Part shown: one piece after another, positions 1 to 64,000 of the stretch | Numbering within the stretch: position 1 is the stretch's first letter | Layout of the letters: every line of letters begins with the position of its first letter | Notes under the pieces: model-generated | Told to the model about the DNA's origin: nothing | What the model saw: the letters and a program-made list of their open reading frames with translations, nothing else | The model's database searches: none | Made by a program: the position numbers and the translations under genes | Assembly (NCBI GenBank): GCA_965217585.1 | Contig: OZ244561.1 | Coordinates: 1,137,424-1,201,423 of the forward strand | Reading direction: 5' to 3' | DNA: 64,000 bases | Source: Candidatus Latescibacterota bacterium | Lineage (GTDB): Bacteria > Latescibacterota > UBA2968 > UBA8231

Positions 1-288
1 GCGAGAGGCGCGGACGTGCTGCTGCACATGTGCCACTTCATCAACGGCGTAGTCACCGACGAACGCCTGACCAATTGCTGCTCCGGCCACCTCGATGCAG
101 CGGCCACGGCGCGGGACGCCGGCGTGAAGACGTTGGTCCTCGTTCATCTGACCGAGCAGCTGGAGACGCCCGGCGTGCGGGAGCGCGTGCTGCACGAGGT
201 GGGAGAGGTATTCGACGGGCAGGTGATCCTCGGGCAGGACCTGCTCGAGGTGCCCCTCGGGACCATCGACACGGAGCCGGTGCGATGA
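1..288 (+). CDS. MBL-fold metallo-hydrolase, C-terminal part (5' end lies outside the window)
   Basis: Frame 1 is open from nt 1. The tail ...CCSGHLDAAATARDAGVKTLVLVHL... resembles the C-terminal His region of beta-lactamase-fold hydrolases. The TGA stop at 286-288 overlaps the next ATG (ATGA). Confidence 0.5.
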   Translation, partial: ARGADVLLHMCHFINGVVTDERLTNCCSGHLDAAATARDAGVKTLVLVHLTEQLETPGVRERVLHEVGEVFDGQVILGQDLLEVPLGTIDTEPVR

Positions 289-1940
289 GCACCGAGAGGG
301 CGGGTCGCTATACACCCCGAGCGGCTGAGAGCCTGCGCCCGCCAGCGCCCGACTACGGGATCATCCTGAACAACGACGGCGGCTACCTGAAACACGCCGA
401 GTTCCCGATGTCCGTCGAGGATCTGCTGGAGCGGATCTACGGGCCCCTAACAGGGACCCAGGTCGGCGCCCTGTCGTGGTGTGTGGGGGTCGAGGAGGCA
501 CACTGGCCCTCGGACCGGCTGCCGATGATCGGCGAGGCGGAGGGCCGCCGGTACCTCTCCGTCCGCGACATGCGCCGGGCGGAGAGCCTGCGGGCGATGT
601 TCGATGGCCGCGTCGACCTGTACGGCCAGCTCGTACGCCGCGGCCACCAGATGGGGCTCGGCGTGTACGCCTCGGTGCGCATGAACGACAACCACTTCTG
701 GTCCGATGCCGAGCGCCGGGCCAAGCCGCTGCGGCCGGAGGAGATGGCAGCGACGGAGCGACCCCATCTCACGGCGTTCCGCAAGAGCCACCCGGAGTGG
801 GTGCTCGGCGCAGCCAAGGCACCGGCTTGGGCGGCCACGTCGTGGAACATGGCGGTGCCGGAGATCCGCGAGTACACCCTGCAACGCATCGCCGAGGCCT
901 GCGAGCTGGCGGACTGGGACGGCGTCGAGCTCGACTGGCAGCGCCATGCCTTCCACCTGCCCGAAGAGGACGCCTACCGTCTGCGCTACACCCTCACCGA
1001 TCTGCAGCGCGCCGTGCGCCGCCTCACCGACGCGATTGCCCAGCGGCGCGGACGGCCCTTCCACGTGATCGTGCGCGTCGGCGCCTCCCGGGAGACGAAC
1101 CGGCGCGTCGGCTACGACCTAAAGGCCTGGATCGAGGAGGGCCTGTGCGACATCGTCGTCACGGGGGCGAACTCGGGGACCGATCCGGACGTGGAGGTGG
1201 AGGCCTACGTGGAGATGATGCGAGGCAGCGAGGTGCGGCTGTATCCCGGGTTCGACAGCCACGGCGAGTGGGGGCGCGGACACCTGCTGCCCGCCGAGCA
1301 GTGGCGAGAGGCCTGGTTCCGCGGCCTAGCCACCGGCTTCTACGAGCGCGGTGCCACGGGCGTGCATCTATTCAACTGGCACAACCACGTGCACGCGGCC
1401 CGGCCGCTGCTGCAGAGCCTCGGCGCACCCGACAGCCTGCGGCGCACGGCCAAGGTGTACACCGCGGTCAAGCGCCACATCCGCGACCGGAGCGAGCTGC
1501 GCTACGGCGCCGAGCGGGACGATCGGCTGCACGGCGAGGTGCCCGTCGATCTGCTGCGCACCCTAATGGGGGGCGGTCCGCGGTTCCACATCGGCGTGTA
1601 CGAAGAGGTGTCGGAGGACGCGGCGCTGGAGCTGCAGGTCGATCTCGACCACCTGTCGCCCCGGGACCGGGTCGCCGTGGAGCTCGACGGGCAGCGGCTG
1701 GGGGACCCGGTGCGTCGCAGCCCGGCGGCCGAGGAGGCGGCGAATCCGGCGGACGTGTCCGAGAACACGTGGTTTGTCTGGCCGCTGGTGCCGGCACAGG
1801 TCGGCAAGGGCGTCCACGTCGTCGGCATCGACCTGCGCGAACGCGACCCGCGTCTGCGACCGCCGGTCGTGGTGCGGAACGTGGAGCTCCACGTCAGCTA
1901 CCGCCGCGGCGGGAACACGAGCGCCGAAGGGATTGACTGA
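285..1940 (+). CDS. Hypothetical protein, possibly a glycoside-hydrolase-like TIM barrel
   Basis: GC3-rich 551-codon ORF. ATG 285 overlaps the upstream stop. The track ORF 30..1940 has an Arg/Pro-rich 5' part that overlaps the previous gene, so ATG 285 is preferred. Motifs IILNNDGG and DWDGVELDWQRH are GH-like. No signal peptide. Confidence 0.6.
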   Translation: MSTERAGRYTPRAAESLRPPAPDYGIILNNDGGYLKHAEFPMSVEDLLERIYGPLTGTQVGALSWCVGVEEAHWPSDRLPMIGEAEGRRYLSVRDMRRAESLRAMFDGRVDLYGQLVRRGHQMGLGVYASVRMNDNHFWSDAERRAKPLRPEEMAATERPHLTAFRKSHPEWVLGAAKAPAWAATSWNMAVPEIREYTLQRIAEACELADWDGVELDWQRHAFHLPEEDAYRLRYTLTDLQRAVRRLTDAIAQRRGRPFHVIVRVGASRETNRRVGYDLKAWIEEGLCDIVVTGANSGTDPDVEVEAYVEMMRGSEVRLYPGFDSHGEWGRGHLLPAEQWREAWFRGLATGFYERGATGVHLFNWHNHVHAARPLLQSLGAPDSLRRTAKVYTAVKRHIRDRSELRYGAERDDRLHGEVPVDLLRTLMGGGPRFHIGVYEEVSEDAALELQVDLDHLSPRDRVAVELDGQRLGDPVRRSPAAEEAANPADVSENTWFVWPLVPAQVGKGVHVVGIDLRERDPRLRPPVVVRNVELHVSYRRGGNTSAEGID

Positions 1941-2059
1941 GGAACTGGCGGGCGAGCTACTGCACGCAACTCGGCACCTCCGGCTACAGCCGAGTTCCCC
2001 TCGTCGCGGTAGTGATTGATTTCGGGTGCCTCGCCCATGCTGTGCCAAGCATCGCAGAG

Positions 2060-2932
2060 TTACCGGACGGGCTCCCTAGCCCCACTTTGGACAATGGCGT
2101 TCCTCACGATCCTGAATCCCTGGAGGATGTTGTATCTCATACTCGGTACAGAGGCCGACCTCGCTGCGGAACGGGCGAACAGAGATGAGCTGTTCCTGCT
2201 GCCTCCCCGGACGGCTCGGAATTCACCCCGCCAAGGCCGGGCAGGACCGACGAAACCGTTGTGCACATATTCGCTTGGTCTGTTCGAGCACCACTCGCGG
2301 GCGTTCCCATACATGTCGAACAACCCCCAAGGGTTCGGTCTTTTCTGGCCGACCGGATGTGGGGCAGCGGCCGAATTCGCGAAAACCCAGGCGTGCTCTC
2401 CAAGCTCGTCGTCCGAGTCCCCGAAGTACCAGATCGTATCCGTACCTGCGCGGCAGGCATACTCCCACTCCTCCTCTGTGGGGAGCCGGTACAGATCGGC
2501 ACCGAGGGCCCGATTCAGTGCCGCGACAAACCCGACCGCTCGGTCCCAAGAGATGCACACCGCCGGCGCATCTGGATCGTACGGGAGGTAGTGGCCCCAA
2601 GGTGCGGTGCCCATCACCGAGACCCACTGTTTCTGGGTTATCTCGTACTGGCCCATATAGAAGCCTCTCGTCTGGAAGAGATGCGCGGGTTGCTCTCCTT
2701 CGACCTCTGTTTTGTGGGCACCAAGGACGAGCAGCCGCTTCGCCCTCTCCGGCGTCGTGCCGATCGCGTCACTGCCAGATGGAATCCAGCGAAGGGTCAT
2801 GAGCTCGCCGCCCGGGAGATAGGCAACCTCCTCCTCGCCGGGCGACGGCTGGGCGACGGTTTGCGCCTGCACCGGCAGGATCGCGGAGATTGCGGCGATC
2901 AGCGTTGACCGGGGATATGCCAATACTCGCAT
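2060..2932 (-). CDS. Formylglycine-generating-enzyme (FGE-sulfatase/SUMF1) family protein, secreted
   Basis: N-terminal signal peptide ending ...ILPVQAQ. Family motifs WEYACRAGTDT, NPWGLFDMYGNAREWC and RGGS. Confidence 0.85.
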   Translation of the reverse strand: MRVLAYPRSTLIAAISAILPVQAQTVAQPSPGEEEVAYLPGGELMTLRWIPSGSDAIGTTPERAKRLLVLGAHKTEVEGEQPAHLFQTRGFYMGQYEITQKQWVSVMGTAPWGHYLPYDPDAPAVCISWDRAVGFVAALNRALGADLYRLPTEEEWEYACRAGTDTIWYFGDSDDELGEHAWVFANSAAAPHPVGQKRPNPWGLFDMYGNAREWCSNRPSEYVHNGFVGPARPWRGEFRAVRGGSRNSSSLFARSAARSASVPSMRYNILQGFRIVRNAIVQSGAREPVR

Positions 2933-2938
2933 AGGGCT

Positions 2939-5353
2939 TCATCGCGTCGTAATGACGAAATAGGGCGTCTGGGTGCGCCAGTCCGGCCAGCGGGTGGCCC
3001 GGCCATCGTCGAAGAGAAACTCGAAGAACACCATCAGATCCCAAGCGGGATCAATGGAATCGCCGGGGATCACCGCTCGATACCCATCGCCCTCGGAGCG
3101 CATATCGACGCGGTCGAAGTCAAGAGCCTGATGGGCGATTCGGTGATAGCAGCGGACGGTGGACGGGGTGGGAGATTCGCACCGGATGCAAATCACTAAG
3201 TCGCGTCCCGCCGTAACGCAAGTCGGAGGAACGAAGGTCACCTCCGGCGGATCGAGATGGACGTCGCCGCCGGGAAACGGTCCGAAGTCGGCAGACGGAA
3301 TCTCCGGCTGTTCCACAATGAGTGCATCGATGGCAACCAAGTCGCGCTCGATCACAACCAAGTCGTCCTTCCAGTGGCCCGCGTGGCCTTTCTCGCGGAA
3401 CCCGAAGACCAAATCGTCGCAATAGGAACCCTCAGCCGCCGAAGACAGCGCCGACCAGTGGTCCCGTGCCTGGAGCAGGTGTTGTCGAACGGCGGACAGG
3501 CGACGGACCTCGCCAGCCTTGCGATGAAAGGCGAGATGGACGGCTGCCAGTTGGCGGCAGGCATGATACTCGGCCAGATGGGCGAGCAAGGTGAAGTCGA
3601 GGAGAGTATGGCGCAACTCCGGCTCCGTCGAATCTCCACCGAGGCCGGTTAGAATGCCGCGCACCTGAGCGGCTAGCTGGCGCAGGTGATGAGCCACTTG
3701 GGGCGGCGTCCATTTGCCGCAGAGTCGATTGCCCAAGGCGTCTTCCACGTACTCGTCGATGCCATAAAACCGAGTTGGATCGCTGGGCTCGACCTGCGTG
3801 TCCTCCGCCAAACTGCGGCCGGCGAAGCGCTCGGGCCAAAAGGTCCAGAGGCTGGCTGAATGCTGCAACACCACGGTGAGCAGAGGCAGGATCTGACCGC
3901 CGATGCGGTAGAGTTCTTCCACTGAGGCCGCGACGGCACCAAAGCGATGACGCAACTCCCGCTGCCAGACTTCGGAGGAAGCGTCCGGGTCATAGCCCAA
4001 GCGGCCAAATAGCATATAGAACAACCAGTGACGCCGATGCTCCTCAGCGTGACACCGAAATGCAGGATCGGTGCTAGCTGACCACGGCTGCTGCTCGTCG
4101 CGGACGCCTTTGTTCGTCAGCGGTGCCATCACCTCAAAGCCATCGCCGCCAAAGGTGCAGGAGCCAGCGAAGCGCCGCACCCATTCGGGATCGGCCCAGA
4201 GCAGCACGCGCTGGCTCCCCGCGCTCCACAGGCGGTGAATCAGCGCAAAGGAGCGAGGCTTGCGCAGCAAATCCCAGGTACCGTAGCGGCGGTAATTTTT
4301 CTGGTCGAACTGCTGAATGGCCGGCATAGGATAGGGCATGCCTAAATGCTCGCACCAGTGCTTGGTGGAGATCACCGTGTCGGGGACGAGCTCTTGGGCG
4401 AGTTCGATAGTGTCGTCGGTAAGCCCCTTGGCGCGCAGGTCCAGGCGGATGGGGCGACCGCACTCGGCAATGGCGCGAAACTGCGGCGCGTAGTACTCGG
4501 CCTGGCGATCCTCGGCAACGCCGGATTCGTAGTTCATGCGGAACTGAACCCCATCGATCCCTAGGCAAACGGCCAGCAGGCGCGCAAGCCCAGCGGCATT
4601 GTATTGTGCCAGCATCTCAGATGTAAGACCCTCCACCATAGAGTCCCCGTAGTCCTGGGCGTGCTGAGACCAGACGCCGAAAGTGAAGTGCAGGCCGCGC
4701 TGACGAGTCCACTCAGCAATGCGAATCAGCATTTCCAGATGCCGCGCACACTGCTCTGCGGTAAAACCGATGGGACGGACCTGGGGGAATTCGGGGACTT
4801 CCAACAGAAAGGGATAGGGTGGCGACAGGTAGGCAATCTGGTGGCCGAAGGTGAGACTCAGATTGTTGTAGCGGCAGCGCGCCAGCCGCTCCAAGTACTC
4901 GTCCCAGAACTTCTCGTCGTAGAACCAAGCCTCTTCGAGCCGACGGTTGCAGAGGAACAGTTGCATACTGCGCCAAGCCAAGTGCGGCGATTGGATCGCG
5001 GGAGCGATTGCCGCGAAAACGTCAACGTCCGGCGCGGCTAGCTCGACAACGCGTGCCGCTTCAAGCAAAGCGTACATCAGGCCGCGCTCGTCCCTACCGC
5101 AGATGAGGAATCCGCCAGCAGAAAGAGGATGGAGGACCAGAGATTCGGGTGCGTCGGGACAGTGCACGCCAGCGCGAGTAAGGGCCTCCTCCACGGCCGG
5201 CGATTGGCCGGCTAGGCCAATGATGAGACCGGGATCTGGCCTGGGCGCGGCAACGATCTCGACGGATTCTCCGCGCATGCCGAGGGCGTGTATTAACTCG
5301 TCTAATGCCCAGCGAGCGGCGCGGGATAGCTCTGTATCGACAACGATATTCAT
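2939..5353 (-). CDS. Large hypothetical protein (804 aa), possibly glycoside-hydrolase related
   Basis: Long GC3-rich ORF, 6 nt upstream of the FGE-family gene on the same strand. No motif I can name with confidence. Confidence 0.7.
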   Translation of the reverse strand: MNIVVDTELSRAARWALDELIHALGMRGESVEIVAAPRPDPGLIIGLAGQSPAVEEALTRAGVHCPDAPESLVLHPLSAGGFLICGRDERGLMYALLEAARVVELAAPDVDVFAAIAPAIQSPHLAWRSMQLFLCNRRLEEAWFYDEKFWDEYLERLARCRYNNLSLTFGHQIAYLSPPYPFLLEVPEFPQVRPIGFTAEQCARHLEMLIRIAEWTRQRGLHFTFGVWSQHAQDYGDSMVEGLTSEMLAQYNAAGLARLLAVCLGIDGVQFRMNYESGVAEDRQAEYYAPQFRAIAECGRPIRLDLRAKGLTDDTIELAQELVPDTVISTKHWCEHLGMPYPMPAIQQFDQKNYRRYGTWDLLRKPRSFALIHRLWSAGSQRVLLWADPEWVRRFAGSCTFGGDGFEVMAPLTNKGVRDEQQPWSASTDPAFRCHAEEHRRHWLFYMLFGRLGYDPDASSEVWQRELRHRFGAVAASVEELYRIGGQILPLLTVVLQHSASLWTFWPERFAGRSLAEDTQVEPSDPTRFYGIDEYVEDALGNRLCGKWTPPQVAHHLRQLAAQVRGILTGLGGDSTEPELRHTLLDFTLLAHLAEYHACRQLAAVHLAFHRKAGEVRRLSAVRQHLLQARDHWSALSSAAEGSYCDDLVFGFREKGHAGHWKDDLVVIERDLVAIDALIVEQPEIPSADFGPFPGGDVHLDPPEVTFVPPTCVTAGRDLVICIRCESPTPSTVRCYHRIAHQALDFDRVDMRSEGDGYRAVIPGDSIDPAWDLMVFFEFLFDDGRATRWPDWRTQTPYFVITTR

Positions 5354-5435
5354 ACGGCGATCATTTCCCTTTGTGTGTCTATATTAAAAAAAGATACTTT
5401 ACCCTTTTAAATTATCGAATATTAGATTGCTCGTC

Positions 5436-7016
5436 ATGGCGGACTCCACGTACGACGGCATCATCCTTGGAACCGGCCACAACAGCCTGATCCTGCAGGC
5501 CTACCTCTGCCGGGCCGGTCTACACGTCGTGAGCCTAGAGCGAAACATCGTAGTCGGCGGCGGACTGCGCACCGAAGAGTGGCCGGTCGGCTCCGGATTC
5601 CTGCACAACACCCACTCGTTCTACCACCGAGGTGTAACCCGGATGCCGTGGTACGCCGAACTCGAACTCGAGCGGCACGGTGCCCACTACCTCGAGCCCG
5701 AGTTGAACGTGGCCATGCTGCTCCCAGACGGGCGCTCCCTAACTTGGTGGACGGGTTTCGAGCGCACCGCCGACTCCTTTGCTCAATTCAGCCGCCGAGA
5801 CGCCGCTAGCCTGCGCCGCTGGCGCGAGGCATTCCTGCCGATCGTGACGCAAATTCTGGAGCCCGAAGCGCAGACACCCCCGCTGTCGCCCCCAGAGCGC
5901 CAGCGCCGCTTGGAAGCCACGGCCGAAGGCCGCCTGCTCCTAAAAACGAGCGCCTACTCGCCACGCGAATTCGTGCTGCGCGAGTTCGAGAGCCCAGCAG
6001 TGCAGGCCGGCCTCCTGTTCTTCAACGGCCTGCGCGAAGTCGACCCGCGCGCGCCCGGCTTCGGCCACCACATCCCGGCTCTGTTGGCCGCCCGCGGTAA
6101 GGCGCAAATGTGCGTCGGCGGCTCGGCCCGGCTGGCCGAAGCCCTCGTCGCCGCCGTCGCCGAGGCCGGGGGCGAAGTGCGCACCAACGTTGAGCTGACG
6201 CAGATCGCGGTGCAGCCTGTCGCCGGCGAGCCGGGACGAGCCGCCGGGGTCGTCACAGCCGGGGGAGAGCGGATTGACGCCCGCCACTTTATCGCCTCGG
6301 GCCTCAACCCTCAGCAGACCTTCCTCGACCTAATCGACCCCGCGCACTTGCCAGCTTCCTGGCGCGACCAAGCCGCTGCATTCCGCTACAACCTGCTGGC
6401 ACCCCTGTTCGGCCTCTACCTCAACCTCGACGAGGCCCCAGCCTACTCGGCGGCCGAGGTCAGCCCCGAGCTGGACGACGCTTTCATGGTCCTCCTCGGC
6501 CTGCAGTCGGTGACCGACTTCGACGACATGGTACGGGCTCACGAGCAGGGCCAATTGCCGCCGACGGTGATGTGGGGATCCTGTCCCAGCCGCTTCGACG
6601 CCACTCAGGCACCCAGCAATGCACACACCGCCTTCATGTGGGAGAAGGTCCCCTTCCGTCTGCGTGGTCACGCCGACAACTGGGACGCAGAGGCCACAGC
6701 CCACGGCCATCGCATGTTCGACGCCTGGGCCGATTATGCACCGAACCTACGGGATGTCGTGCGCCAGTACCTGATCCGCCCGGTCCACCACATCCCCAAG
6801 CTGCTGCCGAACATGCGCGACGGCGACCTGCTGGTGGGCTCCCTCGGCCACGGTCAGGTCGGCTACAACCGGCCCTTTTCGGGCGCTGGTCACTACCGGG
6901 GCTATCTGGCAGGTTTATACCTGTGCGGTTCGTGCTGCCATCCGTCGGGGAACATCACCGGGCTGCCAGGCTACAACGCGTGGCAGGTGATCGCCGCGGA
7001 CCTGGGGTTGGATTGA
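5436..7016 (+). CDS. FAD/NAD(P)-dependent oxidoreductase, phytoene-desaturase (CrtI-like) family
   Basis: N-terminal dinucleotide-binding motif DGIILGTGHNSL...ERNIVVGGG. About 525 aa. ATG 5436 is preferred over TTG 5427. Confidence 0.85.
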   Translation: MADSTYDGIILGTGHNSLILQAYLCRAGLHVVSLERNIVVGGGLRTEEWPVGSGFLHNTHSFYHRGVTRMPWYAELELERHGAHYLEPELNVAMLLPDGRSLTWWTGFERTADSFAQFSRRDAASLRRWREAFLPIVTQILEPEAQTPPLSPPERQRRLEATAEGRLLLKTSAYSPREFVLREFESPAVQAGLLFFNGLREVDPRAPGFGHHIPALLAARGKAQMCVGGSARLAEALVAAVAEAGGEVRTNVELTQIAVQPVAGEPGRAAGVVTAGGERIDARHFIASGLNPQQTFLDLIDPAHLPASWRDQAAAFRYNLLAPLFGLYLNLDEAPAYSAAEVSPELDDAFMVLLGLQSVTDFDDMVRAHEQGQLPPTVMWGSCPSRFDATQAPSNAHTAFMWEKVPFRLRGHADNWDAEATAHGHRMFDAWADYAPNLRDVVRQYLIRPVHHIPKLLPNMRDGDLLVGSLGHGQVGYNRPFSGAGHYRGYLAGLYLCGSCCHPSGNITGLPGYNAWQVIAADLGLD

Positions 7017-7036
7017 CCGGGCGGACGCTCGCCTTG

Positions 7037-7591
7037 CTAAAAACCGCAGGCCTTTAAAACCGGATGTTCCAAAACGGACGCGACTTCCGCCCAAGCCCGT
7101 TGGCTATTCTCTTGCTCAAGGTCTGGGTAAAATCCGAAATCGAGATATACTTTGACGGCGGGAATCCGCCCGCTTGAGGTGCCGAGAAAACTGCGCTCAT
7201 GGAATCGCTTGAGGCATGCCATCGCCACAGACATCATCGGCTTGGCAAGCCCGCGTCCCTGATAGTCCGGGAGAATCGCGACCCAATGAATCTGGCCCCA
7301 CTCCTTGCCGTTTAAATCGGGCTGCCACCACGCTGTGATGGTCCCGATCTCTTCGCCAGCGTTGGTGGTCAAGTAAAAACTTCGGTCCTCCAGCGCCCCA
7401 AAATCGCGGTTGAATTCGCGCTCAAAAAGCTGGTCGTCAACGTCGAAGTGCAGTTCTGCCGCTCGCTGAATCCGCGTCCAGATAGCCCCTTCATGCGGAC
7501 GGTAATTCCGCATGGCAAACCCTTTGGGAATGGGAAATTGTGGAATATCTTCCATATGCTCGCGGATCATTCTGACACTGTAGTTTTTCAT
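7037..7591 (-). CDS. GNAT family N-acetyltransferase
   Basis: The segment ...HWVAILPDYQGRGLAKPMM... matches the acetyl-CoA binding motif (Q/RxxGxG/A). Confidence 0.8.
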   Translation of the reverse strand: MKNYSVRMIREHMEDIPQFPIPKGFAMRNYRPHEGAIWTRIQRAAELHFDVDDQLFEREFNRDFGALEDRSFYLTTNAGEEIGTITAWWQPDLNGKEWGQIHWVAILPDYQGRGLAKPMMSVAMACLKRFHERSFLGTSSGRIPAVKVYLDFGFYPDLEQENSQRAWAEVASVLEHPVLKACGF

Positions 7592-7671
7592 CGGTGCCTG
7601 CTACTTTTTGTTCCATATTATAATGAGATCCTATCGCTAGCCTATATTTTTCCATTTCGAGGGAGGTGACC

Positions 7672-8319
7672 ATGCAAGCGAATCTTGTGACGTTGATCCG
7701 AATATTCTTGGTGTTCTTGGTAATTGGACTGTACAAAGTCAACACCATCGCCTGCGGGGTGGCGGTTTTGCTGACGATCGCCACCCTTTACATGGACGCG
7801 CTCGACGGTATCATTGCCCGCCGCCTCGGCATCGAATCCGATCTGGGCGCGATGTTCGACATCGCCGGAGATCGCATCGTAGAGAACGTCTTCTGGGTTT
7901 ATTTTGCGTCGATCGGCATGGCCAGCTTCTGGGCGGCGGCCATCGTCGTCGCCCGGAGTTTCCTCATCGACTGGCTGCGGACGCTCGCCTTTGTGGACGC
8001 GGGCAAGACCGCATTCGGCAGTAAGACCATGATGCAGAGCCGGTGGGCGAAAGCGCTCGTGAGCTCTCGCTTCAGTCGGGCGCTCTACGGCTTTACCAAG
8101 GCGGTCGTGTTTGTCTATCTGGGCGCGGTGCTGCTGATTCAGTCCGGGCAAGCCGAGTATGGTTGGTCAATCGGAGTGTCCACGGAGTTGCTGCTGCTAA
8201 TCGGGCAGGCAATCGTCTGGTTGACGGTGGTGATGTGCCTAGTGCGGGGTATCCCGGTAATATGGGACAGTCAGGACGTTCTATTTCGCAAAATGTTTCC
8301 CGGCTTATTGCGAGATTAG
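7672..8319 (+). CDS. CDP-alcohol phosphatidyltransferase family protein
   Basis: Signature DALDGIIARRLGIESDLGAMFDIAGDRI fits DG(x2)AR(x8)G(x3)D(x3)D. Multi-TM protein. RBS GGGAGG lies 6 nt upstream of ATG 7672. Confidence 0.85.
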   Translation: MQANLVTLIRIFLVFLVIGLYKVNTIACGVAVLLTIATLYMDALDGIIARRLGIESDLGAMFDIAGDRIVENVFWVYFASIGMASFWAAAIVVARSFLIDWLRTLAFVDAGKTAFGSKTMMQSRWAKALVSSRFSRALYGFTKAVVFVYLGAVLLIQSGQAEYGWSIGVSTELLLLIGQAIVWLTVVMCLVRGIPVIWDSQDVLFRKMFPGLLRD

Positions 8320-8327
8320 CCAGTACC

Positions 8328-8966
8328 GTGAAAGCCGCGATATTCGATCTAGACGGGACGCTGCTACCCGGTACCAGCGCCGAAAGGGAGTTCATCCGCT
8401 TCGCGCTGACGACCGGCCAGCAGACCGCCCCAAAGGCGGTTCGCGCGTTCCTATCTTGGGTCGTCCGCATCCCTACCCACGGCATCCAGTCCAACAAAAC
8501 TTACTTCGGCGGCGTCGAGATGAACCTGCTCGCAGAGACGGCAGAGACCTTCTGTCGCCAGCAACTAACTCGCCGCATCCCAGATCAGGCCCAGCGTCTG
8601 ATCGCCGCCCATCGCGCCGCTGGAGATTGTCTCGGCATTGTGTCGGGGGCACCGCAACTCCTGATCGCACCCCTGAAGGCCCTCCTCGATCTGGATTTCG
8701 TCGTTGGGACCAAGCTGGTCTGCAAGCAGGGACGCTTGACGGGCGACTTGGACGGCCTTCGCGTATCCGGGCCTGAGAAGATCCGCCAATCGGAAGAAGT
8801 GGCGCGCACCTACGGATTCGATCTGCGCGAATCCGCGGGCTACGGAAACGCCTTCGACGACCGCTTCTTGCTGGCGGCAGTCGCTCGTCCCGTCGTGGTC
8901 AATCCAGACCGCCAGCTAGCGCGTCTGGCTCGCAAGAAGGGCTGGCCGATCTGTATCTTCTTTTGA
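8328..8966 (+). CDS. HAD-IB family hydrolase/phosphatase
   Basis: DxDxT motif AAIFDLDGTLL sits right at the N-terminus if GTG 8328 is used. The longer track ORF (8043) overlaps the previous gene. Confidence 0.75.
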   Translation: MKAAIFDLDGTLLPGTSAEREFIRFALTTGQQTAPKAVRAFLSWVVRIPTHGIQSNKTYFGGVEMNLLAETAETFCRQQLTRRIPDQAQRLIAAHRAAGDCLGIVSGAPQLLIAPLKALLDLDFVVGTKLVCKQGRLTGDLDGLRVSGPEKIRQSEEVARTYGFDLRESAGYGNAFDDRFLLAAVARPVVVNPDRQLARLARKKGWPICIFF

Positions 8967-9001
8967 AGGACAATCTAGAACCTTGATTCCGAAGGAATAT
9001 T

Positions 9002-9889
9002 ATGGCAAACGCAAAAAGCCGATACGTCAACCCCTCCAGAGTCATGCTAGGGGAATGCACCCGCAAGGAAATTCGCGAAGCGCTGCAGAGCGGCAACCTG
9101 AAAGCCGCCATCATCCCCATCGGCGCAACCGAGCAGCACAACGAACACCTGAGCTTGGATCTGGATATTGTCCTGTCCACGTTTATCTCCCAGCAGGCCG
9201 CCTTGCAACTCTACCCACAGGTCACGGTCGCTCCATCTTGTCCGGTGGGCTACTCTCCGTACCACATGGCGCGCAAGGGTACGCTGACGTTGCGCAAGGA
9301 AACGTTGCAAGCCTACATCTTCGACGTCGCAGAAAGCCTGAAAACCCACGGCATTCGCACGATTCTGGTCGTCAACGGTCACGGCGGCAATCATGGCTTG
9401 CTGCGGGACGTGCTGCCGGCGTGGCGACGAGACTTGGGTATCACGCTGGATGAGAATTCGTACTGGATGGGACTTACGGACGAGGACCGGGAAACCATCC
9501 TCCAAGGCTATCGAGATCTGCAAGCGGGCAAGCTGGACACGGTGGCGCGACAAACGGCGCTAAACCATGCCTCAGAGGATGAGACGTCCGTGATGCTGGC
9601 GGCTTGTCCGCAACGGGTCCGCGCTTTCACCATGGAAGCGTATGACGCCGCTGGCTTGGATTACGCCCACAATCTATCGCCTGAAGTCGAGGCGTATCTC
9701 GAACCCTTTTCCAAAGAGGGTTGGCCGCAGGGCGGACCAAACCCGGAAAACCCGCGCGACCGCGCCCGCCAAGAAAACGCCTTGCTTGCCAGCGTAGAAA
9801 AAGGGGAAGCACTCATCTCCATCCACACCCAATTCATCGCCGACAAGTTGCAGCAAATGATCGCTGCAACAGAAAAGGGGCACCCCTAG
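9002..9889 (+). CDS. Creatininase (creatinine amidohydrolase) family protein
   Basis: Family motifs IIPIGATEQHNEHL and VVNGHGGN. RBS AAGGAA upstream. Confidence 0.85.
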   Translation: MANAKSRYVNPSRVMLGECTRKEIREALQSGNLKAAIIPIGATEQHNEHLSLDLDIVLSTFISQQAALQLYPQVTVAPSCPVGYSPYHMARKGTLTLRKETLQAYIFDVAESLKTHGIRTILVVNGHGGNHGLLRDVLPAWRRDLGITLDENSYWMGLTDEDRETILQGYRDLQAGKLDTVARQTALNHASEDETSVMLAACPQRVRAFTMEAYDAAGLDYAHNLSPEVEAYLEPFSKEGWPQGGPNPENPRDRARQENALLASVEKGEALISIHTQFIADKLQQMIAATEKGHP

Positions 9890-9908
9890 CCTGCGCCTGA
9901 ATGAAAAC

Positions 9909-10733
9909 TTACGCTGGATTCGAGACGGGTCCACCCGGCGGCACGCGGGAAAATTCCATTTCAAGATGAGTCTTGGGCACGTGCATGTTGCTTTCGCTTA
10001 GGGGCTGCCAAGTCCACGAGACCTGCCGCCGACTGGCGCGCTGATCGATGATCTGGCGTCGCACCAGCCCAATCCGCCATATATCGCCAGCGGCCGGGGG
10101 CAGACTTTGCGCGTCCGCCAGCCTTTTCAACCCCGCCCAAGGAAAGGCCAGTTCCACGCTCCAGCCTTGGTCGATATCATCCCGTTTGTTCAGGGTGCCT
10201 TCGACCTGCACCCCGACCTGCAACCCCGGAAAGCGCCAGTGCGAAAAAGCCCAGCGCATGGCGCGATAGTCGGAATTCGATCCCCCGCCCAAGACTTCGG
10301 GCCGCTGTACCGCCAGATCGAACTCCGGCACGTCGTAGCGACCGCCGCGCTGATAAGCCTCCTTCCAGATGTAGAACATTTCCGAGATCGCGCCCAGCGG
10401 ATTGACGGCTAGTTCGTAATATGCTCTCCGACCGACGAGGAGCACCCCCGCGTTATTGTCCTGCCGGACTAACGGCGAAGCCTCTTCCTCCGTACCCCAC
10501 ACATCGCGATCTTCCAGCCAGAAGCCCACGTATAGGTTCTGGTCGTCCCACAGCATGGCCGCCCGGGTATCGAAAAGCGATCGCTGTCCGGTGTGATCCC
10601 CAAAGCGCGGGGAGTGCTGCGCCCGAGTCCAAACTTCCTCCTGCAGATGACCGTCCACATCAATGGCATCCTCGGTCTTATGGCAGATGTAGCGCACGGT
10701 CTTCGCTGTCGAGAACGCTGTCTTATCACTCAT
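9909..10733 (-). CDS. CBM9/DOMON-like carbohydrate-binding family protein (paralogue 1)
   Basis: Motifs ...IDVDGHLQEEVW...AAMLWDDQNLYVGFWLEDRDVW... are typical of CBM9-like domains. 274 aa, no signal peptide. Confidence 0.7.
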   Translation of the reverse strand: MSDKTAFSTAKTVRYICHKTEDAIDVDGHLQEEVWTRAQHSPRFGDHTGQRSLFDTRAAMLWDDQNLYVGFWLEDRDVWGTEEEASPLVRQDNNAGVLLVGRRAYYELAVNPLGAISEMFYIWKEAYQRGGRYDVPEFDLAVQRPEVLGGGSNSDYRAMRWAFSHWRFPGLQVGVQVEGTLNKRDDIDQGWSVELAFPWAGLKRLADAQSLPPAAGDIWRIGLVRRQIIDQRASRRQVSWTWQPLSESNMHVPKTHLEMEFSRVPPGGPVSNPA

Positions 10734-11554
10734 TCCTCACCCACCACCCTTTCGGAAAAGTGTATCACACTGAAGCGATCCGGGATGTGCGAATCATAGG
10801 TCCCGTGGCTGGTCCAAGCCCACCCCGGACACACCCGCGCGTCGCCCTCCTCGATCCACTGGAAACGCGAAAAGTCCATGCGCCATATATCCCCTTCCCG
10901 AGCCGGCAGCGAGCGCCCGTCCGCCAAGTGCTGCAAGCCCTGCCAAGGAAAGGCGATTTCCGCGGTCCAGCCCCGGTCGGTGTCGCTGGAATCATTGATG
11001 GTGCCGTCCACCTGCACCGCCCATTGCAAACCCGGCATATCCCATTCGCGGAAGGCCCAGCGCCGCCCGCGCGGATGCCGGTGTCCCGACTGCGATCCTC
11101 CGAGGGTATCCACCAGCCGAGTACCCAGTAGGTCGAATTCGGGCAGCTTGGCGTACCCAGCCTCGATGTAGGCGTCCTGCCAGATGTAGAACCGCTCCAT
11201 GATGGTGCCCAAGGCATTCAGCTCGAATTCGTAATAGCCATTCTCACCGGCAATGAAGACCTCCACATCGTTTTCCTCGCAGATCATGGAATCGCGCGTG
11301 GTATAGGTCGCCCGCACATCCGGTTCTTCCAGCCAGAATCCCACGTAGAGGTACTCATCGTCCCACAGCACCGCGGCCCGGGTGTCGAAAAGGGCTGGCC
11401 GGCCCGGTTCCTCCAAGTCCTCGAAACGCGGCGATTTGGGCACCAGTTGCCACGACTCCTCGTCGAGATGGCCGTCCACCACGATCGAGCCTTTTGCTCG
11501 GTAGCTGGTATAGTGCTTCAAACCCTCTTCCGAATAGCCGTATGTACTCGTCAT
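10730..11554 (-). CDS. CBM9/DOMON-like carbohydrate-binding family protein (paralogue 2)
   Basis: Same length (274 aa) and collinear with 9909..10733 (VVDGHLDEESW...AAVLWDDEYLYVGFWLEEPDV). 4-nt overlap with the downstream paralogue. Confidence 0.7.
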   Translation of the reverse strand: MTSTYGYSEEGLKHYTSYRAKGSIVVDGHLDEESWQLVPKSPRFEDLEEPGRPALFDTRAAVLWDDEYLYVGFWLEEPDVRATYTTRDSMICEENDVEVFIAGENGYYEFELNALGTIMERFYIWQDAYIEAGYAKLPEFDLLGTRLVDTLGGSQSGHRHPRGRRWAFREWDMPGLQWAVQVDGTINDSSDTDRGWTAEIAFPWQGLQHLADGRSLPAREGDIWRMDFSRFQWIEEGDARVCPGWAWTSHGTYDSHIPDRFSVIHFSERVVGEE

Positions 11555-11609
11555 ATGCTATGCCTCCACTTTAACTTTAACTAAGAAATCCCTATCGACA
11601 ACTTCTAAC

Positions 11610-11834
11610 TTGCACATTGATGCGACGCCGTATCTGCTGGCGATTTTGCCGTCATCTAGCAGTCGGCTACTGGACGTGCCGCCGCTCGAGTTTGACACTG
11701 CTGAGAACCCGTTGCGTGATGATTCCATTCTATTGAAACTGATCCGACTGGAGACAGATGGCACAGTTGTGATCCCGGATGGCCCCGGCTTGGGTGTCGA
11801 GGTTGACGAAGAAAAACTATTCAGGTATGCTTAG
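11610..11834 (+). pseudogene. Remnant C-terminus of an enolase-superfamily (mandelate racemase/muconate lactonizing) enzyme
   Basis: Only about 70 codons remain. The end ...DGTVVIPDGPGLGVEVDEEKLFRYA is the characteristic C-terminal tail of this family. There is no upstream barrel-domain coding sequence. Confidence 0.55.
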
Positions 11835-11964
11835 CACGCGATTCCGCTGTTGGAATATATTCTACTAGCTAGTAGTCATGTGTCGGCAATTATAACACAC
11901 CTCTCGAAAAGAGCAACCCATTTGAAATCACTGGTTTACAGAACAATTCTTAACGAGGGCTGAT

Positions 11965-12231
11965 ATGACCAACAAACTCAAAAATGCTTTCGACAAAATC
12001 TCAACTCTGAGCGAAAAAGAGCAGGACGCTATCGCGGAAGCTCTCCTAGCAGTAGTAGATGATACTTGGGGGCCAGAGGACGATAAGGACGAAGCCGAAT
12101 GGGACGCCCTAGTGGGATCAAAAAAATCTCACGCTTGGTTGGACAAAATGGTAAAGCAAGTTCGGCAGGATATACAGGAAGGGAAGGTCTATGATTTTGA
12201 TCCCAGCGACTTGAACCCATCAAGTCCATGA
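11965..12231 (+). CDS. Putative type II antitoxin
   Basis: 88-aa acidic protein. Its stop overlaps the ATG of the downstream RelE/ParE-like toxin (ATGA). Low-G+C segment. Confidence 0.55.
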   Translation: MTNKLKNAFDKISTLSEKEQDAIAEALLAVVDDTWGPEDDKDEAEWDALVGSKKSHAWLDKMVKQVRQDIQEGKVYDFDPSDLNPSSP

Positions 12232-12491
12232 GATCAAAGACTCACCCCGGTTTCTGGGATGCTTATTATCAACTCCCCAAGACCATTCAAATCAAGGCGG
12301 CAGTTACCTATAAGAGATGGCGAAAAAATCCGTATCAACCGGGGCTTTCCTTTAAACCAGTAAAAGGAAAGCCCTCTGTCTATTCAGTGCGTATCGGGCG
12401 GCAGTGGAGAGCATTAGGACTCAAAGAGGGGGATACTATCACTTGGTTTTGGATCGGCCCACATTCTGAGTATGACCGACTCCTCTCTTAG
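12228..12491 (+). CDS. RelE/ParE-family type II toxin
   Basis: 87 aa. The segment ...SVYSVRIGRQWRALGLKEGDTITWFWIGPHSEYDRLL is the typical RelE/ParE C-terminal pattern. Confidence 0.75.
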   Translation: MRSKTHPGFWDAYYQLPKTIQIKAAVTYKRWRKNPYQPGLSFKPVKGKPSVYSVRIGRQWRALGLKEGDTITWFWIGPHSEYDRLLS

Positions 12492-12650
12492 CCAATCGCC
12501 AAAAAAAATACATCCATACGACACGTTACAGCTTTATTGGCGTCGTGTAGTTAGGCGCGTAGAGTCCTCGTCGAATTCGCGGCGATCGAAGTCGGCGACC
12601 GAGAAACCGCGCTCGAAAAGCTGCGGCAGAACATCCAGTAAGGAGAACAC

Positions 12651-13442
12651 ATGGCCCCACCACCATTCGAACATATCCTCTACGAAAAAAAGGGCCGCAT
12701 CGCCTATGTGACGGTGAATCGCCCGCAGGTGATGAACGCCCTGCATCCCCCGGCCCACGCCGAGCTGACCAGGGCCTGGGACGACTTCATCGCCGACGAC
12801 CAGGTCTGGGTCGCCATTCTCACCGGCGCTGGCGAGCGCGCCTTCTCGGCCGGCTCGGACCTGAAATACCGCGTCGAACAAACAGACGACGATCAGCTAC
12901 GCAACCCGGTCCACTCCCCGGCCCACATCCTCGATCGCTGCTACAAGCCGATCATCGCCGCGGTCAACGGTTATGCCGTCGGCGGCGGTCTCGAACTGGC
13001 GCTGCGCTGCGACTTGATCGTGGCGGCCGCAAGTGCCCGCTTCGGTTTGCCCGAGGCCCGACGCGGTCTGCTGGCCGATGCCGGCGGCGTGCTCAAACTG
13101 CCGCGCCGCATCCCCTACCACCTGGCCATGGGCATGATCCTGACCGGCAAGCTGTTCTCGGCGCGGGAAGCCCTAGCCATGGGCCTAGTCAACGAAGTAG
13201 CCGATGACGAACCGGTAATGGCCACGGCCGAACGCTGGGCCGCCGAGATCCTGGAGTGTGGTCCCCTCGCCGTCCAAGCCGCCAAGCAGGTAGCGCTGCA
13301 CACCATCGAGACCCCCATTTCTCAGGCGCAGTGCCAGCTAGAGGATCTGACGGCAGTGCGCCGCCTGCGGCTGTCGGAGGACTACGCCGAGGGGCCGCGG
13401 GCATTCGCCGAAAAACGCAAACCACAATGGAAGGCCAGATGA
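12651..13442 (+). CDS. Enoyl-CoA hydratase/isomerase (crotonase) family protein
   Basis: Motifs GRIAYVTVNRPQVMNAL, LTGAGERAFSAGSDLK and AAVNGYAVGGGLELAL. RBS AAGGAG. Confidence 0.9.
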   Translation: MAPPPFEHILYEKKGRIAYVTVNRPQVMNALHPPAHAELTRAWDDFIADDQVWVAILTGAGERAFSAGSDLKYRVEQTDDDQLRNPVHSPAHILDRCYKPIIAAVNGYAVGGGLELALRCDLIVAAASARFGLPEARRGLLADAGGVLKLPRRIPYHLAMGMILTGKLFSAREALAMGLVNEVADDEPVMATAERWAAEILECGPLAVQAAKQVALHTIETPISQAQCQLEDLTAVRRLRLSEDYAEGPRAFAEKRKPQWKAR

Positions 13443-13506
13443 GCAACCAGGCCAAAAGCGACGCGGGCGCGGAGATCAAGGCGTGCGAGCGGGCTGGCCG
13501 TGCCGG

Positions 13507-14859
13507 TCAGGAAGCCATCCGCATCGGCATGAGCACGGCAGCGTGCTTGTCCTCCCCTGCCTCAAAGTGAAGAGGTGCCTCACTATGGTCAAGATATATC
13601 CGCATCTCCTCCCCCCCGTCTTTCAGCGCCTCCACAATAGTTGTGAGGGAGTCGTGATTGAGGCCGGCGCGGAATAATCCTCCATCCTCGATATTTGTCA
13701 CATCGGCAGGGCAGCTCACGGAATGCTCCCAGTCCGGGAGGTCGTCGCCGTGCAGGCCGTCCGCATTTTCTCCGTTCTGGCTGAAGAACCCCTGATCCCG
13801 CGTCGTTCGCAGCACCAGTTTCCCCTCCACACCCGATACCCGCATCTCTACGCTGGGCACGTACTCCCAGCCACTTTTCACCAGTTCGTGGCGGTCTCTG
13901 AGGAACGGCTCGATCTCCTCCACGCAGGCCATTAGGTGCTCGCTGCGCACGACCGCCAGGATCGGACCGTGGGAGCCGACGGCCTCTTGGTATTTGAGGT
14001 ACGGTCCGGGAGTCGATGGAAATGTCACCCTGCAGCCGTCCGGAGTCCGCAACGTGGCAGATTCCTCCTCGATAATCAGCGTTGCCGAGTCCGTCTCCGG
14101 GACCATTTCAGCTTGCAGCGAATCGAGGATCACCGGGGCCGGCAGCGACGCCAAGCCCCTGCTCGACCAGTTGAGCAGCCGCGAGCCATCGGTCGCGACA
14201 ATCCTACCACCGGCGTCGAGACAGACGCAGTGCATAATGGGCCGCTTGGGATCGTCGCTTATGAAGCGAGCTACGTGACGCAATCCGGCCAGATCGGCCG
14301 GTCCAAGCTCGAATGTCTGTGCAGTGCTGGATTCCGCCATCGCCATGATCTCCTTTTGTAGGCGTTTCCGGGCCTTTTGCAGACGGCTCTTTACCACTCC
14401 GGTTTGGAGGTGCAGCAAGGTTGCTGTCTGCTGATAGGAATAGCCCTTGAGGTAGTGGTGGACGATCACGTCTCGGTGGGGGGCACTCAACCGTCCGATC
14501 GCCTTCCGCACCAGCGCCCTGATCTCCTGCTTCTCCTGCTCGGGCGGTGCCGCGAGGTCGAGCTGATCCAGAAGATTGAGTTGGGTGAAACGGCGGCGCT
14601 GCCACATGCGCGCTTTGTTGTCCGCGATCGAGCACAGCCAGGCGCCGAATCGCTCGGGAGCGCGCAGCTCCGCTAGCTGCTGGTACGCGGCAATGAACGC
14701 CTCCTGTAGGACGTCCTCTGCCGCCTCTTGCGCGCCCAGCCTGCGGGTGAGCCGCATCAGCAACCACGGCGTGTGTTCCTCAACGAGCAGCCCAAACGCC
14801 GCAGAGTCGCCAGCGACCGCCCTCTGCACGCAGCTTTCTCCATTCCGTTCCATGATCAC
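13507..14859 (-). CDS. ECF sigma-70 family factor fused to a DnaN-like (beta sliding clamp domains II-III) C-terminal module
   Basis: aa 1-175 carry sigma regions 2 and 4 (DVLQEAFIAAY; YSYQQTATLLHLQTGVVKSRLQKARKRL). aa ~182-450 carry RIVATDGSRL, GPYLKYQEAV and the C-terminal AAVLMPMRM, matching DnaN hallmarks as I recall them. Confidence 0.85.
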   Translation of the reverse strand: MIMERNGESCVQRAVAGDSAAFGLLVEEHTPWLLMRLTRRLGAQEAAEDVLQEAFIAAYQQLAELRAPERFGAWLCSIADNKARMWQRRRFTQLNLLDQLDLAAPPEQEKQEIRALVRKAIGRLSAPHRDVIVHHYLKGYSYQQTATLLHLQTGVVKSRLQKARKRLQKEIMAMAESSTAQTFELGPADLAGLRHVARFISDDPKRPIMHCVCLDAGGRIVATDGSRLLNWSSRGLASLPAPVILDSLQAEMVPETDSATLIIEEESATLRTPDGCRVTFPSTPGPYLKYQEAVGSHGPILAVVRSEHLMACVEEIEPFLRDRHELVKSGWEYVPSVEMRVSGVEGKLVLRTTRDQGFFSQNGENADGLHGDDLPDWEHSVSCPADVTNIEDGGLFRAGLNHDSLTTIVEALKDGGEEMRIYLDHSEAPLHFEAGEDKHAAVLMPMRMAS

Positions 14860-14991
14860 CCTTATAGTTGCTTTCAGGCGACAAAGGTATCCGAAAAAAG
14901 GAGCCGTCGGGACAAATTACGCCTGCATCTTGACCCGATATTTGCGATATGTACATTAAATCAGCATCCACACCCTACTTAGGAAGCCTTC

Positions 14992-15384
14992 ATGTCGGAG
15001 ACAACCGGCCCCCAAGCTAACCCAGCCCCCGATAATACCCACTGGGGAGTCGCCTATCTGAGGGAAGACCTCCAAGATCTACGCCAGCAGATACGGGAAG
15101 ACAGCAAAGATCTGCGCCAGCAGATCGTCGAGACCAATCGGTCGCTCGGTCAGCAGATCGCCGAAACCAACCGGCAGATCGCCGAGACTAACCGGTCGCT
15201 CGGTCAGCAGATCGCCGAGACCAATAAGCGCATTGACGAGACCAGTCGGTCGCTCGGCCAGCGCATTGACGAGACCAATAAGCGCATTGACGAGACCAAT
15301 AAGCGCATTGAATCCCGTTTCGCTTGGCTCATTACAACCATGGTGGCGCTGACGGGCATCCTCATCGCCGTGATCAAGCTCTGA
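14992..15384 (+). CDS. Tail-anchored coiled-coil repeat protein
   Basis: In-frame 7/11-residue repeats (ETNRSLGQQIA, ETNRQIA, ETNKRID ...) followed by a single C-terminal TM helix (WLITTMVALTGILIAVI). Confidence 0.6.
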   Translation: MSETTGPQANPAPDNTHWGVAYLREDLQDLRQQIREDSKDLRQQIVETNRSLGQQIAETNRQIAETNRSLGQQIAETNKRIDETSRSLGQRIDETNKRIDETNKRIESRFAWLITTMVALTGILIAVIKL

Positions 15385-15441
15385 AATGGGGGTCCATATC
15401 GGACGACGTCTGACCGAATGGGCCGACGCCAATCCGACGGG

Positions 15442-16689
15442 CTAGAAATTATACACCAAGCTCAAATCAATGAAGCTGTCGCGTCGAGTCTCGTAGTGGA
15501 TATCCGCTTTGTCGATACTGAGAAGATAGATCGACTCTAGATTCACAGACCACCGATCAGCAATACGCCGCTCCAACGCGACGGCCAGTGCGCGCGTAGC
15601 CCGGTCCACATCCCCCAGTATACTAGCGACAATTTCACTGCTCTGAACATCATTTAACGCAAGGCGCGCGGCGAAGAAGAGATCGTTTTCGGGCGTGTTG
15701 GGCGAGCGGCTTGGGGTCGCATTGCGGCCGCGCCCGTCGTAATTCCATTCGCCGAGCAGGCTGAGGTCGGCAGCCGAGCCAAAAACGGAATAGAACGTGT
15801 ATTCGCCGCCAAAAACGGCAGCAACGTAGTCTTCTTCCCGGCCGGACAGGTTGCGAGCACCAGCGCGCTGAATGGCCTCCAGCTTGAACAACCAAGAGCC
15901 GACCGTTAGCTGGGCGTCCAGTCCAAACTGGCGGATCTGCGCGTAGTACTGACCTAAGGTCGGCGCGCCGCTACGGTCCAAGAGTAGCTTCAGAGCAGGC
16001 TCCCGGCTGGTGCCGTTGAATGCACTCACACCCATATCGAGGAGTCCAAAACTGTGACTGTAGCGGGCGGCGAGATCCACGTGCCGCTCCTTGGCCGCGC
16101 TCTCGTACTCGACCTGCTCATCTTCTACCACGAGCGGAAGGCGCAAACGGCCCGCTCGGCCCGGAAAGGTGCGGGCGCGGTGATAGGGCAAAGCAAAAAA
16201 TTCCACCACACCCCAATCGCTAGACCAAGTCCCATGGACCATGGGTTGCCCCAGCTTGGCCTCTCCAGCCGGATGTTCGACCAAATCGACTTGGTTGACA
16301 ACATCGACCAAGTGCTGCGACTCGGTGACGCCCCAGAACACCTGATCGACGCCCACGCGCAGCTCCCATTCGCCGTCGCCGATTTCGCCGAATAGCAGCA
16401 GATAGGCTTCGCGCAGATCGGCATGGGTGCGGCGTGGGTCGGTGTTGTCGTAGCGAAAGAACGGAGCTAAAGTGAGGCTTCTACCCGCGGCGTCTTCAAG
16501 GTAGAGTTTAGGCACTGCAACAAAGCCGCTCGCATGGGAGTGCTGACCGGAATGAGCACCGGCTTCGGGGAACCATCGGCTTTCGGCATTCAAGCGCCCG
16601 GAAAACTCGTGGTCAATTTCGGTTCCGGCCTGTGCTTCGACGGCCAAGGCCAAAATCCAGACAGCGCCGAGGGCCGCACGGAGTAACAT
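15442..16689 (-). CDS. Putative outer-membrane beta-barrel protein
   Basis: The start at ATG 16689 gives signal peptide MLLRAALGAVWILALAVEAQA. The start overlaps the upstream stop (TGATG). Alternating beta-strand pattern and a C-terminal ...LSLVYNF. Confidence 0.7.
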   Translation of the reverse strand: MLLRAALGAVWILALAVEAQAGTEIDHEFSGRLNAESRWFPEAGAHSGQHSHASGFVAVPKLYLEDAAGRSLTLAPFFRYDNTDPRRTHADLREAYLLLFGEIGDGEWELRVGVDQVFWGVTESQHLVDVVNQVDLVEHPAGEAKLGQPMVHGTWSSDWGVVEFFALPYHRARTFPGRAGRLRLPLVVEDEQVEYESAAKERHVDLAARYSHSFGLLDMGVSAFNGTSREPALKLLLDRSGAPTLGQYYAQIRQFGLDAQLTVGSWLFKLEAIQRAGARNLSGREEDYVAAVFGGEYTFYSVFGSAADLSLLGEWNYDGRGRNATPSRSPNTPENDLFFAARLALNDVQSSEIVASILGDVDRATRALAVALERRIADRWSVNLESIYLLSIDKADIHYETRRDSFIDLSLVYNF

Positions 16690-17501
16690 CAACGCGCCCG
16701 TTTTAGTCCAGTTTTCGTAAAATCGCGGTCGTCGAGGTCTGTTTGGAATTGAAAATCCGTCCAAGTTAGAACGGTACTTTTTCCGGTCAAATGATTGACC
16801 ATCGTCATCTCGCCCGCGCGCCAGTAACGCTCTAGGTACTGTTCGTAGTTCCCTAGGGTGAGCGTCTTCAAATGGGCATCCTTGCGGTCGTAGTACTCCA
16901 CTTTCCAAACGCGGAGTTCGTCCTTGTCGCGCCAGACCACTTGGCGACTATAGCCCGATTTCTTATCGACGGAAACGCGTTCGGAGACCGTGCAGGTCAA
17001 ATCGCCACAAGGCTCGTCGCGCAGGTAGCGGTAGGTGAATTTCTCCACGGCCTGGGCGGTCAGGTCTTCATAGGCAAATTCGCTCCCCATGAAGGAGCCG
17101 GATCGGTTCGACGAACTAATGCGCTTGACTCGCTTTAGAGCAGGTAGGTAGAGCCATTGATCGTCCGCGCTTTCCCCATGCGAGTGAATGAGCAACGCCG
17201 TTCCCTGGACATCGCGCGGCTCATCAAACACAAACAGGCTCTTGTCACCATCTTCGGCGACTTCGAGCACCTTTACCCGGAGCTGGCGTCGGCTCTCTTG
17301 CCCGTGTTTGTTGCGCAGCACCATGGTTTGTTGCGCCGTGAAGTTGCCAAAACCTTGCTCGCGCGCGCGAGAATCATGAGCGATTTTCAGCCCAGTTTCC
17401 TCGGGGGTGGCATTTTCGGCATGGGTGGGTGCCGCGCCAAGACAGGTCAAAATGATCAGACAATGCGCGAAAAACGGCAGCATAGATCGCGTGAGAATCA
17501 T
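16689..17501 (-). CDS. Outer-membrane lipoprotein-sorting (LolA-like) family protein
   Basis: Has a signal peptide. Size (270 aa) and position between an RND/MMPL transporter and a barrel gene match the LolA-like family usually found there. 4-nt overlap with the transporter gene. Confidence 0.75.
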   Translation of the reverse strand: MILTRSMLPFFAHCLIILTCLGAAPTHAENATPEETGLKIAHDSRAREQGFGNFTAQQTMVLRNKHGQESRRQLRVKVLEVAEDGDKSLFVFDEPRDVQGTALLIHSHGESADDQWLYLPALKRVKRISSSNRSGSFMGSEFAYEDLTAQAVEKFTYRYLRDEPCGDLTCTVSERVSVDKKSGYSRQVVWRDKDELRVWKVEYYDRKDAHLKTLTLGNYEQYLERYWRAGEMTMVNHLTGKSTVLTWTDFQFQTDLDDRDFTKTGLKRAR

Positions 17502-19804
17502 GAATTTTTCCGGTCGATGGCAATTAGCAGCGTTGGAAGGAGTAAAAAGTCGGCGACAAGCGCGAAGAGGATCGTGATCGTGACCAAAAGACCGAGTGCC
17601 CAGCTCACCTCAAATCCCGAGGTGGCGAACACCAGAAAGCCGGCCGACAAGACCGCGGTCGTCGTCCATAACGCATGACCCACCGTGTGGAAGGCGGAGC
17701 GCACGGCCTCGGGAGCTGGCAGGCCCTCGCGGCGGGCCTTCAGATATTTGCTCAAAAAATGAATCGTATCGTCCACGACAATCCCGAAGACAACGGCGAT
17801 GACTACGGAAGAGGCAATGCCCACGTGGCCGACGAGATAGCCCCACAGGCCGAAGCTCATAATGGCAGGAATGAAATTGGGCAGCAGACTGAGAAGCCCG
17901 ATCCGCACGCTCTTGAAAATCCAAATAAGAACGAACGAAATGAGCGCCATGGCCAAGATCGTACCGCGCAACATGCTGTTGATATTTCGCAACGACAGGT
18001 GGGCAAAGACGACACTCAGGCCCGATCCTTCGTGCGCAAAAGTGGGTACATTGGCTCGGAGCCAGACCTGGGCGCGCTTATCGAGTTCACGTATATCTCG
18101 CGACCACGCATTCTTGGTCACGACGACTAGGCGCGTAGCGGATTTGGCGACATCAATGCGGTCGTTGAGATCGCTACCGAACGGAAGCGAAAGCTCGTAG
18201 AGCAACAGGTACTGCGCTGCGAGGTCCGGGTCTTCGGGCAGGCGATAGAAGGCTGGATCGTCGCCGTGCATGTTTTTGTTGAGACGTTTCATAATGTCCG
18301 AAAACGCCTGCACATGGGTCACTTCGGGCTGCTGTCGGTACCATTCGGCGAACGCATCGACCTTGCGCAAATAGTCGGGATCGGTGATGCCGCCTTCGCG
18401 CCCTGCACTCAGCGAATATTCCAGCTTGTCTAGGCCGGTCAGGTTATCAATGACATAATCCGTATCGCGCCGGAACTGGTACCGTTCATCAAAGTACTGC
18501 GCCATGTTGTCGCTTAGCTCAATGCGGGGAATGCCGAGTATCAGCACAACAACCACCAAGGTGACGGAGCCAAGCAGGAATGTACTCCGAGCGATGACAA
18601 AGTCGGCAAAGCGGTCGAAGAAGGCAGTCCCCTCAGACTGAACACGGCGCGTGCGCAATGGCAGAATCGAAAGCAATGCCGGTAGGAGCGTCATGGTATA
18701 TATGAGCGCACATAATACCCCAAACGCCACGTAGTTACCCAAGACGTGAAAAGGTGGCGAATCCGAGGCATTCAGGCTGAGGAATCCAATCGCCGTGGTG
18801 ACCGAGGTGATAAATACCGGATAGGCATTGATGCGGATCGATTCGACAATCGCCGCATTTCGGTCCAGACCACGCCTCATACCTAGTAAAACACTCGTGA
18901 CGATGTGGATTGAATCCGCGATGGCTATCACCATGACAATAATCGGCACGCCGGCGTTGGTCGGGCTGAACACCACGCCGTTCCAGCCGGCGAATCCCAT
19001 AGTGGTATTGATGACAAACACGAGTACGGCGACGATGGCCACAGTGCTGAGAACCGAGCGCAGGAGAATAATTGTGACACTTACAATGATGAGAAATACA
19101 ATAGGTGTCAGGGTCTCCATGTCGTTCTGGGTGGCATCGGAGAAAGTCCGGTTCATGACGACATCGCCGGTCATGTAATAATTGATTCCCGGGTGGTCCG
19201 CGCGGGCTTGCTCCAGAAGCGAATTGAGATAATCGGTAATTTCGACCACGGCCTGATCTGGATTTTCAGGCAGGATGAAATTGATCGCCACTCCGGTCGT
19301 GCGTCCGTCATGGGCGACCAGACGCCCGGCAATTGCAGCCGCATCCAACGCGATCCCCTCAATTCGGGCCACGTCGGCATCGCTCAGTGCATGCGCGTCC
19401 TCGACGAGCGGGGCGACAATGAGTTCATCCTCAAGTGCTTCGCTATGGGTATAGTTAGTAAGGGAGTTGACCCGACTGGAATAAGGCACGCGCCACGCAG
19501 CTTCGGTCAGCTCTTCAACCGCGCCAAGCGCCTCGCGGGTGAACACCGAACCCTCGCGCGGCGCAATGGCAATCAGGGCCGTATTGGAGACAGAGTACGT
19601 GTTCTCTAAGGCGTTGAAAGCGGCGAGTTGCGGATTGTCCTCGCTAAACAGAACGCGGTAATCGTTGGTAACGGTGATGAAGCGAACACCAGCCGTCGTA
19701 GCCAGCATGACCAGCGTTGCGAGCGCAACAACCAGCCACCGACGGCGCAAAATGGCGGCAATGTAGGTGTCCAAGCGCAAAAGAGTCGTCCCCTCGACCG
19801 TCAC
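17498..19804 (-). CDS. RND superfamily / MMPL (HpnN-like) transporter
   Basis: 768 aa with two 6-TM bundles, each preceded by a large loop. Typical RND/SSD organisation. Confidence 0.9.
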   Translation of the reverse strand: MTVEGTTLLRLDTYIAAILRRRWLVVALATLVMLATTAGVRFITVTNDYRVLFSEDNPQLAAFNALENTYSVSNTALIAIAPREGSVFTREALGAVEELTEAAWRVPYSSRVNSLTNYTHSEALEDELIVAPLVEDAHALSDADVARIEGIALDAAAIAGRLVAHDGRTTGVAINFILPENPDQAVVEITDYLNSLLEQARADHPGINYYMTGDVVMNRTFSDATQNDMETLTPIVFLIIVSVTIILLRSVLSTVAIVAVLVFVINTTMGFAGWNGVVFSPTNAGVPIIVMVIAIADSIHIVTSVLLGMRRGLDRNAAIVESIRINAYPVFITSVTTAIGFLSLNASDSPPFHVLGNYVAFGVLCALIYTMTLLPALLSILPLRTRRVQSEGTAFFDRFADFVIARSTFLLGSVTLVVVVLILGIPRIELSDNMAQYFDERYQFRRDTDYVIDNLTGLDKLEYSLSAGREGGITDPDYLRKVDAFAEWYRQQPEVTHVQAFSDIMKRLNKNMHGDDPAFYRLPEDPDLAAQYLLLYELSLPFGSDLNDRIDVAKSATRLVVVTKNAWSRDIRELDKRAQVWLRANVPTFAHEGSGLSVVFAHLSLRNINSMLRGTILAMALISFVLIWIFKSVRIGLLSLLPNFIPAIMSFGLWGYLVGHVGIASSVVIAVVFGIVVDDTIHFLSKYLKARREGLPAPEAVRSAFHTVGHALWTTTAVLSAGFLVFATSGFEVSWALGLLVTITILFALVADFLLLPTLLIAIDRKNS

Positions 19805-19908
19805 CGGCTGGGTGCGGTGATGAGGTCACCGACTCGAAGTTCCACCTGGACGATTCCCTCGCTTCCTGTTAGCGGACGGAGGAGGGCACACCACGGCGCG
19901 AGCATCGC

Positions 19909-21060
19909 TCACCAAGAGCTGGATTTTGATGTATGGACGTGGTCGGGCATCTTGTAACTCACTCCATCCTCGTCGTACACCGAGATGTCGAGAAGCTGAG
20001 AAAAATTTTCTGATCTGAGCACCTGTTTGGCCTTTAGAAGCCTCAGGAAGCGTTGTTTCCATCGGTAACTAAACAGTGTTCCCGCAGCAAAGGACTTTGG
20101 AAACTCGAACTGGTCAGCGAGTTCGTTTCCTATGAGGGCGCGCGAAAGGCGGTAGGCCAGAGTTGTCAATTTTTTCTGTTCAACAGGATCTGTTACATCC
20201 GCAACTGTCGGAATGGCCTGGATCAACATATTCGCCACGGTTACCGATTCGGGCGACGCCGGCGGCTCGCACATATAGGCGATCTTGTAAATTTTTTCCG
20301 CATCTTCTGCGTTGGTATAGAGGATGGTCTCAGGTATCCCCATGAGATAGCCGCTGTAGCGCCAAACACTGAGAACACTCGCTTTTTCTTCCTCGTTGAA
20401 ATTCGCGCCCACCAACATCGAGTAGTTCAACAGGCGCTTGGAGAAGACGGAGATGGCAAAACCAAGGTGCGCCGAGCTTATCGGTATGCCCCAAGCATCG
20501 TGATCCCAATCGTCGGATTTCGCCAGCAGGGTCCTCATTTGACTATGGACGAAGCGAATGCGCGTGGATAGCCTGTACCCATCGCCATCTCTCCGCAAGC
20601 CGCCGGGGTAAAAAATATCCATCATGTGGCGGTTATTCTGCTGGAGGCGCCTTTTGGTTGACGCTACCCGCCCGGTAATATTGAACGACTTGGCGATAAG
20701 CGTCGAAAAGCCTTCCACCAACACCCCTGTAACGAATGCGACGAGCATGAGGTCTACGTTTGCGTGGAAGGCGCGTCTCCCCGGACGAAAGGCTTCGTAG
20801 TCGAGCCAAGGAGGCTCTGCAAGATTTTTGAAGAAATCGCGCAGGGCCTGCGGCACCTGGCGCAGAACCTCATCCTGTTGCTCTATGCCAGCCCCGATGA
20901 AGCGGTGCAGGTCCTCACTCGGCAACGAGGAGAGTTCCTCCATCACCGGATCCAGCTCTGGGTCGCCAATGGAGATATGCCTAGCATAGTTGTCGGCCGC
21001 TTCTTGGTCGTAGAGGCGGGCCTGCTCATAACCCTCGGTGTATGCTGAAGGTAGTTTCAT
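19909..21060 (-). CDS. MpaB/DUF2236-family oxygenase-like protein
   Basis: The segment ...RLSTRIRFVHSQMRTLL...WGIPISSAHLGFAI... resembles DUF2236. ATG 21060 is preceded by a GGAG RBS. The longer track ORF start lacks an RBS. Confidence 0.65.
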   Translation of the reverse strand: MKLPSAYTEGYEQARLYDQEAADNYARHISIGDPELDPVMEELSSLPSEDLHRFIGAGIEQQDEVLRQVPQALRDFFKNLAEPPWLDYEAFRPGRRAFHANVDLMLVAFVTGVLVEGFSTLIAKSFNITGRVASTKRRLQQNNRHMMDIFYPGGLRRDGDGYRLSTRIRFVHSQMRTLLAKSDDWDHDAWGIPISSAHLGFAISVFSKRLLNYSMLVGANFNEEEKASVLSVWRYSGYLMGIPETILYTNAEDAEKIYKIAYMCEPPASPESVTVANMLIQAIPTVADVTDPVEQKKLTTLAYRLSRALIGNELADQFEFPKSFAAGTLFSYRWKQRFLRLLKAKQVLRSENFSQLLDISVYDEDGVSYKMPDHVHTSKSSSW

Positions 21061-21098
21061 TTTCGATCTCCTCTTTGGGTAGTGGTTGCGTTTGAAAT

Positions 21099-21464
21099 TT
21101 ATGGTCGAAGCTGGTGCTGGTGGGAGACGGCGACTTTTCCTGCACTTGGGAGCCATGCGCCAACCGCCAAGGAGTACGAACCCGTCGTCGAAGAAGAAAG
21201 TCCTCTCACTTTCACGTAGTACGTCCCGGCTTCTACGCGAGCTTCGACGAAGAAGCCAGGGGCGTTGTATAGGCCGTCGTCATTTTCTGAGAGCACTTGG
21301 CCGACGGATTGGGGTTGGCCGGCCACGCACTTATAGGTCGCGCCGTTGATCTCAACGGTTTCCCACGGGCCAGCCTCCTCGTCAAAAGCAGCTTAGGCCG
21401 TGGGCTTGTCTTGCGAGCAGGACAAGACAGAAAGTAGAGGGAGGACTACGGCGAGACGGAGCAT
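21099..21464 (-). pseudogene. Small lipoprotein with a PPC-like domain, interrupted by an in-frame TAA
   Basis: ATG 21464 gives MLRLAVVLPLLSVLSCSQDKPTA (signal peptide plus lipobox). An in-frame TAA follows at 21393-21395. The same frame then continues AAFDEEAGPWETVEINGATYKC...GTYYVKVRGLSSSTTGSYSLAV. Confidence 0.5.
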
Positions 21465-21703
21465 GGCGCATCTCCTCGAAAAAGGTGGACAAAAGGCCCC
21501 CGAAGGGGCCGGGCCTTGTCCACGTATGCGCAGAAAGATGCGACACGTTCTACTTATTCACCGAGGCGGAAGGGAGCTACCCTTCGCCGGGTCTGGGCTG
21601 TTGTATTTAGCAGAAGACCCGACGTAAGTCGGGATTCTACGCATACATGGACGCCCATAGGATACGTTATAAGAGAGCCGCCGGTCAAGCAAAGAGCAAA
21701 ATC

Positions 21704-21724
21704 GGTAGTGGTCTATTTTGAAAT
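21704..21724. repeat. Left arm of a perfect 21-bp inverted repeat
   Basis: The sequence ggtagtggtctattttgaaat is the exact reverse complement of 22087..22107. Confidence 0.9.
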
Positions 21725-21794
21725 CTTGCGGTAGGTCTTGGGACGGCACGGCTTGGGTATCGCGTTATCCAGGTGTACCGCCAAGCGTGAAAAC

Positions 21795-21992
21795 ATGAAC
21801 ATATTTGCCGCGTTATTGCTTGGGGCGGTTGTACTGTTGGTATGCGCTTGGATCTGCCACGAGACGGGCAAGAAAACGGCGGCTAAATGGCTGTTGGGCC
21901 TTGGGATCGGTGCGTTGTGGCTGTTGTGGGCCTTGGTTAAAGCGATCTTTGGGTGGATGAAAGACGCAGAGAAAAGACGCAGGAACGACTAG
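21795..21992 (+). CDS. Possible small two-TM membrane protein inside the IR-bounded segment
   Basis: 65 codons, MNIFAALLLGAVVLLVCAWI...LGLGIGALWLLWALV... No convincing RBS. Confidence 0.3.
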   Translation: MNIFAALLLGAVVLLVCAWICHETGKKTAAKWLLGLGIGALWLLWALVKAIFGWMKDAEKRRRND

Positions 21993-22086
21993 GGATCAGA
22001 CCTATACGCATGGCCGAGTTCGCCGCGATGAGGTCTTTGCTCTGTTGGTTGGGCGTATCTCAAAGATGAAGGCTAATGCGGCTTGA

Positions 22087-22107
22087 ATTTCAAAATAGAC
22101 CACTACC
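22087..22107. repeat. Right arm of a perfect 21-bp inverted repeat
   Basis: The sequence atttcaaaatagaccactacc is the exact reverse complement of 21704..21724. Confidence 0.9.
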
Positions 22108-22192
22108 CCTCTTTGGGAGTCAGCAATATACCAGCGTCCAACTTCAAAGCCACATTAATATACTATAATAAAGATTGTCAATTATCCTACTC

Positions 22193-23470
22193 TCACACGA
22201 ACTTCGGCCGGCCACAGCCGTCGTTGACCACGTAGCTGCGCGCTGGAATCGCCGCTTGCTCGGGAATGACTAAGTCGAGCGGCGAATCATTCTCAATGAC
22301 GGTACCGGCCCCCACGCGCACCCCGGCCCCCAACTTAATCGCTCCAGGCCGCACAGGACCCGCTATGATCGTGCCGATAGATACCGACACGCCGATCCGG
22401 CAATCCGGGCCGATCGCGACGATGCCGTTGATTTCGGAGTTGGCCCCAATCGCCGTGCGGTCGCCCACCTGCACCGGGCCGAAAAGCCCGGCATCCGTGC
22501 CGATAAACACGTAGTCGCCAATGGTGGGATGGCGCTGCTGCACCTTGCCGCTGAGGCCGCCCAAAGTACACGGGTACATGTGGCAGCCGCTGCCGATGAT
22601 ACCCGTCTGTCCAGTGGTTATGCCGCGATGGGGGTGGTCGAGGAAATTGGCATCGCCAATCTGCGTTTCGGGATGGATATCCGCCTGGTAGTAGCGCCCC
22701 CCCAACTCGGCAATGGCTCGCGGCAGCAAGGGCACCGGCCGCCGCTTCAGCCCGGATTCGCCTGCCACCGAGCCAGAGCGCGTTAGGGCGTGGGCAATGT
22801 CGTGGTAAAACAACACCCGCCAGCCCGGATAGGTGCTCATCACGAGCTGCATCTGGTAGTCGAAAATGAAGTCGCACTCCAGTGCGGCGAGGAAGCGGCG
22901 ATAGTGGTCGAAGTCGCGGCGGTGAATGGTCTCGTCCAAGGCGGCCCGGAAGTCGATCTTGAGCAGCCGCTCCTGGGTCAACCCGCAATTGTCGAGCAAA
23001 TAGGCGTCCCAAACGGCCGGATCCCTAAGCGCGGCAAAGCGGTTCCAGCGGGCGCGGACCTTGTAGGCGGGCAATTCCCACAGCAAACAGAAGGTATTCA
23101 TCAGAGCCTTCTCTTCAGCACCTTCGCTCTCGCCGGCCGCCGAAAGCGACTGCGCGATCATCGCGTAGAGCTGGTCGGCAATCTCGCCGATGGCCTCGTC
23201 GAGCGACGGGTTTTGGTGCCCCGGCCCCAAGGCATTGTGCGAACCAGGGGCGACACATTCGAGCAAGTTGCCCAAAACCGTCTCCAGCAGGTCGCGGTCG
23301 ACAAACCCGCGCCCGGAGCGCTGCGAGAGAATGTCCCGGTCCACCGCGTCGATGCGGAGCGCGGCGACCTCCTCCGAGGTGTAGATCGGCATCAGCCGCT
23401 CTAGCAGCCGCTCTAGCAACGCCCACTTGCGGCGTTGATACGCAGTGTCGAAAAGCGTGGAATTGTTCAT
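22193..23470 (-). CDS. Serine-O-acetyltransferase-like hexapeptide-repeat acyltransferase with a long N-terminal extension
   Basis: The C-terminal LbH region is DIHPETQIGDANFLDHPHRGITTGQTGIIGSGCHMYPCTLGG...RHPTIGDYVFIGTDAGLFGPVQVGDRTAIGANS. ATG 23470 is preceded by GGGGAG. Confidence 0.75.
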   Translation of the reverse strand: MNNSTLFDTAYQRRKWALLERLLERLMPIYTSEEVAALRIDAVDRDILSQRSGRGFVDRDLLETVLGNLLECVAPGSHNALGPGHQNPSLDEAIGEIADQLYAMIAQSLSAAGESEGAEEKALMNTFCLLWELPAYKVRARWNRFAALRDPAVWDAYLLDNCGLTQERLLKIDFRAALDETIHRRDFDHYRRFLAALECDFIFDYQMQLVMSTYPGWRVLFYHDIAHALTRSGSVAGESGLKRRPVPLLPRAIAELGGRYYQADIHPETQIGDANFLDHPHRGITTGQTGIIGSGCHMYPCTLGGLSGKVQQRHPTIGDYVFIGTDAGLFGPVQVGDRTAIGANSEINGIVAIGPDCRIGVSVSIGTIIAGPVRPGAIKLGAGVRVGAGTVIENDSPLDLVIPEQAAIPARSYVVNDGCGRPKFV

Positions 23471-23564
23471 CGTTTGCTCCCCATTCTTCCTCCTCATAAC
23501 TTTTAACAAAAATTACGGAACGCACGCCGGGTTGCAACCCGGCTCACCCCCGCAGGGAGAAATC

Positions 23565-24350
23565 ATGCATCCATTTGAATCACTGGTAGTACGCGAAGGT
23601 GCCATTGGCATCCACTGGTTTGGCCAGAGCACGTTTGGCCTCAAGGACGCGCAGGGGACCATCGTCCAAGTCGATCCCTACTATCCCCACGAGCGGCCAG
23701 CCGACCGCTTCATCCACGCCCGCCCCCCGCTCCACGAGGCGTCGCTACACACGGATTTCGTGCTCCTGACCCACGACCACGGCGACCACACGTGCGTGGA
23801 GTCCATTGCGCGCATTGCCGCTGCCTATCCAGCCGTGCAGATCGTCGGCCCGGCGGAGAGCATCCAGCGCGTCCGCAGCGCGGGCATTACTGCCGCCGCA
23901 ACCACAGTTGCCGCTGGTGACGCAGCCAAACTGGGCACCATGACGGCCCACGCGGTGTACGCCAAACCCCCGGAGGGCCTGCCCAGCGACGACATCGCTC
24001 CGCCCGATGTGACCCACCTCGGCTACGTGGTAGAGACCAGCAGCGTGCGCGTATACATCTCCGGCGATCCAGTCAACACTTTTGCCGAGCACGAAGAATT
24101 ACTCGCGCCCATCCGCGACCTCGGGCCCGACATCGGGCTGTTGACCAATCACCCCAGCGAAGGGGAATTCCCCTTCTTTGCTGGCTCGTCCAAGATGGCC
24201 TCGGTGCTCGGCCTCAAGGCCGCCGTACCGGCCCATTACGCCTGCTTTGTCAGCCGAAATTACGATCCCCAAGAATGGGCCGCCGTGCTCGATGGGGTCG
24301 AGCCGCTGATCATCCCGTACAATCAGTCCGCGGTCTATGCGGCCCGCTAG
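23565..24350 (+). CDS. MBL-fold metallo-hydrolase
   Basis: Motif VLLTHDHGDH. ATG 23565 is preceded by GGGAGA. The longer track ORF overlaps the divergent gene. Confidence 0.8.
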   Translation: MHPFESLVVREGAIGIHWFGQSTFGLKDAQGTIVQVDPYYPHERPADRFIHARPPLHEASLHTDFVLLTHDHGDHTCVESIARIAAAYPAVQIVGPAESIQRVRSAGITAAATTVAAGDAAKLGTMTAHAVYAKPPEGLPSDDIAPPDVTHLGYVVETSSVRVYISGDPVNTFAEHEELLAPIRDLGPDIGLLTNHPSEGEFPFFAGSSKMASVLGLKAAVPAHYACFVSRNYDPQEWAAVLDGVEPLIIPYNQSAVYAAR

Positions 24351-24460
24351 TGCACCGGGGGTAGGCGTGTTGATTTTATTACCCTCGTTTATTATTATGG
24401 CATTTCAATCAACGCGCCGGAGATTTCTGGCGTTCACTTCAAACGCAAGGAGTTAAGAAC

Positions 24461-25408
24461 ATGCGGCGATTCACAATCGCAGGCATTTTCGGCCTCGCCC
24501 TCGTAGGGGTGGCGAATGCCCAGTTTTTCGATCCGCCCGCTCTGGAGGATCGCAATGGCAGTCAGGGATTTTGGTTTTACATGCTCGAAGTCCCCGATCC
24601 CGGTGCTATCACCATCGACGGGCATAGCGACGACTGGGGTTGGTTCGACCCCGAATACACCTTGACCATGGACGAGTGGCGCGACGAAGGCGACCGCCCG
24701 GCCCCAGACCGCGACGACCTGTTCATCACCACCTTCATGGGCTGGAAGGGCGGCGACGACAACCGCTGGTACTGCTTCTTGGAAGCGGTTGACGACGTGC
24801 TAGCGCACGCCGGCACGAACATCGCCCGTTGGGACGGCGACATGCTACAGGTCGGCCTCGATCCGCAGGATCACGGGCGCGAGCGCAGCCCGGCTTCGGG
24901 TTACACCATGGAGTGGCTGATGGCACCGGGCGACCTCAGTCCGCCGACCAACGTCGCTTTCCGCTATACCGAGCAAGAGGCGTGGGCCGAGTACGGCGAA
25001 TCGCCGTGGATCGAAATGGCCGTGCGCGTCGATCCGCCCGAAGCTTGGGCCGCCGACCTGTGGGCCGAGGGCGGCACCACGTACTACGAGTGGAGCGTCA
25101 AGGTCCTCGCCTTCCAAGATGATACAGGTCCGTCGGCGAGCGAGGTGTGGCAGCTAGACACAGTGGCCGGTGAAGATGGCGCGGGCATGCCTTTCGCCTT
25201 TTGGTACGAAGACGGCGAAGGCCCGGATTCGAGCTTCTCGCCCAGCGAAGACGGCACCCCGGGTGGCCGCAACGACTGGACCACCCGCGGCCCCGAAGCC
25301 TCGGCGCGGCAGTACTACTCCATTGCCAAGCTGCTGCGCGTCGGCGAGTACGCCGCCGCCACAGCAGTCGAGTCATCGACTTGGGGCAAGATCAAGAACT
25401 CGTTCTAA
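24461..25408 (+). CDS. Secreted CBM9/DOMON-like protein
   Basis: Signal peptide MRRFTIAGIFGLALVGVANAQ. Motif ITIDGHSDDWGWF. RBS AAGGAG. Confidence 0.7.
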   Translation: MRRFTIAGIFGLALVGVANAQFFDPPALEDRNGSQGFWFYMLEVPDPGAITIDGHSDDWGWFDPEYTLTMDEWRDEGDRPAPDRDDLFITTFMGWKGGDDNRWYCFLEAVDDVLAHAGTNIARWDGDMLQVGLDPQDHGRERSPASGYTMEWLMAPGDLSPPTNVAFRYTEQEAWAEYGESPWIEMAVRVDPPEAWAADLWAEGGTTYYEWSVKVLAFQDDTGPSASEVWQLDTVAGEDGAGMPFAFWYEDGEGPDSSFSPSEDGTPGGRNDWTTRGPEASARQYYSIAKLLRVGEYAAATAVESSTWGKIKNSF

Positions 25409-25435
25409 ACGCAAGGCGACCGATCGGTCGTAATC

Positions 25436-25472
25436 GTAGGGGCGACCGGTCGGTCGCCCCTACGTTATTTTT
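25436..25472 (+). terminator. GC-rich hairpin (12-bp stem, 4-nt loop) plus T-run; member of a REP-like palindrome family
   Basis: The palindrome gtaggggcgacc-ggtc-ggtcgcccctac is followed by gttattttt, 28 nt after the stop of 24461..25408. Confidence 0.7.
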
Positions 25473-25485
25473 AGGGGGTTGCACC

Positions 25486-26199
25486 GTGTACAAACGGCTC
25501 TGGGCTTGGTTCGTACTGCTAATCCTGCTGCTGGGGGCTTGCGGCCGCTACTTTCACACGCCGCTCCAGCCTGCCAGCCGCCAAGCCGAGGGCATGACCG
25601 TCAACGACGACGGCTCCATCACCTACGCCCTCGACCGCCTGTCGATCAACCTCAAGCCCATGACGGACGAGGAATTAAACCGCCTCGCTCCTGGGCGAGA
25701 TCTGTCTAACAATCCCTATACCTTTGGCGAATGGACCGCCGCGGGCGACGAGTGGACGCCGCCGCGGTTTACCATTTTTCGGCTCAAGGTCAGCAACTAT
25801 CAATATCCCAAGGTCAAACTCGACCCGCTCAACGCGCGCATTACCACGGCCAACACCCGGCAGTACGAGGTACTCAGCTACGCCGAATTATACCAGTATT
25901 TTCGCTCGTATTGGCTAGGCCGCACGGGCCAAGGGCGCAAAACCTTTCAAGCTCGCACGGACGCGCTCAAGCGGACGCTGTACAGCGGGGCCTTGATCTT
26001 CAGCGGCAGCGAAGAACAGGGGTACTTGGTATTTCCCGTGCTCGACGACGATGTCCGGGCGATCCAAGTATACATAGAAAACATCATCTTGCGCTTCGAC
26101 TATGCAGACGCCCCCGTAGAGGCGATTGACCTGAGCTTCTCCTTCCAGCGCGACATCCTGCAAGGGTATGACCCCTCGGCCGCGGTGCGGCTCAACTGA
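25486..26199 (+). CDS. Lipoprotein, first gene of the discoidin/OM operon
   Basis: GTG 25486 lies 8 nt after GGGGG. The N-terminus VYKRLWAWFVLLILLLGAC has a lipobox (LLGAC). The stop overlaps the next ATG (TGATG). Confidence 0.7.
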   Translation: MYKRLWAWFVLLILLLGACGRYFHTPLQPASRQAEGMTVNDDGSITYALDRLSINLKPMTDEELNRLAPGRDLSNNPYTFGEWTAAGDEWTPPRFTIFRLKVSNYQYPKVKLDPLNARITTANTRQYEVLSYAELYQYFRSYWLGRTGQGRKTFQARTDALKRTLYSGALIFSGSEEQGYLVFPVLDDDVRAIQVYIENIILRFDYADAPVEAIDLSFSFQRDILQGYDPSAAVRLN

Positions 26200-28187
26200 T
26201 GACCGCCCGCGCGCCCAGATTCCTCGCCGGCGCCTTCCTAGCGGTGCTTGGGGGACTAGCGCCGAGCAACGCCCAAGTCGAGGTGTGGCATATCGGTAAG
26301 GGGGGGCTTGCGTGGGTCTCGCAAGCCGAGACGCAGATCGGCGCGCTAGACGTCGATGGTGCCCTACAGCCCTTGCAGCTACAGACCGGGGAAAACCTCA
26401 TTGAGCTACTCCGCGCTTCGGGCCAACGCTTTCTCAACGGCCAACCCCGCGACTTCACCCTCGGTGGCCAGCCACGCGCGTGGTCCAACGACGGCTTCTT
26501 CAACCAACTCGCTGGCCCCCTCGACCTGATCGACGGCGATCCCGCGACCTCCTCGTCGGGCGTGTTCAAGACCGCGCAGAGCCAAGCCGGGGCGACGTTC
26601 TTCTGGGATTTGGGCGCACCCTTCCCAGTCAACCGCATTCGCTTCTTTCCCGCTCCCGACGATGACGCCTTTGTCAAAGCCTTTGAACTGCGGGTCAACG
26701 ACGGCGAAAACTTCAACGACATCAATCGGCCGCAATACGAACTCTTGCGGCGGGTAGAAGTCAACCGCGAATCCACAGTCGATATCGAATTTGCCCCCTT
26801 GCAGGGCCGCTTCCTCCAGCTACGCGTGCTGTCGAAGACGGTGTTCAACATCGCGGAGTTTGAAATCTACGGGCAGGGCTTTGTGCCGGTCGCTAGCTAC
26901 GAGTCGGCTCTGCACTCCTTTGGCGGCCCGGTCAACTACGGCCGCTTGCGCGTACACACCACGCATCTCGGAACGACCGGGGCTGCGACCGCGGCCATCC
27001 AGATGCGGACCGGAGCCGACGACAGCCCGCTGGCGTACTTTCGCCGCGACCGCGACACCGGTCGCCAGCAGGAGGTGCCCGCGGCCGAATACAACACCAG
27101 CCTGCCACGGCGCGCCCTGTTCCGCCAAGACGCGGTCACCGGCGAGCTATTAGAGGAACTGGACCGAGCCAGCTATCTCAATCTGCCGATTGAGGAGCAA
27201 GGGCCGGTGCGCGATTTTGTCAAGGGCGACATCCGCGACGACGTGGACAACTGGAGCGCGTGGTCGCCGAGCACGTATATCGCCGGCACGGGTATTGTTG
27301 AGGTGCCCATAGGGCTGCCCAGCCCGCGGGAATTCATGCAGTTCCGCATCCTCTTCGACGGCGACGCTGAAAACGCCGTGCGCATCGACACCTTTCAGGT
27401 GGAGTTTTCGCCTGGGCTGGTCAGCGAGGCCGTCGGCGAGGTGGCCCTCGCCAGCGATCCCTTTCCCGCCAGCGGCCTACTCGAAGTCGCAGGGGGCATC
27501 GACACGACCTTTACCTACGACATCCGCACCGAATTCGCAGCCGGCGTGGCCGGGTATCGCGGCGTCCGCATCGAAGCATTTCCACCGCCAATATTCGAGA
27601 GTCTGCAAATGGGCGACCCCCTCGCGGCCGTAGAAGACTTTGAATGGACGGAGACCGAGAGCGGCTTCGACGTTCTCTTCGCGCCCATCGCCGCCGACAA
27701 CAACCAGCCCCTGCGGATCACCTTCCGCCTGCGGCTGCTGGTGCACAATACCCCGATCAACGCCTATCTCCTCGGCGCAGGGAGCGTCCCACCGCATCCC
27801 ATCGCCCCGGGCAATGCCAGCGAATTAGTGGGCACGAACGCGACCAACGCCTTTGTGACTCAGGCGCAGCCCGAGCTGCAACTAGCACTTTCAACGGCTA
27901 TCATCTCACCTAATGGCGACGGCCGCAACGATGCCGTCGCCATTGACCTCGTGTTGTCCCAGTTTGCCGCGGATACGGCAGTCGCCGTCGAGATCTTCGA
28001 CCTTAGCGGACGCCGGGTGCGGCAGCTAGTCTCCCAACCGCGGGCCGCCGGTTTTTACTCCGAAATCTGGGATGGCCGCGACGAACAAGGCGGTTTGGTC
28101 GCACCGGGCTTGTACCTCTGCCGCGTCGGCGTGGACGCCGACTTCGACGTGTTTGCCGCAGTAGAGCCGATAGGGGTGGCCTATTGA
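26199..28187 (+). CDS. Secreted discoidin(F5/8-C)-like protein with a FlgD-Ig/T9SS-CTD-like C-terminus (paralogue P1)
   Basis: Signal peptide ...GGLAPSNAQ. Discoidin-like LIDGDPATSS...FFWDLGAPFPVNRIRFF...IAEFEIYGQGF. NWSAWS motif. C-terminus ISPNGDGRNDAV...VEIFDLSGRRVRQL...WDGRDEQGGLVAPGLYLCRV...VGVAY. Confidence 0.8.
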   Translation: MTARAPRFLAGAFLAVLGGLAPSNAQVEVWHIGKGGLAWVSQAETQIGALDVDGALQPLQLQTGENLIELLRASGQRFLNGQPRDFTLGGQPRAWSNDGFFNQLAGPLDLIDGDPATSSSGVFKTAQSQAGATFFWDLGAPFPVNRIRFFPAPDDDAFVKAFELRVNDGENFNDINRPQYELLRRVEVNRESTVDIEFAPLQGRFLQLRVLSKTVFNIAEFEIYGQGFVPVASYESALHSFGGPVNYGRLRVHTTHLGTTGAATAAIQMRTGADDSPLAYFRRDRDTGRQQEVPAAEYNTSLPRRALFRQDAVTGELLEELDRASYLNLPIEEQGPVRDFVKGDIRDDVDNWSAWSPSTYIAGTGIVEVPIGLPSPREFMQFRILFDGDAENAVRIDTFQVEFSPGLVSEAVGEVALASDPFPASGLLEVAGGIDTTFTYDIRTEFAAGVAGYRGVRIEAFPPPIFESLQMGDPLAAVEDFEWTETESGFDVLFAPIAADNNQPLRITFRLRLLVHNTPINAYLLGAGSVPPHPIAPGNASELVGTNATNAFVTQAQPELQLALSTAIISPNGDGRNDAVAIDLVLSQFAADTAVAVEIFDLSGRRVRQLVSQPRAAGFYSEIWDGRDEQGGLVAPGLYLCRVGVDADFDVFAAVEPIGVAY

Positions 28188-28201
28188 CTGCGGTGAGCAA
28201 C

Positions 28202-30241
28202 ATGCGGTGGCTGGTGCTGATCCTCATCAGCAGCAGTCCAGTGGCGGCGCAGACGCCCTCGGCTTGGGTCATAGGGGGCACAAGCGGCGAGCCTTGGGCT
28301 GAGGCGGTGGAGCGCTGGATCGCCCTCGACGACACGGTGCGCTCCGGGGCGATTCAGCCGCGAGCGATTCCCCTAGGCCACACGGTTACTCGCCAACTCG
28401 TGCGCACCGGCATTGCCACGACCCAGCGCAACCTCTTTGGCTATCGCTGGAGTTTGCACAAGGGGCCGCGCCAGATCGAGGCCGACACCTTAGAGGTCGG
28501 GTGGCACCCGCGCCTGTGGCAGGGGGGCGGAACCAACGCCCTCGCCGCAGAGGTTATGCGCGGGCTAGTCGATGGCGACGAGCTAACCGCGGCTTTTACC
28601 CACAGGGCACGGGCCGATGGCCGCCCCAACAGCACGCAGTTCATCACGCTCGACTTGGGCGTGCCAGTGCCCATTGACAGCATCGTGTTTTTTCCGCCGC
28701 AGACCGGGCTGACCAGCGGCAACCAGCGGCAGCGCGAGCTGTTCGCCCGTGCCTATGAAGTTAGCCGGACCAACGTGCCGGTCGAATGGCTGATCTTTGA
28801 GGACGAAACCTCATCAACTGGATCGGCGGGCTACCACCCGCTCGACGAGATTCTCGCCAGCACCTTTGCCAACAACACCAGCGTCGTCTCCCTCGCACCG
28901 GAGCTGCGCTTTACCCGCTTTCTCCGCTTCAAGTTCGGAGAAGTTTCCACCACGACCTTGCTGGCCGAAATCGAGGTCTTTGGCCGCGGCTACCCCCAAG
29001 AGGCCCGCTACATCTCCGCACCCCATTCTTTCGGCCAAGCCGTGAGCCTGGGACGGGTCGCGTGGAAATTCACTCGCTATCGCCAATTGCCTTCCGGCGC
29101 GATCACCGCCGACCCCACCGCACCGGTGCAGCTAAACTTGCAGACCCGCGCTGGCTTCGACGACGATCCCAAGACGTACTTCATCTTCGACGACCTTGGC
29201 CGACTGGTGGAAGTAGATGAGAAGACTTATTTCGACTCGCCGCGGGTGGTGGAACGATTTTCCGAGGGGATCGCCGGCTTCCGGGCCAAGCGCGACGACG
29301 ACGTAAAAAACTGGAACAACTGGTCGGTCGTTTACCAAGCGTCGGGCGACGAGATCCGCTCCTCTGACGGGGCCGAGTTCCTCCAGTTTCGCTTTACCAT
29401 CACCACCGAAGACCCGCTGGCCTTTGGCGTACTCGACAGCTTGGCTTTTGCGGTCTCGCCACTGTTGGCCGACCGCGCGCTGGCGGAAATTGCCCTCGAC
29501 GGGCGCGCCGATGCGGACGGGGCCATCGAGGTGCCGCTCGGGGTCGTCCAGCGCTTTGTCTATCACATTCGCACGGTGGCTGGCACAACCGACCGCGCGG
29601 GGTTCGACGGCATCGAGTTAGAGGTCCCTCCGGCCAGCCGCTTCCTCGACCTGACTATCGACGACCAGCCAGCGGCCGAGGGCGTGGATTTTTCCCTCGC
29701 CGCCAGCGACGGGCGGTTGCGCTTTACCTTTCCCACGGCGATCAAGGAAGACAAGGCGTTTCGCGTGCGCTTTCAAGGCGCGGTCTTCCAGCCATCAGTC
29801 TTTTTGGCCAGCCGCCTTTTTAACACCTCGGCGGCGAGCTTACCGCAGTCCATTGAAGCTGGAGACGCCCACGCCGACATAGCCAGCAACAGCATCCAAG
29901 TCGTCTCCAGCGACGAGGCTTTGGGCATTCTCGGGGCGATTGGGCTATCTGCCCCCGTGGTCTCGCCCAACGGCGATGGGGTCAACGAGCAGGTCGCCAT
30001 TGGATTCGACTTGTTCGGCGTTGCTGGGGGCGCGTTGCGGGTAGAGGTGCGCGACCTGAGTGGTCGTCGCTGCGCCGCGATTTTGGACGCGCGGGCCGCC
30101 GCCGGGCCGTACGCGCTGCGGTGGGATGCGCGGGACGAGCAGGGGAAACTCGTGCCTCCAGGGCTGTACCTAATCCGCATCGAGGTCGAGGTCGATCGCG
30201 GCACCTTCGCCCGCATGCAAGCGGTCGGGGTCGCGTACTGA
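28202..30241 (+). CDS. Secreted discoidin-like protein with a FlgD-Ig/T9SS-CTD-like C-terminus (paralogue P2)
   Basis: ATG 28202 gives signal peptide MRWLVLILISSSPVAAQ. Motifs LVDGDELT...ITLDLGVPVPIDSIVFF...LAEIEVFGRGY and NWNNWS. C-terminus VSPNGDGVNEQV...VEVRDLSGRR...WDARDEQGKLVPPGLYLIRI...VGVAY. Confidence 0.8.
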   Translation: MRWLVLILISSSPVAAQTPSAWVIGGTSGEPWAEAVERWIALDDTVRSGAIQPRAIPLGHTVTRQLVRTGIATTQRNLFGYRWSLHKGPRQIEADTLEVGWHPRLWQGGGTNALAAEVMRGLVDGDELTAAFTHRARADGRPNSTQFITLDLGVPVPIDSIVFFPPQTGLTSGNQRQRELFARAYEVSRTNVPVEWLIFEDETSSTGSAGYHPLDEILASTFANNTSVVSLAPELRFTRFLRFKFGEVSTTTLLAEIEVFGRGYPQEARYISAPHSFGQAVSLGRVAWKFTRYRQLPSGAITADPTAPVQLNLQTRAGFDDDPKTYFIFDDLGRLVEVDEKTYFDSPRVVERFSEGIAGFRAKRDDDVKNWNNWSVVYQASGDEIRSSDGAEFLQFRFTITTEDPLAFGVLDSLAFAVSPLLADRALAEIALDGRADADGAIEVPLGVVQRFVYHIRTVAGTTDRAGFDGIELEVPPASRFLDLTIDDQPAAEGVDFSLAASDGRLRFTFPTAIKEDKAFRVRFQGAVFQPSVFLASRLFNTSAASLPQSIEAGDAHADIASNSIQVVSSDEALGILGAIGLSAPVVSPNGDGVNEQVAIGFDLFGVAGGALRVEVRDLSGRRCAAILDARAAAGPYALRWDARDEQGKLVPPGLYLIRIEVEVDRGTFARMQAVGVAY

Positions 30242-30251
30242 TGGAGACACT

Positions 30252-32609
30252 ATGAAAACTCTACTGCTAGCAGTTGCTTCCCTCCTGCTTATGGCCGCGG
30301 CGAGCGGCCAGAACCTGCGCTTTGCCGGGTCCGACTTTGCTTCTTGGGCCCATCCGCAGGGGCTGGTCGAGGTCTTGCCGCAAGGCATTGAGGTGAAGCG
30401 CTTTGAGCAGCGGTTCAACGCGGTGGCCAACGCCCGCGAGTTTTCCTCTAAGGCCATCGGCGACTACGGGCAGCGCTTTGTGCGCACGCCGTCCAACCAG
30501 CAGCAGGCGGACCTGGCCGGCGACCAAGACCCCAACACTTGGTGGCAGCCCGACCCGGACACCCCGGTGCAGTTGTGGTGGCTGGAGCTGGACTTGGGGC
30601 GCACCGTGGTGGCCGACAAGGTGCGCGTCCGCTTTCCCAACCGCGAGGAGGCCAAGCCCTTTAGCTTTTTCTCGGTGTACGTCAGCCCGGGCATTCCGGT
30701 CTTCGGCGGCCGGGCCAAGCGCATCGTCTATCGCCGGCTGGGTAGGCCGGTCAACAACAACACCGAATCACTAGTCGAATTTGACCTCACCACGACCGGC
30801 CTCGCCTCGGCCACGGGCGAGTACCTGAGCGCGAGCGAGGTCCTCGACTTCGACATCGTGCGCTTTGTGCGCTTTGAAGCGGCCGGCGCAACGCCCGATG
30901 CCGCGCTCGCCGAAATAGAGGTGGACGGCATTGGCTTCAACCTCTCCTCCATGGTGCAGACCGAAGATCGGACCGAGCACTGGGGAGGACGGACGTGGAC
31001 GTCCAAGCACCGCGACTGCCAAGGCTGCGGCAAGGGCAGCGGGTCCCAGGCCCTCATCGACCAAGACGTGGGATTTCGCGGGTGGAATATCGAGGGGTCA
31101 GACAAGGGCAACTGGCGCGATTCAGGCGTCTGGTCCGTCGTCGATTTCGGCAACGTCTTCCGCGTCGATCGCCTCATCTGGATGCCGATTGTGTCGGGCC
31201 GCGGCCCGTTCCTCTACGGATTCCAGCGCGACAAGCAGGGCAGTTGGCCCAGTTTCGATTTCTTCGCCTCCGACGGCACCCCCAGCAACAGCGCCGATCC
31301 AGTCGTCGAAGGCCCTTTCCACTACGACTTGCTGTCGTCCGTGGCCAACTCCGGCCGCTATCTGTTCGACTTCCAGTTCGAGCCACGCGCGTTGCGGCTG
31401 CTGATGTGGCGCGTGACGCGGCCTCAGCAGTTCCACCGCGCCGTCCAGCTCTTCGTCTTCCACAGCGAGGGCTATCCCGTGCAAATCGAGCTGGAGTCCG
31501 CAGACATTTTCCTCGGCGGCGCCCGCAGCATGCGCTTCGTCGAATGGGACGCCGACCTGCCGCCCGGAACCCGCATCGAAGTGGAAACCCAGACTGGCAA
31601 TGGCTTTCAGACCATCAAGCGCTACTTCCTAACCAACGGCAAAGAAGTAACTAAACAAGCCTACGAGGCGGCCAAGTCCCGCAACCGAGCCGACATCGTC
31701 GAGGAACGGGTGCGCGACGACACCTGGAGCGCGTATAGCCAACCCCACCGGTTCTCCGGGCAGGCATTCCTCTCGCCGTCGCCACGGCAGTGGCTGCGGG
31801 CACGGGTGCGGCTCATCAGCGACGATCCAGCGGCCTTCCCCACCCTGCGCTCGCTCACGTTTGTGGCCAACGCGCCGATAATCACGGCTGGACTAACGGG
31901 CCGCGTCTTCCCCCGCGAAGCCCCCATGGACACCTTGCAGATGTTTCGCTACACCATCGCGCCGGTGGCCTTCAACAGCCGCGACGCTGGGTTCGACCGC
32001 GCACTCATCCTCCTCCCGCCCGGCGGCGGCCGTGACGCCGCATTTATCGGCGCATCCGTAGGAGGAGCCGAGGTCGCGGCCACCGGCTTGGTGCGGGGAG
32101 ATTCTCTCTTAGTGGAACTGCCGCCGCCGCTGGTCCGGCGGGATTCGGTCGCCATCGCCTTTTCCACGCGCCTGTCCCACAGCCCCACGGTATTTAACGC
32201 GTTCGTTTTTAACTCGACCGCAGAAGATAACCTCCAAGGCGTTGTCCCCGCCGAGTTCGGCGCTGACTTGGTCTTCGTGCCCGAGGCGGTCGCCAGCGGC
32301 TCGTTCATCCGCAATGTCGAGCACACCCGCTCGATAACCCCCAACGGCGATGGCGCAAACGACCAATGCGAACTGCAATTCACCATCGTCAAGACTGAGC
32401 AAGCACCGCAAGTACAGATCTTTACCCTAGATGGCCGGCCCGTGGTCGAACTGGCTAGCCAAGGCACACCGGGGCGGCGCTTCTACTACGTCTGGGACGG
32501 ACGGAGCGCCGACCGCGCAGTGCCGCCCGGCATCTACGTCCTGCGCATTGCCATAGAAGCCGATGCCCGCGCCGACCGCGTTTACAGGCTTGTACATGTC
32601 GTTTATTAA
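30252..32609 (+). CDS. Secreted discoidin-like protein with a FlgD-Ig/T9SS-CTD-like C-terminus (paralogue P3)
   Basis: Signal peptide MKTLLLAVASLLLMAAASGQ. Motif WWLELDLGRTVVADKVRVRF...LAEIEVDGIGF. C-terminus ITPNGDGANDQC...IFTLDGRPV...WDGRSADRAVPPGIYVLRI...VHVVY. GGAG RBS. Confidence 0.8.
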   Translation: MKTLLLAVASLLLMAAASGQNLRFAGSDFASWAHPQGLVEVLPQGIEVKRFEQRFNAVANAREFSSKAIGDYGQRFVRTPSNQQQADLAGDQDPNTWWQPDPDTPVQLWWLELDLGRTVVADKVRVRFPNREEAKPFSFFSVYVSPGIPVFGGRAKRIVYRRLGRPVNNNTESLVEFDLTTTGLASATGEYLSASEVLDFDIVRFVRFEAAGATPDAALAEIEVDGIGFNLSSMVQTEDRTEHWGGRTWTSKHRDCQGCGKGSGSQALIDQDVGFRGWNIEGSDKGNWRDSGVWSVVDFGNVFRVDRLIWMPIVSGRGPFLYGFQRDKQGSWPSFDFFASDGTPSNSADPVVEGPFHYDLLSSVANSGRYLFDFQFEPRALRLLMWRVTRPQQFHRAVQLFVFHSEGYPVQIELESADIFLGGARSMRFVEWDADLPPGTRIEVETQTGNGFQTIKRYFLTNGKEVTKQAYEAAKSRNRADIVEERVRDDTWSAYSQPHRFSGQAFLSPSPRQWLRARVRLISDDPAAFPTLRSLTFVANAPIITAGLTGRVFPREAPMDTLQMFRYTIAPVAFNSRDAGFDRALILLPPGGGRDAAFIGASVGGAEVAATGLVRGDSLLVELPPPLVRRDSVAIAFSTRLSHSPTVFNAFVFNSTAEDNLQGVVPAEFGADLVFVPEAVASGSFIRNVEHTRSITPNGDGANDQCELQFTIVKTEQAPQVQIFTLDGRPVVELASQGTPGRRFYYVWDGRSADRAVPPGIYVLRIAIEADARADRVYRLVHVVY

Positions 32610-32622
32610 GAGGGAGTGCACT

Positions 32623-35268
32623 GTGAGACGTCGAATCTCCACACTACTAATTTGTCTATTCGCTTGGACGCCGCCGCAAGAGGCCAGCGCCCAACGCGCC
32701 ACTGGGTACGACAATCCCTATTACACCACAGGCGCTGAAGTCTCTCCGGCGACCCTCGTGCCCTCGGTGCGCAAGTGGTATCTGCCGCAGCGGCTGTACT
32801 CGCTGTACGACTGGCGGCAAGAGCAATACTCCAACTACGCCCGCGACCACTACGAGCGCTACACCGATGTCTTTTTGGAAGGCTCGCCGTTCTACGACGT
32901 GTACGGCGATTACATCACCCAAGGCTGGCTGGTGTACGACTGGACCGAAGACTACCCAGAAGACAACGGCAGCATCATTACCAAAAATCCGCGCTTTCGT
33001 TCGTGGTTCAACAACCTGCTCGTATCGTCGAGCCATTCCGGGGAGTTCTACTCGGCCCTGATGGTCGGCGACGGCATCCGCACGGCCCTGACCCCCCTGA
33101 CGTTTTCCAAGCCGCGCTTCGACGGCATTCAGTGGGACCTTATAACCGACAAGTACGCCCTGACCATGCTATCGTCGCGGGTCAGCAACACTGGCGAAAT
33201 TTCCTCCAGTGAAGTCGGGGGTGGCGTCCAGGCCAATACCTTCACCACCCTGATGGCCGCTAGGGGACGGGTGCAGGTCGGGGATTTTGCCGCCCTCGGC
33301 GCGACCTTTGTCAATGCGGCGCATCGCAACTCCAACCTGCCGTTTGGCGACAACTCGCTCAGCGGCTTGCTCAGCGGCCCAATGAACTCGGACTTTGTGC
33401 GCTCCATCGTCGTGCGCATTTCCGACGATTCGCCCGAAGACGGCGAGGGTGGCGCGCTGCTGTCGCGCTGGCGCATCTTCATCGATGGCGTCGAGCACAC
33501 CGGAGACATCGTCCCCGTGGTCGAAGGCGGCATTCGCCGCGGCGGCGCGATTGTGGCCAGCGGCACGGATGTCATCACCCTGACCTATAACATCGAAGAC
33601 TTCTCCCCGAGTACAGAAGACGCCATCGACGATTTCCGCGAGATCAAGCGCATTGAAATCGGCCTCGTACTGGCCAACGACTACAAGGTCGAAGTAACCT
33701 CCAACAAGCAAACCAACAACCTCGGCACGCCCGTATTCCTGCCGGTGTTGCGCGCAGCCGGCAACGTCAAGGATGGCTCGAATCAGGCATTTCACCGGTT
33801 CAGCTACGGCCTGCCGACCGGGACCCGCATGTTGGGCTTCGACCTCGCCATTGCCGACCTGCAAGGCTTTGACTTCCGGGGCGAGTTCGTCCGCAACTTT
33901 CAGTACCGCCGCTTTCCCAACGAGAACGTGGCCAAGAATCAGACGCTGGCCACCAACGAGGCCCAAGCCCTGTACGCGACCGCGCAGAAACGCAACTATC
34001 CCTATACGTTTTTCGCCGAGGTTTTCAGCATCGACTCAGATTACTCCACCCGCGCCTTTATGCCCAACGCCGAGGGACACGTGTATTACGACAACGAGCA
34101 GCGGCACCTGTACGAATTCGTCGATGACAACGACGATCAGGACGAGCTGCCGGACTGGCCGCGGCGCACGTTCGGCAGCCGCGTCAACACTCGGCAGGGG
34201 CAGAATCTGCTGACCGACGCCGCGGTCTTCCCGGGCATTGACGAGAACAACGACGACATTTCGGATTTCAACCGGAACTTCAACACCCAGCCCGACTACG
34301 CGGAGCCGTTTCTGCGCTTTGAGGTGGACCCGCCGGAATTTTTGTTTGGCATGGACATGAACAGCAACGGCGTCATCGACCGCTTCGAGGACGACGGGGA
34401 AGCCGATTACCCCTACAAGCTGGGCCGCCGGGGACTCAACACCTATGCAGCCGTCGAAATCCTGCCCCGCACGACCGTCATGGTTGGCTATCTCGACCAG
34501 CGACTGCTAGATACGGCCCGGGAAAACCAAGCTGCCTACCTGCTGCTGACCGCGAAAAAGGAATTTCCCGCAAAGGATTTCAGCGCGTGGCTGATTGCCA
34601 ATCCGCGCAAGGTCCGAGACGACATTCCCGACGATGTGCTGTTGTGGCGCGACCTGCCCGGCACGCGCGGCCGTTCGGTCTTCACCCGCGACCTTCTGCC
34701 AGCACGCGACGCCTTCGTCAATACCACGTACCTCGAAGTACACTACGACCGCTACCTGCCATTGACGGCCAAGGTCAAACACGAATTCTATCAGCAATTG
34801 GGGAATCAGCAAGACGAGTTGCGCGACCAGAGCTTCTTGGGCATCGTCGTCAAAGGCGAGTACTCCACCCACATTCGCGGCTGGACTATGGTGCCCAAGT
34901 GGAAACAGCTTTACAACAACGAGGTGCCGGCGCAGCGCAGCGCGCTCAAAATACGCGAGCTAACGGAAATTTTCTCGCTGCAAGCCGTGCGCCGCATCAA
35001 CCGCAACATGCGCTTCATCGCCGGGGCCGAGTGCGAGCTGTTCAACAATCTCCGCCCCAAGCCAGACCCCCTGCCCTCGGGCTACCTCCTCGACGGCACC
35101 ACGTGGGTACTCGCCGGCCAAGTCGCCAACGACTCCGCGTACTTGGGCTATGCCCTGACGGCCAATGTCGGCGCGCGCTGGATCCGCAACAACCTCGACG
35201 GGTCGCCGGCTTCGTCCGAGCTGCTTTCCTTCATCACGGTGTACGCGGGCTTGGGCACGGAACGCTAG
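32623..35268 (+). CDS. Large putative outer-membrane protein (~880 aa), last gene of the discoidin operon
   Basis: GTG 32623 lies 6 nt after GAGGGAG and gives signal peptide VRRRISTLLICLFAWTPPQEASAQ. Aromatic-rich beta-strand segments. An Asp/Asn-rich putative Ca-binding stretch (GIDENNDDISDFNRN...MDMNSNGVIDRFEDDGEADY). Confidence 0.7.
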   Translation: MRRRISTLLICLFAWTPPQEASAQRATGYDNPYYTTGAEVSPATLVPSVRKWYLPQRLYSLYDWRQEQYSNYARDHYERYTDVFLEGSPFYDVYGDYITQGWLVYDWTEDYPEDNGSIITKNPRFRSWFNNLLVSSSHSGEFYSALMVGDGIRTALTPLTFSKPRFDGIQWDLITDKYALTMLSSRVSNTGEISSSEVGGGVQANTFTTLMAARGRVQVGDFAALGATFVNAAHRNSNLPFGDNSLSGLLSGPMNSDFVRSIVVRISDDSPEDGEGGALLSRWRIFIDGVEHTGDIVPVVEGGIRRGGAIVASGTDVITLTYNIEDFSPSTEDAIDDFREIKRIEIGLVLANDYKVEVTSNKQTNNLGTPVFLPVLRAAGNVKDGSNQAFHRFSYGLPTGTRMLGFDLAIADLQGFDFRGEFVRNFQYRRFPNENVAKNQTLATNEAQALYATAQKRNYPYTFFAEVFSIDSDYSTRAFMPNAEGHVYYDNEQRHLYEFVDDNDDQDELPDWPRRTFGSRVNTRQGQNLLTDAAVFPGIDENNDDISDFNRNFNTQPDYAEPFLRFEVDPPEFLFGMDMNSNGVIDRFEDDGEADYPYKLGRRGLNTYAAVEILPRTTVMVGYLDQRLLDTARENQAAYLLLTAKKEFPAKDFSAWLIANPRKVRDDIPDDVLLWRDLPGTRGRSVFTRDLLPARDAFVNTTYLEVHYDRYLPLTAKVKHEFYQQLGNQQDELRDQSFLGIVVKGEYSTHIRGWTMVPKWKQLYNNEVPAQRSALKIRELTEIFSLQAVRRINRNMRFIAGAECELFNNLRPKPDPLPSGYLLDGTTWVLAGQVANDSAYLGYALTANVGARWIRNNLDGSPASSELLSFITVYAGLGTER

Positions 35269-35307
35269 GTTCGATTTCACCTGTGGTTTAAGAAAGGAGT
35301 ATGGATC

Positions 35308-36300
35308 ATGGGCAACTCGGGTAACAACCTCCTTATAGGGTTTCTGGTCTTCAGCGTTTTGTTTTTTGCGGTGGCATTGCTCGTGGGGCATGACGACGTG
35401 GACGGTGCGGACAGTTTGGCTACATCCGCTTCAGGCACGGCGCGCGGGGACCGTCTCACCCTCGAGAGTCGGCAGTTGCGGCTCGTGTCGACGGTGTGGT
35501 CGCCGTTCACCAACGCGCCAGGACAGCCGCGGTTCGCCCTCAATCTGGTCGGCGAGGCGCTCCGACGCGTGGGGATCATCGCCGAAACGGTCATCGTGGA
35601 CGAGGCCAAGTTTACTTCCTCACTGCTGAGCGGCGAGTTCGACGGGAGCGCGGCCGTGTGGAAGTACGCGGAGCGCGAACCCGTGCTGATTTACTCGCAG
35701 CCGTATGTCTGGAACCGGTTGATCCTCGTCGGGCGGCAGGGCAGCGACGTGTCCGCGACCTCGCTGGCCGACCTCGCCGGCAAACGGATCGCCCTAGTCG
35801 CCGGGTACGTGTATGGCGAGGAAGTCGAGACAACGGACGGGCTGCTCATCGTTGGCTCGACCGGCGAAGAGGACAGCGTCGCAAAACTCCTCAACGGTGA
35901 GGTGGACTACACGCTGATGGACGACTTGGTCGTCCAGTACATCCTCAGCAACTACGAAGAAGAAGCTCAAACGCGGCTGGCGTTCGGCTCGACGCCGCTG
36001 CTCACACGCTCGCTTCACCTCGCAATCCGCCGGTCGCTTCCAGACGCCGAGTCGATCATCTCGCGGTTCAACGCCGAGCTGCGCGGCATGATCGCCGACC
36101 GCACCTACCATCGCCTGTTCCACCTCGAATGGATTCAAGCGGACGTCGATGGCGACGGTCGCAGCGAGCAGGTCCCTTACAACGACCAAGTCGGCCCGCG
36201 CCCGCCGGAGCATTCCTACAAGCTCTCCGCGACGGGCAGTCCGACCGCGAGGCCCGGCACGACGCAGCGTTTCTACTTCATTCGAGCAACCCAAGGCTGA
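35308..36300 (+). CDS. Membrane-anchored family-3 solute-binding-protein-like protein
   Basis: The N-terminal TM leader is shared with 37036 and 42295. The body LRLVSTVWSPFTNAPGQP...LSGEFDGSAAVWKYAEREPVLIYSQPY...LAGKRIALVAGYVYGE resembles SBP_bac_3. No permease or ATPase is nearby. Confidence 0.7.
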   Translation: MGNSGNNLLIGFLVFSVLFFAVALLVGHDDVDGADSLATSASGTARGDRLTLESRQLRLVSTVWSPFTNAPGQPRFALNLVGEALRRVGIIAETVIVDEAKFTSSLLSGEFDGSAAVWKYAEREPVLIYSQPYVWNRLILVGRQGSDVSATSLADLAGKRIALVAGYVYGEEVETTDGLLIVGSTGEEDSVAKLLNGEVDYTLMDDLVVQYILSNYEEEAQTRLAFGSTPLLTRSLHLAIRRSLPDAESIISRFNAELRGMIADRTYHRLFHLEWIQADVDGDGRSEQVPYNDQVGPRPPEHSYKLSATGSPTARPGTTQRFYFIRATQG

Positions 36301-36316
36301 TGCGGGACTGACCCAG

Positions 36317-37039
36317 ATGTTTGTGCCAGTGTCGATGTCCCTGCTGTTTTCGTTTCTCTTCGCCCTGCCCGTGACCTGGGTGTATCGCTGGACTCGGCCC
36401 CGCAAGAAATACAGCCAGGCCTTTGCCCAGACCCTCCTCGTCGTGCCCATTGCGATTGCCCTCGTCGTGTTTCTCGTCAAGGACAGTGTCGCCCTCGCCT
36501 TCAGTCTCGCGGGCATTGTCGCTGCGGTTCGCTTTCGCACGTCGTTGAACGAACCCATGGATGCCACCTATATGTTCATCGTCATTGGCATCGGGTTGGC
36601 GGCCGGTATCCAGTACGGTTCAGTGGCGATCCTGGCATCGGTGGCTTTCAATACCGTTGCACTTGGCGTCTGGCGCATGAACTGGGGAGCAGAGCCTGCG
36701 GTCCTATCCGGGTTCAAGTTGGTGCGTTCGGCCAAGGAGGGGTCGTTGACCGGTGTGAGCGGCGCACAGGCGGGTAAAGCTCCCAAACCGTATAATGCCA
36801 GGCTCAGGGTACACACGACGCAGATCAAGGCGGCGCAGCAGGCCGCTGTTGCGCTCCTGCCGACCTATGCCAAGCGCTGGCAGCAGGTGCGGACTGTAAA
36901 ACAGAAAGACGGCACTGCGATAGTCGAGTTTGACGTTCGGCTGAAGAAAAAAACGGATCCGGCCGCTTTCACCGCAGCGCTTGAAAAAAGCGCTGAGGGG
37001 CATACCCGCAAAGTGGAGTTGGAAGGTATGGGTAAATGA
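36317..37039 (+). CDS. DUF4956-like membrane protein (copy A, N-terminally shorter)
   Basis: The segment FVPVSMSLLFSFLFALPVTWVYRWTRPRKKY...ALAFSLAGIVAAVRFRTSLNEPMDATYMFIVIGIGLAAGI matches my recollection of the DUF4956 core. Paralogue of 41282..42298. Confidence 0.7.
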   Translation: MFVPVSMSLLFSFLFALPVTWVYRWTRPRKKYSQAFAQTLLVVPIAIALVVFLVKDSVALAFSLAGIVAAVRFRTSLNEPMDATYMFIVIGIGLAAGIQYGSVAILASVAFNTVALGVWRMNWGAEPAVLSGFKLVRSAKEGSLTGVSGAQAGKAPKPYNARLRVHTTQIKAAQQAAVALLPTYAKRWQQVRTVKQKDGTAIVEFDVRLKKKTDPAAFTAALEKSAEGHTRKVELEGMGK

Positions 37040-38052
37040 GCAGCCGGGGTAACAACTTCCTGATAGGGTTTCTGGTCTTCAGCGTTCTGCTTTTTGCGGT
37101 GGCATTGCTCGTGCGGCAGGACGCGGCGATCGATTCCGACGTGGACGTGCAGCATCATAGCACAGCAGGGATCGCACATGCGAAGGAGGACGAGGCAATC
37201 GATTCCAACGTGGATGCCGCGGACAGTTTGGCATCCACATCCGCTTCAGGCACGGCGCGCGGGGACCATCTCACTCTCGCGAGTTACGACCTCGAAAAGC
37301 CGGCGCGGTATTTCAAGCTGCCGAAGCGGTTGCGGGAGATTTCCGGCTTGGCCATGCTCGCCGAGAACCGACTCCTCGCGCACGATGACGAAAGGGGCGT
37401 GGTAGTAGAGATCGATTATCGCGATGGTTCGATTGTAAAGGCATTCGCACTCGGCGGTCGGCGCGGTCCGGTCGCCGACGACTTCGAGGGCATCGCCGCG
37501 GCTGCCGGTCGCATATACCTTGTCTCGAGCTCAGGACGGTTGTACGAGTTTGGCGAAGGTGCCGACGGGGAGGCCGTTCTCTACAATCTGTATGCAACCG
37601 GCATTGGACGAGATTACGAAATAGAGGGACTCGCCTACGACCCGGACCAACGAGTGCTGTTGCTCGTCAGCAAAAACCCCAAAAACCCCGGGCAGGCGGG
37701 CCTGATAGCGATATATCGCTGGTCCGTCGATACCAAACAGCTCGTCGAGGATGGCCGTATCCTCCTAGAGGCCTCCGCGCTGGCGCGCCGCATTGGCAGC
37801 AAACGATTCCAACCTTCGGGCATCGAGCGGCACCCGGTATCGGGAAACTACTTTCTCGTGGCTGCCCGCCAGCGCGCCGTTGCCGAGATTACCCCACAGG
37901 GACAGATTCTCGCCGTAGCCGAACTGGCACCCGGTCGGCATCCGCAGGCCGAGGGCATTTCCTTTGCTTCCGACAATACCTTGATCATAGCCGACGAAGG
38001 GGCGGGGAAGCGCGCACGCCTGAGCTTCTACCCCGTTGCAAAGGGCCGCTAG
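37036..38052 (+). CDS. YjiK/SdiA-regulated-like beta-propeller protein, membrane-anchored (copy A)
   Basis: TM leader, then repeated blade motifs EISGLA, DFEGIAA, IEGLAYD, PSGIERHP and AEGISF. ATGA overlap with the upstream gene. Confidence 0.75.
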   Translation: MSSRGNNFLIGFLVFSVLLFAVALLVRQDAAIDSDVDVQHHSTAGIAHAKEDEAIDSNVDAADSLASTSASGTARGDHLTLASYDLEKPARYFKLPKRLREISGLAMLAENRLLAHDDERGVVVEIDYRDGSIVKAFALGGRRGPVADDFEGIAAAAGRIYLVSSSGRLYEFGEGADGEAVLYNLYATGIGRDYEIEGLAYDPDQRVLLLVSKNPKNPGQAGLIAIYRWSVDTKQLVEDGRILLEASALARRIGSKRFQPSGIERHPVSGNYFLVAARQRAVAEITPQGQILAVAELAPGRHPQAEGISFASDNTLIIADEGAGKRARLSFYPVAKGR

Positions 38053-38135
38053 CGGCGCGCAAAAGAGCGACAATCTGCCGGCGCATTGGATGGGCAGGAC
38101 GTACAGTTGACAACCCCAAAAGCGAAGGAGTTTCC

Positions 38136-40847
38136 ATGATGACGCCTCCGAAGCGGCGCGCCATGTTTCTCCCGTTGGTGCTCGTTCTTTCCGTTCCGGC
38201 GGCATCGGCGTCCCAGGAAGACCCACCGGCTCCCGGGTCCATGATCCGCCGCTCCATTCCGCCTCCGGGCGCGACGACCCACCTGGTGATTCCCGGGGAG
38301 CGGTTCCGGACCTCCTCGTTTCGGCGCTGGTTCTACGGCAGCAACTACCGCGACCTCTGGACCACGCCGGTCGAGGTTCAGGTCCTTGACCTCGATCGGG
38401 TGGGAGGGGGCCTGACGCCGCTTCGCACCGGCGGCTTCGGACAGTCCATCTCGCTCCACTTCACCGGGCAGGATGGCCGCCGCTATACGGTCCGTTCGCT
38501 AGACAAGGACGCCACCCGACGGGTACCGGACATCGTCAGGAAAACGGTCGTGGGCGAAGTCCTTCAGGACCTGATCAGCGCGATGCTGCCCACCGGGGCG
38601 CTCGTGGTCGATCCCCTGATGGAAGCTACCGGCATCCTCCATTCCAGGCACGCGCTGGTTGTGATTCCGGATGATCCCCGGCTCGGAGAGTACCGCGCTT
38701 CCTTTGCGGGCTTGATAGGACTGTTGCAGGAGCATCCTTCCGAAGGCCCGGACGATACCGCCGGCTTCGCCGATTCCCGGAAGGTGAGCGGAACCGACAA
38801 GCTGTGGGACGACCTCGAAGACGGCCCCTGTGACCGTGTCGATGCCCGAGCCTTTCTCAAGGCGCGACTCATGGACTTTCTCATCGGCGACAAGGACCGT
38901 CATCACGGCCAGTGGCGATGGGCGCGGTTCCCCGACGGGGATTGCCATACCTGGCTCCCGATACCCGAGGATCGCGACCAAGCCTTCATTGATTTCGACG
39001 GGTTTGCGATGGCGTTAGCGCGCCGAGCGATACCTATCCAGATCCGGTTCGAGGACAGCTATCCAAATCTGGTTGGCCTGACCATGACCGGTTGGGAGTT
39101 GGATCGCGAGTTCCTGGCCGAACTCGACCGGACGGCGTGGGATGCGGTGGTAGCGGAATTTCGTGAGGACCTGCCGGATCCCGTCATCGAAGATGCAGTC
39201 CGCCGCCTCCCCCTGCCGTACTACGAAGGCGTCGGCGAAGCTCTTGCCAAGACCCTCAAGTCGCGGCGCGACGCGCTGCCTGATTTTGCCGACCGATACT
39301 ACGAGTTGATCACTCGCCAGGCCGAAATCCGGGCGACCGACCGGGACGAGGACCTCCACTGCGAGCACCTGCAGAACGGTGATCTCGTCGTCCGTATCGG
39401 TCTCGCCGAAGGACCCGGGGGAGAAAGAACGGCGCCCTGGTTCGAGCGGACGTTCCACGCCGAAGAAACGCGGGAGGTCCGCATAGCCCTCCGGGGGGGA
39501 GACGACAGCGCGGAGGTATCGGGGACGAACGGACGGATTTCCGTTCGCATCGATGGTGGCGGCGGGGATGACACCTTCGTCAACGCGTCCGGGGTTGGCG
39601 CTTCCAGAACGGCGTTCTACGACTCTCGCGGGAAGAATCGGTTTGTCGAGGGCAACGGAGCGCGAACCGACGAGCGTCCCTACCGACGCCCGCCCGCCAC
39701 CCACACGCCCAATGCCAAGTACGCGCTGGATTGGGGCATGCAGGCGTCAACCATCCCGATCGTCGAGGTGGATCGGGATCTGGGTGCGTTCCTCAGCATG
39801 TCTCACAGCCGGCAGTATTTCGGCTATCGCCGAGACCCGTTCGCTGCACGGCATTCCTTCAGCCTCGGGTTCGCCAGCAGCGGTCTCAAGCCCATTGCCT
39901 CCTATAGCGGCACCTTTCGCCGCCTTCTCCGCGATCTCGACGCCACCGTTCACCTCGAGTACTCCGGTGTCGAGACGGTCCGTTTCACCGGCTTCGGTAA
40001 CGACACGCAGCTTCTGGGTTCGTCCGACTTCTACAAGGTGGAACAGAAAATCTTTGTTTTCTCGCCCGCCATCGAGTTTCGCAGGGAACAGCGTCATGGA
40101 GAGGCGCACGCTGGGGGGACAAAACCACGGCGCTCGGAAACAGCGATCAGTCTGGGGCCCATCGTCAAGTACTCCAGCACGCCACTGGCTGCCAACCAGG
40201 ACAAATACATCGCTTCTCTGGATCACCCGGTGTACGGCATGGGTTCCTTCGGCCAGGTAGGAGCGCAGGGACGGGTCGAGTACGACACCCGCAACAATCC
40301 GGCGTACCCCACGAGCGGTCTCCTGGTCCGAGGCACCGGAGCCATCTACCCCGGCACCTGGGATGCAAAGTCGGCCTTTGGCACCGCAGAGGGAGCGGTG
40401 CATGCCTACCTGACGGCTCGTATTCCGACCACCCCCACCCTGGCCCTGAGAGCGGGCGGGAAGAAGGTATGGGGGACCTTCCCCTTCCACGAGAGCGCCT
40501 TCCTCGGCGGGCCCGGCTTTGCCGGTGTCGGCACCTCTGGCGGTCAGGTCCGCGGTGTTCGCAAGGACCGGTTTGCGGGAGACGCCTCGGTGTATGCAAA
40601 TGCCGAACTGCGCTTCGCGGTTGCCGCCTTCCGGCTCTTGATGCCGGGAGAGTTCGGCGTGTTTCTTGGCGCTGATACCGGCCGGGTATTCTTCGCCGGG
40701 GACCGGGCCGACGTCGGCAAATGGCACACCGGCGTCGGGGGTGGATTCTGGCTGTCGTTCCTCCAACGCCGACAGTCCGTGAGCGTTGCGGTCATGGAGG
40801 GCGCTGAAATGACGGGACTGTACGTGCGCGCCGGTTTCCTGTTCTAG
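38136..40847 (+). CDS. 903-aa protein: atypical-kinase-like N-domain plus Omp85/surface-antigen-like C-terminal barrel (copy A)
   Basis: Has a signal peptide and RBS AAGGAG. N-domain motifs TGGFGQSISLHF...YTVRSLDKD, DFLIGDKDRHHGQWRW and WLPIPEDRDQAFIDFDG. C-terminus FHESAFLGGPG...RGVRKDRFAGDASVYANAELRF...YVRAGFLF is typical of Omp85-family barrels. Confidence 0.8.
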   Translation: MMTPPKRRAMFLPLVLVLSVPAASASQEDPPAPGSMIRRSIPPPGATTHLVIPGERFRTSSFRRWFYGSNYRDLWTTPVEVQVLDLDRVGGGLTPLRTGGFGQSISLHFTGQDGRRYTVRSLDKDATRRVPDIVRKTVVGEVLQDLISAMLPTGALVVDPLMEATGILHSRHALVVIPDDPRLGEYRASFAGLIGLLQEHPSEGPDDTAGFADSRKVSGTDKLWDDLEDGPCDRVDARAFLKARLMDFLIGDKDRHHGQWRWARFPDGDCHTWLPIPEDRDQAFIDFDGFAMALARRAIPIQIRFEDSYPNLVGLTMTGWELDREFLAELDRTAWDAVVAEFREDLPDPVIEDAVRRLPLPYYEGVGEALAKTLKSRRDALPDFADRYYELITRQAEIRATDRDEDLHCEHLQNGDLVVRIGLAEGPGGERTAPWFERTFHAEETREVRIALRGGDDSAEVSGTNGRISVRIDGGGGDDTFVNASGVGASRTAFYDSRGKNRFVEGNGARTDERPYRRPPATHTPNAKYALDWGMQASTIPIVEVDRDLGAFLSMSHSRQYFGYRRDPFAARHSFSLGFASSGLKPIASYSGTFRRLLRDLDATVHLEYSGVETVRFTGFGNDTQLLGSSDFYKVEQKIFVFSPAIEFRREQRHGEAHAGGTKPRRSETAISLGPIVKYSSTPLAANQDKYIASLDHPVYGMGSFGQVGAQGRVEYDTRNNPAYPTSGLLVRGTGAIYPGTWDAKSAFGTAEGAVHAYLTARIPTTPTLALRAGGKKVWGTFPFHESAFLGGPGFAGVGTSGGQVRGVRKDRFAGDASVYANAELRFAVAAFRLLMPGEFGVFLGADTGRVFFAGDRADVGKWHTGVGGGFWLSFLQRRQSVSVAVMEGAEMTGLYVRAGFLF

Positions 40848-40850
40848 CCG

Positions 40851-41030
40851 AGGGAAGCGGCGAGGCCCATGTTCAACAACAGCCTCGTGCGCCTCGCAGG
40901 GTATTACTTCGCGTGGTACCTCGGCCTGTGCCGCTACCGCATCAGCACCCTCAAGAGACAGGACGACAACAAGCAGAGCAATCGCCCGGCGACGCAGCCA
41001 TGGACGGATGAAGCGCGCGATTCGGTTCAT
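40851..41030 (-). pseudogene. Relic 5' end (signal-peptide region) of a third Omp85-like paralogue
   Basis: MNRIARFIRPWLRRRAIALLVVVLSLEGADAVAAQ aligns with the copy-B N-terminus MNRNEHLSSPWLRRRATALLVAALHLGGADAVVAK, with matching DNA runs. Similarity fades and ends at the stop codon of copy A. Confidence 0.5.
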
Positions 41031-41281
41031 AAAATCGGATGCTCGTTTTTGCCCTGTTTTTGACGGGCGTGCTCATTCAGCGCGTCAAGGGCTTGTTCCC
41101 ATACCCCGCGTTTAAGCTATAGTACAAACACAGCTCTTTTAACTCAACAGCTTCTAATTAATTGCACACAATTGCGCTTCAATTTTTTGGTGTATATCTT
41201 AGCCGACCGCGGAGCGTTCTGTTCGCATCTGTGATCCCGACGCGACCTGCATTGCGGAAACAGTGGTAAAAGGAACTGATA

Positions 41282-42298
41282 ATGCTCGACAAAATAACTG
41301 AGGGGCTCGACAAAATAACAGATAGGCTCGACAACGTAATCGTCCGTCTCGTGGCTTACTATATTGCCATATCCCTTTTTTTTGCGAGCATTTTGTTGTT
41401 GTTGCCAGACATCTCGATTTACATAACCAAGGGAGAGATGAGTTCCATATTAGCCATTTTGTCATCCCCGCAATTCGGGGCAGAGTTCGGGCGCTTACTG
41501 GAAGAGTCCAGGGTCTCCGGGGCCGATCCGAAGCTGGAACCGGAAGAGATCGAGCGCTTACTGGAAAAGTCCGGTGGCTTCCACCTCTCGACGTTCGTGC
41601 CGATTTCGATGGCACTGCTGTTTTCGTTTTTCTATGCCCTGCCCGTGACTTGGGTGTATCGCTGGACCCGGCCCCGCAAGAAATACAACCCAGACCTTGT
41701 CCATACCCTCCTCGTCGTGCCCATTGCGATTTCCCTCGTCGTTTTTCTCGTCAAGGACAGTATCGCGCTCGCCTTCAGTCTCGCGGGCATTGTCGCCGCA
41801 GTTCAGTTCCGCGCGACATTGAGGGACCCCCTAGATGCCACCTACATGTTCATCGTCATTGGCATCGGATTGTCGGCTGGTATCGGTATCGGTCAAGTGG
41901 CTATTTTGGCCTCGGTGGCTTTCAATGCCGTTGTTTTGGGCATCTGGCGCATGAACTACGGGGCGAAGCCTGCTGCCCTGTCCGGGTTCAGGCTGGTGCG
42001 TCCCGCCAAGTCGTTGCCCGGTGTGAGCGGCACCCAGGCGGGTAAAATCCCCAAATCGTATAATGCCAAGCTCAGGGTACATACGGCGCAGGTCGAGGCG
42101 GCACAGCAGGCCGCTGTTGCGCTCTTGGCGACCTATGCCAAGCGGTGGCGACAGGTGCGGATTGTGCAGCAGGAGGACAGCACTGCGATCGTCGAATTTG
42201 ACGTGCGGCTGAAGAAAACCGCAGATCCGGCCGCCTTCACTAGAGAGCTTGAAAAAAGTACAGAGGGCCATACCGTCAAAGTGGAGCTGGAATTATGA
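41282..42298 (+). CDS. DUF4956-like membrane protein (copy B, full length)
   Basis: 338 aa. Carries an extra N-terminal ~100 aa with a TM helix, then the same core as copy A (ALPVTWVYRWTRPRKKY...ALAFSLAGIVAAVQFR...). Confidence 0.8.
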   Translation: MLDKITEGLDKITDRLDNVIVRLVAYYIAISLFFASILLLLPDISIYITKGEMSSILAILSSPQFGAEFGRLLEESRVSGADPKLEPEEIERLLEKSGGFHLSTFVPISMALLFSFFYALPVTWVYRWTRPRKKYNPDLVHTLLVVPIAISLVVFLVKDSIALAFSLAGIVAAVQFRATLRDPLDATYMFIVIGIGLSAGIGIGQVAILASVAFNAVVLGIWRMNYGAKPAALSGFRLVRPAKSLPGVSGTQAGKIPKSYNAKLRVHTAQVEAAQQAAVALLATYAKRWRQVRIVQQEDSTAIVEFDVRLKKTADPAAFTRELEKSTEGHTVKVELEL

Positions 42299-43260
42299 GT
42301 GCCCCGAGTAACAACCTCCTGAGCGGGTTTTTGGTCTTCAGCGTTTTGATTTTTATAGCGTCATTGCTCGTGCGGGAGGACGCGGCAATCGAACCCGTCG
42401 TGGACACCGCAGCCGACACCGCGGACAGTTTGGCATCTACATCCTCATTCGCTCTAAGCACGCCGCACGAGGACAACCTTACCCTCGCGAGTTACGACCT
42501 CAAAAAACCAGCGCGGCGTTTCAAGCTGCCGAAGCAGTGGCGGGAGATCTCCGGCTTGACCATGCTTGGAGAGAACCGACTCCTCGCGCACGATGACGAA
42601 AGGGGCGTAGTATTCGAGATAGACTATCGCGATGGTTCGATTGTAAAGGCGTTTGCACTCAGCGATCAGCTCGATCCGGTCGCCGACGACTTCGAAGGCA
42701 TCGCCGCGGCTGAAGGCCGCGTGTACCTCGTTTCGAGTTCAGGGCGGTTATACGAGTTTGTCGAAGGCTCCGATGGAGAGACTGTTCTCTACAATCTATA
42801 TACAACCGGAATTGGACGAGACCACGAAATAGAGGGACTCGCCTACGACCCGGACCAACGGGTGCTATTGCTCATCAGCAAAAACCCCAAGAACCCCGGG
42901 CAGACAGGCCTAGTAACGATATGTCGCTGGTCCCTCGATACCAAGCAGCTCGTCGAGGGTGGCCATATCCTCATACCAGCCGTCGCGCTCTCGAGCCGCA
43001 CCGACAGCAAGCGATTCCAACCTTCGGGCATCGAGCGGCACCCGGTATCGGGAAACTACTTTGTCGTGGCGGCCCGCCAGGGCGCCATTGCCGAGATTAC
43101 CCCAAAGGGACAGGTCCTCGCCGTCGCGGATCTTGCGGCTGATCGGCATCCACAGACCGAGGGCATTGCGTTTACTTCCGACAATACACTGATCGTATCC
43201 GACGAAGGGGTGAGCAAGCGCGCGACCCTGACTTTTTACTCCGTTTCAAAGGGCCGGTAA
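42295..43260 (+). CDS. YjiK/SdiA-regulated-like beta-propeller protein, membrane-anchored (copy B)
   Basis: Collinear with 37036..38052 (NRLLAHDDERGVVFEIDYRDGSIVKAFAL, RFQPSGIERHPVSGNYF). ATGA overlap with the upstream gene. Confidence 0.8.
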   Translation: MSAPSNNLLSGFLVFSVLIFIASLLVREDAAIEPVVDTAADTADSLASTSSFALSTPHEDNLTLASYDLKKPARRFKLPKQWREISGLTMLGENRLLAHDDERGVVFEIDYRDGSIVKAFALSDQLDPVADDFEGIAAAEGRVYLVSSSGRLYEFVEGSDGETVLYNLYTTGIGRDHEIEGLAYDPDQRVLLLISKNPKNPGQTGLVTICRWSLDTKQLVEGGHILIPAVALSSRTDSKRFQPSGIERHPVSGNYFVVAARQGAIAEITPKGQVLAVADLAADRHPQTEGIAFTSDNTLIVSDEGVSKRATLTFYSVSKGR

Positions 43261-43316
43261 TTGCAGGCTTGTCCCGGCGGACGGAATCTTTGTGGCCACC
43301 CAGGCGTTACTTGGGA

Positions 43317-44471
43317 ATGAACTATCCCCAAAAAGCGACGCGCCGGCGCGGTTTAGCGCTGGGGATCGTCTTGCTCTTGGCGCTGGTCGTGGTCGTAGCA
43401 GGTTGCCGGGCGGGGCACCTGCAAGGGGAGAACTACGGTGCCGACGACGAGCCGTACATCCGGCGGGATGTCCCGTCGGATGCGATCGCGACCAGCGGTC
43501 GGGTCGCGTATCGAGTCATCTTGGTCGGAGACACTGGGGAGCCGGTGCCGGACGATCCCACCCTTGCCGCAATCGGGCGCTGGGCGGCTCCGCAGGAGCG
43601 GGCCGCGGTCGTGCTACTGGGGGACAACCTCTACCCGTCGGGGCTTGCAGCCGATGACCGCGCTAGGGGTGAAGCCATTTTGCGCCAGCAGCTCGCGGCG
43701 ACCTCGGCGCTGCGGATTTTCGTGCCGGGCAACCACGATTGGGGCTCTTCACCGCAAGACTGGACGGGAGCGCACGTCGTCGCGCAGCAGGAATTCGTGC
43801 TTGCGTGGCCAGAGGGCGACGTGGACTTCCTACCCCGCGATGGATGCGCCGGCCCAGTCGTGCGCGAGTTGCTCAAGCCTGGGGATGGGCTGGAGCAGGG
43901 GGTCGCGGTCGTCGCCATTGACTGGATGCCTTGGTTCTCACCGGTCGCCGACACTAGCAGGTGCCCGGACGGGGATTTCGGGGCGCGGATCGACGCGGCC
44001 TTCTCGGCCCTAAAGAGGCATTTCGTGATCGTGGTGAGCCACTTTCCGCTGCGCTCGGGCGGCATCCGCGCCGGCTTCAGCCGCGGGTTCATCATCGACT
44101 TCTTCATAGACTTCTATCACCTGCTGCGACCGCGACCGCCCCTCAATCTGTACAATCCGCAATACATGGTCCTCGCAAAGCAGGTGAAGGACGCGTTAGC
44201 AAGACACCGGCCCCTCGTCTATGCCGCGGGACACGATCACAGCCTACAGCTCTTCGAGGCGGACGAAGTCGCTCGGATGCACATCGTGAGCGGGGCGGGT
44301 TCGGCCGGCAAAGTGTCGCCCGTAACCGCCGTGGCCGGGACGATCTTCGCCCACGCCGTCCCGGGATTCGCGGTACTCGATTTCGCAATCCACGACGGAG
44401 TTGACACCCCAGTCGTACGCATCGTGAGAACTGGGCAGGAAGTGCCCGTGTTCCAGATGCGCATTCCGTAG
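43317..44471 (+). CDS. Calcineurin-like metallophosphoesterase, lipoprotein
   Basis: Lipobox VVVAGC. Motifs VILVGDTGE, LLGDNLYPSG, VPGNHDW and AAGHDHS. Confidence 0.8.
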   Translation: MNYPQKATRRRGLALGIVLLLALVVVVAGCRAGHLQGENYGADDEPYIRRDVPSDAIATSGRVAYRVILVGDTGEPVPDDPTLAAIGRWAAPQERAAVVLLGDNLYPSGLAADDRARGEAILRQQLAATSALRIFVPGNHDWGSSPQDWTGAHVVAQQEFVLAWPEGDVDFLPRDGCAGPVVRELLKPGDGLEQGVAVVAIDWMPWFSPVADTSRCPDGDFGARIDAAFSALKRHFVIVVSHFPLRSGGIRAGFSRGFIIDFFIDFYHLLRPRPPLNLYNPQYMVLAKQVKDALARHRPLVYAAGHDHSLQLFEADEVARMHIVSGAGSAGKVSPVTAVAGTIFAHAVPGFAVLDFAIHDGVDTPVVRIVRTGQEVPVFQMRIP

Positions 44472-44508
44472 CGTGATTTCGCGTGACCGGACAATCCGAA
44501 CCGGGTTT

Positions 44509-47154
44509 CTAAAACATGAATCCGCCGCGCAGGTATATGCCGGTCAAATCCTCGCCCTCCATCATCGCCGCGCTCAACGTCGCCCGACGCTTGAGAAACG
44601 AGATCCAAAGCCCGCCGCCGCTGCCAATGTGCCAGCCATCGGCCTCCTCCGAGTCGGCGTCGAAGAATACCCGCCCCGCATCGACGGCGGCGAATGCGCC
44701 AAGTTCACCCGGAGACGGGAACCGGATTCGAGTCAGCCGCACCCGGAACTCACCGTTCCCGTAGAGGGCGGACTCGCCAGCGAAGCGGTCCTCGCGGAAG
44801 CCCCGCAGGTTGTCGGGGCCGCCGACCGCGGCGGCTTCGTGGAACGGAAACGCGCCGCGGATGGTTTTGCCGCCCACGCGCAGGGCGAGAGTGGGCAGAG
44901 TGGGAACGTTGGCTGACAGGTACGCAGATGCGTCGCCGGCAACGTAGCCGAAGGTCGATTCGACGTCCCACAGCTTTGGGTAGAGTTCGCCGCTGAGCCT
45001 GAACCGCACGCCCCGCCGGGCATGGCCCGAATTGTCTCGGGCATCGTAAACGAGTTCCCCGCCGACGCCGATCTGCCCGAAGGCCTCCGTCCCGTACAGG
45101 GGCGTCTCATAGGTGGCGATGAACTTCCCCTTGTTGTCGTGCAAAGGGGTGTCGGTAAACTTGACGAGCGGCCCGCCGGTCAGAGTCCACATCCCCTGCG
45201 ACCGATCAGAGACCCAAAGGAGCGTGGGCGCGAAGAGGAACTGCGCCTGCTCCACCTCGTAGAACGACTCGGCACGCAGGATCTCAACGTCGTTTCCGAA
45301 GCCGTTGAAGCGAATCACGTTGAAGCTGGAGTATTCCATCTGAAGCAGACCGTCTAGGTCCCGCAGTAGATGCCGGAACTTCCCAGAATAGGCAACAAGG
45401 GGTTTGGTTCTCGCGCTAGCGGTGACTCCGAGGTCGAACGAGTGTTGCGACGCATACGGCTTCTTCCGATAGCCATGGTATATCCGGGTGTAGAACAGCC
45501 CGGCGTAGGCACCGAGGTCTGGGCTGTAGCTGACGATCGGCAGCGAAACCGTCTCCCAGCCCCAGTCGATGACGTACCTGTCCGTAACCGCCCTCGAGGG
45601 AGCCGGCCGCTTGTACGGCCGCTCGTCGATCAGGGCCTTGTGCGCGTCGAAGCGGTTCTCACCGCGAGCGTCGTAGAATCGCGTCATCCACCGTCCAGCC
45701 CGCGACCGGTTCGCGTAGGTATCGCCGCCGCTGCCGCCATCGACGCGGGCCCTGATCTTAGCCCGCTCTCCGAGGAGGACGATCTCATCGTCCCCGCCGT
45801 GTAGGTAGATCCTGACTTCCTTTGTCTCATGGGGATACAGGGTGCGGCGGAAGTACGGGGCGCTCTGCGTCCCCGCCAAGCGGATGCGAACCTCTAACTC
45901 GCCGTTCTCTCGATGTTCCAATTCGAGGTACTCGTCCTCGTCCGTCCCCTTGATCTCAACCTCTCTGCTAATAAACTCGTAGTACCGTGCTGCGAACTCG
46001 CCGAGATGGTCGCGGCGCGTCTTCAGCGCCCGGGTGAGGAAATCCCCCACCTGCTCGTAGTACGGGTCCGGCAATCGCCGGACGGCGTCCTCAATCACCG
46101 GGTCCGGCAGTTCGGCCTGCACCGTGGTGGCCACGGAGTCCCACGCGCTCCACTCCAACTCGGCCAGTAGCTCGCGGTCGAGTTCCCAGCCGTTGCGGGG
46201 GAGTCCTCGGTGGTCCGGGTACTGCTCTTGAAAGCGGACGTATTTGGGCTCGATCCAGCGCACCAGCTTCATGAGTAGGCCGTCGAAATCGATGAAGGCT
46301 TGGTCCCGGTCTTCGGGGATGGGTAACCACGTGTAGCAGTCTCCGACCGGAAATCGCGCCCAGCGCCATTGGCCCGAGTGCCGATCCTTGTCGCCGACGA
46401 GAAAATCGACGAGTCGCGCCTTGAGATAAGCGCGCGCATCAACTCGTTCGCAGGGCGTCTTTTCGAGGCGCTTGTATAGCTTGTCCGTGCCGCTCACCTT
46501 GCGGGATCCGGCAAATCCCGGCTCATCGTCGGCCGCTTCGGACGGATGTTCCTGCAAGGTGCCGATCAGCCCGGCAAACTCTTGGCGATACTCTCCCAAC
46601 CGCGGATCGTCGGGGATTACTACCAGCCGGTGCGACGCGTGCAGTATGCCCGTTGCTTCCATCAGCGCATCCACCACCAGCCCCCCCGTCGGCAGCAGGG
46701 CACTCATGAGATCTTGAATCACATCCTCGACGACGGTATCCTTGAGTTCCTCCATCAGCCGCTTGGATGGATCCTTGTCGAGGGAGCGCACCGTGTAACG
46801 GCGGCCGTCCTGGCCCACAAAATGCAGCGAAATGGACTGGCCAAAGCCGCCCGTGCGCATGGGCGACAATCCGCCGCCCACCGCATCGAGATCGAGGATC
46901 GGCACCTCGATCGGCGTCGTCCAGATCTGGCGATAGTTGCTACCGTAGATCCACCGCTGCAAACGACCTGCTTTGAATCGCTCACCCGGTACCACCACGT
47001 GCATCGTGTCGCCCTTCTCCGGGATAGAGCGATGAATTAGCTGGCCGGCCTTTGCCACTACCGCATCAGCACCCCCAAGATGCAGGGCAGCAACAAGCAG
47101 CGCCGTCGCCCGGCGACGTAGCCAAGGACTGCTCAGATGCTCGTTTCGGTTCAT
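44509..47154 (-). CDS. ~880-aa protein: atypical-kinase-like N-domain plus Omp85-like C-terminal barrel (copy B)
   Basis: Full-length paralogue of 38136..40847 (TGGFGQSISLHFVGQDGRRYTVRSLDKD; VDFLVGDKDRHSGQWRW; WLPIPEDRDQAFIDFDG; C-terminus ...IYLRGGFMF). ATG 47154 is preceded by GGAGGG. Confidence 0.8.
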   Translation of the reverse strand: MNRNEHLSSPWLRRRATALLVAALHLGGADAVVAKAGQLIHRSIPEKGDTMHVVVPGERFKAGRLQRWIYGSNYRQIWTTPIEVPILDLDAVGGGLSPMRTGGFGQSISLHFVGQDGRRYTVRSLDKDPSKRLMEELKDTVVEDVIQDLMSALLPTGGLVVDALMEATGILHASHRLVVIPDDPRLGEYRQEFAGLIGTLQEHPSEAADDEPGFAGSRKVSGTDKLYKRLEKTPCERVDARAYLKARLVDFLVGDKDRHSGQWRWARFPVGDCYTWLPIPEDRDQAFIDFDGLLMKLVRWIEPKYVRFQEQYPDHRGLPRNGWELDRELLAELEWSAWDSVATTVQAELPDPVIEDAVRRLPDPYYEQVGDFLTRALKTRRDHLGEFAARYYEFISREVEIKGTDEDEYLELEHRENGELEVRIRLAGTQSAPYFRRTLYPHETKEVRIYLHGGDDEIVLLGERAKIRARVDGGSGGDTYANRSRAGRWMTRFYDARGENRFDAHKALIDERPYKRPAPSRAVTDRYVIDWGWETVSLPIVSYSPDLGAYAGLFYTRIYHGYRKKPYASQHSFDLGVTASARTKPLVAYSGKFRHLLRDLDGLLQMEYSSFNVIRFNGFGNDVEILRAESFYEVEQAQFLFAPTLLWVSDRSQGMWTLTGGPLVKFTDTPLHDNKGKFIATYETPLYGTEAFGQIGVGGELVYDARDNSGHARRGVRFRLSGELYPKLWDVESTFGYVAGDASAYLSANVPTLPTLALRVGGKTIRGAFPFHEAAAVGGPDNLRGFREDRFAGESALYGNGEFRVRLTRIRFPSPGELGAFAAVDAGRVFFDADSEEADGWHIGSGGGLWISFLKRRATLSAAMMEGEDLTGIYLRGGFMF

Positions 47155-47211
47155 CTCTTTATCACCCTCCATGGCTAAACAACGGACAGCAAAGTACGGG
47201 ATAGATAGCTC

Positions 47212-48570
47212 CTATTCAAACGCTTTCTCCAAGGCCGCTGGAAACACGTGTATTTGATTTGCATACGCCTCGCGCAACTCGGCCAATAGCACATCCATGG
47301 CCTCGGTTTCGGCCTGTTGTCTCAGGACCGTGCGAATGCTCTCCCGCACAAAAGCAAAATCCGCTACCTGGCCGGCGGCGCGGGTAAACTGGTCGAGGTG
47401 CTGGTCGTAAAAGGCCCGCACGGCCTCGTCGCCGATTTCTCCGACCTGTGCGGCCTCGGCTTGGTAGAGCCGCTTGACCAACAAGGCGTCTCGTTCCCTT
47501 GCGACGCTGGCGCGGATATCCGCATCGTCGTCAATCCCCAGTTTGCGGGCTTCCGCTACCATGATCTGCTTGCCAGCGAGGTTATCTACGGCCTTGTACA
47601 GGCGCGCACTGTCGAGTTCGGCCGGATGCGGCGCGCGGCCCTGCTCGACTAAGGCGAGGTACTCCCGCGCCATGAGCTGGCCACCGCGCCAAGTGAGCAG
47701 CGGCGCGTCCCCTTCATCCCACCGAGTCGATTGCTGCGGAACGGCGAGCAACTCGGCAAAAACCTCCGCGTCCAGCGCGAGCTGATACCGCTGGCGCAGA
47801 GTGCCGACGTAGCGCTCCATATCGTCGGCCCGGCTCTGCACGCGGACCTTTTTCTCCACCCACTCGCGGACCGCGGCAAAATCGACGGGGCGTCGTTCCC
47901 CAAGCCTGAAGACGTGGTAGCCACTCGCGGTCTGCACGGGGTCGGGATACACGCTGCCGACGGGCATGGTAGCGAGCGGCACCTTCAGCCCCTCGTACAC
48001 CTCGCCGATCTTGAACCAGCCGACCCAACCGCCGGGGCCAAAGCGCTGCTGGATGTTCTGCAGAGAATAGGGCCGCACCAGCGACTCAAAAGGCGTCCCT
48101 TCGCCAAGCAGCTCGAGGACGAGGCGGGCCTCTTCTTCGGTGGCGCAGACAATGTGCTGACTGAGCACTTCTACGTCGTACTGCTGTTGGGCAAAGAACG
48201 CCCGCAGGTCCGCGTCCGAAAACGAATACGACGCCTGTACGGCCTCTAGCTCGTAGAGCTTGTTCATCAGCGCCTTGCGCTCGCTCTTGGCCACGGCTTG
48301 GGCGATGTCCGGGTCGCGGTCGTACCCGCGCCGGAGGGCCTCGGCAATGAGCAATTCCCGCGCGATGACGCCATCGAGCAGTTCCTGCTTGCCCTGCTGA
48401 TTCAGCTCCTCGACGTGGCTGTAGCCGGTCTCCCGCAGCTTTTGCGCCATCGCCTCAAACTGCCGCACCGAAACGACCTTGTCGCCGATGTGCAGAACCG
48501 TCTCTTCCGCGCCTAGAGCCGCGCTGCCCAAGACGAGGAATGCTAAGGTGCTAACTAGCGAATATTTCAC
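47212..48570 (-). CDS. SurA/PrsA-like parvulin-type peptidyl-prolyl isomerase
   Basis: GTG 48570 (RBS AAGGAAG) gives signal peptide VKYSLVSTLAFLVLGSAALGA. The parvulin core is VLSQHIVCATEEEA...GGWVGWFKIGE...TASGYHVFRLGERR. Confidence 0.8.
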   Translation of the reverse strand: MKYSLVSTLAFLVLGSAALGAEETVLHIGDKVVSVRQFEAMAQKLRETGYSHVEELNQQGKQELLDGVIARELLIAEALRRGYDRDPDIAQAVAKSERKALMNKLYELEAVQASYSFSDADLRAFFAQQQYDVEVLSQHIVCATEEEARLVLELLGEGTPFESLVRPYSLQNIQQRFGPGGWVGWFKIGEVYEGLKVPLATMPVGSVYPDPVQTASGYHVFRLGERRPVDFAAVREWVEKKVRVQSRADDMERYVGTLRQRYQLALDAEVFAELLAVPQQSTRWDEGDAPLLTWRGGQLMAREYLALVEQGRAPHPAELDSARLYKAVDNLAGKQIMVAEARKLGIDDDADIRASVARERDALLVKRLYQAEAAQVGEIGDEAVRAFYDQHLDQFTRAAGQVADFAFVRESIRTVLRQQAETEAMDVLLAELREAYANQIHVFPAALEKAFE

Positions 48571-48819
48571 TGTCCCTACTTCCTTTTTTGGCTTACTTCC
48601 CGAATCACAATGCATTGATCGGCTTCCACGTCCACCAATGTTTGCACGCGCCGCTGGGTCAATCTGCGTGTGATCACCTAAACCGAGCATCAGGGACACG
48701 TCGCTGGACCCCATGTAGCCGTAGCTGCAGCGGATCTCCCGCGTCTGCACCAAGTAGCCAGCCACGGCGCGGACACTCTCGATCAACAGCGCCGGCCCAC
48801 AGCGGCAAGGTGCGCGGCA

Positions 48820-50007
48820 TCAGCGGCCAGCCTGCGCGGCGATTTGCTCGGCGGCCGCGAGGTTGCGGCGGAGCTTGGGGTGGTCGGGCTGGTGGCGCAA
48901 GCCGTGGCGGAAGGAGGCAATGGCGCGTTCGTACTGCTTGCGCAACATTTGGACATTTCCCAAACCCAAGTGCGCGAGGGCGTACGTGGAATCGGCCTGC
49001 AATGCTTGGCGAAACCTCTGCTCGGCCGCATCCAGTTCCCCACGGCGGAAGTGGATGTTGCCGAGGTTGTGGTGCGCGGGCGCGAAAGCAGGGTCGCGGT
49101 CGAGTGCTTGGAGGTAGCGAATGCGCGCTTCTCGCTGCTGGCCGCGCTGTCCGTACACAACGGCCAAGTCGTGGTAGGCCCCGGCGTCGTCTGGATGCGT
49201 CGCCAAGGTGTTTTTCAGCATGGCGATCCGGTCTTCCTCCTCGTCGAGCCGCTTGTACAGCGCGAGCTGGCGTCGCCCCGCTTCCTTCTGTCCAGAGCGC
49301 AGCAAGGTGTTGCCGAGGTTGAAGCGGGCTTGGGCAAACAGCGAATCTAGCTGCACGGCGCGGCGGAATTGGGCCATGGCGGGGCCGTAGTCGCGCCGGA
49401 GGTAATAACTGCGCCCCAAGCCATTGCGAAATTGGGCCGAAGTCGTGTCCGCAGCTACGGCGCTACTAAAGGCTTGCTCGGCGGCCGCATAGTCGTTTTG
49501 CTTGAGATAGGCTTCGCCGAGGTTGAACCACGCCTCCCCGTACCTAAGCACGGCGGCAATCGCCCGCTGATAGGCGGCAATCGCGGCTGGGTAGCGTCCC
49601 TCGCGGGCATGTAGCAACCCCAGCACCATGTGCGCCCGGGCGCGGTCGGGCTGCTCCCGCACCGTCTGTTCGAGCAAGGCCAAGGCATCGTCGTAGCGGT
49701 CGAGGCGCGTCAGCAGGATCGCCAACTCGGTCCGCGTCTTGGCGTGGCTCGGCGCTAGGGCAATGGCCTGCTCGTACGCGCGAACGGCCGCGGGCAGGGC
49801 CTCATTTCTCGCATGCGCCTCGGCCAACTTGCGGTAGAGCACCGCCGATGTTGCGTTCTGGTCAACGGCGCGTTGGTAGTGGGCGGCGGCTTCTCCGTAG
49901 TGGCCAGCGCGCATCGAGCGGTCGCCGTGTACTTCGTGTGCCGGGTCGGGTGCTTCCGCACAGCCGACAATCGCCAGCAGGAGCAGAGAGGGTCTGTACC
50001 AAGACAT
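48820..50007 (-). CDS. TPR-repeat lipoprotein
   Basis: ATG 50007 gives MSWYRPSLLLLAIVGC (lipobox). Multiple 34-residue TPR units (AxxYxxAlxxdP pattern). Confidence 0.8.
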   Translation of the reverse strand: MSWYRPSLLLLAIVGCAEAPDPAHEVHGDRSMRAGHYGEAAAHYQRAVDQNATSAVLYRKLAEAHARNEALPAAVRAYEQAIALAPSHAKTRTELAILLTRLDRYDDALALLEQTVREQPDRARAHMVLGLLHAREGRYPAAIAAYQRAIAAVLRYGEAWFNLGEAYLKQNDYAAAEQAFSSAVAADTTSAQFRNGLGRSYYLRRDYGPAMAQFRRAVQLDSLFAQARFNLGNTLLRSGQKEAGRRQLALYKRLDEEEDRIAMLKNTLATHPDDAGAYHDLAVVYGQRGQQREARIRYLQALDRDPAFAPAHHNLGNIHFRRGELDAAEQRFRQALQADSTYALAHLGLGNVQMLRKQYERAIASFRHGLRHQPDHPKLRRNLAAAEQIAAQAGR

Positions 50008-50025
50008 GTAAAAAGTATAGACCGC

Positions 50026-50055
50026 GTAGGGGGCGGTTTGCAAACCGCCCCCTAC
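50026..50055. repeat. REP-like GC-rich palindrome (GTAGGGG...CCCCTAC family)
   Basis: The sequence gtagggggcggtttgcaaaccgccccctac is a perfect 30-nt palindrome. It lies between divergent gene starts, so it is not acting as a terminator. Confidence 0.6.
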
Positions 50056-50115
50056 CTTACAACAAACCAATCCCTACCCTTCACAACAAACCACCTCTAC
50101 CCACAGGATCAATTC

Positions 50116-51405
50116 ATGAAACGCAGAGCATTCTTCAAAGGAATCGCCGCAGCCGCAGCCGCAGCCCCGCTCCTTCCCGACGTGGCCGCCGGACTTACCG
50201 AGCGACTCGGCACCCTCGGCCAAGACGTAGCGGCCGCCAGCAACGAGCGCGCCCTGTGGCAGCGGCTGCGGCGAGAGTTTCGTCTGCACCCAGGGCTAGT
50301 GCATCTCAACTGCGGCAGTATTGGGGCGACGCCTCGCGTGGTAACTGACGCCCTGACCTCATACCTCGCCGAACTGGAGGGCAATCCACTGGCCAACACC
50401 TGGGGCGGCCTCGGCAGCGAGATGGAAACAGTGCGGGCCAAGGGGGCGGAGTTCATCGGGGCCGAGCTAGACGAAATCGCGCTGACGCGCAATACAACCG
50501 AAGGCATGAACCACGTAGCCAGCGGCCTCGACCTCCAGCCGGGCGACGAGGTGCTGACGACAAATCACGAGCACGGCGGCGGCATGGTCTGCTGGCAGCA
50601 CTTGGCGCGCACTCGCGGCGTCGTAGTTCGCTACATCAAAATGCCCAATCCCGTGCGCGATGCCGCCGAGATCCTGCAACTAGTAGAGGATCACCTAACG
50701 CCGCGCACCCGCGTGTGCAGCTTCTGTCACATCGATACCATCACCGGACTGCAAATGCCACTAACAGCCATCGCCGCCCTCACCCAACCCCGCGACATCC
50801 TGCTGGTCTGCGACGGCGCGCAGGCCCCGGGCATGATCGACGTCGACGTCAAAGCCCTCGGCGTAGACACCTATGCCTCCAGCAGCCACAAGTGGATGCT
50901 CGCTCCCAAGGGCACGGGACTGCTCTACATCCGCAGGGAAGTGCAAGATCGCGTCCGGCCCGTGTTCACCTATTCCGGTTACAACGCCTATTCCGCCTCG
51001 TCCGGCACCCGCAACGTGCCGCAGATCGTCGCACACGGGGTGGCGATGGAATTCCACAACACCATCGGCCGCCCGCGCATCGAAGCGCGCTGCCGCCAGC
51101 TCTGCGCCTACGCGCGCCAGCGCCTAGCGGAAATCCCCCAACTCACACCGATCACCCCACCCCAGCACGAGCTGTCCTCGGGCATCGCCAGCTTCTCGCT
51201 CACCAGCGGCAGCCACAGCGAAGTCGTCGCCGCGCTGCAAAAGCGCGACATCTTCCTCAAACCAGCACAGGGCACGTACGCCTACGTGGAGGACGCCGGC
51301 GTGCCAAAGGAAAACTACAACGCCATCCGCATCTCCACGCACATCTTCAACGACGAGACCGACATCGACCGCGCTGTCGAGGCGTTGCAGCAAGTCCTCG
51401 GCTGA
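50116..51405 (+). CDS. Class-V aminotransferase-fold PLP enzyme (cysteine desulfurase / isopenicillin-N-epimerase-like) with a Tat signal
   Basis: The N-terminus MKRRAFFKGIAAAAAAAPLL has a twin-arginine motif. The PLP-lysine region is SSHKWMLAPKGTGLLY. Confidence 0.85.
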   Translation: MKRRAFFKGIAAAAAAAPLLPDVAAGLTERLGTLGQDVAAASNERALWQRLRREFRLHPGLVHLNCGSIGATPRVVTDALTSYLAELEGNPLANTWGGLGSEMETVRAKGAEFIGAELDEIALTRNTTEGMNHVASGLDLQPGDEVLTTNHEHGGGMVCWQHLARTRGVVVRYIKMPNPVRDAAEILQLVEDHLTPRTRVCSFCHIDTITGLQMPLTAIAALTQPRDILLVCDGAQAPGMIDVDVKALGVDTYASSSHKWMLAPKGTGLLYIRREVQDRVRPVFTYSGYNAYSASSGTRNVPQIVAHGVAMEFHNTIGRPRIEARCRQLCAYARQRLAEIPQLTPITPPQHELSSGIASFSLTSGSHSEVVAALQKRDIFLKPAQGTYAYVEDAGVPKENYNAIRISTHIFNDETDIDRAVEALQQVLG

Positions 51406-51436
51406 TAGACCCACCCCTCTTTGACCTTCCTTCCCC

Positions 51437-51464
51437 GTAGGGGCGACCGGCCGGTCGCCCCTAC
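51437..51464. repeat. REP-like GC-rich palindrome, near-identical to 25436..25463
   Basis: The sequence gtaggggcgaccggccggtcgcccctac differs by 1 nt from the 25436 copy. It lies 32 nt after the stop of 50116..51405. Confidence 0.65.
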
Positions 51465-51550
51465 GTCTTTGAACGAAATGGCGACCTAATCCGTATAAAT
51501 AGATGTGAACAATCTCAGGGCCGCAGGCTAAAACTCGTCTGGATTCTCCT

Positions 51551-52078
51551 ATGGGCTGGAGCGACGAAGCATTGATGGAAAACCTCCGCCGAGGAGATAT
51601 GCAGGCGTTTGACGAACTCTACACGCGCCATCGCCAGCCCCTTTTCAATTTTATCTTGCGGCTCTTGCAGGACGCGGCCTTGGCAGAAGATGTGTTTCAG
51701 GAGACCTACATGCGCGTATTGGAAAACGCCGACCGCTTCAAGCCTCGGGGCAAATTTTCGACCTATCTCTATACCATAGCCCACAACCTGTGCATGGACG
51801 AACTGCGCCGCCAAAGCACGAGCATTCCAGCCGAGCAAATGGCCGTGCCATCAGCTCGTAGCCCCCACGACCATCTGCTCAAGCGAGAAGACGAAGAAGC
51901 CGCACACCAACTGCTCGCGGCCCTGCAACCCCACTTGCGCGCCATAGTCGTCCTCCGCGTCCTACACGATTACTCGCAGGAAGAGACCGCGAAAATCGTC
52001 GGCGTACCCGTCGGAACCGTCAAAAGCCGTTTGCACCACGCCCTAAAACAATTGCGCCAAATGGCACCGAACCCATGA
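51551..52078 (+). CDS. ECF-type RNA polymerase sigma-70 factor
   Basis: Region 2 is DVFQETYMRVLEN...YLYTIAHNLCMDELRR. Region 4 is YSQEETAKIVGVPVGTVKSRLHHALKQLR. Confidence 0.9.
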   Translation: MGWSDEALMENLRRGDMQAFDELYTRHRQPLFNFILRLLQDAALAEDVFQETYMRVLENADRFKPRGKFSTYLYTIAHNLCMDELRRQSTSIPAEQMAVPSARSPHDHLLKREDEEAAHQLLAALQPHLRAIVVLRVLHDYSQEETAKIVGVPVGTVKSRLHHALKQLRQMAPNP

Positions 52079-52425
52079 ACCAAGACCGCCGCACCATACA
52101 AGAGATTCGAGCGCTGTTGGGCTCTGTACCCGAAGTGCAGCTGCCGCCTAGACTAGACGAGGAAGTGCGGTCTAAAGCCGTGAGTTGGGCCAGAAAAAGG
52201 CGGGCCGAGGAAGCGCGACTCCACATCCCCCTTTACGGTAAAATCGCCCTAGGACTAGTCGCCTTGGAATTGTTCGCCCTGCTCTACGCCGTAGGCCCAA
52301 GGCTCGACATTGACCAGATCATACGAGCCTCTGTCCTCGGCTTAGTCGGCTTGAACATCGCCGCGCTGTTGACGAGCCCGATTATTCTTTTACACCGCCA
52401 AAGAAGGGAGCTATCCCATGAATGA
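52075..52425 (+). CDS. Putative membrane anti-sigma factor
   Basis: ATGA overlap with the sigma-factor gene. Short cytoplasmic N-terminus followed by two TM helices. No ZAS motif seen. Confidence 0.5.
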   Translation: MNQDRRTIQEIRALLGSVPEVQLPPRLDEEVRSKAVSWARKRRAEEARLHIPLYGKIALGLVALELFALLYAVGPRLDIDQIIRASVLGLVGLNIAALLTSPIILLHRQRRELSHE

Positions 52426-53329
52426 ACGCCTGAAAGATACTCTGCATCGATGGCTGCCCAAGCTGACCATCTTGAGCGTGCTGGTTCTTCTCACATCTTC
52501 CCTGATCAACGAATACTACGTGGATCCAAGGTACGACGCCGCTGCAAAAGAAGATCTCGACAAACGGCACCAGCACCTTCAGGAATACAAGGAGAAAAAG
52601 GAGGCAAAGGCAGTCGCGCTTAAAGCCGCCCTAGAGCGGATCGTGGGCCTCATAGATACACTCGACGGTAACGTGCAGACTCAAGAGACTCTGAGTAAAG
52701 CAGTGGCCCAAGAAGAAGCCATCGGCGAGGTGTGGGTGACCAATGCCCAGGGCCTCATTGTGTATTACGGCCGGCATATCCCCCCGGTGCGCAATGTCGC
52801 AGATTTTCCCCTTGGGTCCCTGACTAAGATATTGAATATGGTCCCCGAAGATGTGATTTCACCCATACAGCGGACCGCTATCCTATTGCCTACGATAATC
52901 GGGGGTCATTGGTCTAGGGTCTCGCCTTCATTTTCCTCTTTAAGTGTCGGCATCGACATGATCCCAAAGCACCTAATCATTTCAACGGAAGAACCCATTT
53001 CAAGATACGGCGGTGAGCTTGTAGAAATGAACCGCGTCAAGGATGGCTTAATCGCCGCGACGGTCTCGCGGTCGCAGTATAACCCTCCGCTTCAGGAGAG
53101 AAGCGAGGAAAGCGAAAGACTCAGTCTTTTGCTCAATACGACCGGAATTGCGGCCCTAGCCGGCTTTATCCTCTTCTGGCTCTCCATCCCTGCGTGGATG
53201 GCCTTGGACGCCCAAAAGAGACGGGAAAGAGCCACGGTTTGGGGCATCTTCGGTCTCTTGGGCAATATGATCGCCTTGGTCGTCTATTTGCTAGTGCGCG
53301 AAGATGAGCCGCCGTCTGAAAATTCCTAG
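52418..53329 (+). CDS. Membrane protein of unknown function with a PLDc_N-like C-terminal TM pair
   Basis: 8-nt overlap with the upstream gene. N-terminal TM helix. C-terminal ...WGIFGLLGNMIALVVYLLVRE. Confidence 0.6.
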   Translation: MNERLKDTLHRWLPKLTILSVLVLLTSSLINEYYVDPRYDAAAKEDLDKRHQHLQEYKEKKEAKAVALKAALERIVGLIDTLDGNVQTQETLSKAVAQEEAIGEVWVTNAQGLIVYYGRHIPPVRNVADFPLGSLTKILNMVPEDVISPIQRTAILLPTIIGGHWSRVSPSFSSLSVGIDMIPKHLIISTEEPISRYGGELVEMNRVKDGLIAATVSRSQYNPPLQERSEESERLSLLLNTTGIAALAGFILFWLSIPAWMALDAQKRRERATVWGIFGLLGNMIALVVYLLVREDEPPSENS

Positions 53330-53399
53330 CGAGCCAACGCGGCAGTCACCAAGAATTTGTCACGCCTAAAGGCGCGGTGAAGCAGACGGCTGCTAAGCC

Positions 53400-54398
53400 T
53401 CAGCGCCGGTTCCCCCCCTCGGGTCCGATCTCGCCCGTACCCACCCCAACGCCCGTGAGCACCTCGCTGTAGCCGGGATAGGTGACGGCGTATTGGAATC
53501 CCTCGTTGGTGCCCGCCGCGCCAAAGCGGCCCTGCTTGTCGAGCGCGACGAAGTTGAGGTGCAACTCCTCGACCGGACGCGGGTCGAGCGCGATGATGCG
53601 GCGGATGGTCTCGACGCAGGCTTCCTCCGGGTGCAGCCCCTGGCGCATGTACTCGACCGCGAGGAAAGTGGCGCAGTAGCGCATGACATTTTCGCCCAAA
53701 CCAGTGGCCCCGGCCGCGCCCACGCCCCCAGCGACGTACAAGCCGCTGCCGATGATCGGCGAGTCGCCGACGCGGCCCGGCAGCTTGTAGCCCCAGCCAC
53801 TGGTCGAGCAGCCGCCAGCGATCCGCCCCTCACCGTCGAGTCCAAGTAGAGCGATAGTATCGTGATTGTCGGCCGCGCCCTGCTTTTCCCGCCATTCCTC
53901 CCACGCCTTGCGCCTTTCTTCCGTCAGCAAATCGACGCTGGCAAAACCCTGCTCCAGCGCGAACTGCCGCGCACCTTCGCCGACGAGCATGACGTGCTTG
54001 GTCTCGTCCATCACCCGGCGCGCCACCGAGATCGGGTGCAGGATTCCCTCGATAGCGGCGACGCTGCCGGCGCGTTGCCCCTCGCCGTCCATAATGCAGG
54101 CGTCGAGTTGCACCACGCCCCGGGCGTTGGGTATGCCCCCCAATCCCACGGATGCATTGGAGGCGTCGGCTTCGGCGACGTGGATGCCGCGCTCGACCGC
54201 GTCGAGGACCGAGCCGCCCTGTTCGGCGATCCGCAGCGATTGTTCGTTGGCGGCTTTGCCAAAGGGCCACGTAGAAATAAAGAGGGGACGAGCAGTGTTC
54301 ATGGGAATGTCCTTTTCCGCGCGCGCCGTCCCGGCGAGGGCTAGGCCGCCGGCGGCTAGTGCGGTCTCGCGCATGAAGCGACGGCGACTCAGCGGCAT
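53400..54398 (-). CDS. Ntn-hydrolase asparaginase-2 family (glycosylasparaginase / isoaspartyl peptidase-like), Tat signal
   Basis: Tat motif MPLSRRRFMRETALAAGGLALAG. The autoprocessing region is HDTIALLGLDGEGRIAGGCSTSGWGYKLPGRVGDSPIIGSGLY. Confidence 0.85.
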   Translation of the reverse strand: MPLSRRRFMRETALAAGGLALAGTARAEKDIPMNTARPLFISTWPFGKAANEQSLRIAEQGGSVLDAVERGIHVAEADASNASVGLGGIPNARGVVQLDACIMDGEGQRAGSVAAIEGILHPISVARRVMDETKHVMLVGEGARQFALEQGFASVDLLTEERRKAWEEWREKQGAADNHDTIALLGLDGEGRIAGGCSTSGWGYKLPGRVGDSPIIGSGLYVAGGVGAAGATGLGENVMRYCATFLAVEYMRQGLHPEEACVETIRRIIALDPRPVEELHLNFVALDKQGRFGAAGTNEGFQYAVTYPGYSEVLTGVGVGTGEIGPEGGNRR

Positions 54399-54401
54399 GG
54401 C

Positions 54402-54911
54402 CTAATCCTCGTCGGCACCCTCATGGTGTTCATCGCCATCCTCGTCGGCACCGTCATGGTGACCATCGCCATCCTCGTCATTATCATCGTCGTCCTCCTT
54501 ATAGGCGATGGCGGCGATCTCGACGCGAAAGTCGAAGACGATCTGCGCCCCGCCGGTGCAGGCCCGCGCCGGGAATTGCTCTTTAAAGTGGGAAGCGTAT
54601 GCCTTGTTCATCTCGTGATAATCTTCAATGTCCGCAAGCCAGACGGTGACGTTGACCAAATCATCGTACGCATAGCCGTGTTCTTCAAGTATCCGCCCGA
54701 TATTTTCCATGATCTGGTGGGTCTCGGCCGCGACCGACTCCTTGACGTCGGCACCATCGGCCGTGCGGGCGATCTGGCCGCTGATGAAGAGAAAGTCGTC
54801 GGCTTGGCGGGCCGGGCTGAAGGGCAGCTTCTTGAGCGGCACGGCCTCTTGGGCAAAGACTGGCGAGACGGCGAGCGCACACGCGAGCGCGGCGCGGATA
54901 CAGCTTTTCAT
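54402..54911 (-). CDS. RidA/YjgF family protein with a signal peptide and an acidic His-rich C-terminal tail
   Basis: Signal peptide MKSCIRAALACALAVSPVFAQ. The RidA core is LFISGQIA...NVTVWLADIEDYHEMNKAY...ARACTGGAQI. The tail is ...DGDGHHDGADEDGDEHHEGADED. Confidence 0.8.
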   Translation of the reverse strand: MKSCIRAALACALAVSPVFAQEAVPLKKLPFSPARQADDFLFISGQIARTADGADVKESVAAETHQIMENIGRILEEHGYAYDDLVNVTVWLADIEDYHEMNKAYASHFKEQFPARACTGGAQIVFDFRVEIAAIAYKEDDDDNDEDGDGHHDGADEDGDEHHEGADED

Positions 54912-55043
54912 AAGGTATCTCCTGGTGTCGAGTTAGACCTGTTAATAAGCTCAATGGGACATGCGGCGACAACCGGCGCGGGTCGCCGATGCGAGCCGGG
55001 CCAGCATTCTTTCTACTTGAAATAACGACGTTACTGTATTTTA

Positions 55044-55072
55044 TTGACAGAGATATGGTCCGCGCTTACTTT
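55044..55072 (+). promoter_or_regulatory. Possible sigma-70 promoter at the left edge of the low-G+C island
   Basis: TTGACA (55044-55049), 17-nt spacer, TACTTT (55067-55072), about 50 nt upstream of ATG 55124. Pattern match only. Confidence 0.25.
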
Positions 55073-55123
55073 TATGCTGCACAGAATTTCACCGTTATCA
55101 CCCCGATTAAGGAGCTCTCAATT

Positions 55124-55327
55124 ATGACTGAATCGACCTCCCTCGACCACGGCGAGCGCATCGGCCGCCTCGAAGGTATCATCGAACAAATTAACGAGCG
55201 CCTCAACAGCATAACCCGTCGCCTCGATAGCCTAGAAAGCAACCACCGTCGAGACTTTCGCTGGCTCATCGGCCTTCAGTTGGCTACTTGGGGCACGATA
55301 GTAGGTTTGAAACTATTTGGTGGATAG
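55124..55327 (+). CDS. Small tail-anchored coiled-coil protein
   Basis: RBS AAGGAG. 67 aa with a coiled-coil segment IGRLEGIIEQINERLNSITRRLDSLESN and a C-terminal TM helix. Same architecture as 14992..15384. Confidence 0.5.
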   Translation: MTESTSLDHGERIGRLEGIIEQINERLNSITRRLDSLESNHRRDFRWLIGLQLATWGTIVGLKLFGG

Positions 55328-55339
55328 CCGCCACATCAT

Positions 55340-55933
55340 TTGAAACCTGACGATTGCAAGTTGTTAAAGACGCTTAAAGATATAGCCCGCGTCCAGATGG
55401 GCCTTTCCTTTCGTTCTCGCATTGAGCCGGAAGCGGATGGGACTGTTGCAGTCATTCAGATGCGCGACTTGACCGAGGATAATAAATTGAGCCACCGCAA
55501 TCTGATCACTATTAAAATGAGCGGCCTCGGCGACCGCCATTTGGTCAAACGCAGAGATTTGATTTTTCGCTCCAGAGGGCAGACCACTACGGCGGCAATT
55601 ATTGATACGGAAATAGGTCCGGCGATTGTCGCAGCCCCTCTATTGAGAGTCCGAGTTACGAGCAAACACGTCCTACCGGAGTACCTGTGCTGGTTCGTCA
55701 ACCAGCCGCTAGCGCAGGCGTTTTTGCACAGCAGAGCTACCGGGACGGCGATGACTGTGATTGGCAAGTCCGCCCTCGATGATTTGGAAGTGCCCCTGCC
55801 CGATCTTGAAACTCAAGAGCAAATCGTCGCCCTGGCCGATTTGTCAAATCAAGAGCAGAGGCTGATGAGGGAGTTGGCGGAGAAGAAGGAAAAACTAGTC
55901 AACGGGATTCAGATGCGATTGGCAACTAAATAG
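55340..55933 (+). CDS. hsdS: Type I restriction-modification specificity subunit, half-size (single TRD)
   Basis: A TRD-like body followed by the conserved helix LPDLETQEQIVALADLSNQEQRLMRELAEKKEKLVNGIQ. Lies 12 nt upstream of hsdM. The start (TTG 55340) is uncertain. Confidence 0.7.
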   Translation: MKPDDCKLLKTLKDIARVQMGLSFRSRIEPEADGTVAVIQMRDLTEDNKLSHRNLITIKMSGLGDRHLVKRRDLIFRSRGQTTTAAIIDTEIGPAIVAAPLLRVRVTSKHVLPEYLCWFVNQPLAQAFLHSRATGTAMTVIGKSALDDLEVPLPDLETQEQIVALADLSNQEQRLMRELAEKKEKLVNGIQMRLATK

Positions 55934-55945
55934 GAGCAGCAAGAT

Positions 55946-57496
55946 ATGAGCGATCAGATCCAACAGAAAGACATCAACAGCGCCGCTTGGGCGGCCTGCG
56001 ACACCTTTCGCGGGGTAATGGATGCGGCTGGATACAAAGATTACATCCTCGTGATGCTATTCCTCAAATACATCTCCGATGTCTGGAAAGACCACTACGA
56101 GGAATATCAAGAAAGATACGGCGACAACGATGAGCGCATCCGGCGCAGGCTGCAAAACGAGCGCTTTGTCCTGCCAGAAGACAGCAGCTTTTACGACCTC
56201 TATAAACAGCGCTCGGAAGCCAACATTGGCGAACTCATCAATATCGCGCTGGAGGCGATTGAAACGGAGAACAAAGAGAAACTGGAAGATGTTTTCCGCA
56301 ATATAGATTTCAACAGCGAGGCCAATCTCGGCAAAACCAGAGACCGCAATCGCCGCCTGAAAATGCTGCTGGAAGATTTCAATAAACCCGAATTGAACAT
56401 GAGCCCCAGCCGCGTTTCAGAAGACGTCATCGGCAACACCTACATCTACCTAATCGAGCGTTTCGCCTCCGACGCGGGCAAAAAAGCCGGCGAGTTCTAT
56501 ACGCCGCACAAGGTGTCGGAGCTGGTGGCGCGACTGTGCGCTCCCAAGCCCGGAGCCCGCATCTGCGATCCCGCCTGCGGTTCTGCGGGGCTGCTGATTG
56601 AAGCGGCCCGGCTGGTGGGCGGCAGGGACTATGCCCTGTACGGCATGGAGGTGAACGGCAGCACTTGGGCACTGGCGCGGATGAACATGTTTCTGCACGG
56701 TGCCGACTCCGCCCGCATCGAATGGTGCAACACCCTTACCTCCCCGGCACTGGTGGAAAACAACCAACTGATAAAGTTCAACAACGTGGTCGCCAATCCG
56801 CCGTTTTCGCTCGACAAGTGGGGCGCAGAAGACGCCGATGCGGACCCGTACAACCGCTTTTGGCGCGGGGTGCCGCCCAAATCCAAGGGGGACTATGCTT
56901 TTATCAGTCACATGGTGGAAGCGGCTTTGGAAAAAGAGGGGCGGGTTGCGGTGGTGGCTCCGCACGGGGTTTTGTTTCGGGGCGCTGCTGAAGGGCGCAT
57001 TCGCCAGCAGCTCATTGAAGAAAACTTGCTCGATGCCGTCATCGGCTTGCCCGGCAATCTGTTCCCCACAACCTCGATACCGGTGGCCGTTTTGGTCTTT
57101 GACCGCTCGCGTGAACAAGGAGGCGCGAACGAGAACCGCAAAGACGTTCTGTTTGTCGATGCAAGCCGCGAATATCAGGCGGGTAAGAATCAAAACACCT
57201 TGCTAGACGAGCACCTCGAAAAGATCACCGCTGCTTATGAAAAACGCGAAGATGTGGAAAAATACGCCCACCTCGCCACCCTTGAGGAAATCGCGGAAAA
57301 TGACTTCAACCTGAACATTCCGCGCTACGTGGACACCTTTGAGGAAGAGGAGGAGATTGATATTGATGCGGTGGGAAGAGAGATCGACCAGTTGGAAAAG
57401 GAATTGAGTGTGGTGCGTGGGGAAATGGGGAGGTTGTTGCAGGGGATTGATCGGGGGGAAGGTTTAGGACAGATTGATAGGATCTCGACCCTATGA
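55946..57496 (+). CDS. hsdM: Type I restriction-modification N6-adenine DNA methyltransferase subunit
   Basis: HsdM_N-like N-terminus. Motif I is DPACGSAGLL. Motif IV is VVANPPFSLDKW. Confidence 0.95.
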   Translation: MSDQIQQKDINSAAWAACDTFRGVMDAAGYKDYILVMLFLKYISDVWKDHYEEYQERYGDNDERIRRRLQNERFVLPEDSSFYDLYKQRSEANIGELINIALEAIETENKEKLEDVFRNIDFNSEANLGKTRDRNRRLKMLLEDFNKPELNMSPSRVSEDVIGNTYIYLIERFASDAGKKAGEFYTPHKVSELVARLCAPKPGARICDPACGSAGLLIEAARLVGGRDYALYGMEVNGSTWALARMNMFLHGADSARIEWCNTLTSPALVENNQLIKFNNVVANPPFSLDKWGAEDADADPYNRFWRGVPPKSKGDYAFISHMVEAALEKEGRVAVVAPHGVLFRGAAEGRIRQQLIEENLLDAVIGLPGNLFPTTSIPVAVLVFDRSREQGGANENRKDVLFVDASREYQAGKNQNTLLDEHLEKITAAYEKREDVEKYAHLATLEEIAENDFNLNIPRYVDTFEEEEEIDIDAVGREIDQLEKELSVVRGEMGRLLQGIDRGEGLGQIDRISTL

Positions 57497-57771
57497 GCTT
57501 GCGCTTTGAGTGGGATATCAATAAGGCAACTGCTAACGTGGCAAAGCACAATGTGAGTTTTGCAGAAGCAGCCACTGTATTTCGCGATCCAATTGCTGCT
57601 ATTTTCGATGATGAAGCTCACTCAAACGAGAAACGTAGAGAATTCATCATTGGACATTCCGATAAGAACCATTTGCTTTTAGTATGCTTCTCTGAGCGAG
57701 ACGATGCCATCCGCATTATCAGTGCTCGGCAAGCAACAAGGAGGGAACGCCAAGATTATGAAGAATACTGA
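57493..57771 (+). CDS. brnT: BrnT-family type II toxin
   Basis: The segment FEWDINKATANVAKHNVSFAEAATVF...RIISARQATRRERQDYE is the BrnT signature as I recall it. ATGA overlap with the hsdM stop. Confidence 0.85.
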   Translation: MSLRFEWDINKATANVAKHNVSFAEAATVFRDPIAAIFDDEAHSNEKRREFIIGHSDKNHLLLVCFSERDDAIRIISARQATRRERQDYEEY

Positions 57772-57997
57772 ATCCGTTAAACAGACCGCTGGCGCAGCGG
57801 ATGAGATGCGAGATGAATACCAGTTCGACTACAGTAAGGCGAAGCCCAACCGCTTTGCGGACAAAATTGGACGCGAGCAGTTGATGGTCGTTCTCGATCA
57901 AGACGTCGCGGCTGTATTCAAGACTCCTGAATCTGTTAACCAAGTACTGCGAGCGATTATCACCTCAATGCCAATCGCGGAAAAAGGAGATAGCTAA
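57758..57997 (+). CDS. brnA: BrnA-family antitoxin
   Basis: Overlaps the brnT 3' end. The sequence is ...DEYQFDYSKAKPNRFA...VVLDQDVAAVFKTPESVNQVLRAII. The start at ATG 57758 follows AAGGAGGGA. Confidence 0.75.
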   Translation: MKNTESVKQTAGAADEMRDEYQFDYSKAKPNRFADKIGREQLMVVLDQDVAAVFKTPESVNQVLRAIITSMPIAEKGDS

Positions 57998-58009
57998 AAA
58001 AATAAAAGC

Positions 58010-58402
58010 ATGAGACGACGAGAAGCCCGCCTCATTTTGGGTGTAGCTGAGGACGCCACCACAGAGGCGATAAAGTCGGCGTTTCGCCGCTATGCCCTCA
58101 AGCATCACCCCGACCGCAACCCGAACAACCCGGTTGCCGAAGAGGCATTTAAGAAGGGTGCTCATGCCTATCGCTTGCTGACGGGACAGGAGGGGACCGA
58201 TCTGGATGAATTGTTAGAGCAGTTTGACGATATAGAGCAGGCCCTCGACCAAATGAAGCAGTCCTTTGACGAATTTGGAAAAAATATGTCAGAAGGACTC
58301 GACCGGATCGAAACCAAGATGTCCCGCATGTTTAAGTGGACCATCTTCTTGATGATTTTCACGACCCTATCGTTGGTTCTTCTCATTCTGCTCGATTTCT
58401 GA
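58010..58402 (+). CDS. J-domain (DnaJ-like) protein with a C-terminal TM anchor
   Basis: The J-domain is ILGVAEDATTEAIKSAFRRYALKHHPDRNPNNP, with the HPD motif. The C-terminal helix is WTIFLMIFTTLSLVLLILLDF. Confidence 0.75.
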   Translation: MRRREARLILGVAEDATTEAIKSAFRRYALKHHPDRNPNNPVAEEAFKKGAHAYRLLTGQEGTDLDELLEQFDDIEQALDQMKQSFDEFGKNMSEGLDRIETKMSRMFKWTIFLMIFTTLSLVLLILLDF

Positions 58403-58538
58403 TTTTGGTCTTCGCTGTTCTGTGTCAGAAGCATAAAAAGAAAGGGATCCTCAGACGACGCAGATAATCCGTCAGTCCCGTGAAAGGGGGGCGAGAGGCC
58501 GGACTTGGGCAGGTACAGATAGCAGGAGGAGTAACGGC

Positions 58539-59333
58539 ATGGGCAAGAAACCCTCAAAAAATCTTACCATCCGCAATAGCACGGCGGAGTTTCTGATCTT
58601 CACCCGTCAGTCCGGCAGGGGAGGAATTGAGGTTCGCTATGAGGATGAGACTATCTGGCTGACGCAGAAACTGATGGCGGAGTTGTTTAGCACGGCAAAA
58701 TCCACCATCAGCGAACATTTGGGCAATATCTACGCCTCTGGAGAACTGACTAAAAACTCAACTGTTCGGAAATTCCGAACAGTTCAAAGGGAAGGAAATC
58801 GCGATGTTGAACGAGATCTGGATTACAACAGGGACGCGCCGACCACCCGCGAGTTTTTCGCCAGAGTGCAAAACAAGCTGCATTATGCCATTCACGGCCA
58901 TACTGCGGCGGAATTGATCCAACAGCGAGCCGATGGAAAAAAGAAAAACATGGGATTGACCAGTTGGGAAAACAGTCCCGACGGCAAAATCCTGAAGTCT
59001 GATGTGTCTGTCGCCAAAAACTACCTATCGAAAGAAGAGCTGGAATCTCTTGGGCGGATCGTCAACGCCTATATTGACCTCGCCGAAGACCGGGCACAGC
59101 GCAAAATTCCGATGACGATGGAGGACTGGTCAAAACGGCTCGATATATTTCTCGAAGCTTTTGACCGTCAGATACTGCAAGACAGCGGACGAGTCAGTGC
59201 CGAGATTGCCAAGACCCATGCCGAAAGCGAGTTTGAGAAATACCGGGTTGTTCAGGATCGTTTGTTTGAATCTGATTTTGATAGAGAAACCAAGAGACTG
59301 GAACAGCAACTGAGCCGAAAAGACGGGGGGTAA
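58539..59333 (+). CDS. RhuM-family protein, apparently with an internal in-frame deletion
   Basis: The N-terminus NSTAEFLIFTRQSG...IEVRYEDETIWLTQKLMAELF and the C-terminal half TREFFARVQNKLHYAIHGHTAAELI...MGLTSW match RhuM. The central block normally between ...YNLD and IDYD... is missing. Confidence 0.75.
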   Translation: MGKKPSKNLTIRNSTAEFLIFTRQSGRGGIEVRYEDETIWLTQKLMAELFSTAKSTISEHLGNIYASGELTKNSTVRKFRTVQREGNRDVERDLDYNRDAPTTREFFARVQNKLHYAIHGHTAAELIQQRADGKKKNMGLTSWENSPDGKILKSDVSVAKNYLSKEELESLGRIVNAYIDLAEDRAQRKIPMTMEDWSKRLDIFLEAFDRQILQDSGRVSAEIAKTHAESEFEKYRVVQDRLFESDFDRETKRLEQQLSRKDGG

Positions 59334-59336
59334 GGG

Positions 59337-59423
59337 ATGAGTAGGAAGACGGCGAAAGAAGATGCGTTGCCGAAGAGGTGGCGAGAAGTGAGTTTTCAAA
59401 GAGACAATTTTATTGGAAATTAG
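59337..59423 (+). pseudogene. hsdS: 28-codon relic of an hsdS 5' end
   Basis: MSRKTAKEDALPKRWREVSFQRDNFIGN* contains the conserved HsdS N-terminal LPxxW(x)xV(x)L/F motif (compare 60362: VLPKEWRSVRL). Stop at 59421-59423. Confidence 0.45.
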
Positions 59424-59454
59424 CATAGATACACTCAGCGGAAAGGACAGAGAC

Positions 59455-59883
59455 ATGAGCAAGAGACCTTCAGAAAATCCTGCCGGGATTGTCCATGAGC
59501 CCAATGTCTTATACCGTCGAAAAGAGAGACTTACCTGGGGCCATATTATCCCCAACTACTACTCGTGGCCGATGGACAATATCCCGACCGTCACTACCCG
59601 CAAGCGCGGCGATGAGGCCATCACCTACGACACAACCAAGTTGGATTCGATATATGAGCCTATGATCTGTCGGAATACGATCATACGGACTGAGATTATC
59701 TCTAAGGCCAGAGTCTCAGATGATCGTGCGGACAGGCTTGTACAACTATTGCAGTCATGGATAGACGAGGGGGATGAAGAAGAACAGCGAGAAACGCTTG
59801 AATATCTCATTCACGCTTTGGATGAAGATCGGCTATCCAACCGCAAGCTGTTCCCAAAGGAACTGAAAGGAAAGAGTTGGTAA
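59455..59883 (+). CDS. Putative antitoxin partner of the PIN toxin (start uncertain)
   Basis: The C-terminal ...RLVQLLQSWIDEGDEEEQRETLEYLIHALDEDRLSNRKLFPKE resembles antitoxins paired with PIN toxins. The stop overlaps the PIN start. Alternative in-frame starts are 59572 and 59662. Confidence 0.5.
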   Translation: MSKRPSENPAGIVHEPNVLYRRKERLTWGHIIPNYYSWPMDNIPTVTTRKRGDEAITYDTTKLDSIYEPMICRNTIIRTEIISKARVSDDRADRLVQLLQSWIDEGDEEEQRETLEYLIHALDEDRLSNRKLFPKELKGKSW

Positions 59884-60326
59884 GCCAGACCGTACTACTC
59901 GATAGTGGCCCCCTCGGTCTACTAACCAATCCAAATGTATCGGAATCGGCCACACAATGTGTAAAATGGCTTCAAAAGGTGGCAACTAGCGGCGCGACAG
60001 TGATGGTGCCAGAGATAGCCGATTACGAGATTCGGCGTGAGTTACTTAGAGCAAGAAAGACCGAAGGTATTAGGCGGCTTGACAATCTCATTTCTCAAAC
60101 CGATTACTTAGCGATCACGACTACTGCTATGCGCCAAGCCGCTGATTACTGGGCTGAGGCTCGTCAGCAAGGTCGAGCAACGGCAGATGATAAAGCACTT
60201 GATGGCGACGTGATCTTAGCAGCGCAAGCGGTAACACTAGATCGAGCAAATGTAGTTATCGCAACGACGAACGTAAAGCACCTGTCTCGTTTCACTCAAG
60301 CGATGCTTTGGTCCGATATCGGTTAG
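59877..60326 (+). CDS. PIN-domain (VapC-like) toxin
   Basis: VLLDSGPLGLL (first acidic residue), VPEIADYEIRREL, LDGDVILAAQA and VIATTNVKHLSRF. TTG start overlapping the upstream stop. Confidence 0.8.
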   Translation: MVSQTVLLDSGPLGLLTNPNVSESATQCVKWLQKVATSGATVMVPEIADYEIRRELLRARKTEGIRRLDNLISQTDYLAITTTAMRQAADYWAEARQQGRATADDKALDGDVILAAQAVTLDRANVVIATTNVKHLSRFTQAMLWSDIG

Positions 60327-60361
60327 AAATTTTGAACAGTTCAAAAGGGATTTTGTAGAAG

Positions 60362-61162
60362 ATGATAAAAAATGACGTATTGCCGAAGGAATGGCGGTCT
60401 GTGAGGCTAGCGGATGCTTGTGAGGTCATTGTTAGCTCTGTTGACAAAAAGACCGTCGATGGGGAATTACCCGTCCAATTATGCAATTACACAGATGTTT
60501 ATTACCACAACGATATTGGTTGTGATATTGACTTCATGGCTGCTACAGCTAAACCTTTAGAGATAGAAAAATTTTTGCTTATTGAAGGTGATGTAATCAT
60601 TACCAAAGATTCTGAAACACCTGATGACATTGGTGTTCCTTCCTATGTTAAAGAAACCATCGATAATCTGTTATGCGGCTATTATTTAGCAATTCTTCGA
60701 CCAAATAAGCAAACGATAGGAAAATATGTTTGTTATGCCTTGACTTCTCCGAGAGTAAAATATGATTTTTATAGATTTGCTAATGGAATTACACGCTTTG
60801 GACTTACAACAGAATCCTATAAAAAAATTAAGATACCACTCCCTCCACTATATGAACAGAAAGCCATTGCGTCTTTACTGGAAACATGGGATACGGCGAT
60901 AGAGAAAACCGAATCACTGATCGCGGCGAAGGAGAAGCAATTTAAGTGGCTGCTGAAAACTCTTATTAGCGACCAACAGGATAATCCTGAATGGCGAAAG
61001 GTGAAGCTGGAGGAATTAGGTGCAATTCATTCTGGCGGAACGCCATCAACTCAAGATAGCAGCAATTGGAATGGAGATATTTTTTGGCTCACTCCATACC
61101 GCACTCAAAAACGTGGCCTGATGCAGAAATTGCTGACGGGAAAATGGCGAATAAGGAATTAA
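60362..61162 (+). CDS. hsdS: Type I R-M specificity subunit with most of TRD2 deleted
   Basis: N-terminus VLPKEWRSVRLADA. TRD1, then central helix LPPLYEQKAIASLLETWDTAIEKTESLIAAKEKQFKWLLKTLIS. TRD2 begins (WRKVKLEELGAIHSGGTPST...GDIFWLTP) but jumps after ~35 aa to the distal conserved end (RGLMQKLLTGKWRI). Confidence 0.8.
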   Translation: MIKNDVLPKEWRSVRLADACEVIVSSVDKKTVDGELPVQLCNYTDVYYHNDIGCDIDFMAATAKPLEIEKFLLIEGDVIITKDSETPDDIGVPSYVKETIDNLLCGYYLAILRPNKQTIGKYVCYALTSPRVKYDFYRFANGITRFGLTTESYKKIKIPLPPLYEQKAIASLLETWDTAIEKTESLIAAKEKQFKWLLKTLISDQQDNPEWRKVKLEELGAIHSGGTPSTQDSSNWNGDIFWLTPYRTQKRGLMQKLLTGKWRIRN

Positions 61163-61179
61163 AGCACAGGGTGATGAGT

Positions 61180-64000
61180 ATGGCTAAACTACAACGAAAT
61201 TATTCACAGAAGACATTAAAAATTCTGTTCGGTTTGAGTGGAAATCAATGCGCTCATCCAAAGTGTACGAATAATGTGATCGAGCCGGCCACTGAGAAAT
61301 CTGACGCTGCTGTCATTGCTCAAATATGCCACATTTATGCGATTAGTGACGATGGCCCAAGAGGTAAGGCTGGAATTACCAATGAAGAATTGAATTCTCC
61401 AGAGAATCTAATTTTACTTTGTCCGACTCATCATACGGTAGTGGATAATCAATATGAAACCTATCCGGCTGAAATGCTCAAACAGTGGAAGCAGGATCAC
61501 GAATCTAAAGTGGTGAAGAATCGGCTCTCCGCCAGCCTAGATAATGTCTCTTCAAATATGTTTCATCATTCTTATTTTCCAACGGAGCTTGTTGACCAGA
61601 AAATTAAGGATGAGACCGATATACTCCGTAAATCTCGTTTTTTTGAAGATTTTGACAGGATTGGCTTTTCATTAACACTCGCAAGAAAGCTGATAGAAGG
61701 TGAACTTTCGGGAGGAACGGATTCGGTAAGAAGTCAAGCATTAGCTTGGTGTGTGCGAATTCTGTCACGTACTAAAGAATTGGATAAAGCAGAAAAGTAT
61801 CTCGAGTACGCGAAGAAATTAGGAACTTGTCAGGAAATAGATATAGCAGACGCCTTTATATCGTCACAGAAAGGCGATAGAAAAGCTGCTCTAAGTTCTC
61901 TGGCTAATATCGACTCACCGATGTCTCGGTCCGCAGCGCTTATGATCGTTGCAAACCACGATGGCCCACAGGGAGCTCTTAACTGGTTAAAGACAGTCAA
62001 TATAGACGCCACTGATCTGGACCCTGATGGTAAACGCTTCCTATTGGGATGTCAGCTTGAGCTCTCCGATTGGGAAACAGCTCAGAAAAGTCTTGATGCG
62101 TTGACTGATGACGATTTACGCGCTGCCCCTGTTCTCCATCACATCGTAGCAATTACACACCTCCTTAAAGCAGTGCCTGTAGAATTGCGAGCCATTGTGC
62201 GTGATCAACCACCGTTTGAGGCGGCGGCTTTCCCTCTTGACTCGGGTCCTAATGGGATTGAAGCACGCCAGTTAGCGCACCGTATCTTTATCGACGCTGC
62301 GGAGGTTGCACGTCAACTAGACTGTCCCCTTGCAGAAAACATTGACGATGAGTATGCACTTTGGCTTGAACTTAAAGATCCCGATCCCGATAAATGCGCT
62401 GAAGGAAGAAGGCGTCTGGAGTCCAAACTTCGCGATCTCAAGACCTATCTACGTCTTGTTCGTTTTGGTCTTCAATTCGGAATAAAATTGGATAATAAGG
62501 TGGTCGAACAGGAAATAGAACGACAAATTGCCCTTAACGGAAAAATTACCTATGACACCGCAATTGCTCGCTTTGCTCTAGTTCAAACACAACAGACACC
62601 GGAGGATGCCGCAAACTATATAGCTCAGTACCACGACGAATTTGCCGACTACATAGATAAGAAAATTATATTGTCTTTCCAAATTGAACTTTTTTTAAGA
62701 ACAGGACAGCTTAATAAGGCAAATGAGTGCTTGGATACTCTTACAAGAGAGGGCCTTTCTGAGGCCGAGAAAAATAGACTCCAGATAATAATTGCTCAAG
62801 CAGAAGGAGCTTCTCCGGTTGAGGCTCTCAAGAAACAGTTCAAGAAAACGAGCTCTCTAAGTGATTTGGGAATTCTCGTTGACGAACTCGAAACTAGAAA
62901 TGACTGGAACGAAATTTGCGAGTATGGCAATATTCTGTTTGAGAGAACCCACGAATTACGCGACGCAGAGCGGTTGGCAATCGCTTTACACAATACACAG
63001 AAGCTGGAACGACTTGTAGAGTTTATAGAATCGAATAAGACACTTTTGTCAGAGTCCAAGCGACTCCAACTGATCCATTGCTGGTCTTTATATAATGAGG
63101 GTGAACTACTAGAGGCTAGCTCTGAATTGACTAAACTGGACGATGATTGGGATAATGAGAACTACCGTACATTACAGATTAATCTTGCAGTCTCTCTAGG
63201 AGACTGGAACTCTCTTTCTGCTTTTATCGCTAAAGAATGCAATGAGAAAGACAAGAGGAACGCTAAGGAATTAATAACCGCTGCTCGACTGGCCCTTCAT
63301 TTGGGCTCTATCCCCCATGCAGAAGAGTTGATATTTGCAGCGGCAGAGAGGGGGAAAGATGATGCCAATGTATTAGGATCGGCTTACTTTCTTGCAGCAA
63401 GTGCCGGTCTAGAAGATGACCCGGAGGTCGCTCAGTGGATTCAGAAAGCCACCGTACTTTCTGGCGAGGATGGCCCACTCCAGATGATGACACTGAGTAA
63501 TTTATTGGACAAAAAACCCGAGTGGGATCGCCAAGCATCTGAGATATGGGAGATGTTGATCCGTAATGAGCTTCCGATGTTTCTTGCAGCTCAATCCCTC
63601 AATAAGTCCCTTAGCGATTTGATGCTTTTTCCCGCTTTGGCTAACCCGTCGGAGAGCGATCCACGGTGCAGAGGTATTATTCCCGCATATAGCGGCCAGC
63701 GGCAATCGCTATCCTTCGATACTGATAGGCAGATTGGAATAGATGCAACCGCATTACTCACCTTGAGCTTTCTGAATCTGCTCGATGAGGCCCTGGACGC
63801 TTTTGATACAGTCCATATACCGCATTCAACTCTTGGTTGGCTTTTTGATGAGAAAAAGAGGGTTGCATTTCATCAGCCAAGTCGGATTAGAGACGCGGCT
63901 CAGATAAGTCGTTTGCTGACCAACGATGTATTAGAGAAACTCTCTCCGAGTACTGTGCCCAATAGTGATTTGTCCGTCCAAGTTGGAGAAGAGCTAGCAC
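61180..64000 (+). CDS. Giant HNH-nuclease-domain protein with a long helical-repeat body (3' end outside the window; not in the supplied ORF track)
   Basis: My own translation from ATG 61180 is open for 940 codons to the window end. The N-terminus is MAKLQRNYSQKTLKILFGLSGNQCAHPKCTNNVIEPATEKSDAAVIAQICHIYAISDDGPRGKAGITNEELNSPENLILLCPTHHTVVD, which fits CxxxxC...H...N...CxxHH, an HNH beta-beta-alpha-Me motif. The rest is alpha-helical and TPR-like. No Walker A seen. Confidence 0.85.
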   Translation, partial: MAKLQRNYSQKTLKILFGLSGNQCAHPKCTNNVIEPATEKSDAAVIAQICHIYAISDDGPRGKAGITNEELNSPENLILLCPTHHTVVDNQYETYPAEMLKQWKQDHESKVVKNRLSASLDNVSSNMFHHSYFPTELVDQKIKDETDILRKSRFFEDFDRIGFSLTLARKLIEGELSGGTDSVRSQALAWCVRILSRTKELDKAEKYLEYAKKLGTCQEIDIADAFISSQKGDRKAALSSLANIDSPMSRSAALMIVANHDGPQGALNWLKTVNIDATDLDPDGKRFLLGCQLELSDWETAQKSLDALTDDDLRAAPVLHHIVAITHLLKAVPVELRAIVRDQPPFEAAAFPLDSGPNGIEARQLAHRIFIDAAEVARQLDCPLAENIDDEYALWLELKDPDPDKCAEGRRRLESKLRDLKTYLRLVRFGLQFGIKLDNKVVEQEIERQIALNGKITYDTAIARFALVQTQQTPEDAANYIAQYHDEFADYIDKKIILSFQIELFLRTGQLNKANECLDTLTREGLSEAEKNRLQIIIAQAEGASPVEALKKQFKKTSSLSDLGILVDELETRNDWNEICEYGNILFERTHELRDAERLAIALHNTQKLERLVEFIESNKTLLSESKRLQLIHCWSLYNEGELLEASSELTKLDDDWDNENYRTLQINLAVSLGDWNSLSAFIAKECNEKDKRNAKELITAARLALHLGSIPHAEELIFAAAERGKDDANVLGSAYFLAASAGLEDDPEVAQWIQKATVLSGEDGPLQMMTLSNLLDKKPEWDRQASEIWEMLIRNELPMFLAAQSLNKSLSDLMLFPALANPSESDPRCRGIIPAYSGQRQSLSFDTDRQIGIDATALLTLSFLNLLDEALDAFDTVHIPHSTLGWLFDEKKRVAFHQPSRIRDAAQISRLLTNDVLEKLSPSTVPNSDLSVQVGEELA

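What the first reader, a model, noticed from the sequence alone, without database searches (positions are those of the whole stretch)
13507..14859. ECF sigma factor fused in-frame to a two-domain beta-sliding-clamp (DnaN-like) module
Residues 1-175 are a standard ECF sigma (regions 2 and 4). With no stop or frameshift, residues ~182-450 (nt 13510-14316) then read like DnaN domains II-III:
- ...PIMHCVCLDAGGRIVATDGSRL... versus E. coli DnaN ...LRTVATDGHRLA...
- ...GPYLKYQEAV... versus GRFPDYRRVLP
- the extreme C-terminus ...HAAVLMPMRM versus ...AAYVVMPMRL

No anti-sigma gene is co-transcribed, which is typical of ECFs regulated by their own C-terminal extension. I know of no described sigma-clamp fusion. 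It recalls phage T4 late transcription, where the gp45 clamp activates sigma gp55. A two-domain clamp subunit would need to trimerise (PCNA/gp45-like) to close a ring; that part is speculation.
Basis: partly seen in the sequence, partly recalled or inferred. Interest (0 to 1): 0.8.

Follow-up and report, generated by a model that had tools for sequence, protein, structure and literature searches.

The report
Sigma factor fused to half a sliding clamp
One gene encodes an alternative (ECF) sigma factor joined to two of the three domains of the bacterial DNA sliding clamp, a conserved and apparently undescribed design in which the clamp remnant most likely serves as the sigma factor's built-in regulatory or partner-binding module rather than as a ring around DNA.

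Summary
Window 13507-14859 (minus strand) is one uninterrupted ORF of 450 aa (448 aa from the likelier ATG start).

- **Sigma part:** residues 1-175 are a standard ECF sigma factor (Pfam σ2 and σ4; TIGR02937 above its cut-off).
- **Clamp part:** residues ~181-448 are homologous to DnaN domains II-III. Family profile vs PDB gives E = 2.6e-20, colinear with DnaN 132-374. An AlphaFold model (pLDDT 87) hits only β clamps in Foldseek (E ~1e-14).
- **Not an artefact:** the fusion is intact in 23 of 24 independent genomes, many of them closed Latescibacterota chromosomes. About 45 fusion representatives appear at 50% identity in a search of 1.84 billion proteins. Both halves are under purifying selection.
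- **No partners found:** there is no stand-alone version, no phage or defence link, no conserved neighbour and no anti-sigma gene.
- **Probably not a DNA ring:** domain I is missing, and the helices that would line the channel are acidic (−9 against +2 in E. coli).
- **Cleft retained:** the clamp's peptide-binding cleft is its best-conserved part. A family-specific motif (RRR-x-x-Q-L/P-x-Φ; here QLNLL) sits in the σ2-σ4 linker.

Best reading: a new type of regulatory extension on an ECF sigma factor. The ligand and the mechanism are inferred, not shown.

The parts
13507..14859 (-). Whole ORF of the sigma-clamp fusion (450 aa from GTG 14859, with the stop at 13507-13509). The likely true start is the ATG at 14853, giving 448 aa.
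   Evidence: ORF listing. Orthologues are 447-448 aa. The L010 1-nt deletion keeps only the ATG in frame. Omega is 0.06-0.25 among close orthologues.
14590..14787 (-). Sigma region 2 (residues 25-90).
   Evidence: Pfam PF04542, E = 1.1e-12. PDB matches to ECF sigma factors, E down to 2.9e-15.
14569..14604 (-). Family-specific motif at the end of sigma2 and the start of the sigma2-sigma4 linker: W86-x-R88-R-R-x-x-Q93-L-N-L96-L (QLNLL, residues 93-97). It resembles a clamp-binding motif.
   Evidence: Among 45 diverse fusions, Q93 is kept in 43, R88 in 44 and a hydrophobic residue at 96 in 44. The motif is absent from the aligned PDB ECF sigma factors. The CBM resemblance comes from memory and is a lead only.
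14335..14514 (-). Sigma region 4 (residues 116-175). Its last helix runs into the module through a spacer of about 4 residues (ESST).
   Evidence: Pfam PF08281, E = 1.7e-11, and PF04545, E = 5.9e-7. AF2 predicts helix 153-176 followed by strand 181-185.
13990..14319 (-). DnaN domain II-like half of the module (residues ~181-290). It includes VATDGSRLL (221-229) and GPYLKY (285-290).
   Evidence: Profile alignment to DnaN 127-~245. phrog_947, E = 1.4e-12. AF2 secondary structure.
13510..13989 (-). DnaN domain III-like half of the module (residues ~291-450). It includes N401 (equivalent to E. coli N320) and the C-terminal LMPMRM (443-448).
   Evidence: Profile alignment to DnaN ~245-366/374. N401 is kept in 91% of family members, M444 in 89% and P445 in 96%.
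14860..14920 (-). Conserved upstream block (…TTTGTCCCGACGGCTCCTTTTTTCGGATACCTTTGTCGCC-N-AAGCAACTATAAGG). It is presumably the promoter, leader and ribosome-binding region.
   Evidence: Alignment of 13 loci; GGATACCTTTG.CGCC…GCAACTA.AAGGGTG is nearly invariant, even in L016 (69% aa identity). The block does not recur elsewhere in the window. Function was not tested.

Best explanation
This is a genuine single-polypeptide ECF sigma factor. Its C-terminal extension of about 270 residues descends from domains II and III of the replicative beta sliding clamp (DnaN).

Proposed mechanism:
- The sigma part (sigma2, linker, sigma4) binds RNA polymerase core and recognises promoters, as any ECF sigma factor does. 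This follows from family membership.
- The clamp-derived module has lost domain I and has acidic channel helices. It therefore does not act as a DNA-encircling processivity ring.
- The module keeps the clamp's hydrophobic peptide-binding cleft between domains II and III.
- I propose that it acts as the sigma factor's built-in regulatory and partner-binding domain. In that role it replaces a separate anti-sigma factor, as the SnoaL-like extension does in ECF41 and the TPR extension does in ECF42.
- The module is strongly acidic and is tethered by about 4 residues to the last helix of the basic sigma4 domain. In this model it holds the sigma factor in one state.
- Binding of a short linear motif in the cleft would switch that state. 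The motif could be the conserved R-R-R-x-x-Q-L/P-x-hydrophobic segment of the protein's own sigma2-sigma4 linker, or a clamp-binding-motif-like peptide from another protein.

What is shown: the architecture, the homology, the conservation, the selection, the lack of partner genes, the acidic channel helices and the retention of the cleft.

What is inferred: the regulatory role, the identity of the ligand, and whether the module activates or inhibits.
For: Architecture and homology.

The fusion is real, old and selected.
- It is intact in 23 of 24 genomes.
- About 45 fusion representatives appear at 50% identity.
- It is intact in 11 of 11 diverse loci.
- Omega is 0.06-0.25 among close orthologues.

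The protein is self-contained.
- No neighbour is conserved and no anti-sigma candidate is present.
- Every apparent stand-alone module that I tested was a truncated fusion.

The module is probably not a DNA ring.
- Domain I is absent.
- The four helices equivalent to the channel-lining helices sum to -9 (family mean -3.6, maximum +2), against +2 in E. coli.
- The module has a net charge of -22, while the sigma part has +7.
- The second helix of the domain II-like half is reduced to one turn in the AF2 model.

The cleft is retained.
- Of 28 cleft or motif columns, 15 are identical to E. coli, against 33 of the other 204 columns (Fisher p = 3.6e-5).
- The family consensus matches E. coli at 20 of those 28 columns (p = 1.6e-8).
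- The most conserved module positions across 45 diverse members are D224, G218, N401 and P445, plus the ATDG.RL and MP motifs.

Linker motif: it is conserved in 43-44 of 45 members.

Precedent: the ECF41 extension contacts a conserved linker motif, and the ECF42 extension acts through protein interaction (PMC8999054).
Against: - AF2 of the full-length protein does not predict a fixed docking. pTM is 0.59, the linker has pLDDT 46-59 and the sigma4-module junction has pLDDT 58. A linker peptide bound in the cleft would usually be modelled with more confidence.
- Only Q and the fourth (hydrophobic) position of the CBM-like motif are conserved across the family. The fifth position is often acidic.
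- The cleft motifs are also the structural core of every DnaN, so profile alignments anchor on them. Their retention is therefore not proof of peptide binding.
- No ligand, regulon or signal is known.
- The list of E. coli cleft residues comes from my own knowledge of the DnaN literature, not from a tool.
Confidence: 0.55

Rival explanations
1. Clamp on DNA, or replisome coupling. The module still works in the clamp system. It could trimerise into a six-domain, PCNA-like ring. It could pair with host DnaN or the clamp loader. Alternatively, the linker's QLNLL could bind a DNA-loaded host beta clamp. Any of these would tether this sigma-RNAP to replicating or nicked DNA. That would be a cellular counterpart of T4 gp45-gp55-gp33 or of Mu MuC with the beta clamp.
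For: - Two-domain clamp protomers do form rings (PCNA and gp45; established knowledge), and the fold is intact.
- The module sits directly after sigma4, so in a holoenzyme it would lie next to upstream promoter DNA. T4 gp45 sits at the upstream end of its activation complex, near the coactivator gp33 (PMC7892883).
- Transcription factors that carry CBMs and use the host clamp are now known (PMC12867686).
- A CBM-like QLNLL lies in the linker.
- The clamp cleft is retained.
Against: - Domain I is absent, and with it the canonical dimer interface.
- The channel helices are acidic (-9; family mean -3.6) and one is degenerate.
- There is no link to dnaA, dnaN, recF, repair genes or phage genes in any locus.
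- No relatives appear in viral contigs.
- The fifth position of the CBM-like motif is not conserved.
Confidence: 0.2
2. Decoy or titration module. The half-clamp binds the clamp-binding motifs of replication or repair proteins (Pol III alpha, DinB, Hda, MutS/L). Sigma activity would then report on the pool of unengaged clamp clients, or the protein would titrate those clients. The sigma domain would be the output and free CBM-bearing proteins the input.
For: - The cleft residues are the best-conserved part of the module.
- No other sensory domain and no partner gene is present.
- ECF42 sets a precedent for regulation by protein interaction.
Against: - Nothing links the gene to DNA metabolism.
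- Several cleft positions differ from DnaN in this protein (H175 to S, P242 to L, V247 to A, Y323 to S), so the specificity may have moved away from canonical CBMs.
- There is no direct evidence for this idea. It overlaps with the best explanation and differs only in the identity of the ligand.
Confidence: 0.15
3. Artefact or dead gene. The join would be a misassembly or a frameshift read-through, or the C-terminal part would be a decaying remnant with no function.
For: - Some genomes carry disrupted copies (L022; P0049-P0055) and an N-terminally truncated derivative (P0227). The gene is therefore dispensable in some lineages.
Against: - The same junction occurs in 23 independent assemblies, including closed chromosomes, and in distant relatives down to 21-28% module identity.
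- Module omega is 0.15-0.25 among close orthologues and 0.29-0.37 for the most distant pairs.
- The AF2 fold is confident.
- Base composition is even across the join.
Confidence: 0.01

Closest known systems
ECF sigma factors with fused C-terminal regulatory extensions: ECF41/56/205/294/295 (SnoaL-like), ECF42 (TPR), ECF57 (WD40-like), ECF238/287/288 (Cys-rich) (PMC7826278, PMC8999054)
   Same: - A minimal sigma2-sigma4 core is followed by a conserved extension of more than 50 aa.
- There is no cognate anti-sigma gene nearby.
- The extension type is constant within the group.
- A conserved motif lies in the sigma2-sigma4 linker. In ECF41 the equivalent motif is contacted by the extension.
   Different: - The extension here is a two-domain DnaN-derived module of about 270 aa.
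- This fold is not among the extension types listed in either review.
- It derives from a core replication protein, not from a small-molecule-binding or repeat domain.
- I could not assign the sigma core to a numbered ECF group with the tools available.
DnaN, the beta sliding clamp of DNA polymerase III (for example E. coli 1MMI or 2POL)
   Same: - The module is homologous to, and colinear with, domains II and III up to the very C-terminus (…LMPMRM vs …VMPMRL).
- The fold is the same (TM about 0.68).
- The cleft-lining motifs are retained: ATDG.RL, N320 and MPMR.
   Different: - There is no domain I, so the head-to-tail dimer ring cannot form.
- The channel helices are acidic rather than mildly basic.
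- Family-specific insertions are present in domain III (RH…GW.Y.P, PDWEH).
- The module is fused to a sigma factor.
- The gene is not in a dnaA-dnaN-recF context.
- The protein scores below the Pfam DnaN gathering thresholds.
Phage T4 late transcription (gp45 clamp, gp55 sigma and gp33 co-activator) and phage Mu MuC with the host beta clamp (PMC7892883, PMC2988020, PMC12867686)
   Same: - A clamp-fold protein and the promoter-specificity machinery are physically linked.
- The clamp's hydrophobic patch and a short clamp-binding motif form the interaction logic.
   Different: - In the phage systems the transcription factor carries the motif, and a separate, complete, DNA-loaded ring carries the cleft.
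- Here the sigma factor itself carries the cleft-bearing two-thirds of a clamp.
- No ring is demonstrated here.
- The gene is cellular, not viral.
Two-domain clamp-fold proteins that do not form closed homotrimeric rings, such as herpesvirus UL42 (monomer) and UL44 (C-shaped dimer); cited from established knowledge
   Same: - They have two clamp-fold domains per chain.
- They function without a closed ring.
- They serve as protein-binding platforms.
   Different: - These proteins bind DNA through a basic face and serve DNA polymerases.
- The module here is strongly acidic and is attached to a sigma factor.

Membership tests
ECF (group 4) sigma-70 family | Sigma region 2 domain | tested here: met
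   PF04542, E = 1.1e-12, residues 25-90
ECF (group 4) sigma-70 family | Sigma region 4 domain | tested here: met
   PF08281, E = 1.7e-11, and PF04545, E = 5.9e-7, residues 116-169
ECF (group 4) sigma-70 family | No regions 1.1 or 3; family-level HMM above its curated cut-off | tested here: met
   Only r2 and r4 are found within 175 aa. TIGR02937 scores 85.1 bits against a cut-off of 42.9. No equivalog or subfamily model reaches its cut-off.
ECF (group 4) sigma-70 family | Binds RNAP core and directs promoter-specific initiation | not testable with these tools
   This needs in vitro transcription. A conserved upstream block exists, but its function is unknown.
DnaN beta sliding clamp | Three homologous domains (PF00712 N-terminal, PF02767 central, PF02768 C-terminal) | tested here: not met
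   Only domains II and III are represented (alignment to DnaN 127-366). The sigma factor occupies the position of domain I. There is no Pfam DnaN hit for this protein. PF02768 appears weakly in 2 of 18 relatives.
DnaN beta sliding clamp | Homology and fold of domains II-III | tested here: met
   Profile vs PDB E = 2.6e-20. Foldseek E = 8e-15 and TM 0.64-0.71, with all top 50 hits being beta clamps.
DnaN beta sliding clamp | Closed head-to-tail dimer ring | not testable with these tools
   No multimer prediction is available. The canonical interface needs domain I, which is absent.
DnaN beta sliding clamp | Channel-lining helices compatible with DNA (neutral to basic) | tested here: not met
   The four equivalent helices sum to -9 (family mean -3.6), against +2 in E. 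coli. The second helix of the domain II-like half is one turn only.
DnaN beta sliding clamp | Hydrophobic peptide-binding cleft between domains II and III | tested here: inconclusive
   Residues are retained: 15 of 28 columns are identical and the consensus matches at 20 of 28, far above background. Binding itself was not tested, and several positions are substituted (H175S, P242L, V247A, Y323S).
[quoted passage not shown] | Conserved extension of more than 50 aa, with no cognate anti-sigma gene in the neighbourhood | tested here: met
   An extension of about 270 aa is conserved in all family members. No neighbour is conserved in 24 close and 11 diverse loci.
[quoted passage not shown] | The extension contacts the sigma core or linker and modulates activity | tested here: inconclusive
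   A conserved linker motif exists, but AF2 gives no confident docking (pTM 0.59). There is no functional assay.
[quoted passage not shown] | The extension belongs to a described type (SnoaL-like, TPR, Cys-rich, WD40-like, ZAS/TM, FecR-like, DUF1835) | tested here: not met
   No such Pfam domain is present. The fold is a DnaN fold. A clamp extension is not listed in PMC7826278 or PMC8999054.
T4-type clamp-activated transcription | A separate ring-forming clamp is loaded on DNA, and the sigma or co-activator carries a terminal clamp-binding motif; phage-encoded | tested here: not met
   The clamp part is covalently fused and incomplete. There are no viral relatives. The only CBM-like motif is internal, in the linker, and is only partly conserved.

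The most novel reading that the evidence does not exclude
The half-clamp is still a working part of the clamp interaction network. Its cleft, and/or the linker's QLNLL motif, would connect this sigma-RNAP holoenzyme to the replisome, to a DNA-loaded beta clamp or to clamp clients. The half-clamp might also assemble into a ring of its own. A free-living bacterium would then couple transcription initiation from a dedicated promoter set directly to replication or DNA-repair status. That would be a cellular, single-polypeptide counterpart of T4 and Mu late transcription.
Probability: 0.2. Interest if true: 0.9.

Novelty: new variant of a known kind. Interest (0 to 1): 0.7.

Why it matters
ECF sigma factors with fused extensions act as one-component signal transducers, and each new extension type has so far revealed a new way of controlling transcription initiation.

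Here the extension is recruited from the replicative sliding clamp, one of the most conserved proteins of DNA replication. It keeps the cleft through which the clamp binds all of its clients.

- **If the cleft is used in cis,** this is a new autoregulatory principle: a clamp cleft paired with a linker peptide.
- **If the cleft is used in trans,** it would be the first cellular case of a sigma factor wired into the clamp interaction network. Until now that link has been seen only in phages T4 and Mu.

In either case it shows the clamp fold being reused outside DNA-encircling roles. It also defines a compact family of at least about 45 clusters at 50% identity, seen so far only in uncultured lineages. 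The named sources are Latescibacterota, MAGs labelled Gemmatimonadota (several apparently from sponges), and Candidatus Handelsmanbacteria. Public sources currently annotate these proteins only as "ECF subfamily sigma factor".

The protein is small and soluble-looking and needs no partner gene, so the competing models can be tested directly in vitro.

Tried and rejected
- **Single-sequence searches.** Pfam, NCBIfam and PDB searches of residues 176-450 found no DnaN hit. This reflects divergence rather than absence of homology, because profiles and PHROGs recover DnaN.
- **Stand-alone two-domain module.** About 20 short hits looked like a separate family. Every one I checked was a truncated fusion.
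  - P0201 and P0058 have ORFs open to the contig edge that encode the end of sigma4.
  - P0227 keeps the last sigma4 helix behind stop codons.
  - I therefore reject the idea of a separate partner protein that became fused.
- **Phage or defence origin.** There are no relatives in viral contigs. Viral clamp structures are no closer than cellular ones. PADLOC finds nothing.
- **Conserved neighbour or regulon.**
  - Synteny holds only among close relatives.
  - Distant loci share nothing with each other except stray toxin-antitoxin genes and, in two loci, FGE-sulfatase genes.
  - The conserved upstream block does not recur in the window.
- **Intramolecular docking by AF2.** This was inconclusive (pTM 0.59).
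- **QTFEL at the junction as a clamp-binding motif.** Rejected, because it is the first beta-strand of the domain II-like half.
- **Co-variation of linker P94 with T443 in the C-terminal motif.** Nine of the ten P94 sequences have T443. The pattern follows one clade, so it cannot be separated from shared ancestry.
- **Broad metagenome scans.** The narrower alignment returned only 6 loci.
- **Supplements of the ECF classification paper.** They are not held in the library, so I could not check whether a small unnamed ECF group already contains these proteins.
Full report
**1. The observation**

- Window 13507-14859 holds a single 450-aa ORF on the minus strand, with no internal stop.
- Base composition is even across the proposed join.
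- The true start is probably the ATG two codons downstream, at 14853. Orthologues are 447-448 aa. In locus L010 a 1-nt deletion throws the GTG out of frame while keeping ATG-GAA-CGG.

**2. The sigma half**

- Residues 25-90 match Pfam Sigma70_r2 (E = 1.1e-12), and residues 116-167 match Sigma70_r4_2 (E = 1.7e-11).
- The ECF family model TIGR02937 scores 85.1 bits against a cut-off of 42.9. No equivalog or subfamily model reaches its cut-off.
- The only PDB sequence matches are ECF sigma factors.
- This half is an ordinary ECF core of sigma2, linker and sigma4.

**3. The clamp half**

As a single sequence, residues 176-450 hit no DnaN model in Pfam, NCBIfam or PDB. Profile and structure methods recover the relationship:

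- A profile of 18 relatives (A1) hits 39 PDB sequences, all of them beta sliding clamps (best E = 6.5e-10).
- A more diverse 21-sequence profile (A5) raises this to E = 2.6e-20 as one colinear stretch, positions 5-273 against DnaN 132-374. All 55 hits are DnaN.
- hhalign against E. coli DnaN aligns 7-272 with 127-366, that is domains II and III through the last residue. I wrote the E. coli sequence from memory and verified it as identical to 1MMI.
- PHROGs gives an independent single-sequence hit to phrog_947, "DNA polymerase processivity factor" (E = 1.4e-12).
- An AlphaFold2 model of the module is confident (pLDDT 87.3, pTM 0.86).
- The top 50 Foldseek matches in PDB are all beta clamps, with E from 8e-15 and TM 0.64-0.71.
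- In the large protein collection, the nearest non-family hits are canonical three-domain DnaN proteins.

**4. The fusion is real and belongs to a family**

- A genome scan found 24 loci. Most are in Latescibacterota, including many closed 4.5-6.6 Mb chromosomes. Several are MAGs labelled Gemmatimonadota, some with sponge-style bin names. The fusion is intact in 23 of the 24.
- Homology searches return about 50 clusters at 90% identity. They run from 92% down to 28% identity, and almost all carry sigma r2 and r4 domains. One is from Candidatus Handelsmanbacteria.
- An exhaustive HMM search of 1.84 billion representatives gives 103 hits at E ≤ 1e-10. The top of about 100 form a family of their own, and canonical DnaN (about 365 aa) begins only near E = 1e-12.
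- By a local HMM search, at least 45 of these representatives have the sigma N-terminus. Thirty-four of them are full-length, at 430-494 aa.
- dN/dS against eleven orthologues is 0.06-0.24 for the sigma part and 0.15-0.25 for the module among close relatives. Both halves are maintained by selection.
- Public sources name these proteins only "RNA polymerase sigma-70 factor (ECF subfamily)".

**5. No separate version and no partner genes**

- About 20 hits of 260-290 aa looked like stand-alone modules. The ones I examined are truncated fusions.
  - P0201 and P0058 are ORFs open to the contig edge that encode "…QKARKRLQQE..AM".
  - P0227 retains only the last sigma4 helix behind stop codons.
- Most of the others begin at the conserved junction methionine.
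- One protein, P0076, has a zinc-ribbon-like N-terminus instead of a sigma domain. I did not follow it up.
- In this window the gene is flanked by a convergent enoyl-CoA hydratase gene and by a divergent 130-aa repeat/TM ORF that is not conserved. Beyond that lies a DUF1302/LolA-like/MMPL cluster.
- Distant loci have quite different neighbours:
  - rpe, a PASTA-domain gene and rsmB;
  - FGE-sulfatase and an ABC transporter;
  - rhaA and rhaT;
  - DUF6602 and hsdM.
- An all-against-all comparison of 11 diverse loci found no shared neighbour family. The only recurrences were a PIN toxin in two lineages and FGE-sulfatase in two loci.
- No relative exists in viral contigs. Viral clamp structures are no closer than cellular ones. 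PADLOC finds nothing.

**6. What the module can and cannot be**

Evidence against a DNA-encircling clamp:

- Domain I is absent, and with it the canonical head-to-tail interface.
- The four helices equivalent to the channel-lining helices carry a summed charge of −9. The family mean is −3.6 and the maximum is +2, against +2 for E. coli.
- The module's net charge is −22, against −8 for E. coli domains II-III. The sigma part is +7.
- The second helix of the domain II-like half is reduced to one turn.

Evidence for a retained peptide-binding function:

- Across 45 diverse members, the best-conserved module positions are those of the DnaN cleft and its motifs: V/A/T/D/G.RL at 221-228, N401, and M444-P445.
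- Of 28 cleft or motif columns, 15 are identical between E. coli and this protein, against 33 of the other 204 columns (Fisher p = 3.6e-5).
- The family consensus matches E. coli at 20 of those 28 columns (p = 1.6e-8).
- Two caveats apply. The cleft residue list is from my own knowledge of the DnaN literature. These motifs are also the structural core on which alignments anchor.

**7. The linker**

- The end of sigma2 and the start of the linker carry a family-specific motif, W86-x-R88-R-R-x-x-Q93-[L/P/M]-x-Φ96. Q93 is kept in 43 of 45 members, and position 96 is hydrophobic in 44 of 45.
- In this protein the motif reads QLNLL-DQLDL. From memory, it resembles clamp-binding motifs (QL[SD]LF; UmuC QLNLF).
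- The aligned PDB ECF sigma factors lack it.
- An intramolecular interaction between the linker and the cleft would parallel ECF41, where the extension contacts a conserved linker motif (PMC8999054).
- AlphaFold2 of the full-length protein does not predict it. pTM is 0.59, the linker has pLDDT 46-59 and the junction has pLDDT 58.
- The fifth position of the motif is often acidic.
- Linker P94 co-occurs with T443 in the C-terminal motif, but this pattern follows one clade.
- I treat the linker-cleft idea as a lead and not as a finding.

**8. Interpretation**

- Best supported (confidence 0.55): this is an ECF sigma factor of the "fused regulatory extension" kind. The extension is a clamp-derived, acidic, cleft-bearing module that takes the place of an anti-sigma factor. 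It would switch sigma activity by binding a short peptide in cis or in trans.
- Main rival (0.2): the module still takes part in clamp biology, through its own ring, through host DnaN, or through the linker motif binding a loaded clamp. That would couple transcription to replication, as in T4 (PMC7892883, PMC2988020) and Mu (PMC12867686).
- Variant (0.15): the module senses or titrates clamp clients.
- Artefact or dead gene: effectively excluded (0.01).

**9. Novelty**

- Fused extensions on ECF sigma factors are well known. The main text of the 2021 reclassification (PMC7826278) and the 2022 review (PMC8999054) describe SnoaL-like, TPR, Cys-rich, WD40-like, ZAS/TM, FecR-like, DUF1835 and multi-TM types.
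- Neither source mentions a clamp-derived extension. Full-text searches combining sigma or ECF terms with clamp or DnaN terms found nothing.
- The supplements of the classification paper were not available, so an unnamed small group containing these proteins cannot be ruled out.
- I rate this as a new variant of a known kind, with interest 0.7.

Noticed in passing
window 14853-14859 and 14860-14920: The annotated GTG start is probably wrong. The ATG at 14853, with AAGGG 5-6 nt upstream, is the start that stays in frame in all loci; L010 has a 1-nt deletion between the GTG and the ATG. A block of about 60-75 nt upstream (GGATACCTTTGTCGCC…GCAACTATAAGG) is nearly invariant, even at 69% protein identity.
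   Followed up: partly
L022:6001-6780; proteins P0049-P0055: In several genomes the fusion gene is cut about 65-75 residues into the module, after …ATDGSRLLN or …LASLPAP. Unrelated sequence and a stop codon follow. Two of the unrelated tails share '…SRFAA'. The gene therefore seems to have been disrupted repeatedly near the same point.
   Followed up: partly
L029:4938-5879 (P0227; also L030-L032): This is an N-terminally truncated derivative. It keeps only the last sigma4 helix plus the complete module, is preceded by stop codons, and is present on 7 contigs from one study. It may be a naturally sigma-less half-clamp protein or a pseudogene.
   Followed up: partly
protein P0076 (324 aa): A clamp-like module is preceded by a zinc-ribbon-like N-terminus (CPNC…CKFC) instead of a sigma domain. 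This may be a second architecture for the same module.
   Followed up: no
window 14992-15384 (+): A divergent 130-aa ORF is made of tandem 'ETN[RK]xxxQ[QR]I'-type repeats and ends in a hydrophobic C-terminal helix. It gives only weak apolipoprotein/coiled-coil-type Pfam hits. No homologue was found in the 24 related loci.
   Followed up: partly
window 15442-19804 (-): A DUF1302 / LolA-like (DUF1329-related) / MMPL-RND gene cluster lies upstream of the sigma gene in only about 8 of the 24 related loci. In the other loci the hexapeptide-transferase gene (window 22193-23509) lies closer, so this is a variable segment.
   Followed up: partly
window 11965-12491 (+); L038:42-476, L039:2821-3288: A ParE-like toxin with an upstream small ORF, probably a toxin-antitoxin pair, sits near the gene in this window and in only some relatives. 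PIN-domain toxin genes sit near distant family members. These are probably mobile toxin-antitoxin modules with no functional link to the sigma gene.
   Followed up: partly
L036:5144-7269 and flanks: In one distant member (P0228, 33% identity) the start of the fusion gene overlaps the stop of a DUF6602 gene. The locus also holds a type I methyltransferase (HsdM), a reverse-transcriptase-like gene and transposases, so it may be a mobile or defence island. This is a single case.
   Followed up: no
family alignment, residues 94 and 443: Members with proline after the invariant linker glutamine (Q-P-x-L) almost all have T-M-P-M-Q at the C-terminus instead of L-M-P-M-R. This could reflect co-evolution of the linker with the cleft, or simply one clade.
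   Followed up: partly
PHROGs hit phrog_1740: The best phage sigma-factor profile that matches the sigma part is 567 positions long, and the sigma part covers only positions 45-219 of it. Some phage sigma factors may therefore also carry long extensions.
   Followed up: no

Follow-up and report, generated by a model that had tools for sequence, protein, structure and literature searches.

Several described outer-membrane systems invite comparison with the locus presented here. In pilus operons a terminator follows the major subunit gene, in E. coli surA adjoins lptD, and SlpA provides an example of a 30-strand barrel. The SusC/SusD polysaccharide utilisation loci (PULs) of Bacteroidota offer a further point of reference. 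For the T9SS, type-B CTD cargo requires and binds a cognate PorP/SprF barrel that is encoded adjacently (PMC9143113, PMC12618676). In the literature searched, T9SS is described chiefly from Bacteroidota, and no paper connecting it with Latescibacterota was found. The DNA considered below is a stretch of 64,000 nucleotides from a Candidatus Latescibacterota bacterium (contig OZ244561.1, positions 1,137,424 to 1,201,423), referred to in its entirety as the window. It carries one copy of an undescribed multi-copy envelope cassette.

A conserved six-gene cassette

Five co-directional genes on the forward strand are tightly packed at positions 25486-35268. They encode a 237-aa lipoprotein with a GTG start and the lipobox LLGAC (25486-26199), the three paralogues P1 (662 aa, 26199-28187), P2 (679 aa, ATG start, 28202-30241) and P3 (785 aa, 30252-32609), and an 881-aa barrel protein (GTG start, 32623-35268) preceded by the Shine-Dalgarno sequence GAGGGAG at 32610-32616. 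The stop TGA of the lipoprotein gene overlaps the ATG of P1 by 1 nt (TGATG at 26199), gaps of 14, 10 and 13 nt precede P2, P3 and the barrel gene, respectively, and the junctions of the run look translationally coupled. These overlaps, gaps and the motifs discussed below all match the five-gene operon described by a sequence-only reading of the window. That reading also suggested a self-contained system, which the present analysis did not support: one more conserved gene precedes the five, and genes for a PPIase and a TPR protein recur nearby. The five genes stand as members of the unit; its start had to be moved, since the conserved unit begins one gene earlier with up315 (24461-25408, forward strand), which encodes a CBM9-like secreted protein of 315 aa recognised by synteny and a profile match.

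The order up315-lipoprotein-P1-P2-P3-barrel recurs exactly in 33 of 79 loci, most of the others being truncated or rearranged, and up315 co-occurs with the other five genes in dozens of related loci and is syntenic with the barrel gene in most of the loci. A lack of synteny in other genomes, or a confident assignment of the genes to ordinary characterised families, had been set beforehand as what could refute a functional unit of five genes; this refutation fails, and the unit is a real one. The cassette is found mainly in Latescibacterota MAGs, in which it is repeated as at least 3-6 diverged copies in a genome (CBDCDC01 has 6, OZ244897.1 has 5); the sequence-only reading had noted neither the repetition nor the link to one phylum. 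The genes might be imagined as mere neighbours with no common function. This is extremely improbable and is contradicted by the synteny data: beyond the apparently coupled junctions, the same six families are kept together through several differing gene orders, their pairwise identities correlate at r = 0.94-0.99 (48 loci), and in distant lineages the barrel still accompanies a discoidin-CTD protein and the lipoprotein domain. What the present analysis establishes is the structure of the genes, their paralogy and synteny, the folds, the copy number and the co-divergence.

A 13-bp GC-rich hairpin with a T-run (25433-25475, forward strand) separates up315 from the lipoprotein gene, whose GTG follows 11 nt later; by its sequence and conserved position the hairpin is a predicted intrinsic terminator or attenuator. 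A hairpin with a T-tail recurs at this site, with differing sequences, in 30 of 50 related loci; the background in random 270-nt windows is 12.5% for any match and 0.5% for stems of at least 9 bp. Because a terminator follows its gene, up315 is probably made in excess.

Probable accessories of the cassette are a PrsA/SurA-like PPIase (47212-48786, reverse strand; Pfam Rotamase_2 and SurA_N) and a TPR protein (48820-50070, reverse strand; TPR matches). Among 86 loci, 54 have a member of one PPIase family near the barrel and 58 a member of one TPR family, the latter at a median distance of 3 kb. Both window proteins are homologous to these families, the PPIase being displaced by about 12 kb from the cassette by a variable region and the TPR protein being homologous also to TPR genes of distant operons. 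The PPIase ORF opens with ~45 codons left over from an ASPIC/UnbV gene. Also recurring beside the cassettes are genes for a DUF6785 polytopic membrane protein (in 22 loci), for GFO_IDH_MocA oxidoreductases (in 18 loci) and for ABC and MFS transporters; no glycoside hydrolase or lyase is among the recurrent neighbours. Within the window, the nearest CAZyme candidate is an ORF at 2939-5353 (reverse strand), ~19 kb upstream, with a weak match to an alpha-galacturonidase model.

Domain architecture of the secreted proteins

P1 consists of a signal peptide, a CBM32/discoidin-like head, a beta-sandwich middle region with an NWSxWS motif, an Ig-like domain and a FlgD-Ig/CHU_C-like C-terminal domain. 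Its AF2 model is all-beta with a pLDDT of 89. When this model was searched with Foldseek, the head matched the CBM32 structure 4a41 at TM 0.70, PorU 6za2 was also returned, and no enzyme or catalytic fold was found; the tail resembles PorU and FlgD Ig domains. Most of the 114 P1 homologues carry PF00754 (F5_F8_type_C) and PF13860, so that the discoidin-like heads first seen in the sequence are borne out by both structure and family. In the window copies of P2, P3 and up315, lectin-type domain scores fall below Pfam cut-offs, F5_F8_type_C being sub-threshold in P2 and in P3 (22.3 bits). The C-terminal tails had been likened to FlgD-Ig and T9SS CTD domains. The tails are confirmed, with FlgD_ig at 33.3 bits in P1, above the cut-off of 27, and at 22.4 bits in P2, below it. 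CHU_C scores 23-26 bits in P1 and P3 (26.1 in P3), just under its cut-off of 27. The T9SS part of the likeness stays sub-threshold in all models, at 20 against a cut-off of 35 for TIGR04131 and 14.6 against 23 for TIGR04183.

The paralogy of the three proteins is upheld by alignment. P1 and P2 align over their full length (30% identity, E = 1e-53), and P3 aligns to P1 (E = 1e-11) and P2 (E = 3e-20) over the C-terminal 330-450 aa. P3 has two tandem discoidin-like modules, as the P1 HMM matches its residues 2-235 and 236-435. Shared motifs include AE(I/F)E(V/I)xGxG(F/Y), NWSxWS, SPNGDGxN and a C-terminal VGVAY or HVVY. Since P1-, P2- and P3-type genes are distinct even between cassettes whose barrels are only 44-50% identical, the triplication is, on sequence grounds, old, as had been supposed. 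The P3 gene is the most constant neighbour of the barrel gene, and its co-divergence with the barrel is the strongest among divergent cassettes (r = 0.82). The distant relatives L084, L087 and L088 each have one P-type homologue of full architecture, which in L084 and L088 adjoins a separate protein sharing only the FlgD-Ig tail. P1 varies no more in its head than elsewhere, which gives no sign of ligand diversification.

Turning to the remaining partners, the up315 family profile matches the CBM9 structure 1i82 of Thermotoga Xyn10A (E = 4e-4), and Pfam CBM9_1 is matched by 7 of 18 family members (best E = 3.3e-6); the window copy has no Pfam match. The family ends in an invariant tail, TAVExS/TWGxIK. 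The lipoprotein family was found in 64 of 86 loci by jackhmmer and comprises 562 clusters, every label being hypothetical and none having a precomputed Pfam match. The lipoprotein has no relatives in Pfam or PDB sequence families, and in locus L087 (an Ignavibacteria MAG) its domain is fused to DUF4159.

The barrel protein and a possible surface complex

The last protein had been suspected of being a barrel, and its AF2 model is indeed a beta-barrel of ~24 strands (barrel pLDDT 80-94). Homologues are 878-890 aa long, which the window protein of 881 aa fits, and the family comprises 949 clusters at 50% identity. It has no match in Pfam, NCBIfam or PDB sequence families; as the lipoprotein likewise lacks one, the earlier remark that the system could not be matched to a described one still applies. 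Foldseek returns large outer-membrane barrels at probability 1.0, yet these matches are generic (TM 0.2-0.3), with MtrB at the top, Deinococcus SlpA at ranks 2-4, LptD fifth, and FimD and PapC also present. Specific identities were rejected for PorP/SprF (no such Pfam match), TonB-dependent receptors (no Plug or TonB_dep_Rec domain), LptD and MtrB (no OstA/LptD or MtrB sequence signature) and ushers (no usher Pfam match, TM ~0.2).

The rank of SlpA raises the idea that the barrel is a distant relative of this Deinococcus protein and that the Ig-rich P1-P3 form a surface layer or scaffold without a specific ligand. The three SlpA structures (8agd, 8ae1 and 7zgx) match at E ~1e-7, and SlpA_C (PF21620) is found sub-threshold in 10 of 52 distant family members (best E = 2e-7, 30 bits against a cut-off of 35), in which no other Pfam family matched. 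P1-P3 are chains of beta-sandwich domains, and up315 is possibly made in excess. We nevertheless regard a structural layer as very unlikely: TM values reach only 0.2-0.27, the window protein has no SlpA_C match, family profiles find no SlpA sequence in the PDB, SLH domains and coiled coils are absent, several diverged copies per genome would not be expected of one structural layer, and lectin-type heads indicate ligand binding.

Two large modules interrupt the strands of the barrel, a beta-sandwich insert of ~160 aa (residues 245-406) and an acidic Ca-site-like segment of ~130 aa (residues 479-611; DDNDDQD, DxNxNGxID). The Asp/Asn-rich insert of the sequence-only reading is thus present, and no other part of the family is as strongly conserved. 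Strands were counted back from the C-terminus of the AF2 model and combined with the standard outer-membrane-protein topology rule. Under this count the periplasmic turns are 2-7 aa, which would place both modules outside the cell. The modules are the most conserved parts across cassettes, at 60-73% identity compared with 30-40% for the strands, and a protein-docking surface therefore fits better than an exposed receptor loop.

We tentatively propose that the cassette builds a barrel-anchored, lectin-like surface complex, a plausible reading that infers localisation, docking, ligand and export route. The six products would be exported by Sec, using five SPase-I signals and one lipobox. The 881-aa protein would fold as a ~24-strand outer-membrane barrel with its two extracellular modules as a docking platform. 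P1, P2 and P3 would arrive at the cell surface with one or two CBM32-like heads each, followed by beta-sandwich spacers and a C-terminal FlgD-Ig/T9SS-CTD-like sandwich that may dock on the barrel of their own cassette, as T9SS type-B cargo does on its cognate PorP/SprF. The lipoprotein and the CBM9-like up315, the latter probably in excess, would complete the complex, and the PPIase and TPR protein may aid its assembly. The finished complex would display five carbohydrate-binding-type modules and no enzyme. It would probably serve to bind polysaccharides or glycoconjugates, either attaching the cell to particles or hosts or capturing glycans.

Alternatively, the barrel may itself be the translocon of an export and assembly device, usher-like or resembling a miniature T9SS, with no need for a general T9SS. 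P1-P3 and perhaps up315 would cross through it, their C-terminal domains or strands staying docked. A conserved, aromatic-rich N-terminal region of ~90 aa precedes the barrel; AF2 cannot place it, and a plug or a domain for substrate recruitment is therefore conceivable. The barrel also has the size of ushers (24 strands), FimD and PapC are among its matches, a single barrel serves each cargo set with strict co-divergence, and a periplasmic PPIase/chaperone is linked to the cassette. The terminator follows a putative major-subunit gene as in pilus operons, and T9SS is mostly confined to Bacteroidota in the literature searched. An export device is nonetheless unlikely, as the similarity to ushers is low (TM ~0.2, no usher Pfam match), no energy source or usher-type chaperone was identified, and P1-P3 are large, folded, multidomain proteins that a 24-strand pore would require to unfold.

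The same five lectin-type modules per cassette could instead serve glycan import, with the barrel as a SusC-like uptake channel, P1-P3 and up315 as surface glycan binders, and a lid or plug formed by the lipoprotein. Uptake may be energised by ExbBD/TonB encoded elsewhere; the distant barrel relatives L087 and L088 lie in single operons with ExbB-ExbD-ExbD, whereas none of the 83 Latescibacterota cassette loci has ExbB or ExbD genes. Multi-copy diverged cassettes resemble PULs, and DUF6785, GFO_IDH_MocA, ABC and MFS genes recur beside them; CAZymes do not. With no Plug/TonB_dep_Rec domain in the barrel, and with extracellular modules that are its most conserved part and not ligand-adapted, import is a distinctly unlikely reading. 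If the barrel-anchored lectin-like complex is the true one, separate cassettes would serve different ligands or conditions.

Comparison with known systems

Tested for membership of T9SS type-B/PorP-SprF, SusCD, LptDE and ushers, the cassette falls outside each. The only sequence family with any barrel signal is SlpA_C of Deinococcus-Thermus SlpA, sub-threshold and in distant members only; unlike SlpA, the window protein lacks an SlpA_C match, an SLH domain and a coiled coil. LptD-LptE and MtrB-MtrA-MtrC have barrels of similar size (24-26 strands) encoded with a lipoprotein, and the link of a PPIase gene to the cassette recalls lptD-surA. However, the presence of several cassettes in one genome rules out the role of an essential single-copy LPS exporter, and the cassette has no cytochromes. 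Chaperone-usher pili (FimD, PapC) share a 24-strand usher with an N-terminal periplasmic region, Ig-like secreted partners and a terminator downstream of the gene for a subunit that may be abundant. They differ in that the cassette has no usher or PapD-like chaperone family match (TM ~0.2) and that P1-P3, unlike pilins, are multidomain proteins of 660-785 aa.

The SusC/SusD PULs likewise are multi-copy diverged cassettes, in which a large barrel and a lipoprotein are joined by surface proteins that bind carbohydrate without catalysis. The present cassette has no Plug/TonB-dependent receptor domain, no detected SusD-like fold and no recurrent CAZyme neighbours, and SusCD structures rank low among the Foldseek matches of the barrel. 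From T9SS type-B pairs such as SprB-SprF and PG1035-PorP the cassette differs in its barrel (881 aa, ~24 strands and two large extracellular modules, not PorP_SprF), in combining one barrel with three paralogous cargoes, a lipoprotein and a CBM9-like protein, in CTD HMM scores below cut-offs, and in its host phylum, Latescibacterota. What it shares with them are Sec-exported, beta-rich proteins with a C-terminal beta-sandwich of ~90-100 aa, an SPNGDGxND-type motif and weak CHU_C and TIGR04131 matches, encoded beside a dedicated barrel with one-to-one specificity.

A six-gene cassette and its recurrence

The sequence-only reading described five co-directional, closely packed genes, an arrangement borne out by an ORF listing together with direct reading of the junctions. 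The lipoprotein gene (GTG start, 25486-26199, + strand) encodes 237 amino acids with the lipobox LLGAC, and its TGA stop overlaps the ATG of P1 (26199-28187, +; 662 aa). A gap of 14 nt leads to P2 (ATG start, 28202-30241, +; 679 aa), one of 10 nt to P3 (30252-32609, +; 785 aa) and one of 13 nt to the gene for a large outer-membrane protein, here called the barrel (GTG start, 32623-35268, +), which is preceded by the SD sequence GAGGGAG at 32610-32616. The length of the barrel, 881 aa, agrees with that of its homologues (878-890 aa). The five genes are real, but the unit to which they belong is larger than first described. Across 86 loci, fetched with flanks of up to 10 kb, they travel with a sixth gene, up315 (24461-25408, +), which encodes a 315-aa secreted CBM9-like protein, and all six families co-occur.

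Gene-neighbourhood conservation was examined in 79 loci possessing a full-length barrel, and the cassette genes were found to recur together. The exact order up315-lipoprotein-P1-P2-P3-barrel is present in 33 of these loci, and many more loci have this order cut by a contig end. Other arrangements include P2-P1-P3-barrel-up315-lipoprotein (6 loci), lipoprotein, P2 and up315 on the minus strand followed by barrel-P1-P3 (4 loci) and P1-P3-barrel-(up315)-P2-lipoprotein (3 loci). These synteny data exclude chance adjacency of the cassette genes. Among 48 complete cassettes, the pairwise identities of the six families correlate with r = 0.94-0.99, indicating that the cassette duplicates and diverges as a unit with its parts unmixed; in divergent cassettes, the best trackers of the barrel are P3 (r = 0.82) and up315 (r = 0.80). 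At about 11 kb per copy, the cassette is present in at least three to six copies per genome, and barrel genes number at least six in CBDCDC01, five in OZ244897.1 and four in each of OZ241889.1 and OZ242361.1. The window DNA itself is ~90-91% identical to several chromosomes bearing related cassettes. A scan of species-representative genomes returned 505 barrel relatives, the best 80 of which all lie in Latescibacterota-type MAGs. Every one of 455 close homologues of the barrel is labelled hypothetical and none carries a Pfam domain; the organisms named among them are Latescibacterota MAGs or MAGs labelled Gemmatimonadetes. We describe a translationally compact, co-evolving, multi-copy six-gene cassette of a new large barrel, a lipoprotein, three lectin-headed paralogues with CTD-like tails and a CBM9-like protein. 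The finding holds up: the cassette is conserved, and the databases and literature searched contain no description of it.

Some cassettes are interrupted. Insertions of 2-5 kb are located between P3 and the barrel in loci L009, L017 and L023 and between P1 and P2 in loci L036, L038, L039, L051 and L078. The P1-P2 inserts hold an opposite-strand gene of ~518 aa; it was seen in 8 loci in all and may be a mobile element.

Between up315 and the lipoprotein gene lies a GC-rich hairpin of 13 bp with a T-run (25433-25475), placed 11 nt 5' of the lipoprotein start. A hairpin with a T-tail occupies the equivalent position in 30 of 50 loci, the sequences being quite dissimilar. For comparison, 12.5% of random 270-nt windows gave any hairpin match and 0.5% gave stems of at least 9 bp. 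The position of the hairpin after up315 suggests partial termination, through which more up315 may be produced than of the genes that follow it. No Rfam family or tRNA was detected when the window was scanned.

Lectin-type proteins, lipoprotein and barrel

The claim that P1, P2 and P3 are paralogues agrees with their alignments: P1 and P2 align end to end at 30% identity (E = 1e-53), and a C-terminal region of 330-450 residues in P3 is common to both (E = 1e-11 with P1 and 3e-20 with P2). P3 has two tandem discoidin-like modules, as the P1 HMM matches its residues 2-235 and then 236-435. The discoidin family F5_F8_type_C (PF00754) is present in most P1 homologues; with a cut-off of 28.2 bits, it stays sub-threshold at 22.3 in P3 and 13.6 in P2. 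The AF2 model of P1 is all-beta (pLDDT 89), and its head superposes on the CBM32 structures 4a41 and 4a44 with a TM of 0.70; beyond the head, Foldseek shows likeness to chains of Ig/beta-sandwich domains, PorU included, and found no catalytic fold in the model. Galactose oxidase was rejected as an identity for P1, the whole-chain Foldseek TM being 0.14-0.19 and the common ground consisting of discoidin and Ig domains only, with no oxidase fold.

Turning to the C-terminal tails, P1 exceeds the FlgD_ig (PF13860) threshold of 27 with 33.3 bits, P2 falls below it with 22.4 and no match is listed for P3; weak matches were obtained to the FlgD structures 3osv and 3c12. The FlgD_ig membership of P1 is a fold-level label and implies no function. 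CHU_C (PF13585), annotated in some P1 homologues in precomputed lists, is just missed by P1 (23.0 bits) and P3 (26.1 bits) at a cut-off of 27. The NCBIfam FlgD and T9SS-CTD matches of the P proteins are all sub-threshold, with TIGR04131 at 14 (P1) and 20 (P3) bits against 35 and the type-A CTD model TIGR04183/Por_Secre_tail at 14.6 bits in both P1 and P3 against 23.

The window copy of up315 has no Pfam match. Within its family, 7 of 18 members match CBM9_1 (PF06452; best E = 3.3e-6), and the family profile matches the CBM9 structure 1i82 (E = 4e-4). An invariant C-terminal motif, TAVExS/TWGxIK, is followed by 3-9 residues (window 25360-25408; homologues in loci L001-L083). The motif looks like a sorting or docking tag; it was assigned to no described signal. 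In total, the cassette holds five predicted lectin-type modules and no enzyme. Elsewhere in the window, two tandem 274-aa paralogues (9909-11554, -), 43% identical and with no obvious signal peptide, match CBM9_1/CBM9_2 at or near the Pfam threshold; up315 is not a close relative of them.

The lipoprotein family comprises 562 clusters and has no detectable relatives, and Pfam scans of 15 of its members gave nothing significant. In the PDB, the family profile matched Tako8, a designed repeat protein; this was dismissed as an artefact of eight repeated 4-bit segments. Some homologues (P0464, P0514, P0515) are named 'predicted small lipoprotein YifL' by JGI, presumably from a lipobox-level match only. 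The name is curious: the LptDE barrel, which is among the Foldseek matches of the cassette barrel, has YifL/LptM as its lipoprotein partner. The remaining cassette proteins (24461-35268) are predicted SPase-I substrates, and all have Gln at or beside +1, with cleavage sites predicted as ANA↓QF, SNA↓QV, VAA↓QT, ASG↓QN and ASA↓QR. A Gln at +1 resembles the N-terminal pyroglutamate of the Bacteroidetes 'Q-rule'.

That the ~880-aa protein is an outer-membrane barrel, as had been proposed, is supported by its AF2 model (mean pLDDT 70; strands 80-94) and by Foldseek, which returned only large outer-membrane barrels (MtrB, Deinococcus SlpA, LptD and FimD/PapC) at a probability of 1.0 and a TM of only 0.2-0.3. 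Such low TM values mark a match to a fold class, not to a family. No Pfam or NCBIfam match was obtained at E <= 0.1, and sequence and profile searches of the PDB found no family, the single matches to Dam1 and EcoR124 M being noise. An exhaustive profile search (E <= 1e-3) places the barrel in a family of 949 clusters at 50% identity. Counted back from the periplasmic C-terminus, the model has ~24 strands joined by periplasmic turns of 2-7 residues. By this strand count and the standard topology rule, two long segments would lie outside the cell, one a beta-sandwich insert at model residues 245-406 and the other acidic, at 479-611. The acidic segment contains DDNDDQD and an EF-hand/dockerin-like loop, DxNxNGxID; the two acidic motifs are near-diagnostic, a pattern search of the genome collection having given 580 matches, 505 of them in the family. 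In a conservation profile computed on MAFFT groups, identity is highest, at 59-73%, in the insert, the acidic segment and an N-terminal stretch rich in aromatic residues, and is 30-40% in the strands.

Our tentative reading of the whole is a barrel-anchored surface complex that binds polysaccharide or a glycoconjugate. The barrel would act as the membrane platform, and its conserved extracellular modules could dock up315, the lipoprotein and, by way of their C-terminal sandwiches, P1-P3. The docked complex would then bind its polysaccharide or glycoconjugate, and multiple cassettes may provide alternative specificities or regulation. Docking has a precedent in the T9SS type-B rule, in which a cargo is paired with an adjacent cognate PorP/SprF barrel. 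In kind, the cassette would belong to surface display by cognate cargo and outer-membrane barrel, with its function being inferential. Alternatively, the barrel could be a translocon of its own, usher-like and independent of T9SS. Its size, the conserved and unplaced N-terminal region and the provision of one barrel for each cargo set favour such a role, which we consider unlikely.

Genomic surroundings and distant relatives

A number of other genes recur near the cassette, namely those for a TPR protein (58 loci), a PrsA/SurA-like PPIase lipoprotein (54 loci), FG-GAP/ASPIC proteins (37 loci), a DUF6785 polytopic membrane protein (22 loci) and GFO_IDH_MocA oxidoreductases (18 loci). In the window, homologues of the PPIase (47212-48786, -) and TPR (48820-50070, -) genes are found ~12 kb downstream of the cassette, past a stretch that varies between loci; L006, a close relative, has just ~3.8 kb between barrel and TPR gene. 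The variable region (35308-47172) is much shorter in close relatives and contains two paralogous modules. Each module has a DUF4956 protein (36149-37039 and 41282-42298; 78% identical), a phytase-like/SdiA-regulated protein (37036-38052 and 42295-43260; 71% identical) and an Omp85-family barrel of ~900 aa (38136-40847, +, and 44509-47172, -; 54% identical). A metallophosphatase (43269-44471) and an SBP_bac_3-like protein (35308-36300) are encoded here as well, and a near-identical N-terminal membrane anchor is common to the latter and the two phytase-like proteins. The first ~45 codons of the PPIase ORF (48650-48786) correspond to the C-terminal end of an ASPIC/UnbV protein, with Pfam UnbV_ASPIC at residues 11-43, and look like what is left of an FG-GAP/ASPIC gene that was deleted here; related loci have it intact beside the TPR gene.

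Farther from the cassette, a cluster at 15442-19804 (-) encodes an MMPL/RND-type transporter (768 aa), a LolA-like protein and a DUF1302-like outer-membrane protein, and near it lies a gene for an ECF-type sigma factor that is much extended at its C-terminus (13507-14859). A type I restriction-modification locus (55340-61162) has HsdM, two HsdS specificity genes and a RhuM-family gene. At this low-GC end, the GC content of the window drops from ~0.6 to 0.42-0.53, suggesting a horizontally acquired island.

The named distant members of the barrel family come from Latescibacterota or 'Gemmatimonadetes' MAGs, with one cluster from Ignavibacteria and Bacteroidota MAGs. Their operons retain the core parts in differing numbers. 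In an Ignavibacteria MAG (L087), the locus comprises ExbB-ExbD-ExbD, a discoidin+CHU_C protein, a 310-aa protein, a barrel, a 1045-aa TPR protein, a DUF4159 protein and a fusion of DUF4159 to a lipoprotein-like domain. Two loci of a distant marine lineage, L084 and L088, combine three tandem barrels with a FlgD_ig protein and a discoidin protein; a giant TPR protein, small proteins and DUF4159 come next, their order differing between the two. L088 adds ExbB-ExbD-ExbD and a second TPR-family protein of ~425 aa, and L084 adds a lipoprotein homologue. The tandem barrels span 4283-12891 in L084 (893/926/1046 aa) and 4455-13174 in L088 (902/943/1057 aa); with three barrels and one discoidin-CTD protein, these loci are the inverse of the window, which has one barrel and three cargoes. 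DUF4159 is found near only 2 of the 83 Latescibacterota cassettes.

Two further proposals concern the role of the barrel. A SusC-like import channel is favoured by the PUL-like organisation, by the neighbouring transporters and oxidoreductases and by the link to ExbBD in distant relatives. Against it, the barrel lacks a Plug domain, CAZymes are not recurrent neighbours and none of the 83 Latescibacterota cassettes has ExbB or ExbD nearby; we regard this role as quite unlikely. The other is a fuller version of the translocon, an autonomous export-and-display device independent of T9SS, in which the barrel would recognise the FlgD-Ig/CTD-like tails of its own three cargo proteins, export these proteins and keep them docked on its conserved extracellular modules. 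Its ancestral form, which the Ignavibacteria-like and marine relatives would retain, would be powered by an ExbB-ExbD-ExbD motor with a giant TPR protein. Like the translocon itself, this device is improbable.

Significance and comparison with known systems

Latescibacterota are widespread in sediments, soils and sponges and, to our knowledge, uncultured. The repeated cassette is a large outlay for these genomes, and its protein families are unnamed in current databases. If the barrel-anchored surface complex is the correct reading, it would show how the phylum attaches to, or captures, polysaccharide, and it would carry the rule of CTD cargo and adjacent cognate barrel past Bacteroidota to a new and far larger barrel. 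Were the barrel its own translocon, it would represent a new outer-membrane secretion route, and the autonomous device would amount to an unrecognised secretion or assembly principle of the FCB group, possibly a relative of, or an alternative to, the T9SS CTD pathway. For annotation, the conserved acidic motif and fixed gene order serve as markers of these loci, and structure prediction or heterologous expression could start from the P3-barrel pair as a defined target.

The cassette was compared with several known systems. In type-B T9SS, both secretion and anchoring of a cargo require its cognate PorP/SprF barrel, whose gene lies alongside (PMC9143113, PMC12618676). By contrast, the cassette tails fall under the CTD HMM cut-offs, and the barrel adjoining P3, having no Pfam or NCBIfam match, is not PorP_SprF. 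Across the 64-kb window, no T9SS model reached its cut-off, GldK scoring 49 bits against 350 on an FGE-sulfatase protein. The literature searched gave no link between T9SS and Latescibacterota, and the original genomic description of the phylum makes no mention of a T9SS cluster (PMC4454575).

Among large barrels, an assignment as a TonB-dependent transporter or SusC was rejected for want of a family signature: Plug and TonB_dep_Rec are unmatched in Pfam and NCBIfam searches, and TBDT structures were matched by Foldseek at E >= 5e-4 only, with a TM below 0.2. LptD has an N-terminal OstA jelly roll and is a single essential copy. It was set aside for the cassette barrel, which has no OstA/LptD match, at least three to six copies per genome and generic Foldseek matches (TM 0.14-0.18). 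Neither the fimbrial usher family (PF00577) nor a PapD-like chaperone family matches any cassette protein, and the usher Foldseek TM of the barrel is ~0.2. Omp85/BamA-TamA leaves the cassette barrel unmatched, whereas the two ~900-aa Omp85 proteins of the window do match.

One lead comes from SlpA_C (PF21620), found below threshold in 10 of 52 distant barrel members (best 30.2 bits, E = 2e-7, cut-off 35), which matched no other family. SlpA structures also rank 2-4 in the Foldseek list for the window barrel; the barrel itself has no SlpA_C match, and PDB profile searches were negative. An SlpA-like structural or surface-layer module is very unlikely. The sequence-only reading would have been refuted by a lack of synteny in other genomes or by confident assignment of each gene to unrelated, characterised families. 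The synteny is kept, and the cassette does not conform to any of the barrel and secretion systems compared, SlpA_C being a sub-threshold lead only and FlgD_ig, exceeded by P1, a fold label.

What the first reader, a model, noticed from the sequence alone, without database searches (positions are those of the whole stretch)
35308..47154. Duplicated, rearranged envelope module: DUF4956-like, YjiK-like propeller and kinase-like/Omp85 protein, with a metallophosphoesterase and an SBP-like protein
There are two copies of a three-gene set:
- A: 36317..37039, 37036..38052 and 38136..40847, all on the plus strand.
- B: 41282..42298 and 42295..43260 on the plus strand, with 44509..47154 convergent on the minus strand. 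A lipoprotein metallophosphoesterase (43317..44471) lies in between.

The paralogues share long identical peptide runs, including ALPVTWVYRWTRPRKKY, NRLLAHDDERGVV.EIDYRDGSIVKAFAL, RFQPSGIERHPVSGNYF, TGGFGQSISLHF.GQDGRRYTVRSLDKD and WLPIPEDRDQAFIDFDG. Copy A of the DUF4956-like gene lacks the ~100-aa N-terminal part present in B.

From memory of public annotations, DUF4956 genes commonly sit beside VTC (polyphosphate-polymerase-like) and CotH atypical-kinase genes. Bacteroidota also encode metallophosphoesterase-Omp85 fusions. Together with a phytase-like propeller, this hints at an extracytoplasmic phosphate, polyphosphate or phospho-ester handling system. That functional reading is inference only.
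Basis: partly seen in the sequence, partly recalled or inferred. Interest (0 to 1): 0.7.

Follow-up and report, generated by a model that had tools for sequence, protein, structure and literature searches.

The report
Outer-membrane kinase-like module, polyphosphate-linked
Two rearranged copies of a widespread but unstudied bacterial envelope gene set sit here, built around an outer-membrane barrel that carries a kinase-like enzyme domain; in distant relatives the same genes lie next to polyphosphate kinase, which points to phosphate or polyphosphate chemistry outside the cytoplasm.

Summary
All eight ORFs exist, and the paralogue pairs are far beyond chance: A1/B1 78% aa, A2/B2 71%, A3/B3 54%. 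HMMs confirm DUF4956, a YjiK/phytase-like propeller, an Omp85 barrel, Metallophos and a borderline SBP_bac_3 hit.

The roughly 500-aa N-terminal half of the 900-aa proteins matches nothing in Pfam or in PDB sequences. A confident AlphaFold model (pLDDT 95) has a protein-kinase-like fold. Its nearest neighbours are H. pylori CtkA, PI4KIIα, Rio2 and Fam20C, and the Lys, DxDRHxxQW and DRDQAF motifs are (nearly) invariant.

The trio is a conserved operon in 75 of 77 related genome loci, spread over Latescibacterota, Gemmatimonadota, Poribacteria and Acidobacteriota. In cultured Bacteroidota the metallophosphoesterase and the kinase-Omp85 protein are fused into one polypeptide.

Among distant family members, 15 of the 40 loci of at least 10 kb place polyphosphate kinase PPK1 beside the gene, often together with DUF4956.

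The duplication is composite. The DUF4956 and propeller pair is a recent lineage-specific duplicate, whereas the two barrel proteins are older paralogues.

The best reading is an envelope-spanning, polyphosphate-linked phosphoryl-transfer or hydrolysis system. That function is inferred, not shown. The family is undescribed in the literature I could search.

The parts
35308..36300 (+). g0: inner-membrane-anchored solute-binding-protein-like gene. Its first ~57 codons are a copy of the propeller genes' N-terminal anchor cassette.
   Evidence: SBP_bac_3 at 25.4 bits against a cut-off of 26.4. Weak ArtI/ArtJ-type hits. Single N-terminal TM helix. 88% nt identity to the 5' end of A2. Orthologues occur only in L005-L007 and L049.
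36317..37039 (+). A1: DUF4956 polytopic inner-membrane protein. It is N-terminally truncated relative to the family norm.
   Evidence: PF16316 at 47.4 bits. TM segments. 78% aa identity to B1. Lacks TM1 and the loop that are present in B1 and in canonical ~330-aa homologues.
37036..38052 (+). A2: membrane-anchored periplasmic YjiK-like/phytase-like six-bladed beta-propeller.
   Evidence: PF13449 and PF06977 above cut-off. Family profile hits PDB 3qqz (YjiK) at E 4e-9. N-terminal TM anchor. 4-nt overlap with A1.
38136..40847 (+). A3 ('KOMP'): signal peptide, protein-kinase-like domain (aa ~36-395), beta-roll with GGDD/GGGGDD repeats (aa ~396-500) and an Omp85-type barrel (aa ~520-903). No POTRA domain.
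   Evidence: AF2 model of aa 36-520 with pLDDT 95.4 and pTM 0.94. Foldseek hits CtkA at E 3e-6, plus PI4KIIalpha, Rio2 and Fam20C. Invariant or nearly invariant K, DxDRHxxQW and DRDQAF motifs. Omp85 hits.
40922..41030 (-). Remnant of the 5' end (signal-peptide coding part) of a B3-type gene, just downstream of A3.
   Evidence: Direct repeat D5, 81% identical to 47046-47154. It translates to MNRIARFIRPWLRRRAIALLV, compared with MNRNEHLSSPWLRRRATALLV in B3.
41282..42298 (+). B1: full-length DUF4956 inner-membrane protein. It has an N-terminal TM helix, an acidic loop, a four-to-five-helix core and a ~100-aa C-terminal soluble domain.
   Evidence: PF16316 at 46.7 bits. TM profile. Same architecture as the DUF4956 genes that sit beside PPK1 in L095, L097, L140 and L160.
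42295..43260 (+). B2: second YjiK-like/phytase-like propeller with a membrane anchor.
   Evidence: PF13449 at 41.6 bits and PF06977 at 35 bits. 71-76% aa identity to A2.
43317..44471 (+). MPE: lipoprotein calcineurin-like phosphoesterase carrying the five purple-acid-phosphatase-type motifs (GDTG, GDNLY, GNHD, VSHF, GHDH).
   Evidence: PF00149 at 31.5 bits. Lipobox VVAGC. Weak PDB hits to purple acid phosphatases, E ~0.015. 30% identical (E 2e-37) to the N-terminal domain of the Chitinophaga fusion protein P0378.
44509..47154 (-). B3: second KOMP (kinase-like domain + beta-roll + Omp85 barrel), convergent with MPE.
   Evidence: 54% aa identity to A3. Omp85, ShlB and Omp85_fam hits. Catalytic motifs intact. 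95.5% identical orthologue in L049, in the same MPE-convergent arrangement.

Best explanation
The region holds two paralogous versions of a widespread, uncharacterised cell-envelope module.

Core protein ('KOMP'). It is an outer-membrane Omp85-type barrel. Its N-terminal half is a protein-kinase-like domain with a complete catalytic motif set, followed by a beta-roll.

Partners:
- a polytopic inner-membrane DUF4956 protein;
- a membrane-anchored periplasmic YjiK/phytase-like beta-propeller;
- in version B, a lipoprotein purple-acid-phosphatase-like metallophosphoesterase;
- in this lineage only, an anchored solute-binding-like protein.

Most likely mechanism (inferred). This is a polyphosphate-linked extracytoplasmic phosphoryl-transfer and hydrolysis system.
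1. Polyphosphate is made in the cytoplasm by PPK1. PPK1 is encoded next to the module in many distant relatives, and presumably elsewhere in this genome.
2. DUF4956 hands it across or to the inner membrane. This is by analogy with the VTC polymerase/channel, and with the Gram-positive CotH-VTC-DUF4956 cassette.
3. The barrel-tethered kinase-like domain uses it, or a nucleotide, to phosphorylate or process an envelope or extracellular substrate.
4. The propeller and the metallophosphoesterase hydrolyse or trim the phospho-ester or polyphosphate.

Shown: gene content, folds, conserved motifs, topology signals, conserved operon, fusion, PPK1 adjacency.
Inferred: the direction of flow, the donor, the substrate, and which side of the outer membrane the kinase domain faces.
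For: Domains.

Kinase-like fold:
- AF2 pLDDT 95.4.
- Foldseek top hits are all kinases: CtkA at E 3e-6 and TM 0.51, PI4KIIalpha, Rio2, Fam20C.
- In 123 diverse sequences the Lys of RSxDK, the R of DRH and both D of DRDQAF are invariant; the other DxDRHxxQW positions are at least 90% conserved.
- The catalytic-loop motif D-R-x-x-D-[NQ]-W is shared with PI4KIIalpha (DRGNDNW), checked against the PDB sequence.

Topology: signal peptides, lipobox and TM anchors place all soluble domains outside the cytoplasm.

Conserved operon:
- 55 of 77 genome loci are KOMP-DUF4956-propeller.
- 75 of 77 have DUF4956 adjacent.
- The loci span several phyla.
- No other gene family recurs across them, apart from a patatin-Omp85 in 27 loci.

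Rosetta stone:
- MPE + kinase-like + Omp85 occur as one ~1210-1340-aa protein in many Bacteroidota.
- Both halves are homologous to the window's MPE (E 2e-37) and to A3 (E 3e-102).
- A propeller gene lies immediately upstream of the fusion in 3 of 3 cultured Bacteroidota examined.

Polyphosphate link:
- CYTH-PPK1 lies within the locus in 20 of 86 distant loci, and in 15 of the 40 that are at least 10 kb.
- The arrangements vary: DUF4956-MPE-KOMP-PPK, DUF4956-PPK-MPE-KOMP, KOMP-DUF4956-PPK.
- These KOMPs have a median pairwise identity of 42%.
- PPK1 is also present in Chitinophaga sp. YR573.

Literature: cotH + polyphosphate polymerase + DUF4956 form a recurring accessory cassette in Gram-positives (10.1101/768473; PMC2879425).
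Against: - There is no PPK, VTC or CYTH gene in this window, nor in any of the 81 closely related loci. The polyphosphate link therefore comes only from distant family members.
- No protein-kinase-fold enzyme is known to use polyphosphate as donor (my knowledge).
- The periplasm has no ATP pool.
- DUF4956 has no demonstrated transport function.
- 40 of the 86 distant loci show no partner, although many of those contigs are short.
- PPK1 adjacency could equally reflect co-regulation for phosphate storage.
- The orientation of the kinase domain (periplasm or cell surface) is unknown.
Confidence: 0.45

Rival explanations
1. Phosphorus-scavenging module. The barrel protein captures or admits external organophosphates, phytate or polyphosphate. 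The propeller and the purple-acid-phosphatase-like enzyme release phosphate in the periplasm. The kinase-like domain acts mainly as a ligand-binding or regulatory domain. PPK1 adjacency simply reflects storage of the phosphate that has been taken up.
For: - Phytase-like and purple-acid-phosphatase-like hydrolases.
- An anchored solute-binding-like protein in this lineage.
- All soluble parts are extracytoplasmic.
- PPK1 adjacency is compatible with a phosphate regulon.
Against: - The complete kinase catalytic motif set is invariant or nearly invariant across 123 diverse sequences. That argues for catalysis rather than mere binding.
- Omp85 barrels are not known as open nutrient channels (my knowledge).
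- No Pst, PhoU or TonB-type uptake genes recur in the loci.
- No E. coli-type Pho box is present, though this is uninformative for this phylum.
- It does not explain the parallel CotH-VTC-DUF4956 cassette in Gram-positives.
Confidence: 0.25
2. Type V (Vd-like) self-exporting surface or secreted kinase. The Omp85 barrel translocates the N-terminal kinase-like passenger to the cell surface, or releases it, to act on host or neighbouring cells. The analogy is with the secreted H. pylori kinase CtkA and with the PlpD patatin autotransporter. This would fit symbiont lifestyles.
For: - The best structural match is the secreted kinase CtkA.
- The architecture (N-terminal enzyme + Omp85 barrel) parallels PlpD.
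- A PlpD-like patatin-Omp85 gene sits directly upstream of KOMP in 27 of 77 related loci.
- The gene is multi-copy in Poribacteria and Latescibacterota MAGs.
Against: - No POTRA domain lies between passenger and barrel.
- The family is abundant in non-host (soil-type) metagenomes and in free-living Bacteroidota.
- The conserved partners are inner-membrane or periplasm-anchored proteins.
- PPK1 and DUF4956 linkage is not expected for an effector.
Confidence: 0.12
3. Outer-membrane biogenesis or lipid-homeostasis factor of the BamA/TamA type, as public annotation suggests. The N-terminal domain would be a structural or regulatory pseudo-enzyme. The neighbouring genes would be only loosely related.
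For: - Source annotations read 'BamA/TamA family outer membrane protein'.
- Omp85 and ShlB Pfam hits.
Against: - No POTRA domains.
- NCBIfam Omp85_fam scores of 68-87 bits against a cut-off of 200, and a BamA equivalog score of 14 bits against 297.
- Invariant catalytic residues.
- Tight operon and fusion links to phosphoesterases.
- The gene is multi-copy and subject to insertion and deletion between close relatives, so it is not essential housekeeping.
Confidence: 0.08

Closest known systems
Gram-positive CotH kinase + VTC-type polyphosphate polymerase + DUF4956 accessory cassette (described beside pel operons, 10.1101/768473; C. perfringens NELoc-2, PMC2879425)
   Same: - A DUF4956 membrane protein is encoded with an extracytoplasmic protein-kinase-fold enzyme.
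- In distant KOMP loci it is also encoded with a cytoplasmic polyphosphate-synthesising enzyme that carries a CYTH/TTM-type domain.
   Different: - The kinase-fold protein here is not CotH; there is no PF08757 hit. It is welded to an Omp85 barrel.
- The polymerase is PPK1 rather than VTC, and it is absent from this window.
- A propeller and a metallophosphoesterase are added.
- That cassette is itself functionally uncharacterised.
PlpD / type Vd autotransporters (patatin passenger - POTRA - 16-strand Omp85 barrel)
   Same: - An N-terminal enzyme domain is fused to a C-terminal Omp85-superfamily barrel.
- A PlpD-like gene is the immediate upstream neighbour in 27 related loci.
   Different: - The passenger is a kinase-like domain plus a beta-roll, not a patatin domain.
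- No POTRA domain was detected.
- There are dedicated inner-membrane and periplasmic partners.
Atypical kinases CtkA (H. pylori), PI4K type II, Fam20C
   Same: - Fold-level similarity: Foldseek E 3e-6 to 5e-4, TM up to 0.52 on the target.
- The catalytic loop motif DRxxD[NQ]W is shared with PI4KIIalpha.
- CtkA and Fam20C also act outside the bacterial cytoplasm or in the secretory pathway (my knowledge).
   Different: - Only 10-13% identity.
- No sequence-level hit to any Pfam or PDB kinase.
- The context differs: outer-membrane-tethered in diderm bacteria.
Bacteroidota proteins of ~1210-1270 aa annotated 'metallophosphoesterase' or 'BamA/TamA family outer membrane protein' (e.g. Chitinophaga sp. 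YR573, Larkinella, Catalinimonas)
   Same: - They are true homologues. The N-terminal third matches the window's MPE and the rest matches A3/B3 end to end, with the same motifs.
- A YjiK-like propeller gene lies directly upstream.
   Different: - They are fused into one chain, whereas in the window they are split (MPE and B3 convergent; A3 has no MPE).
- The membrane partner there is an HD+PycTM protein rather than DUF4956.
E. coli YjiK (SdiA-regulated family, PDB 3qqz)
   Same: The propeller genes belong to the same family by Pfam and by profile-to-PDB match.
   Different: - As far as I know YjiK has no assigned function and no known kinase-barrel partner.
- Here the propeller is membrane-anchored and operonic with KOMP.

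Membership tests
DUF4956 (PF16316) | Score above the Pfam gathering threshold on the polytopic membrane core | tested here: met
   A1 47.4 bits and B1 46.7 bits against a cut-off of 30.6. The hits cover profile positions 10-106 of 169.
SdiA-regulated / YjiK propeller (PF06977) and Phytase-like (PF13449) | Pfam score above threshold; relationship to the solved YjiK structure | tested here: met
   PF06977 32.6 and 35.0 bits (cut-off 21). PF13449 34.8 and 41.6 bits (cut-off 27.6). The family profile hits 3qqz at E 4.4e-9.
Beta-propeller phytase (enzymatic activity) | Hydrolysis of phytate or other phospho-esters | not testable with these tools
   Only the family name suggests this. Conserved acidic and His residues per blade are compatible with a metal-dependent hydrolase but do not demonstrate one.
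Omp85 superfamily (PF01103) | C-terminal beta-barrel domain above the gathering score | tested here: met
   A3 25.1 bits and B3 29.3 bits against a cut-off of 24. B3 also hits ShlB at 23.7 bits against 22.7.
BamA/TamA family (as annotated in public records) | One or more POTRA domains N-terminal to the barrel; equivalog-level score | tested here: not met
   No POTRA Pfam hit, even at E<=10 on the N-terminal 520 aa. The model shows a kinase-like fold plus a beta-roll instead. TIGR03303 BamA scores 14 bits against 297. NF047779 scores 68-87 bits against 200.
Type Vd autotransporter (PlpD-like) | Patatin passenger + POTRA + Omp85 barrel | tested here: not met
   A3 and B3 have neither a patatin nor a POTRA domain. 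Genuine patatin-Omp85 genes exist as neighbours in other loci, but not in the window.
Protein-kinase-like (PKL) fold superfamily | Bilobal kinase fold with N-lobe Lys, catalytic-loop Asp and metal-binding Asp | tested here: met
   AF2 pLDDT 95.4. The 11 best Foldseek hits, and most of the top 50, are kinase or phosphotransferase structures. The Lys, the R of DRH and both D of DRDQAF are invariant and the rest of DxDRHxxQW is at least 90% conserved over 123 sequences. Secondary-structure order is helix, catalytic loop, two strands, DRD.
Protein-kinase-like (enzymatic activity) | Phosphotransfer from ATP or another donor | not testable with these tools
   Needs biochemistry. Conservation of the motifs is the only indication.
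CotH kinase family (PF08757) | Pfam CotH match | tested here: not met
   No hit at E<=10 for the N-terminal halves of A3 or B3. CotH structures are not among the top 50 Foldseek hits.
PI3/PI4-kinase families and HipA/CtkA | Sequence-level family membership | tested here: not met
   There is no Pfam or PDB sequence hit. The resemblance is limited to the fold and to the short DRxxD[NQ]W loop motif.
Calcineurin-like metallophosphoesterase (PF00149), purple-acid-phosphatase-like | Pfam score above threshold; the five metal-ligand motifs | tested here: met
   31.5 bits against a cut-off of 21.5. The motifs GDTG, GDNLY, GNHD, VSHF and GHDH can be read in the sequence. PDB hits to purple acid phosphatases are weak, E ~0.015.
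Family-3 solute-binding protein (PF00497) | Pfam score above the gathering threshold | tested here: inconclusive
   25.4 bits against a cut-off of 26.4. NCBIfam ArtI/ArtJ scores are ~22 bits against cut-offs above 500.
Polyphosphate-linked gene cluster (PPK1/VTC neighbourhood) | A polyphosphate-synthesising enzyme encoded in the same locus | tested here: not met
   No PPK1 is found in the window or in the 81 close loci. The feature is met only in distant family members: 20 of 86 loci and Chitinophaga.

The most novel reading that the evidence does not exclude
KOMP, DUF4956 (or the HD+PycTM protein), PPK1 and the periplasmic phosphoesterases together form a previously unrecognised trans-envelope machine of diderm bacteria. 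It would either export polyphosphate to the periplasm or cell surface, or use polyphosphate to power an outer-membrane-tethered kinase in an ATP-free compartment. It would be the Gram-negative counterpart of the CotH-VTC-DUF4956 cassette. It is expanded and horizontally shared among (apparently sponge-associated) Latescibacterota, Poribacteria, Gemmatimonadota and Acidobacteriota.
Probability: 0.3. Interest if true: 0.85.

Novelty: new variant of a known kind. Interest (0 to 1): 0.72.

Why it matters
1. It defines a large protein family whose ~360-aa kinase-like domain has no Pfam model and no literature that I could find. The family has at least 3009 clusters at 50% identity with E<=1e-3. Its members are currently mislabelled 'BamA/TamA family' or just 'metallophosphoesterase'.

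2. It gives three orphan families a common, testable context through operon conservation and a Rosetta-stone fusion. These are DUF4956, the YjiK/SdiA-regulated propellers and the Bacteroidota metallophosphoesterase-Omp85 proteins.

3. The recurrent link to PPK1 suggests a route by which polyphosphate chemistry reaches the bacterial envelope. How bacteria place polyphosphate, or phosphorylate substrates, outside the cytoplasm is, to my knowledge, unresolved.

4. Homologues exist in cultured Bacteroidota (Chitinophaga, Larkinella, Catalinimonas, Arcicella), so genetics and biochemistry are feasible.

5. The module is multi-copy, rearranged and ~65% identical across phyla in MAGs whose names point to sponge microbiomes. 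From my own knowledge, symbiont polyphosphate storage has been reported in sponge microbiomes.

Tried and rejected
- Sequence searches of A3 and of the family profile against the PDB found nothing. Pfam found nothing on the N-terminal halves at E<=10.
- The first AF2 run used a shallow alignment of 37 sequences, all at least 63% identical. It gave pLDDT 58 and was discarded. A run with 123 diverse sequences succeeded.
- CotH membership was rejected.
- BamA/TamA and type Vd membership were rejected for lack of POTRA and patatin domains.
- A search for an E. coli-type Pho box over the whole window gave 0 hits. This is uninformative for Latescibacterota.
- The sigma-70 promoter scan was at chance level, and the terminator-like sites were only modestly above chance and not interpreted.
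- PPK1 and HD+PycTM were searched for in the window and in close loci and are absent.
- Weak-hit Pfam scans of DUF4956 proteins for VTC, DUF202 or transporter similarity found nothing significant.
- Literature searches for Omp85 combined with kinase-like, metallophosphoesterase or calcineurin-like returned nothing relevant. The R. anatipestifer metallophosphoesterase that came up is, per the review read here, a T9SS-secreted effector and was not pursued.
- The idea that A and B arose by a simple in-situ triplet duplication was rejected on identity and dS grounds.

Full report
**Observation**

The paralogy is unambiguous:
- A1/B1: 78% aa identity, E 1e-123, 83.5% nt identity.
- A2/B2: 71% aa identity, E 5e-175, 85% nt identity.
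- A3/B3: 54% aa identity over 904 aa, 69% nt identity.

All five quoted peptide runs occur in both copies. A1 read from 36317 lacks the first TM helix and the loop that B1 and canonical homologues possess. The coordinates 36317, 43317 and 47154 are sensible starts. The repeat at 40922-41030 mirrors the B3 start at 47154.

**Domain identities**

Pfam results:
- DUF4956: 47 bits against a cut-off of 30.6.
- Phytase-like and SdiA-regulated for the propellers, both above cut-off.
- Omp85 for the C-termini of A3 and B3.
- Metallophos for the lipoprotein.
- SBP_bac_3 for g0, just under cut-off.

A profile of 22 propeller homologues hits E. coli YjiK (3qqz) best, at E 4e-9. The metallophosphoesterase shows the five purple-acid-phosphatase-type motifs. 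It has weak PDB hits to those enzymes.

Hydropathy and signal features:
- g0, A2 and B2 have a single N-terminal anchor.
- A3 and B3 have signal peptides.
- MPE has the lipobox VVAGC.
- B1 has about six TM segments and a C-terminal soluble domain of about 100 aa.

So every soluble domain except the DUF4956 tail is predicted to be extracytoplasmic.

**The unknown half of the 900-aa proteins**

Residues ~30-520 of A3 and B3 match nothing in Pfam (E<=10) or in PDB sequences, even with a profile.

An exhaustive HMMER search of 1.84 billion cluster representatives found 3009 clusters at E<=1e-3 and 1380 at E<=1e-30. Nearly all are 840-900 aa, which means the same architecture.

With a 123-sequence alignment, AlphaFold2 gave pLDDT 95.4 and pTM 0.94; an earlier run with a shallow alignment failed.

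In Foldseek against the PDB the best matches are kinases, and kinases and other kinase-fold phosphotransferases dominate the list:
- H. pylori CtkA: E 3e-6, target-normalised TM 0.51.
- PI4KIIalpha.
- Rio2.
- Fam20C.

Across the alignment the Lys of RSxDK, the R of DRH and both Asp of DRDQAF are invariant, and the remaining positions of DxDRHxxQW are at least 90% conserved. The loop D-R-x-x-D-[NQ]-W matches PI4KIIalpha's DRGNDNW, which I verified against the PDB sequence.

Residues ~396-500 form a beta-roll with GGDD/GGxGDD repeats. The remaining ~380 aa form the barrel. There is no POTRA domain.

I call this protein KOMP (kinase-like Omp85 protein). It is not CotH (no PF08757 hit). It does not meet BamA/TamA or PlpD criteria.

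**Conservation of the gene set**

A scan of one genome per species returned 77 loci. All are MAGs of Latescibacterota, Gemmatimonadota/Longimicrobiales, Poribacteria and Acidobacteriota. The window's closest relatives are Latescibacterota, at 92-95%.

Gene order in these 77 loci:

| Arrangement | Loci |
|---|---|
| KOMP-DUF4956-propeller | 55 |
| Same trio with a second KOMP | 6 |
| KOMP-DUF4956 only | 10 |
| Window-like order with the SBP gene (L005-L007) | 3 |
| Version B complete with MPE and convergent KOMP (L049) | 1 |
| KOMP with a divergently oriented propeller only | 1 |
| KOMP alone | 1 |

De novo clustering of all flanking ORFs found no other recurrent family. The one exception is a patatin-Omp85 (PlpD-like) gene directly upstream of KOMP in 27 loci.

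KOMP identity across these phyla is 62-69%. That is high for a 900-aa outer-membrane protein and suggests horizontal spread; this is inference. MAG names such as RHO, IRC, PCPOR, SB and Poribacteria point to sponge microbiomes. That rests on my own knowledge and was not verified.

**History of this locus**

A 6.19-Mb relative (L001, ~91% nt identity in the flanks) shows these differences from the window:
- It lacks 35272-37634 (g0, A1 and the 5' part of A2). It keeps a 132-aa remnant of A2.
- It lacks 40882-47206, which is all of version B.

A 109-nt remnant of a B3-type 5' end lies just after A3. g0 carries a copy of the propeller's anchor cassette.

Identity and dS analysis shows a composite origin:
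- A1/B1 and A2/B2 are a recent, lineage-specific duplication, with dS 0.34-0.55 and dN/dS 0.40-0.47.
- A3 and B3 are older paralogues, with dS 1.8 and dN/dS 0.21.

Hence the region is a rearrangement hot spot holding a composite duplication.

**Functional links from distant relatives**

1. Fusion. P0193 is Metallophos + kinase-like + Omp85 in one chain. Its homologues of about 1210-1270 aa are common in cultured Bacteroidota. In the Chitinophaga sp. YR573 protein, aa 24-358 align to the window's MPE (E 2e-37). Its aa 373-1218 align to A3 end to end (E 3e-102), with the motifs intact. MPE is also translationally coupled upstream of KOMP in L082.

2. Propeller. A YjiK-like gene lies immediately upstream of the fusion in all three Bacteroidota genomes examined. 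It is also next to KOMP in several metagenome loci.

3. Polyphosphate. I looked at 86 loci of distant family members (34-47% identity to a distant query). Neighbour counts were as follows:
   - CYTH-PPK1 of about 1060 aa: 20 loci.
   - DUF4956: 16 loci.
   - MPE: 17 loci.
   - Propeller: 13 loci.
   - Among the 40 loci of at least 10 kb, 29 have at least one partner and 15 have PPK1.

   The arrangements vary (DUF4956-MPE-KOMP-PPK, DUF4956-PPK-MPE-KOMP, KOMP-DUF4956-PPK, MPE-KOMP-PPK). The PPK-linked KOMPs share only 42% median identity, so the link is not a single inherited synteny. Since PPK1 is normally close to single-copy (my knowledge), such adjacency should be rare by chance; I did not run a formal null. 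Chitinophaga also has PPK1, in an operon with an HD+PycTM membrane protein, divergent from propeller-KOMP. That HD+TM protein recurs in seven more of the loci held.

4. Literature. cotH, a polyphosphate polymerase and DUF4956 form a recurrent accessory cassette in Gram-positives (10.1101/768473; C. perfringens NELoc-2). I found no paper on Omp85 proteins with kinase-like or metallophosphoesterase domains.

**Interpretation**

Shown:
- an outer-membrane barrel carrying an apparently catalytically competent kinase-fold domain;
- a tight genomic partnership with an inner-membrane DUF4956 protein and periplasmic phosphoesterase-type proteins;
- physical fusion with one of those proteins in another phylum;
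- repeated proximity to polyphosphate kinase in distant members.

Inferred:
- Polyphosphate made by PPK1 reaches the envelope via DUF4956. The analogy is with the eukaryotic VTC polymerase/channel, which I know from the literature.
- Polyphosphate then serves the kinase-like domain as donor or substrate.
- The propeller and MPE act as hydrolases.

Weaknesses:
- No PPK1 is encoded in the window or in its close relatives.
- No kinase-fold enzyme is known to use polyphosphate.
- The orientation of the kinase domain is unknown.
- DUF4956 is unmodelled.

The main rival is a phosphorus-scavenging module. Less likely are a Vd-like exported effector kinase and a BamA/TamA-like biogenesis factor.

**Verdict**

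The family is real, large, unannotated and experimentally accessible. The function is not established.

Noticed in passing
window 35308-35469 vs 37036-37284 vs 42295-42492: There are three copies of a ~110-160-nt cassette encoding the N-terminal membrane anchor and a following TSASGTARGD-type linker. Two are on the propeller genes. The third is grafted onto the solute-binding-like gene g0, which makes g0 a mosaic gene.
   Followed up: partly
window 40922-41030 (minus strand): A 109-nt remnant of the 5' end of a B3-type gene sits just downstream of A3. It is 81% identical to 47046-47154, and the two copies bracket version B as a direct repeat 6124 nt apart.
   Followed up: partly
L001 (6.19-Mb relative) vs window 35272-37634 and 40882-47206: A ~91%-identical relative lacks g0, A1, the 5' part of A2 and all of version B. 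It keeps a 132-aa C-terminal stub of A2. The locus is an indel hot spot, and KOMP can persist without its local partners.
   Followed up: yes
L009-L047, L077 (27 loci), e.g. L028:2046-4322: A patatin + Omp85 (PlpD-like, type Vd) gene lies directly upstream of KOMP on the same strand in 27 of 77 related loci, sometimes in two copies. It is not present in the window.
   Followed up: partly
L168:4701-6002 (-), L169:4643-5893 (-), also L120, L141, L143, L144, L150, L162: An HD-domain + PycTM-like membrane protein recurs beside KOMP loci. It lies directly upstream of PPK1 in Chitinophaga and in L150. It looks like an alternative membrane partner to DUF4956.
   Followed up: partly
L012, L013, L050, L065, L070, L075; OZ253501, OZ244960, OX638377, JAPPFJ01: KOMP is often present in tandem or in several copies per genome in these MAG lineages.
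   Followed up: no
window 55946-61162 (GC 42-53% against ~60% elsewhere): The low-GC tail of the window carries a type I restriction-modification system: HsdM at 55946-57496, an HsdS-like gene at 60362-61162, and a RhuM-family gene at 58539-59333. It is probably a foreign island.
   Followed up: partly
window 47212-48786 (-): The SurA-like PPIase ORF carries an UnbV_ASPIC fragment at its N-terminus. The relative L001 has an intact FG-GAP/UnbV_ASPIC gene at that spot, so the window has a deletion there.
   Followed up: partly
window 25806-35268: Four large secreted proteins are syntenic with L001. They have FlgD_ig, CHU_C (T9SS-type C-terminal) and F5/8-type-C signatures. The 901-aa protein at 32563-35268 has no Pfam match. 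They are not conserved next to KOMP elsewhere.
   Followed up: no
window 41479-41516 and 41542-41579 (inside B1): A short internal direct repeat (38 nt, 82% identical) encodes a duplicated AEFGRLLEES/EEIERLLEKS peptide. It lies in the predicted periplasmic loop that A1 lacks.
   Followed up: no
L084, L140 and other PPK-linked loci: The PPK1 next to KOMP usually carries an extra ~350-aa N-terminal extension with a CYTH (triphosphate-tunnel) domain. That domain belongs to the same superfamily as the VTC polymerase domain of the Gram-positive cassette (the superfamily relation is from my own knowledge).
   Followed up: partly
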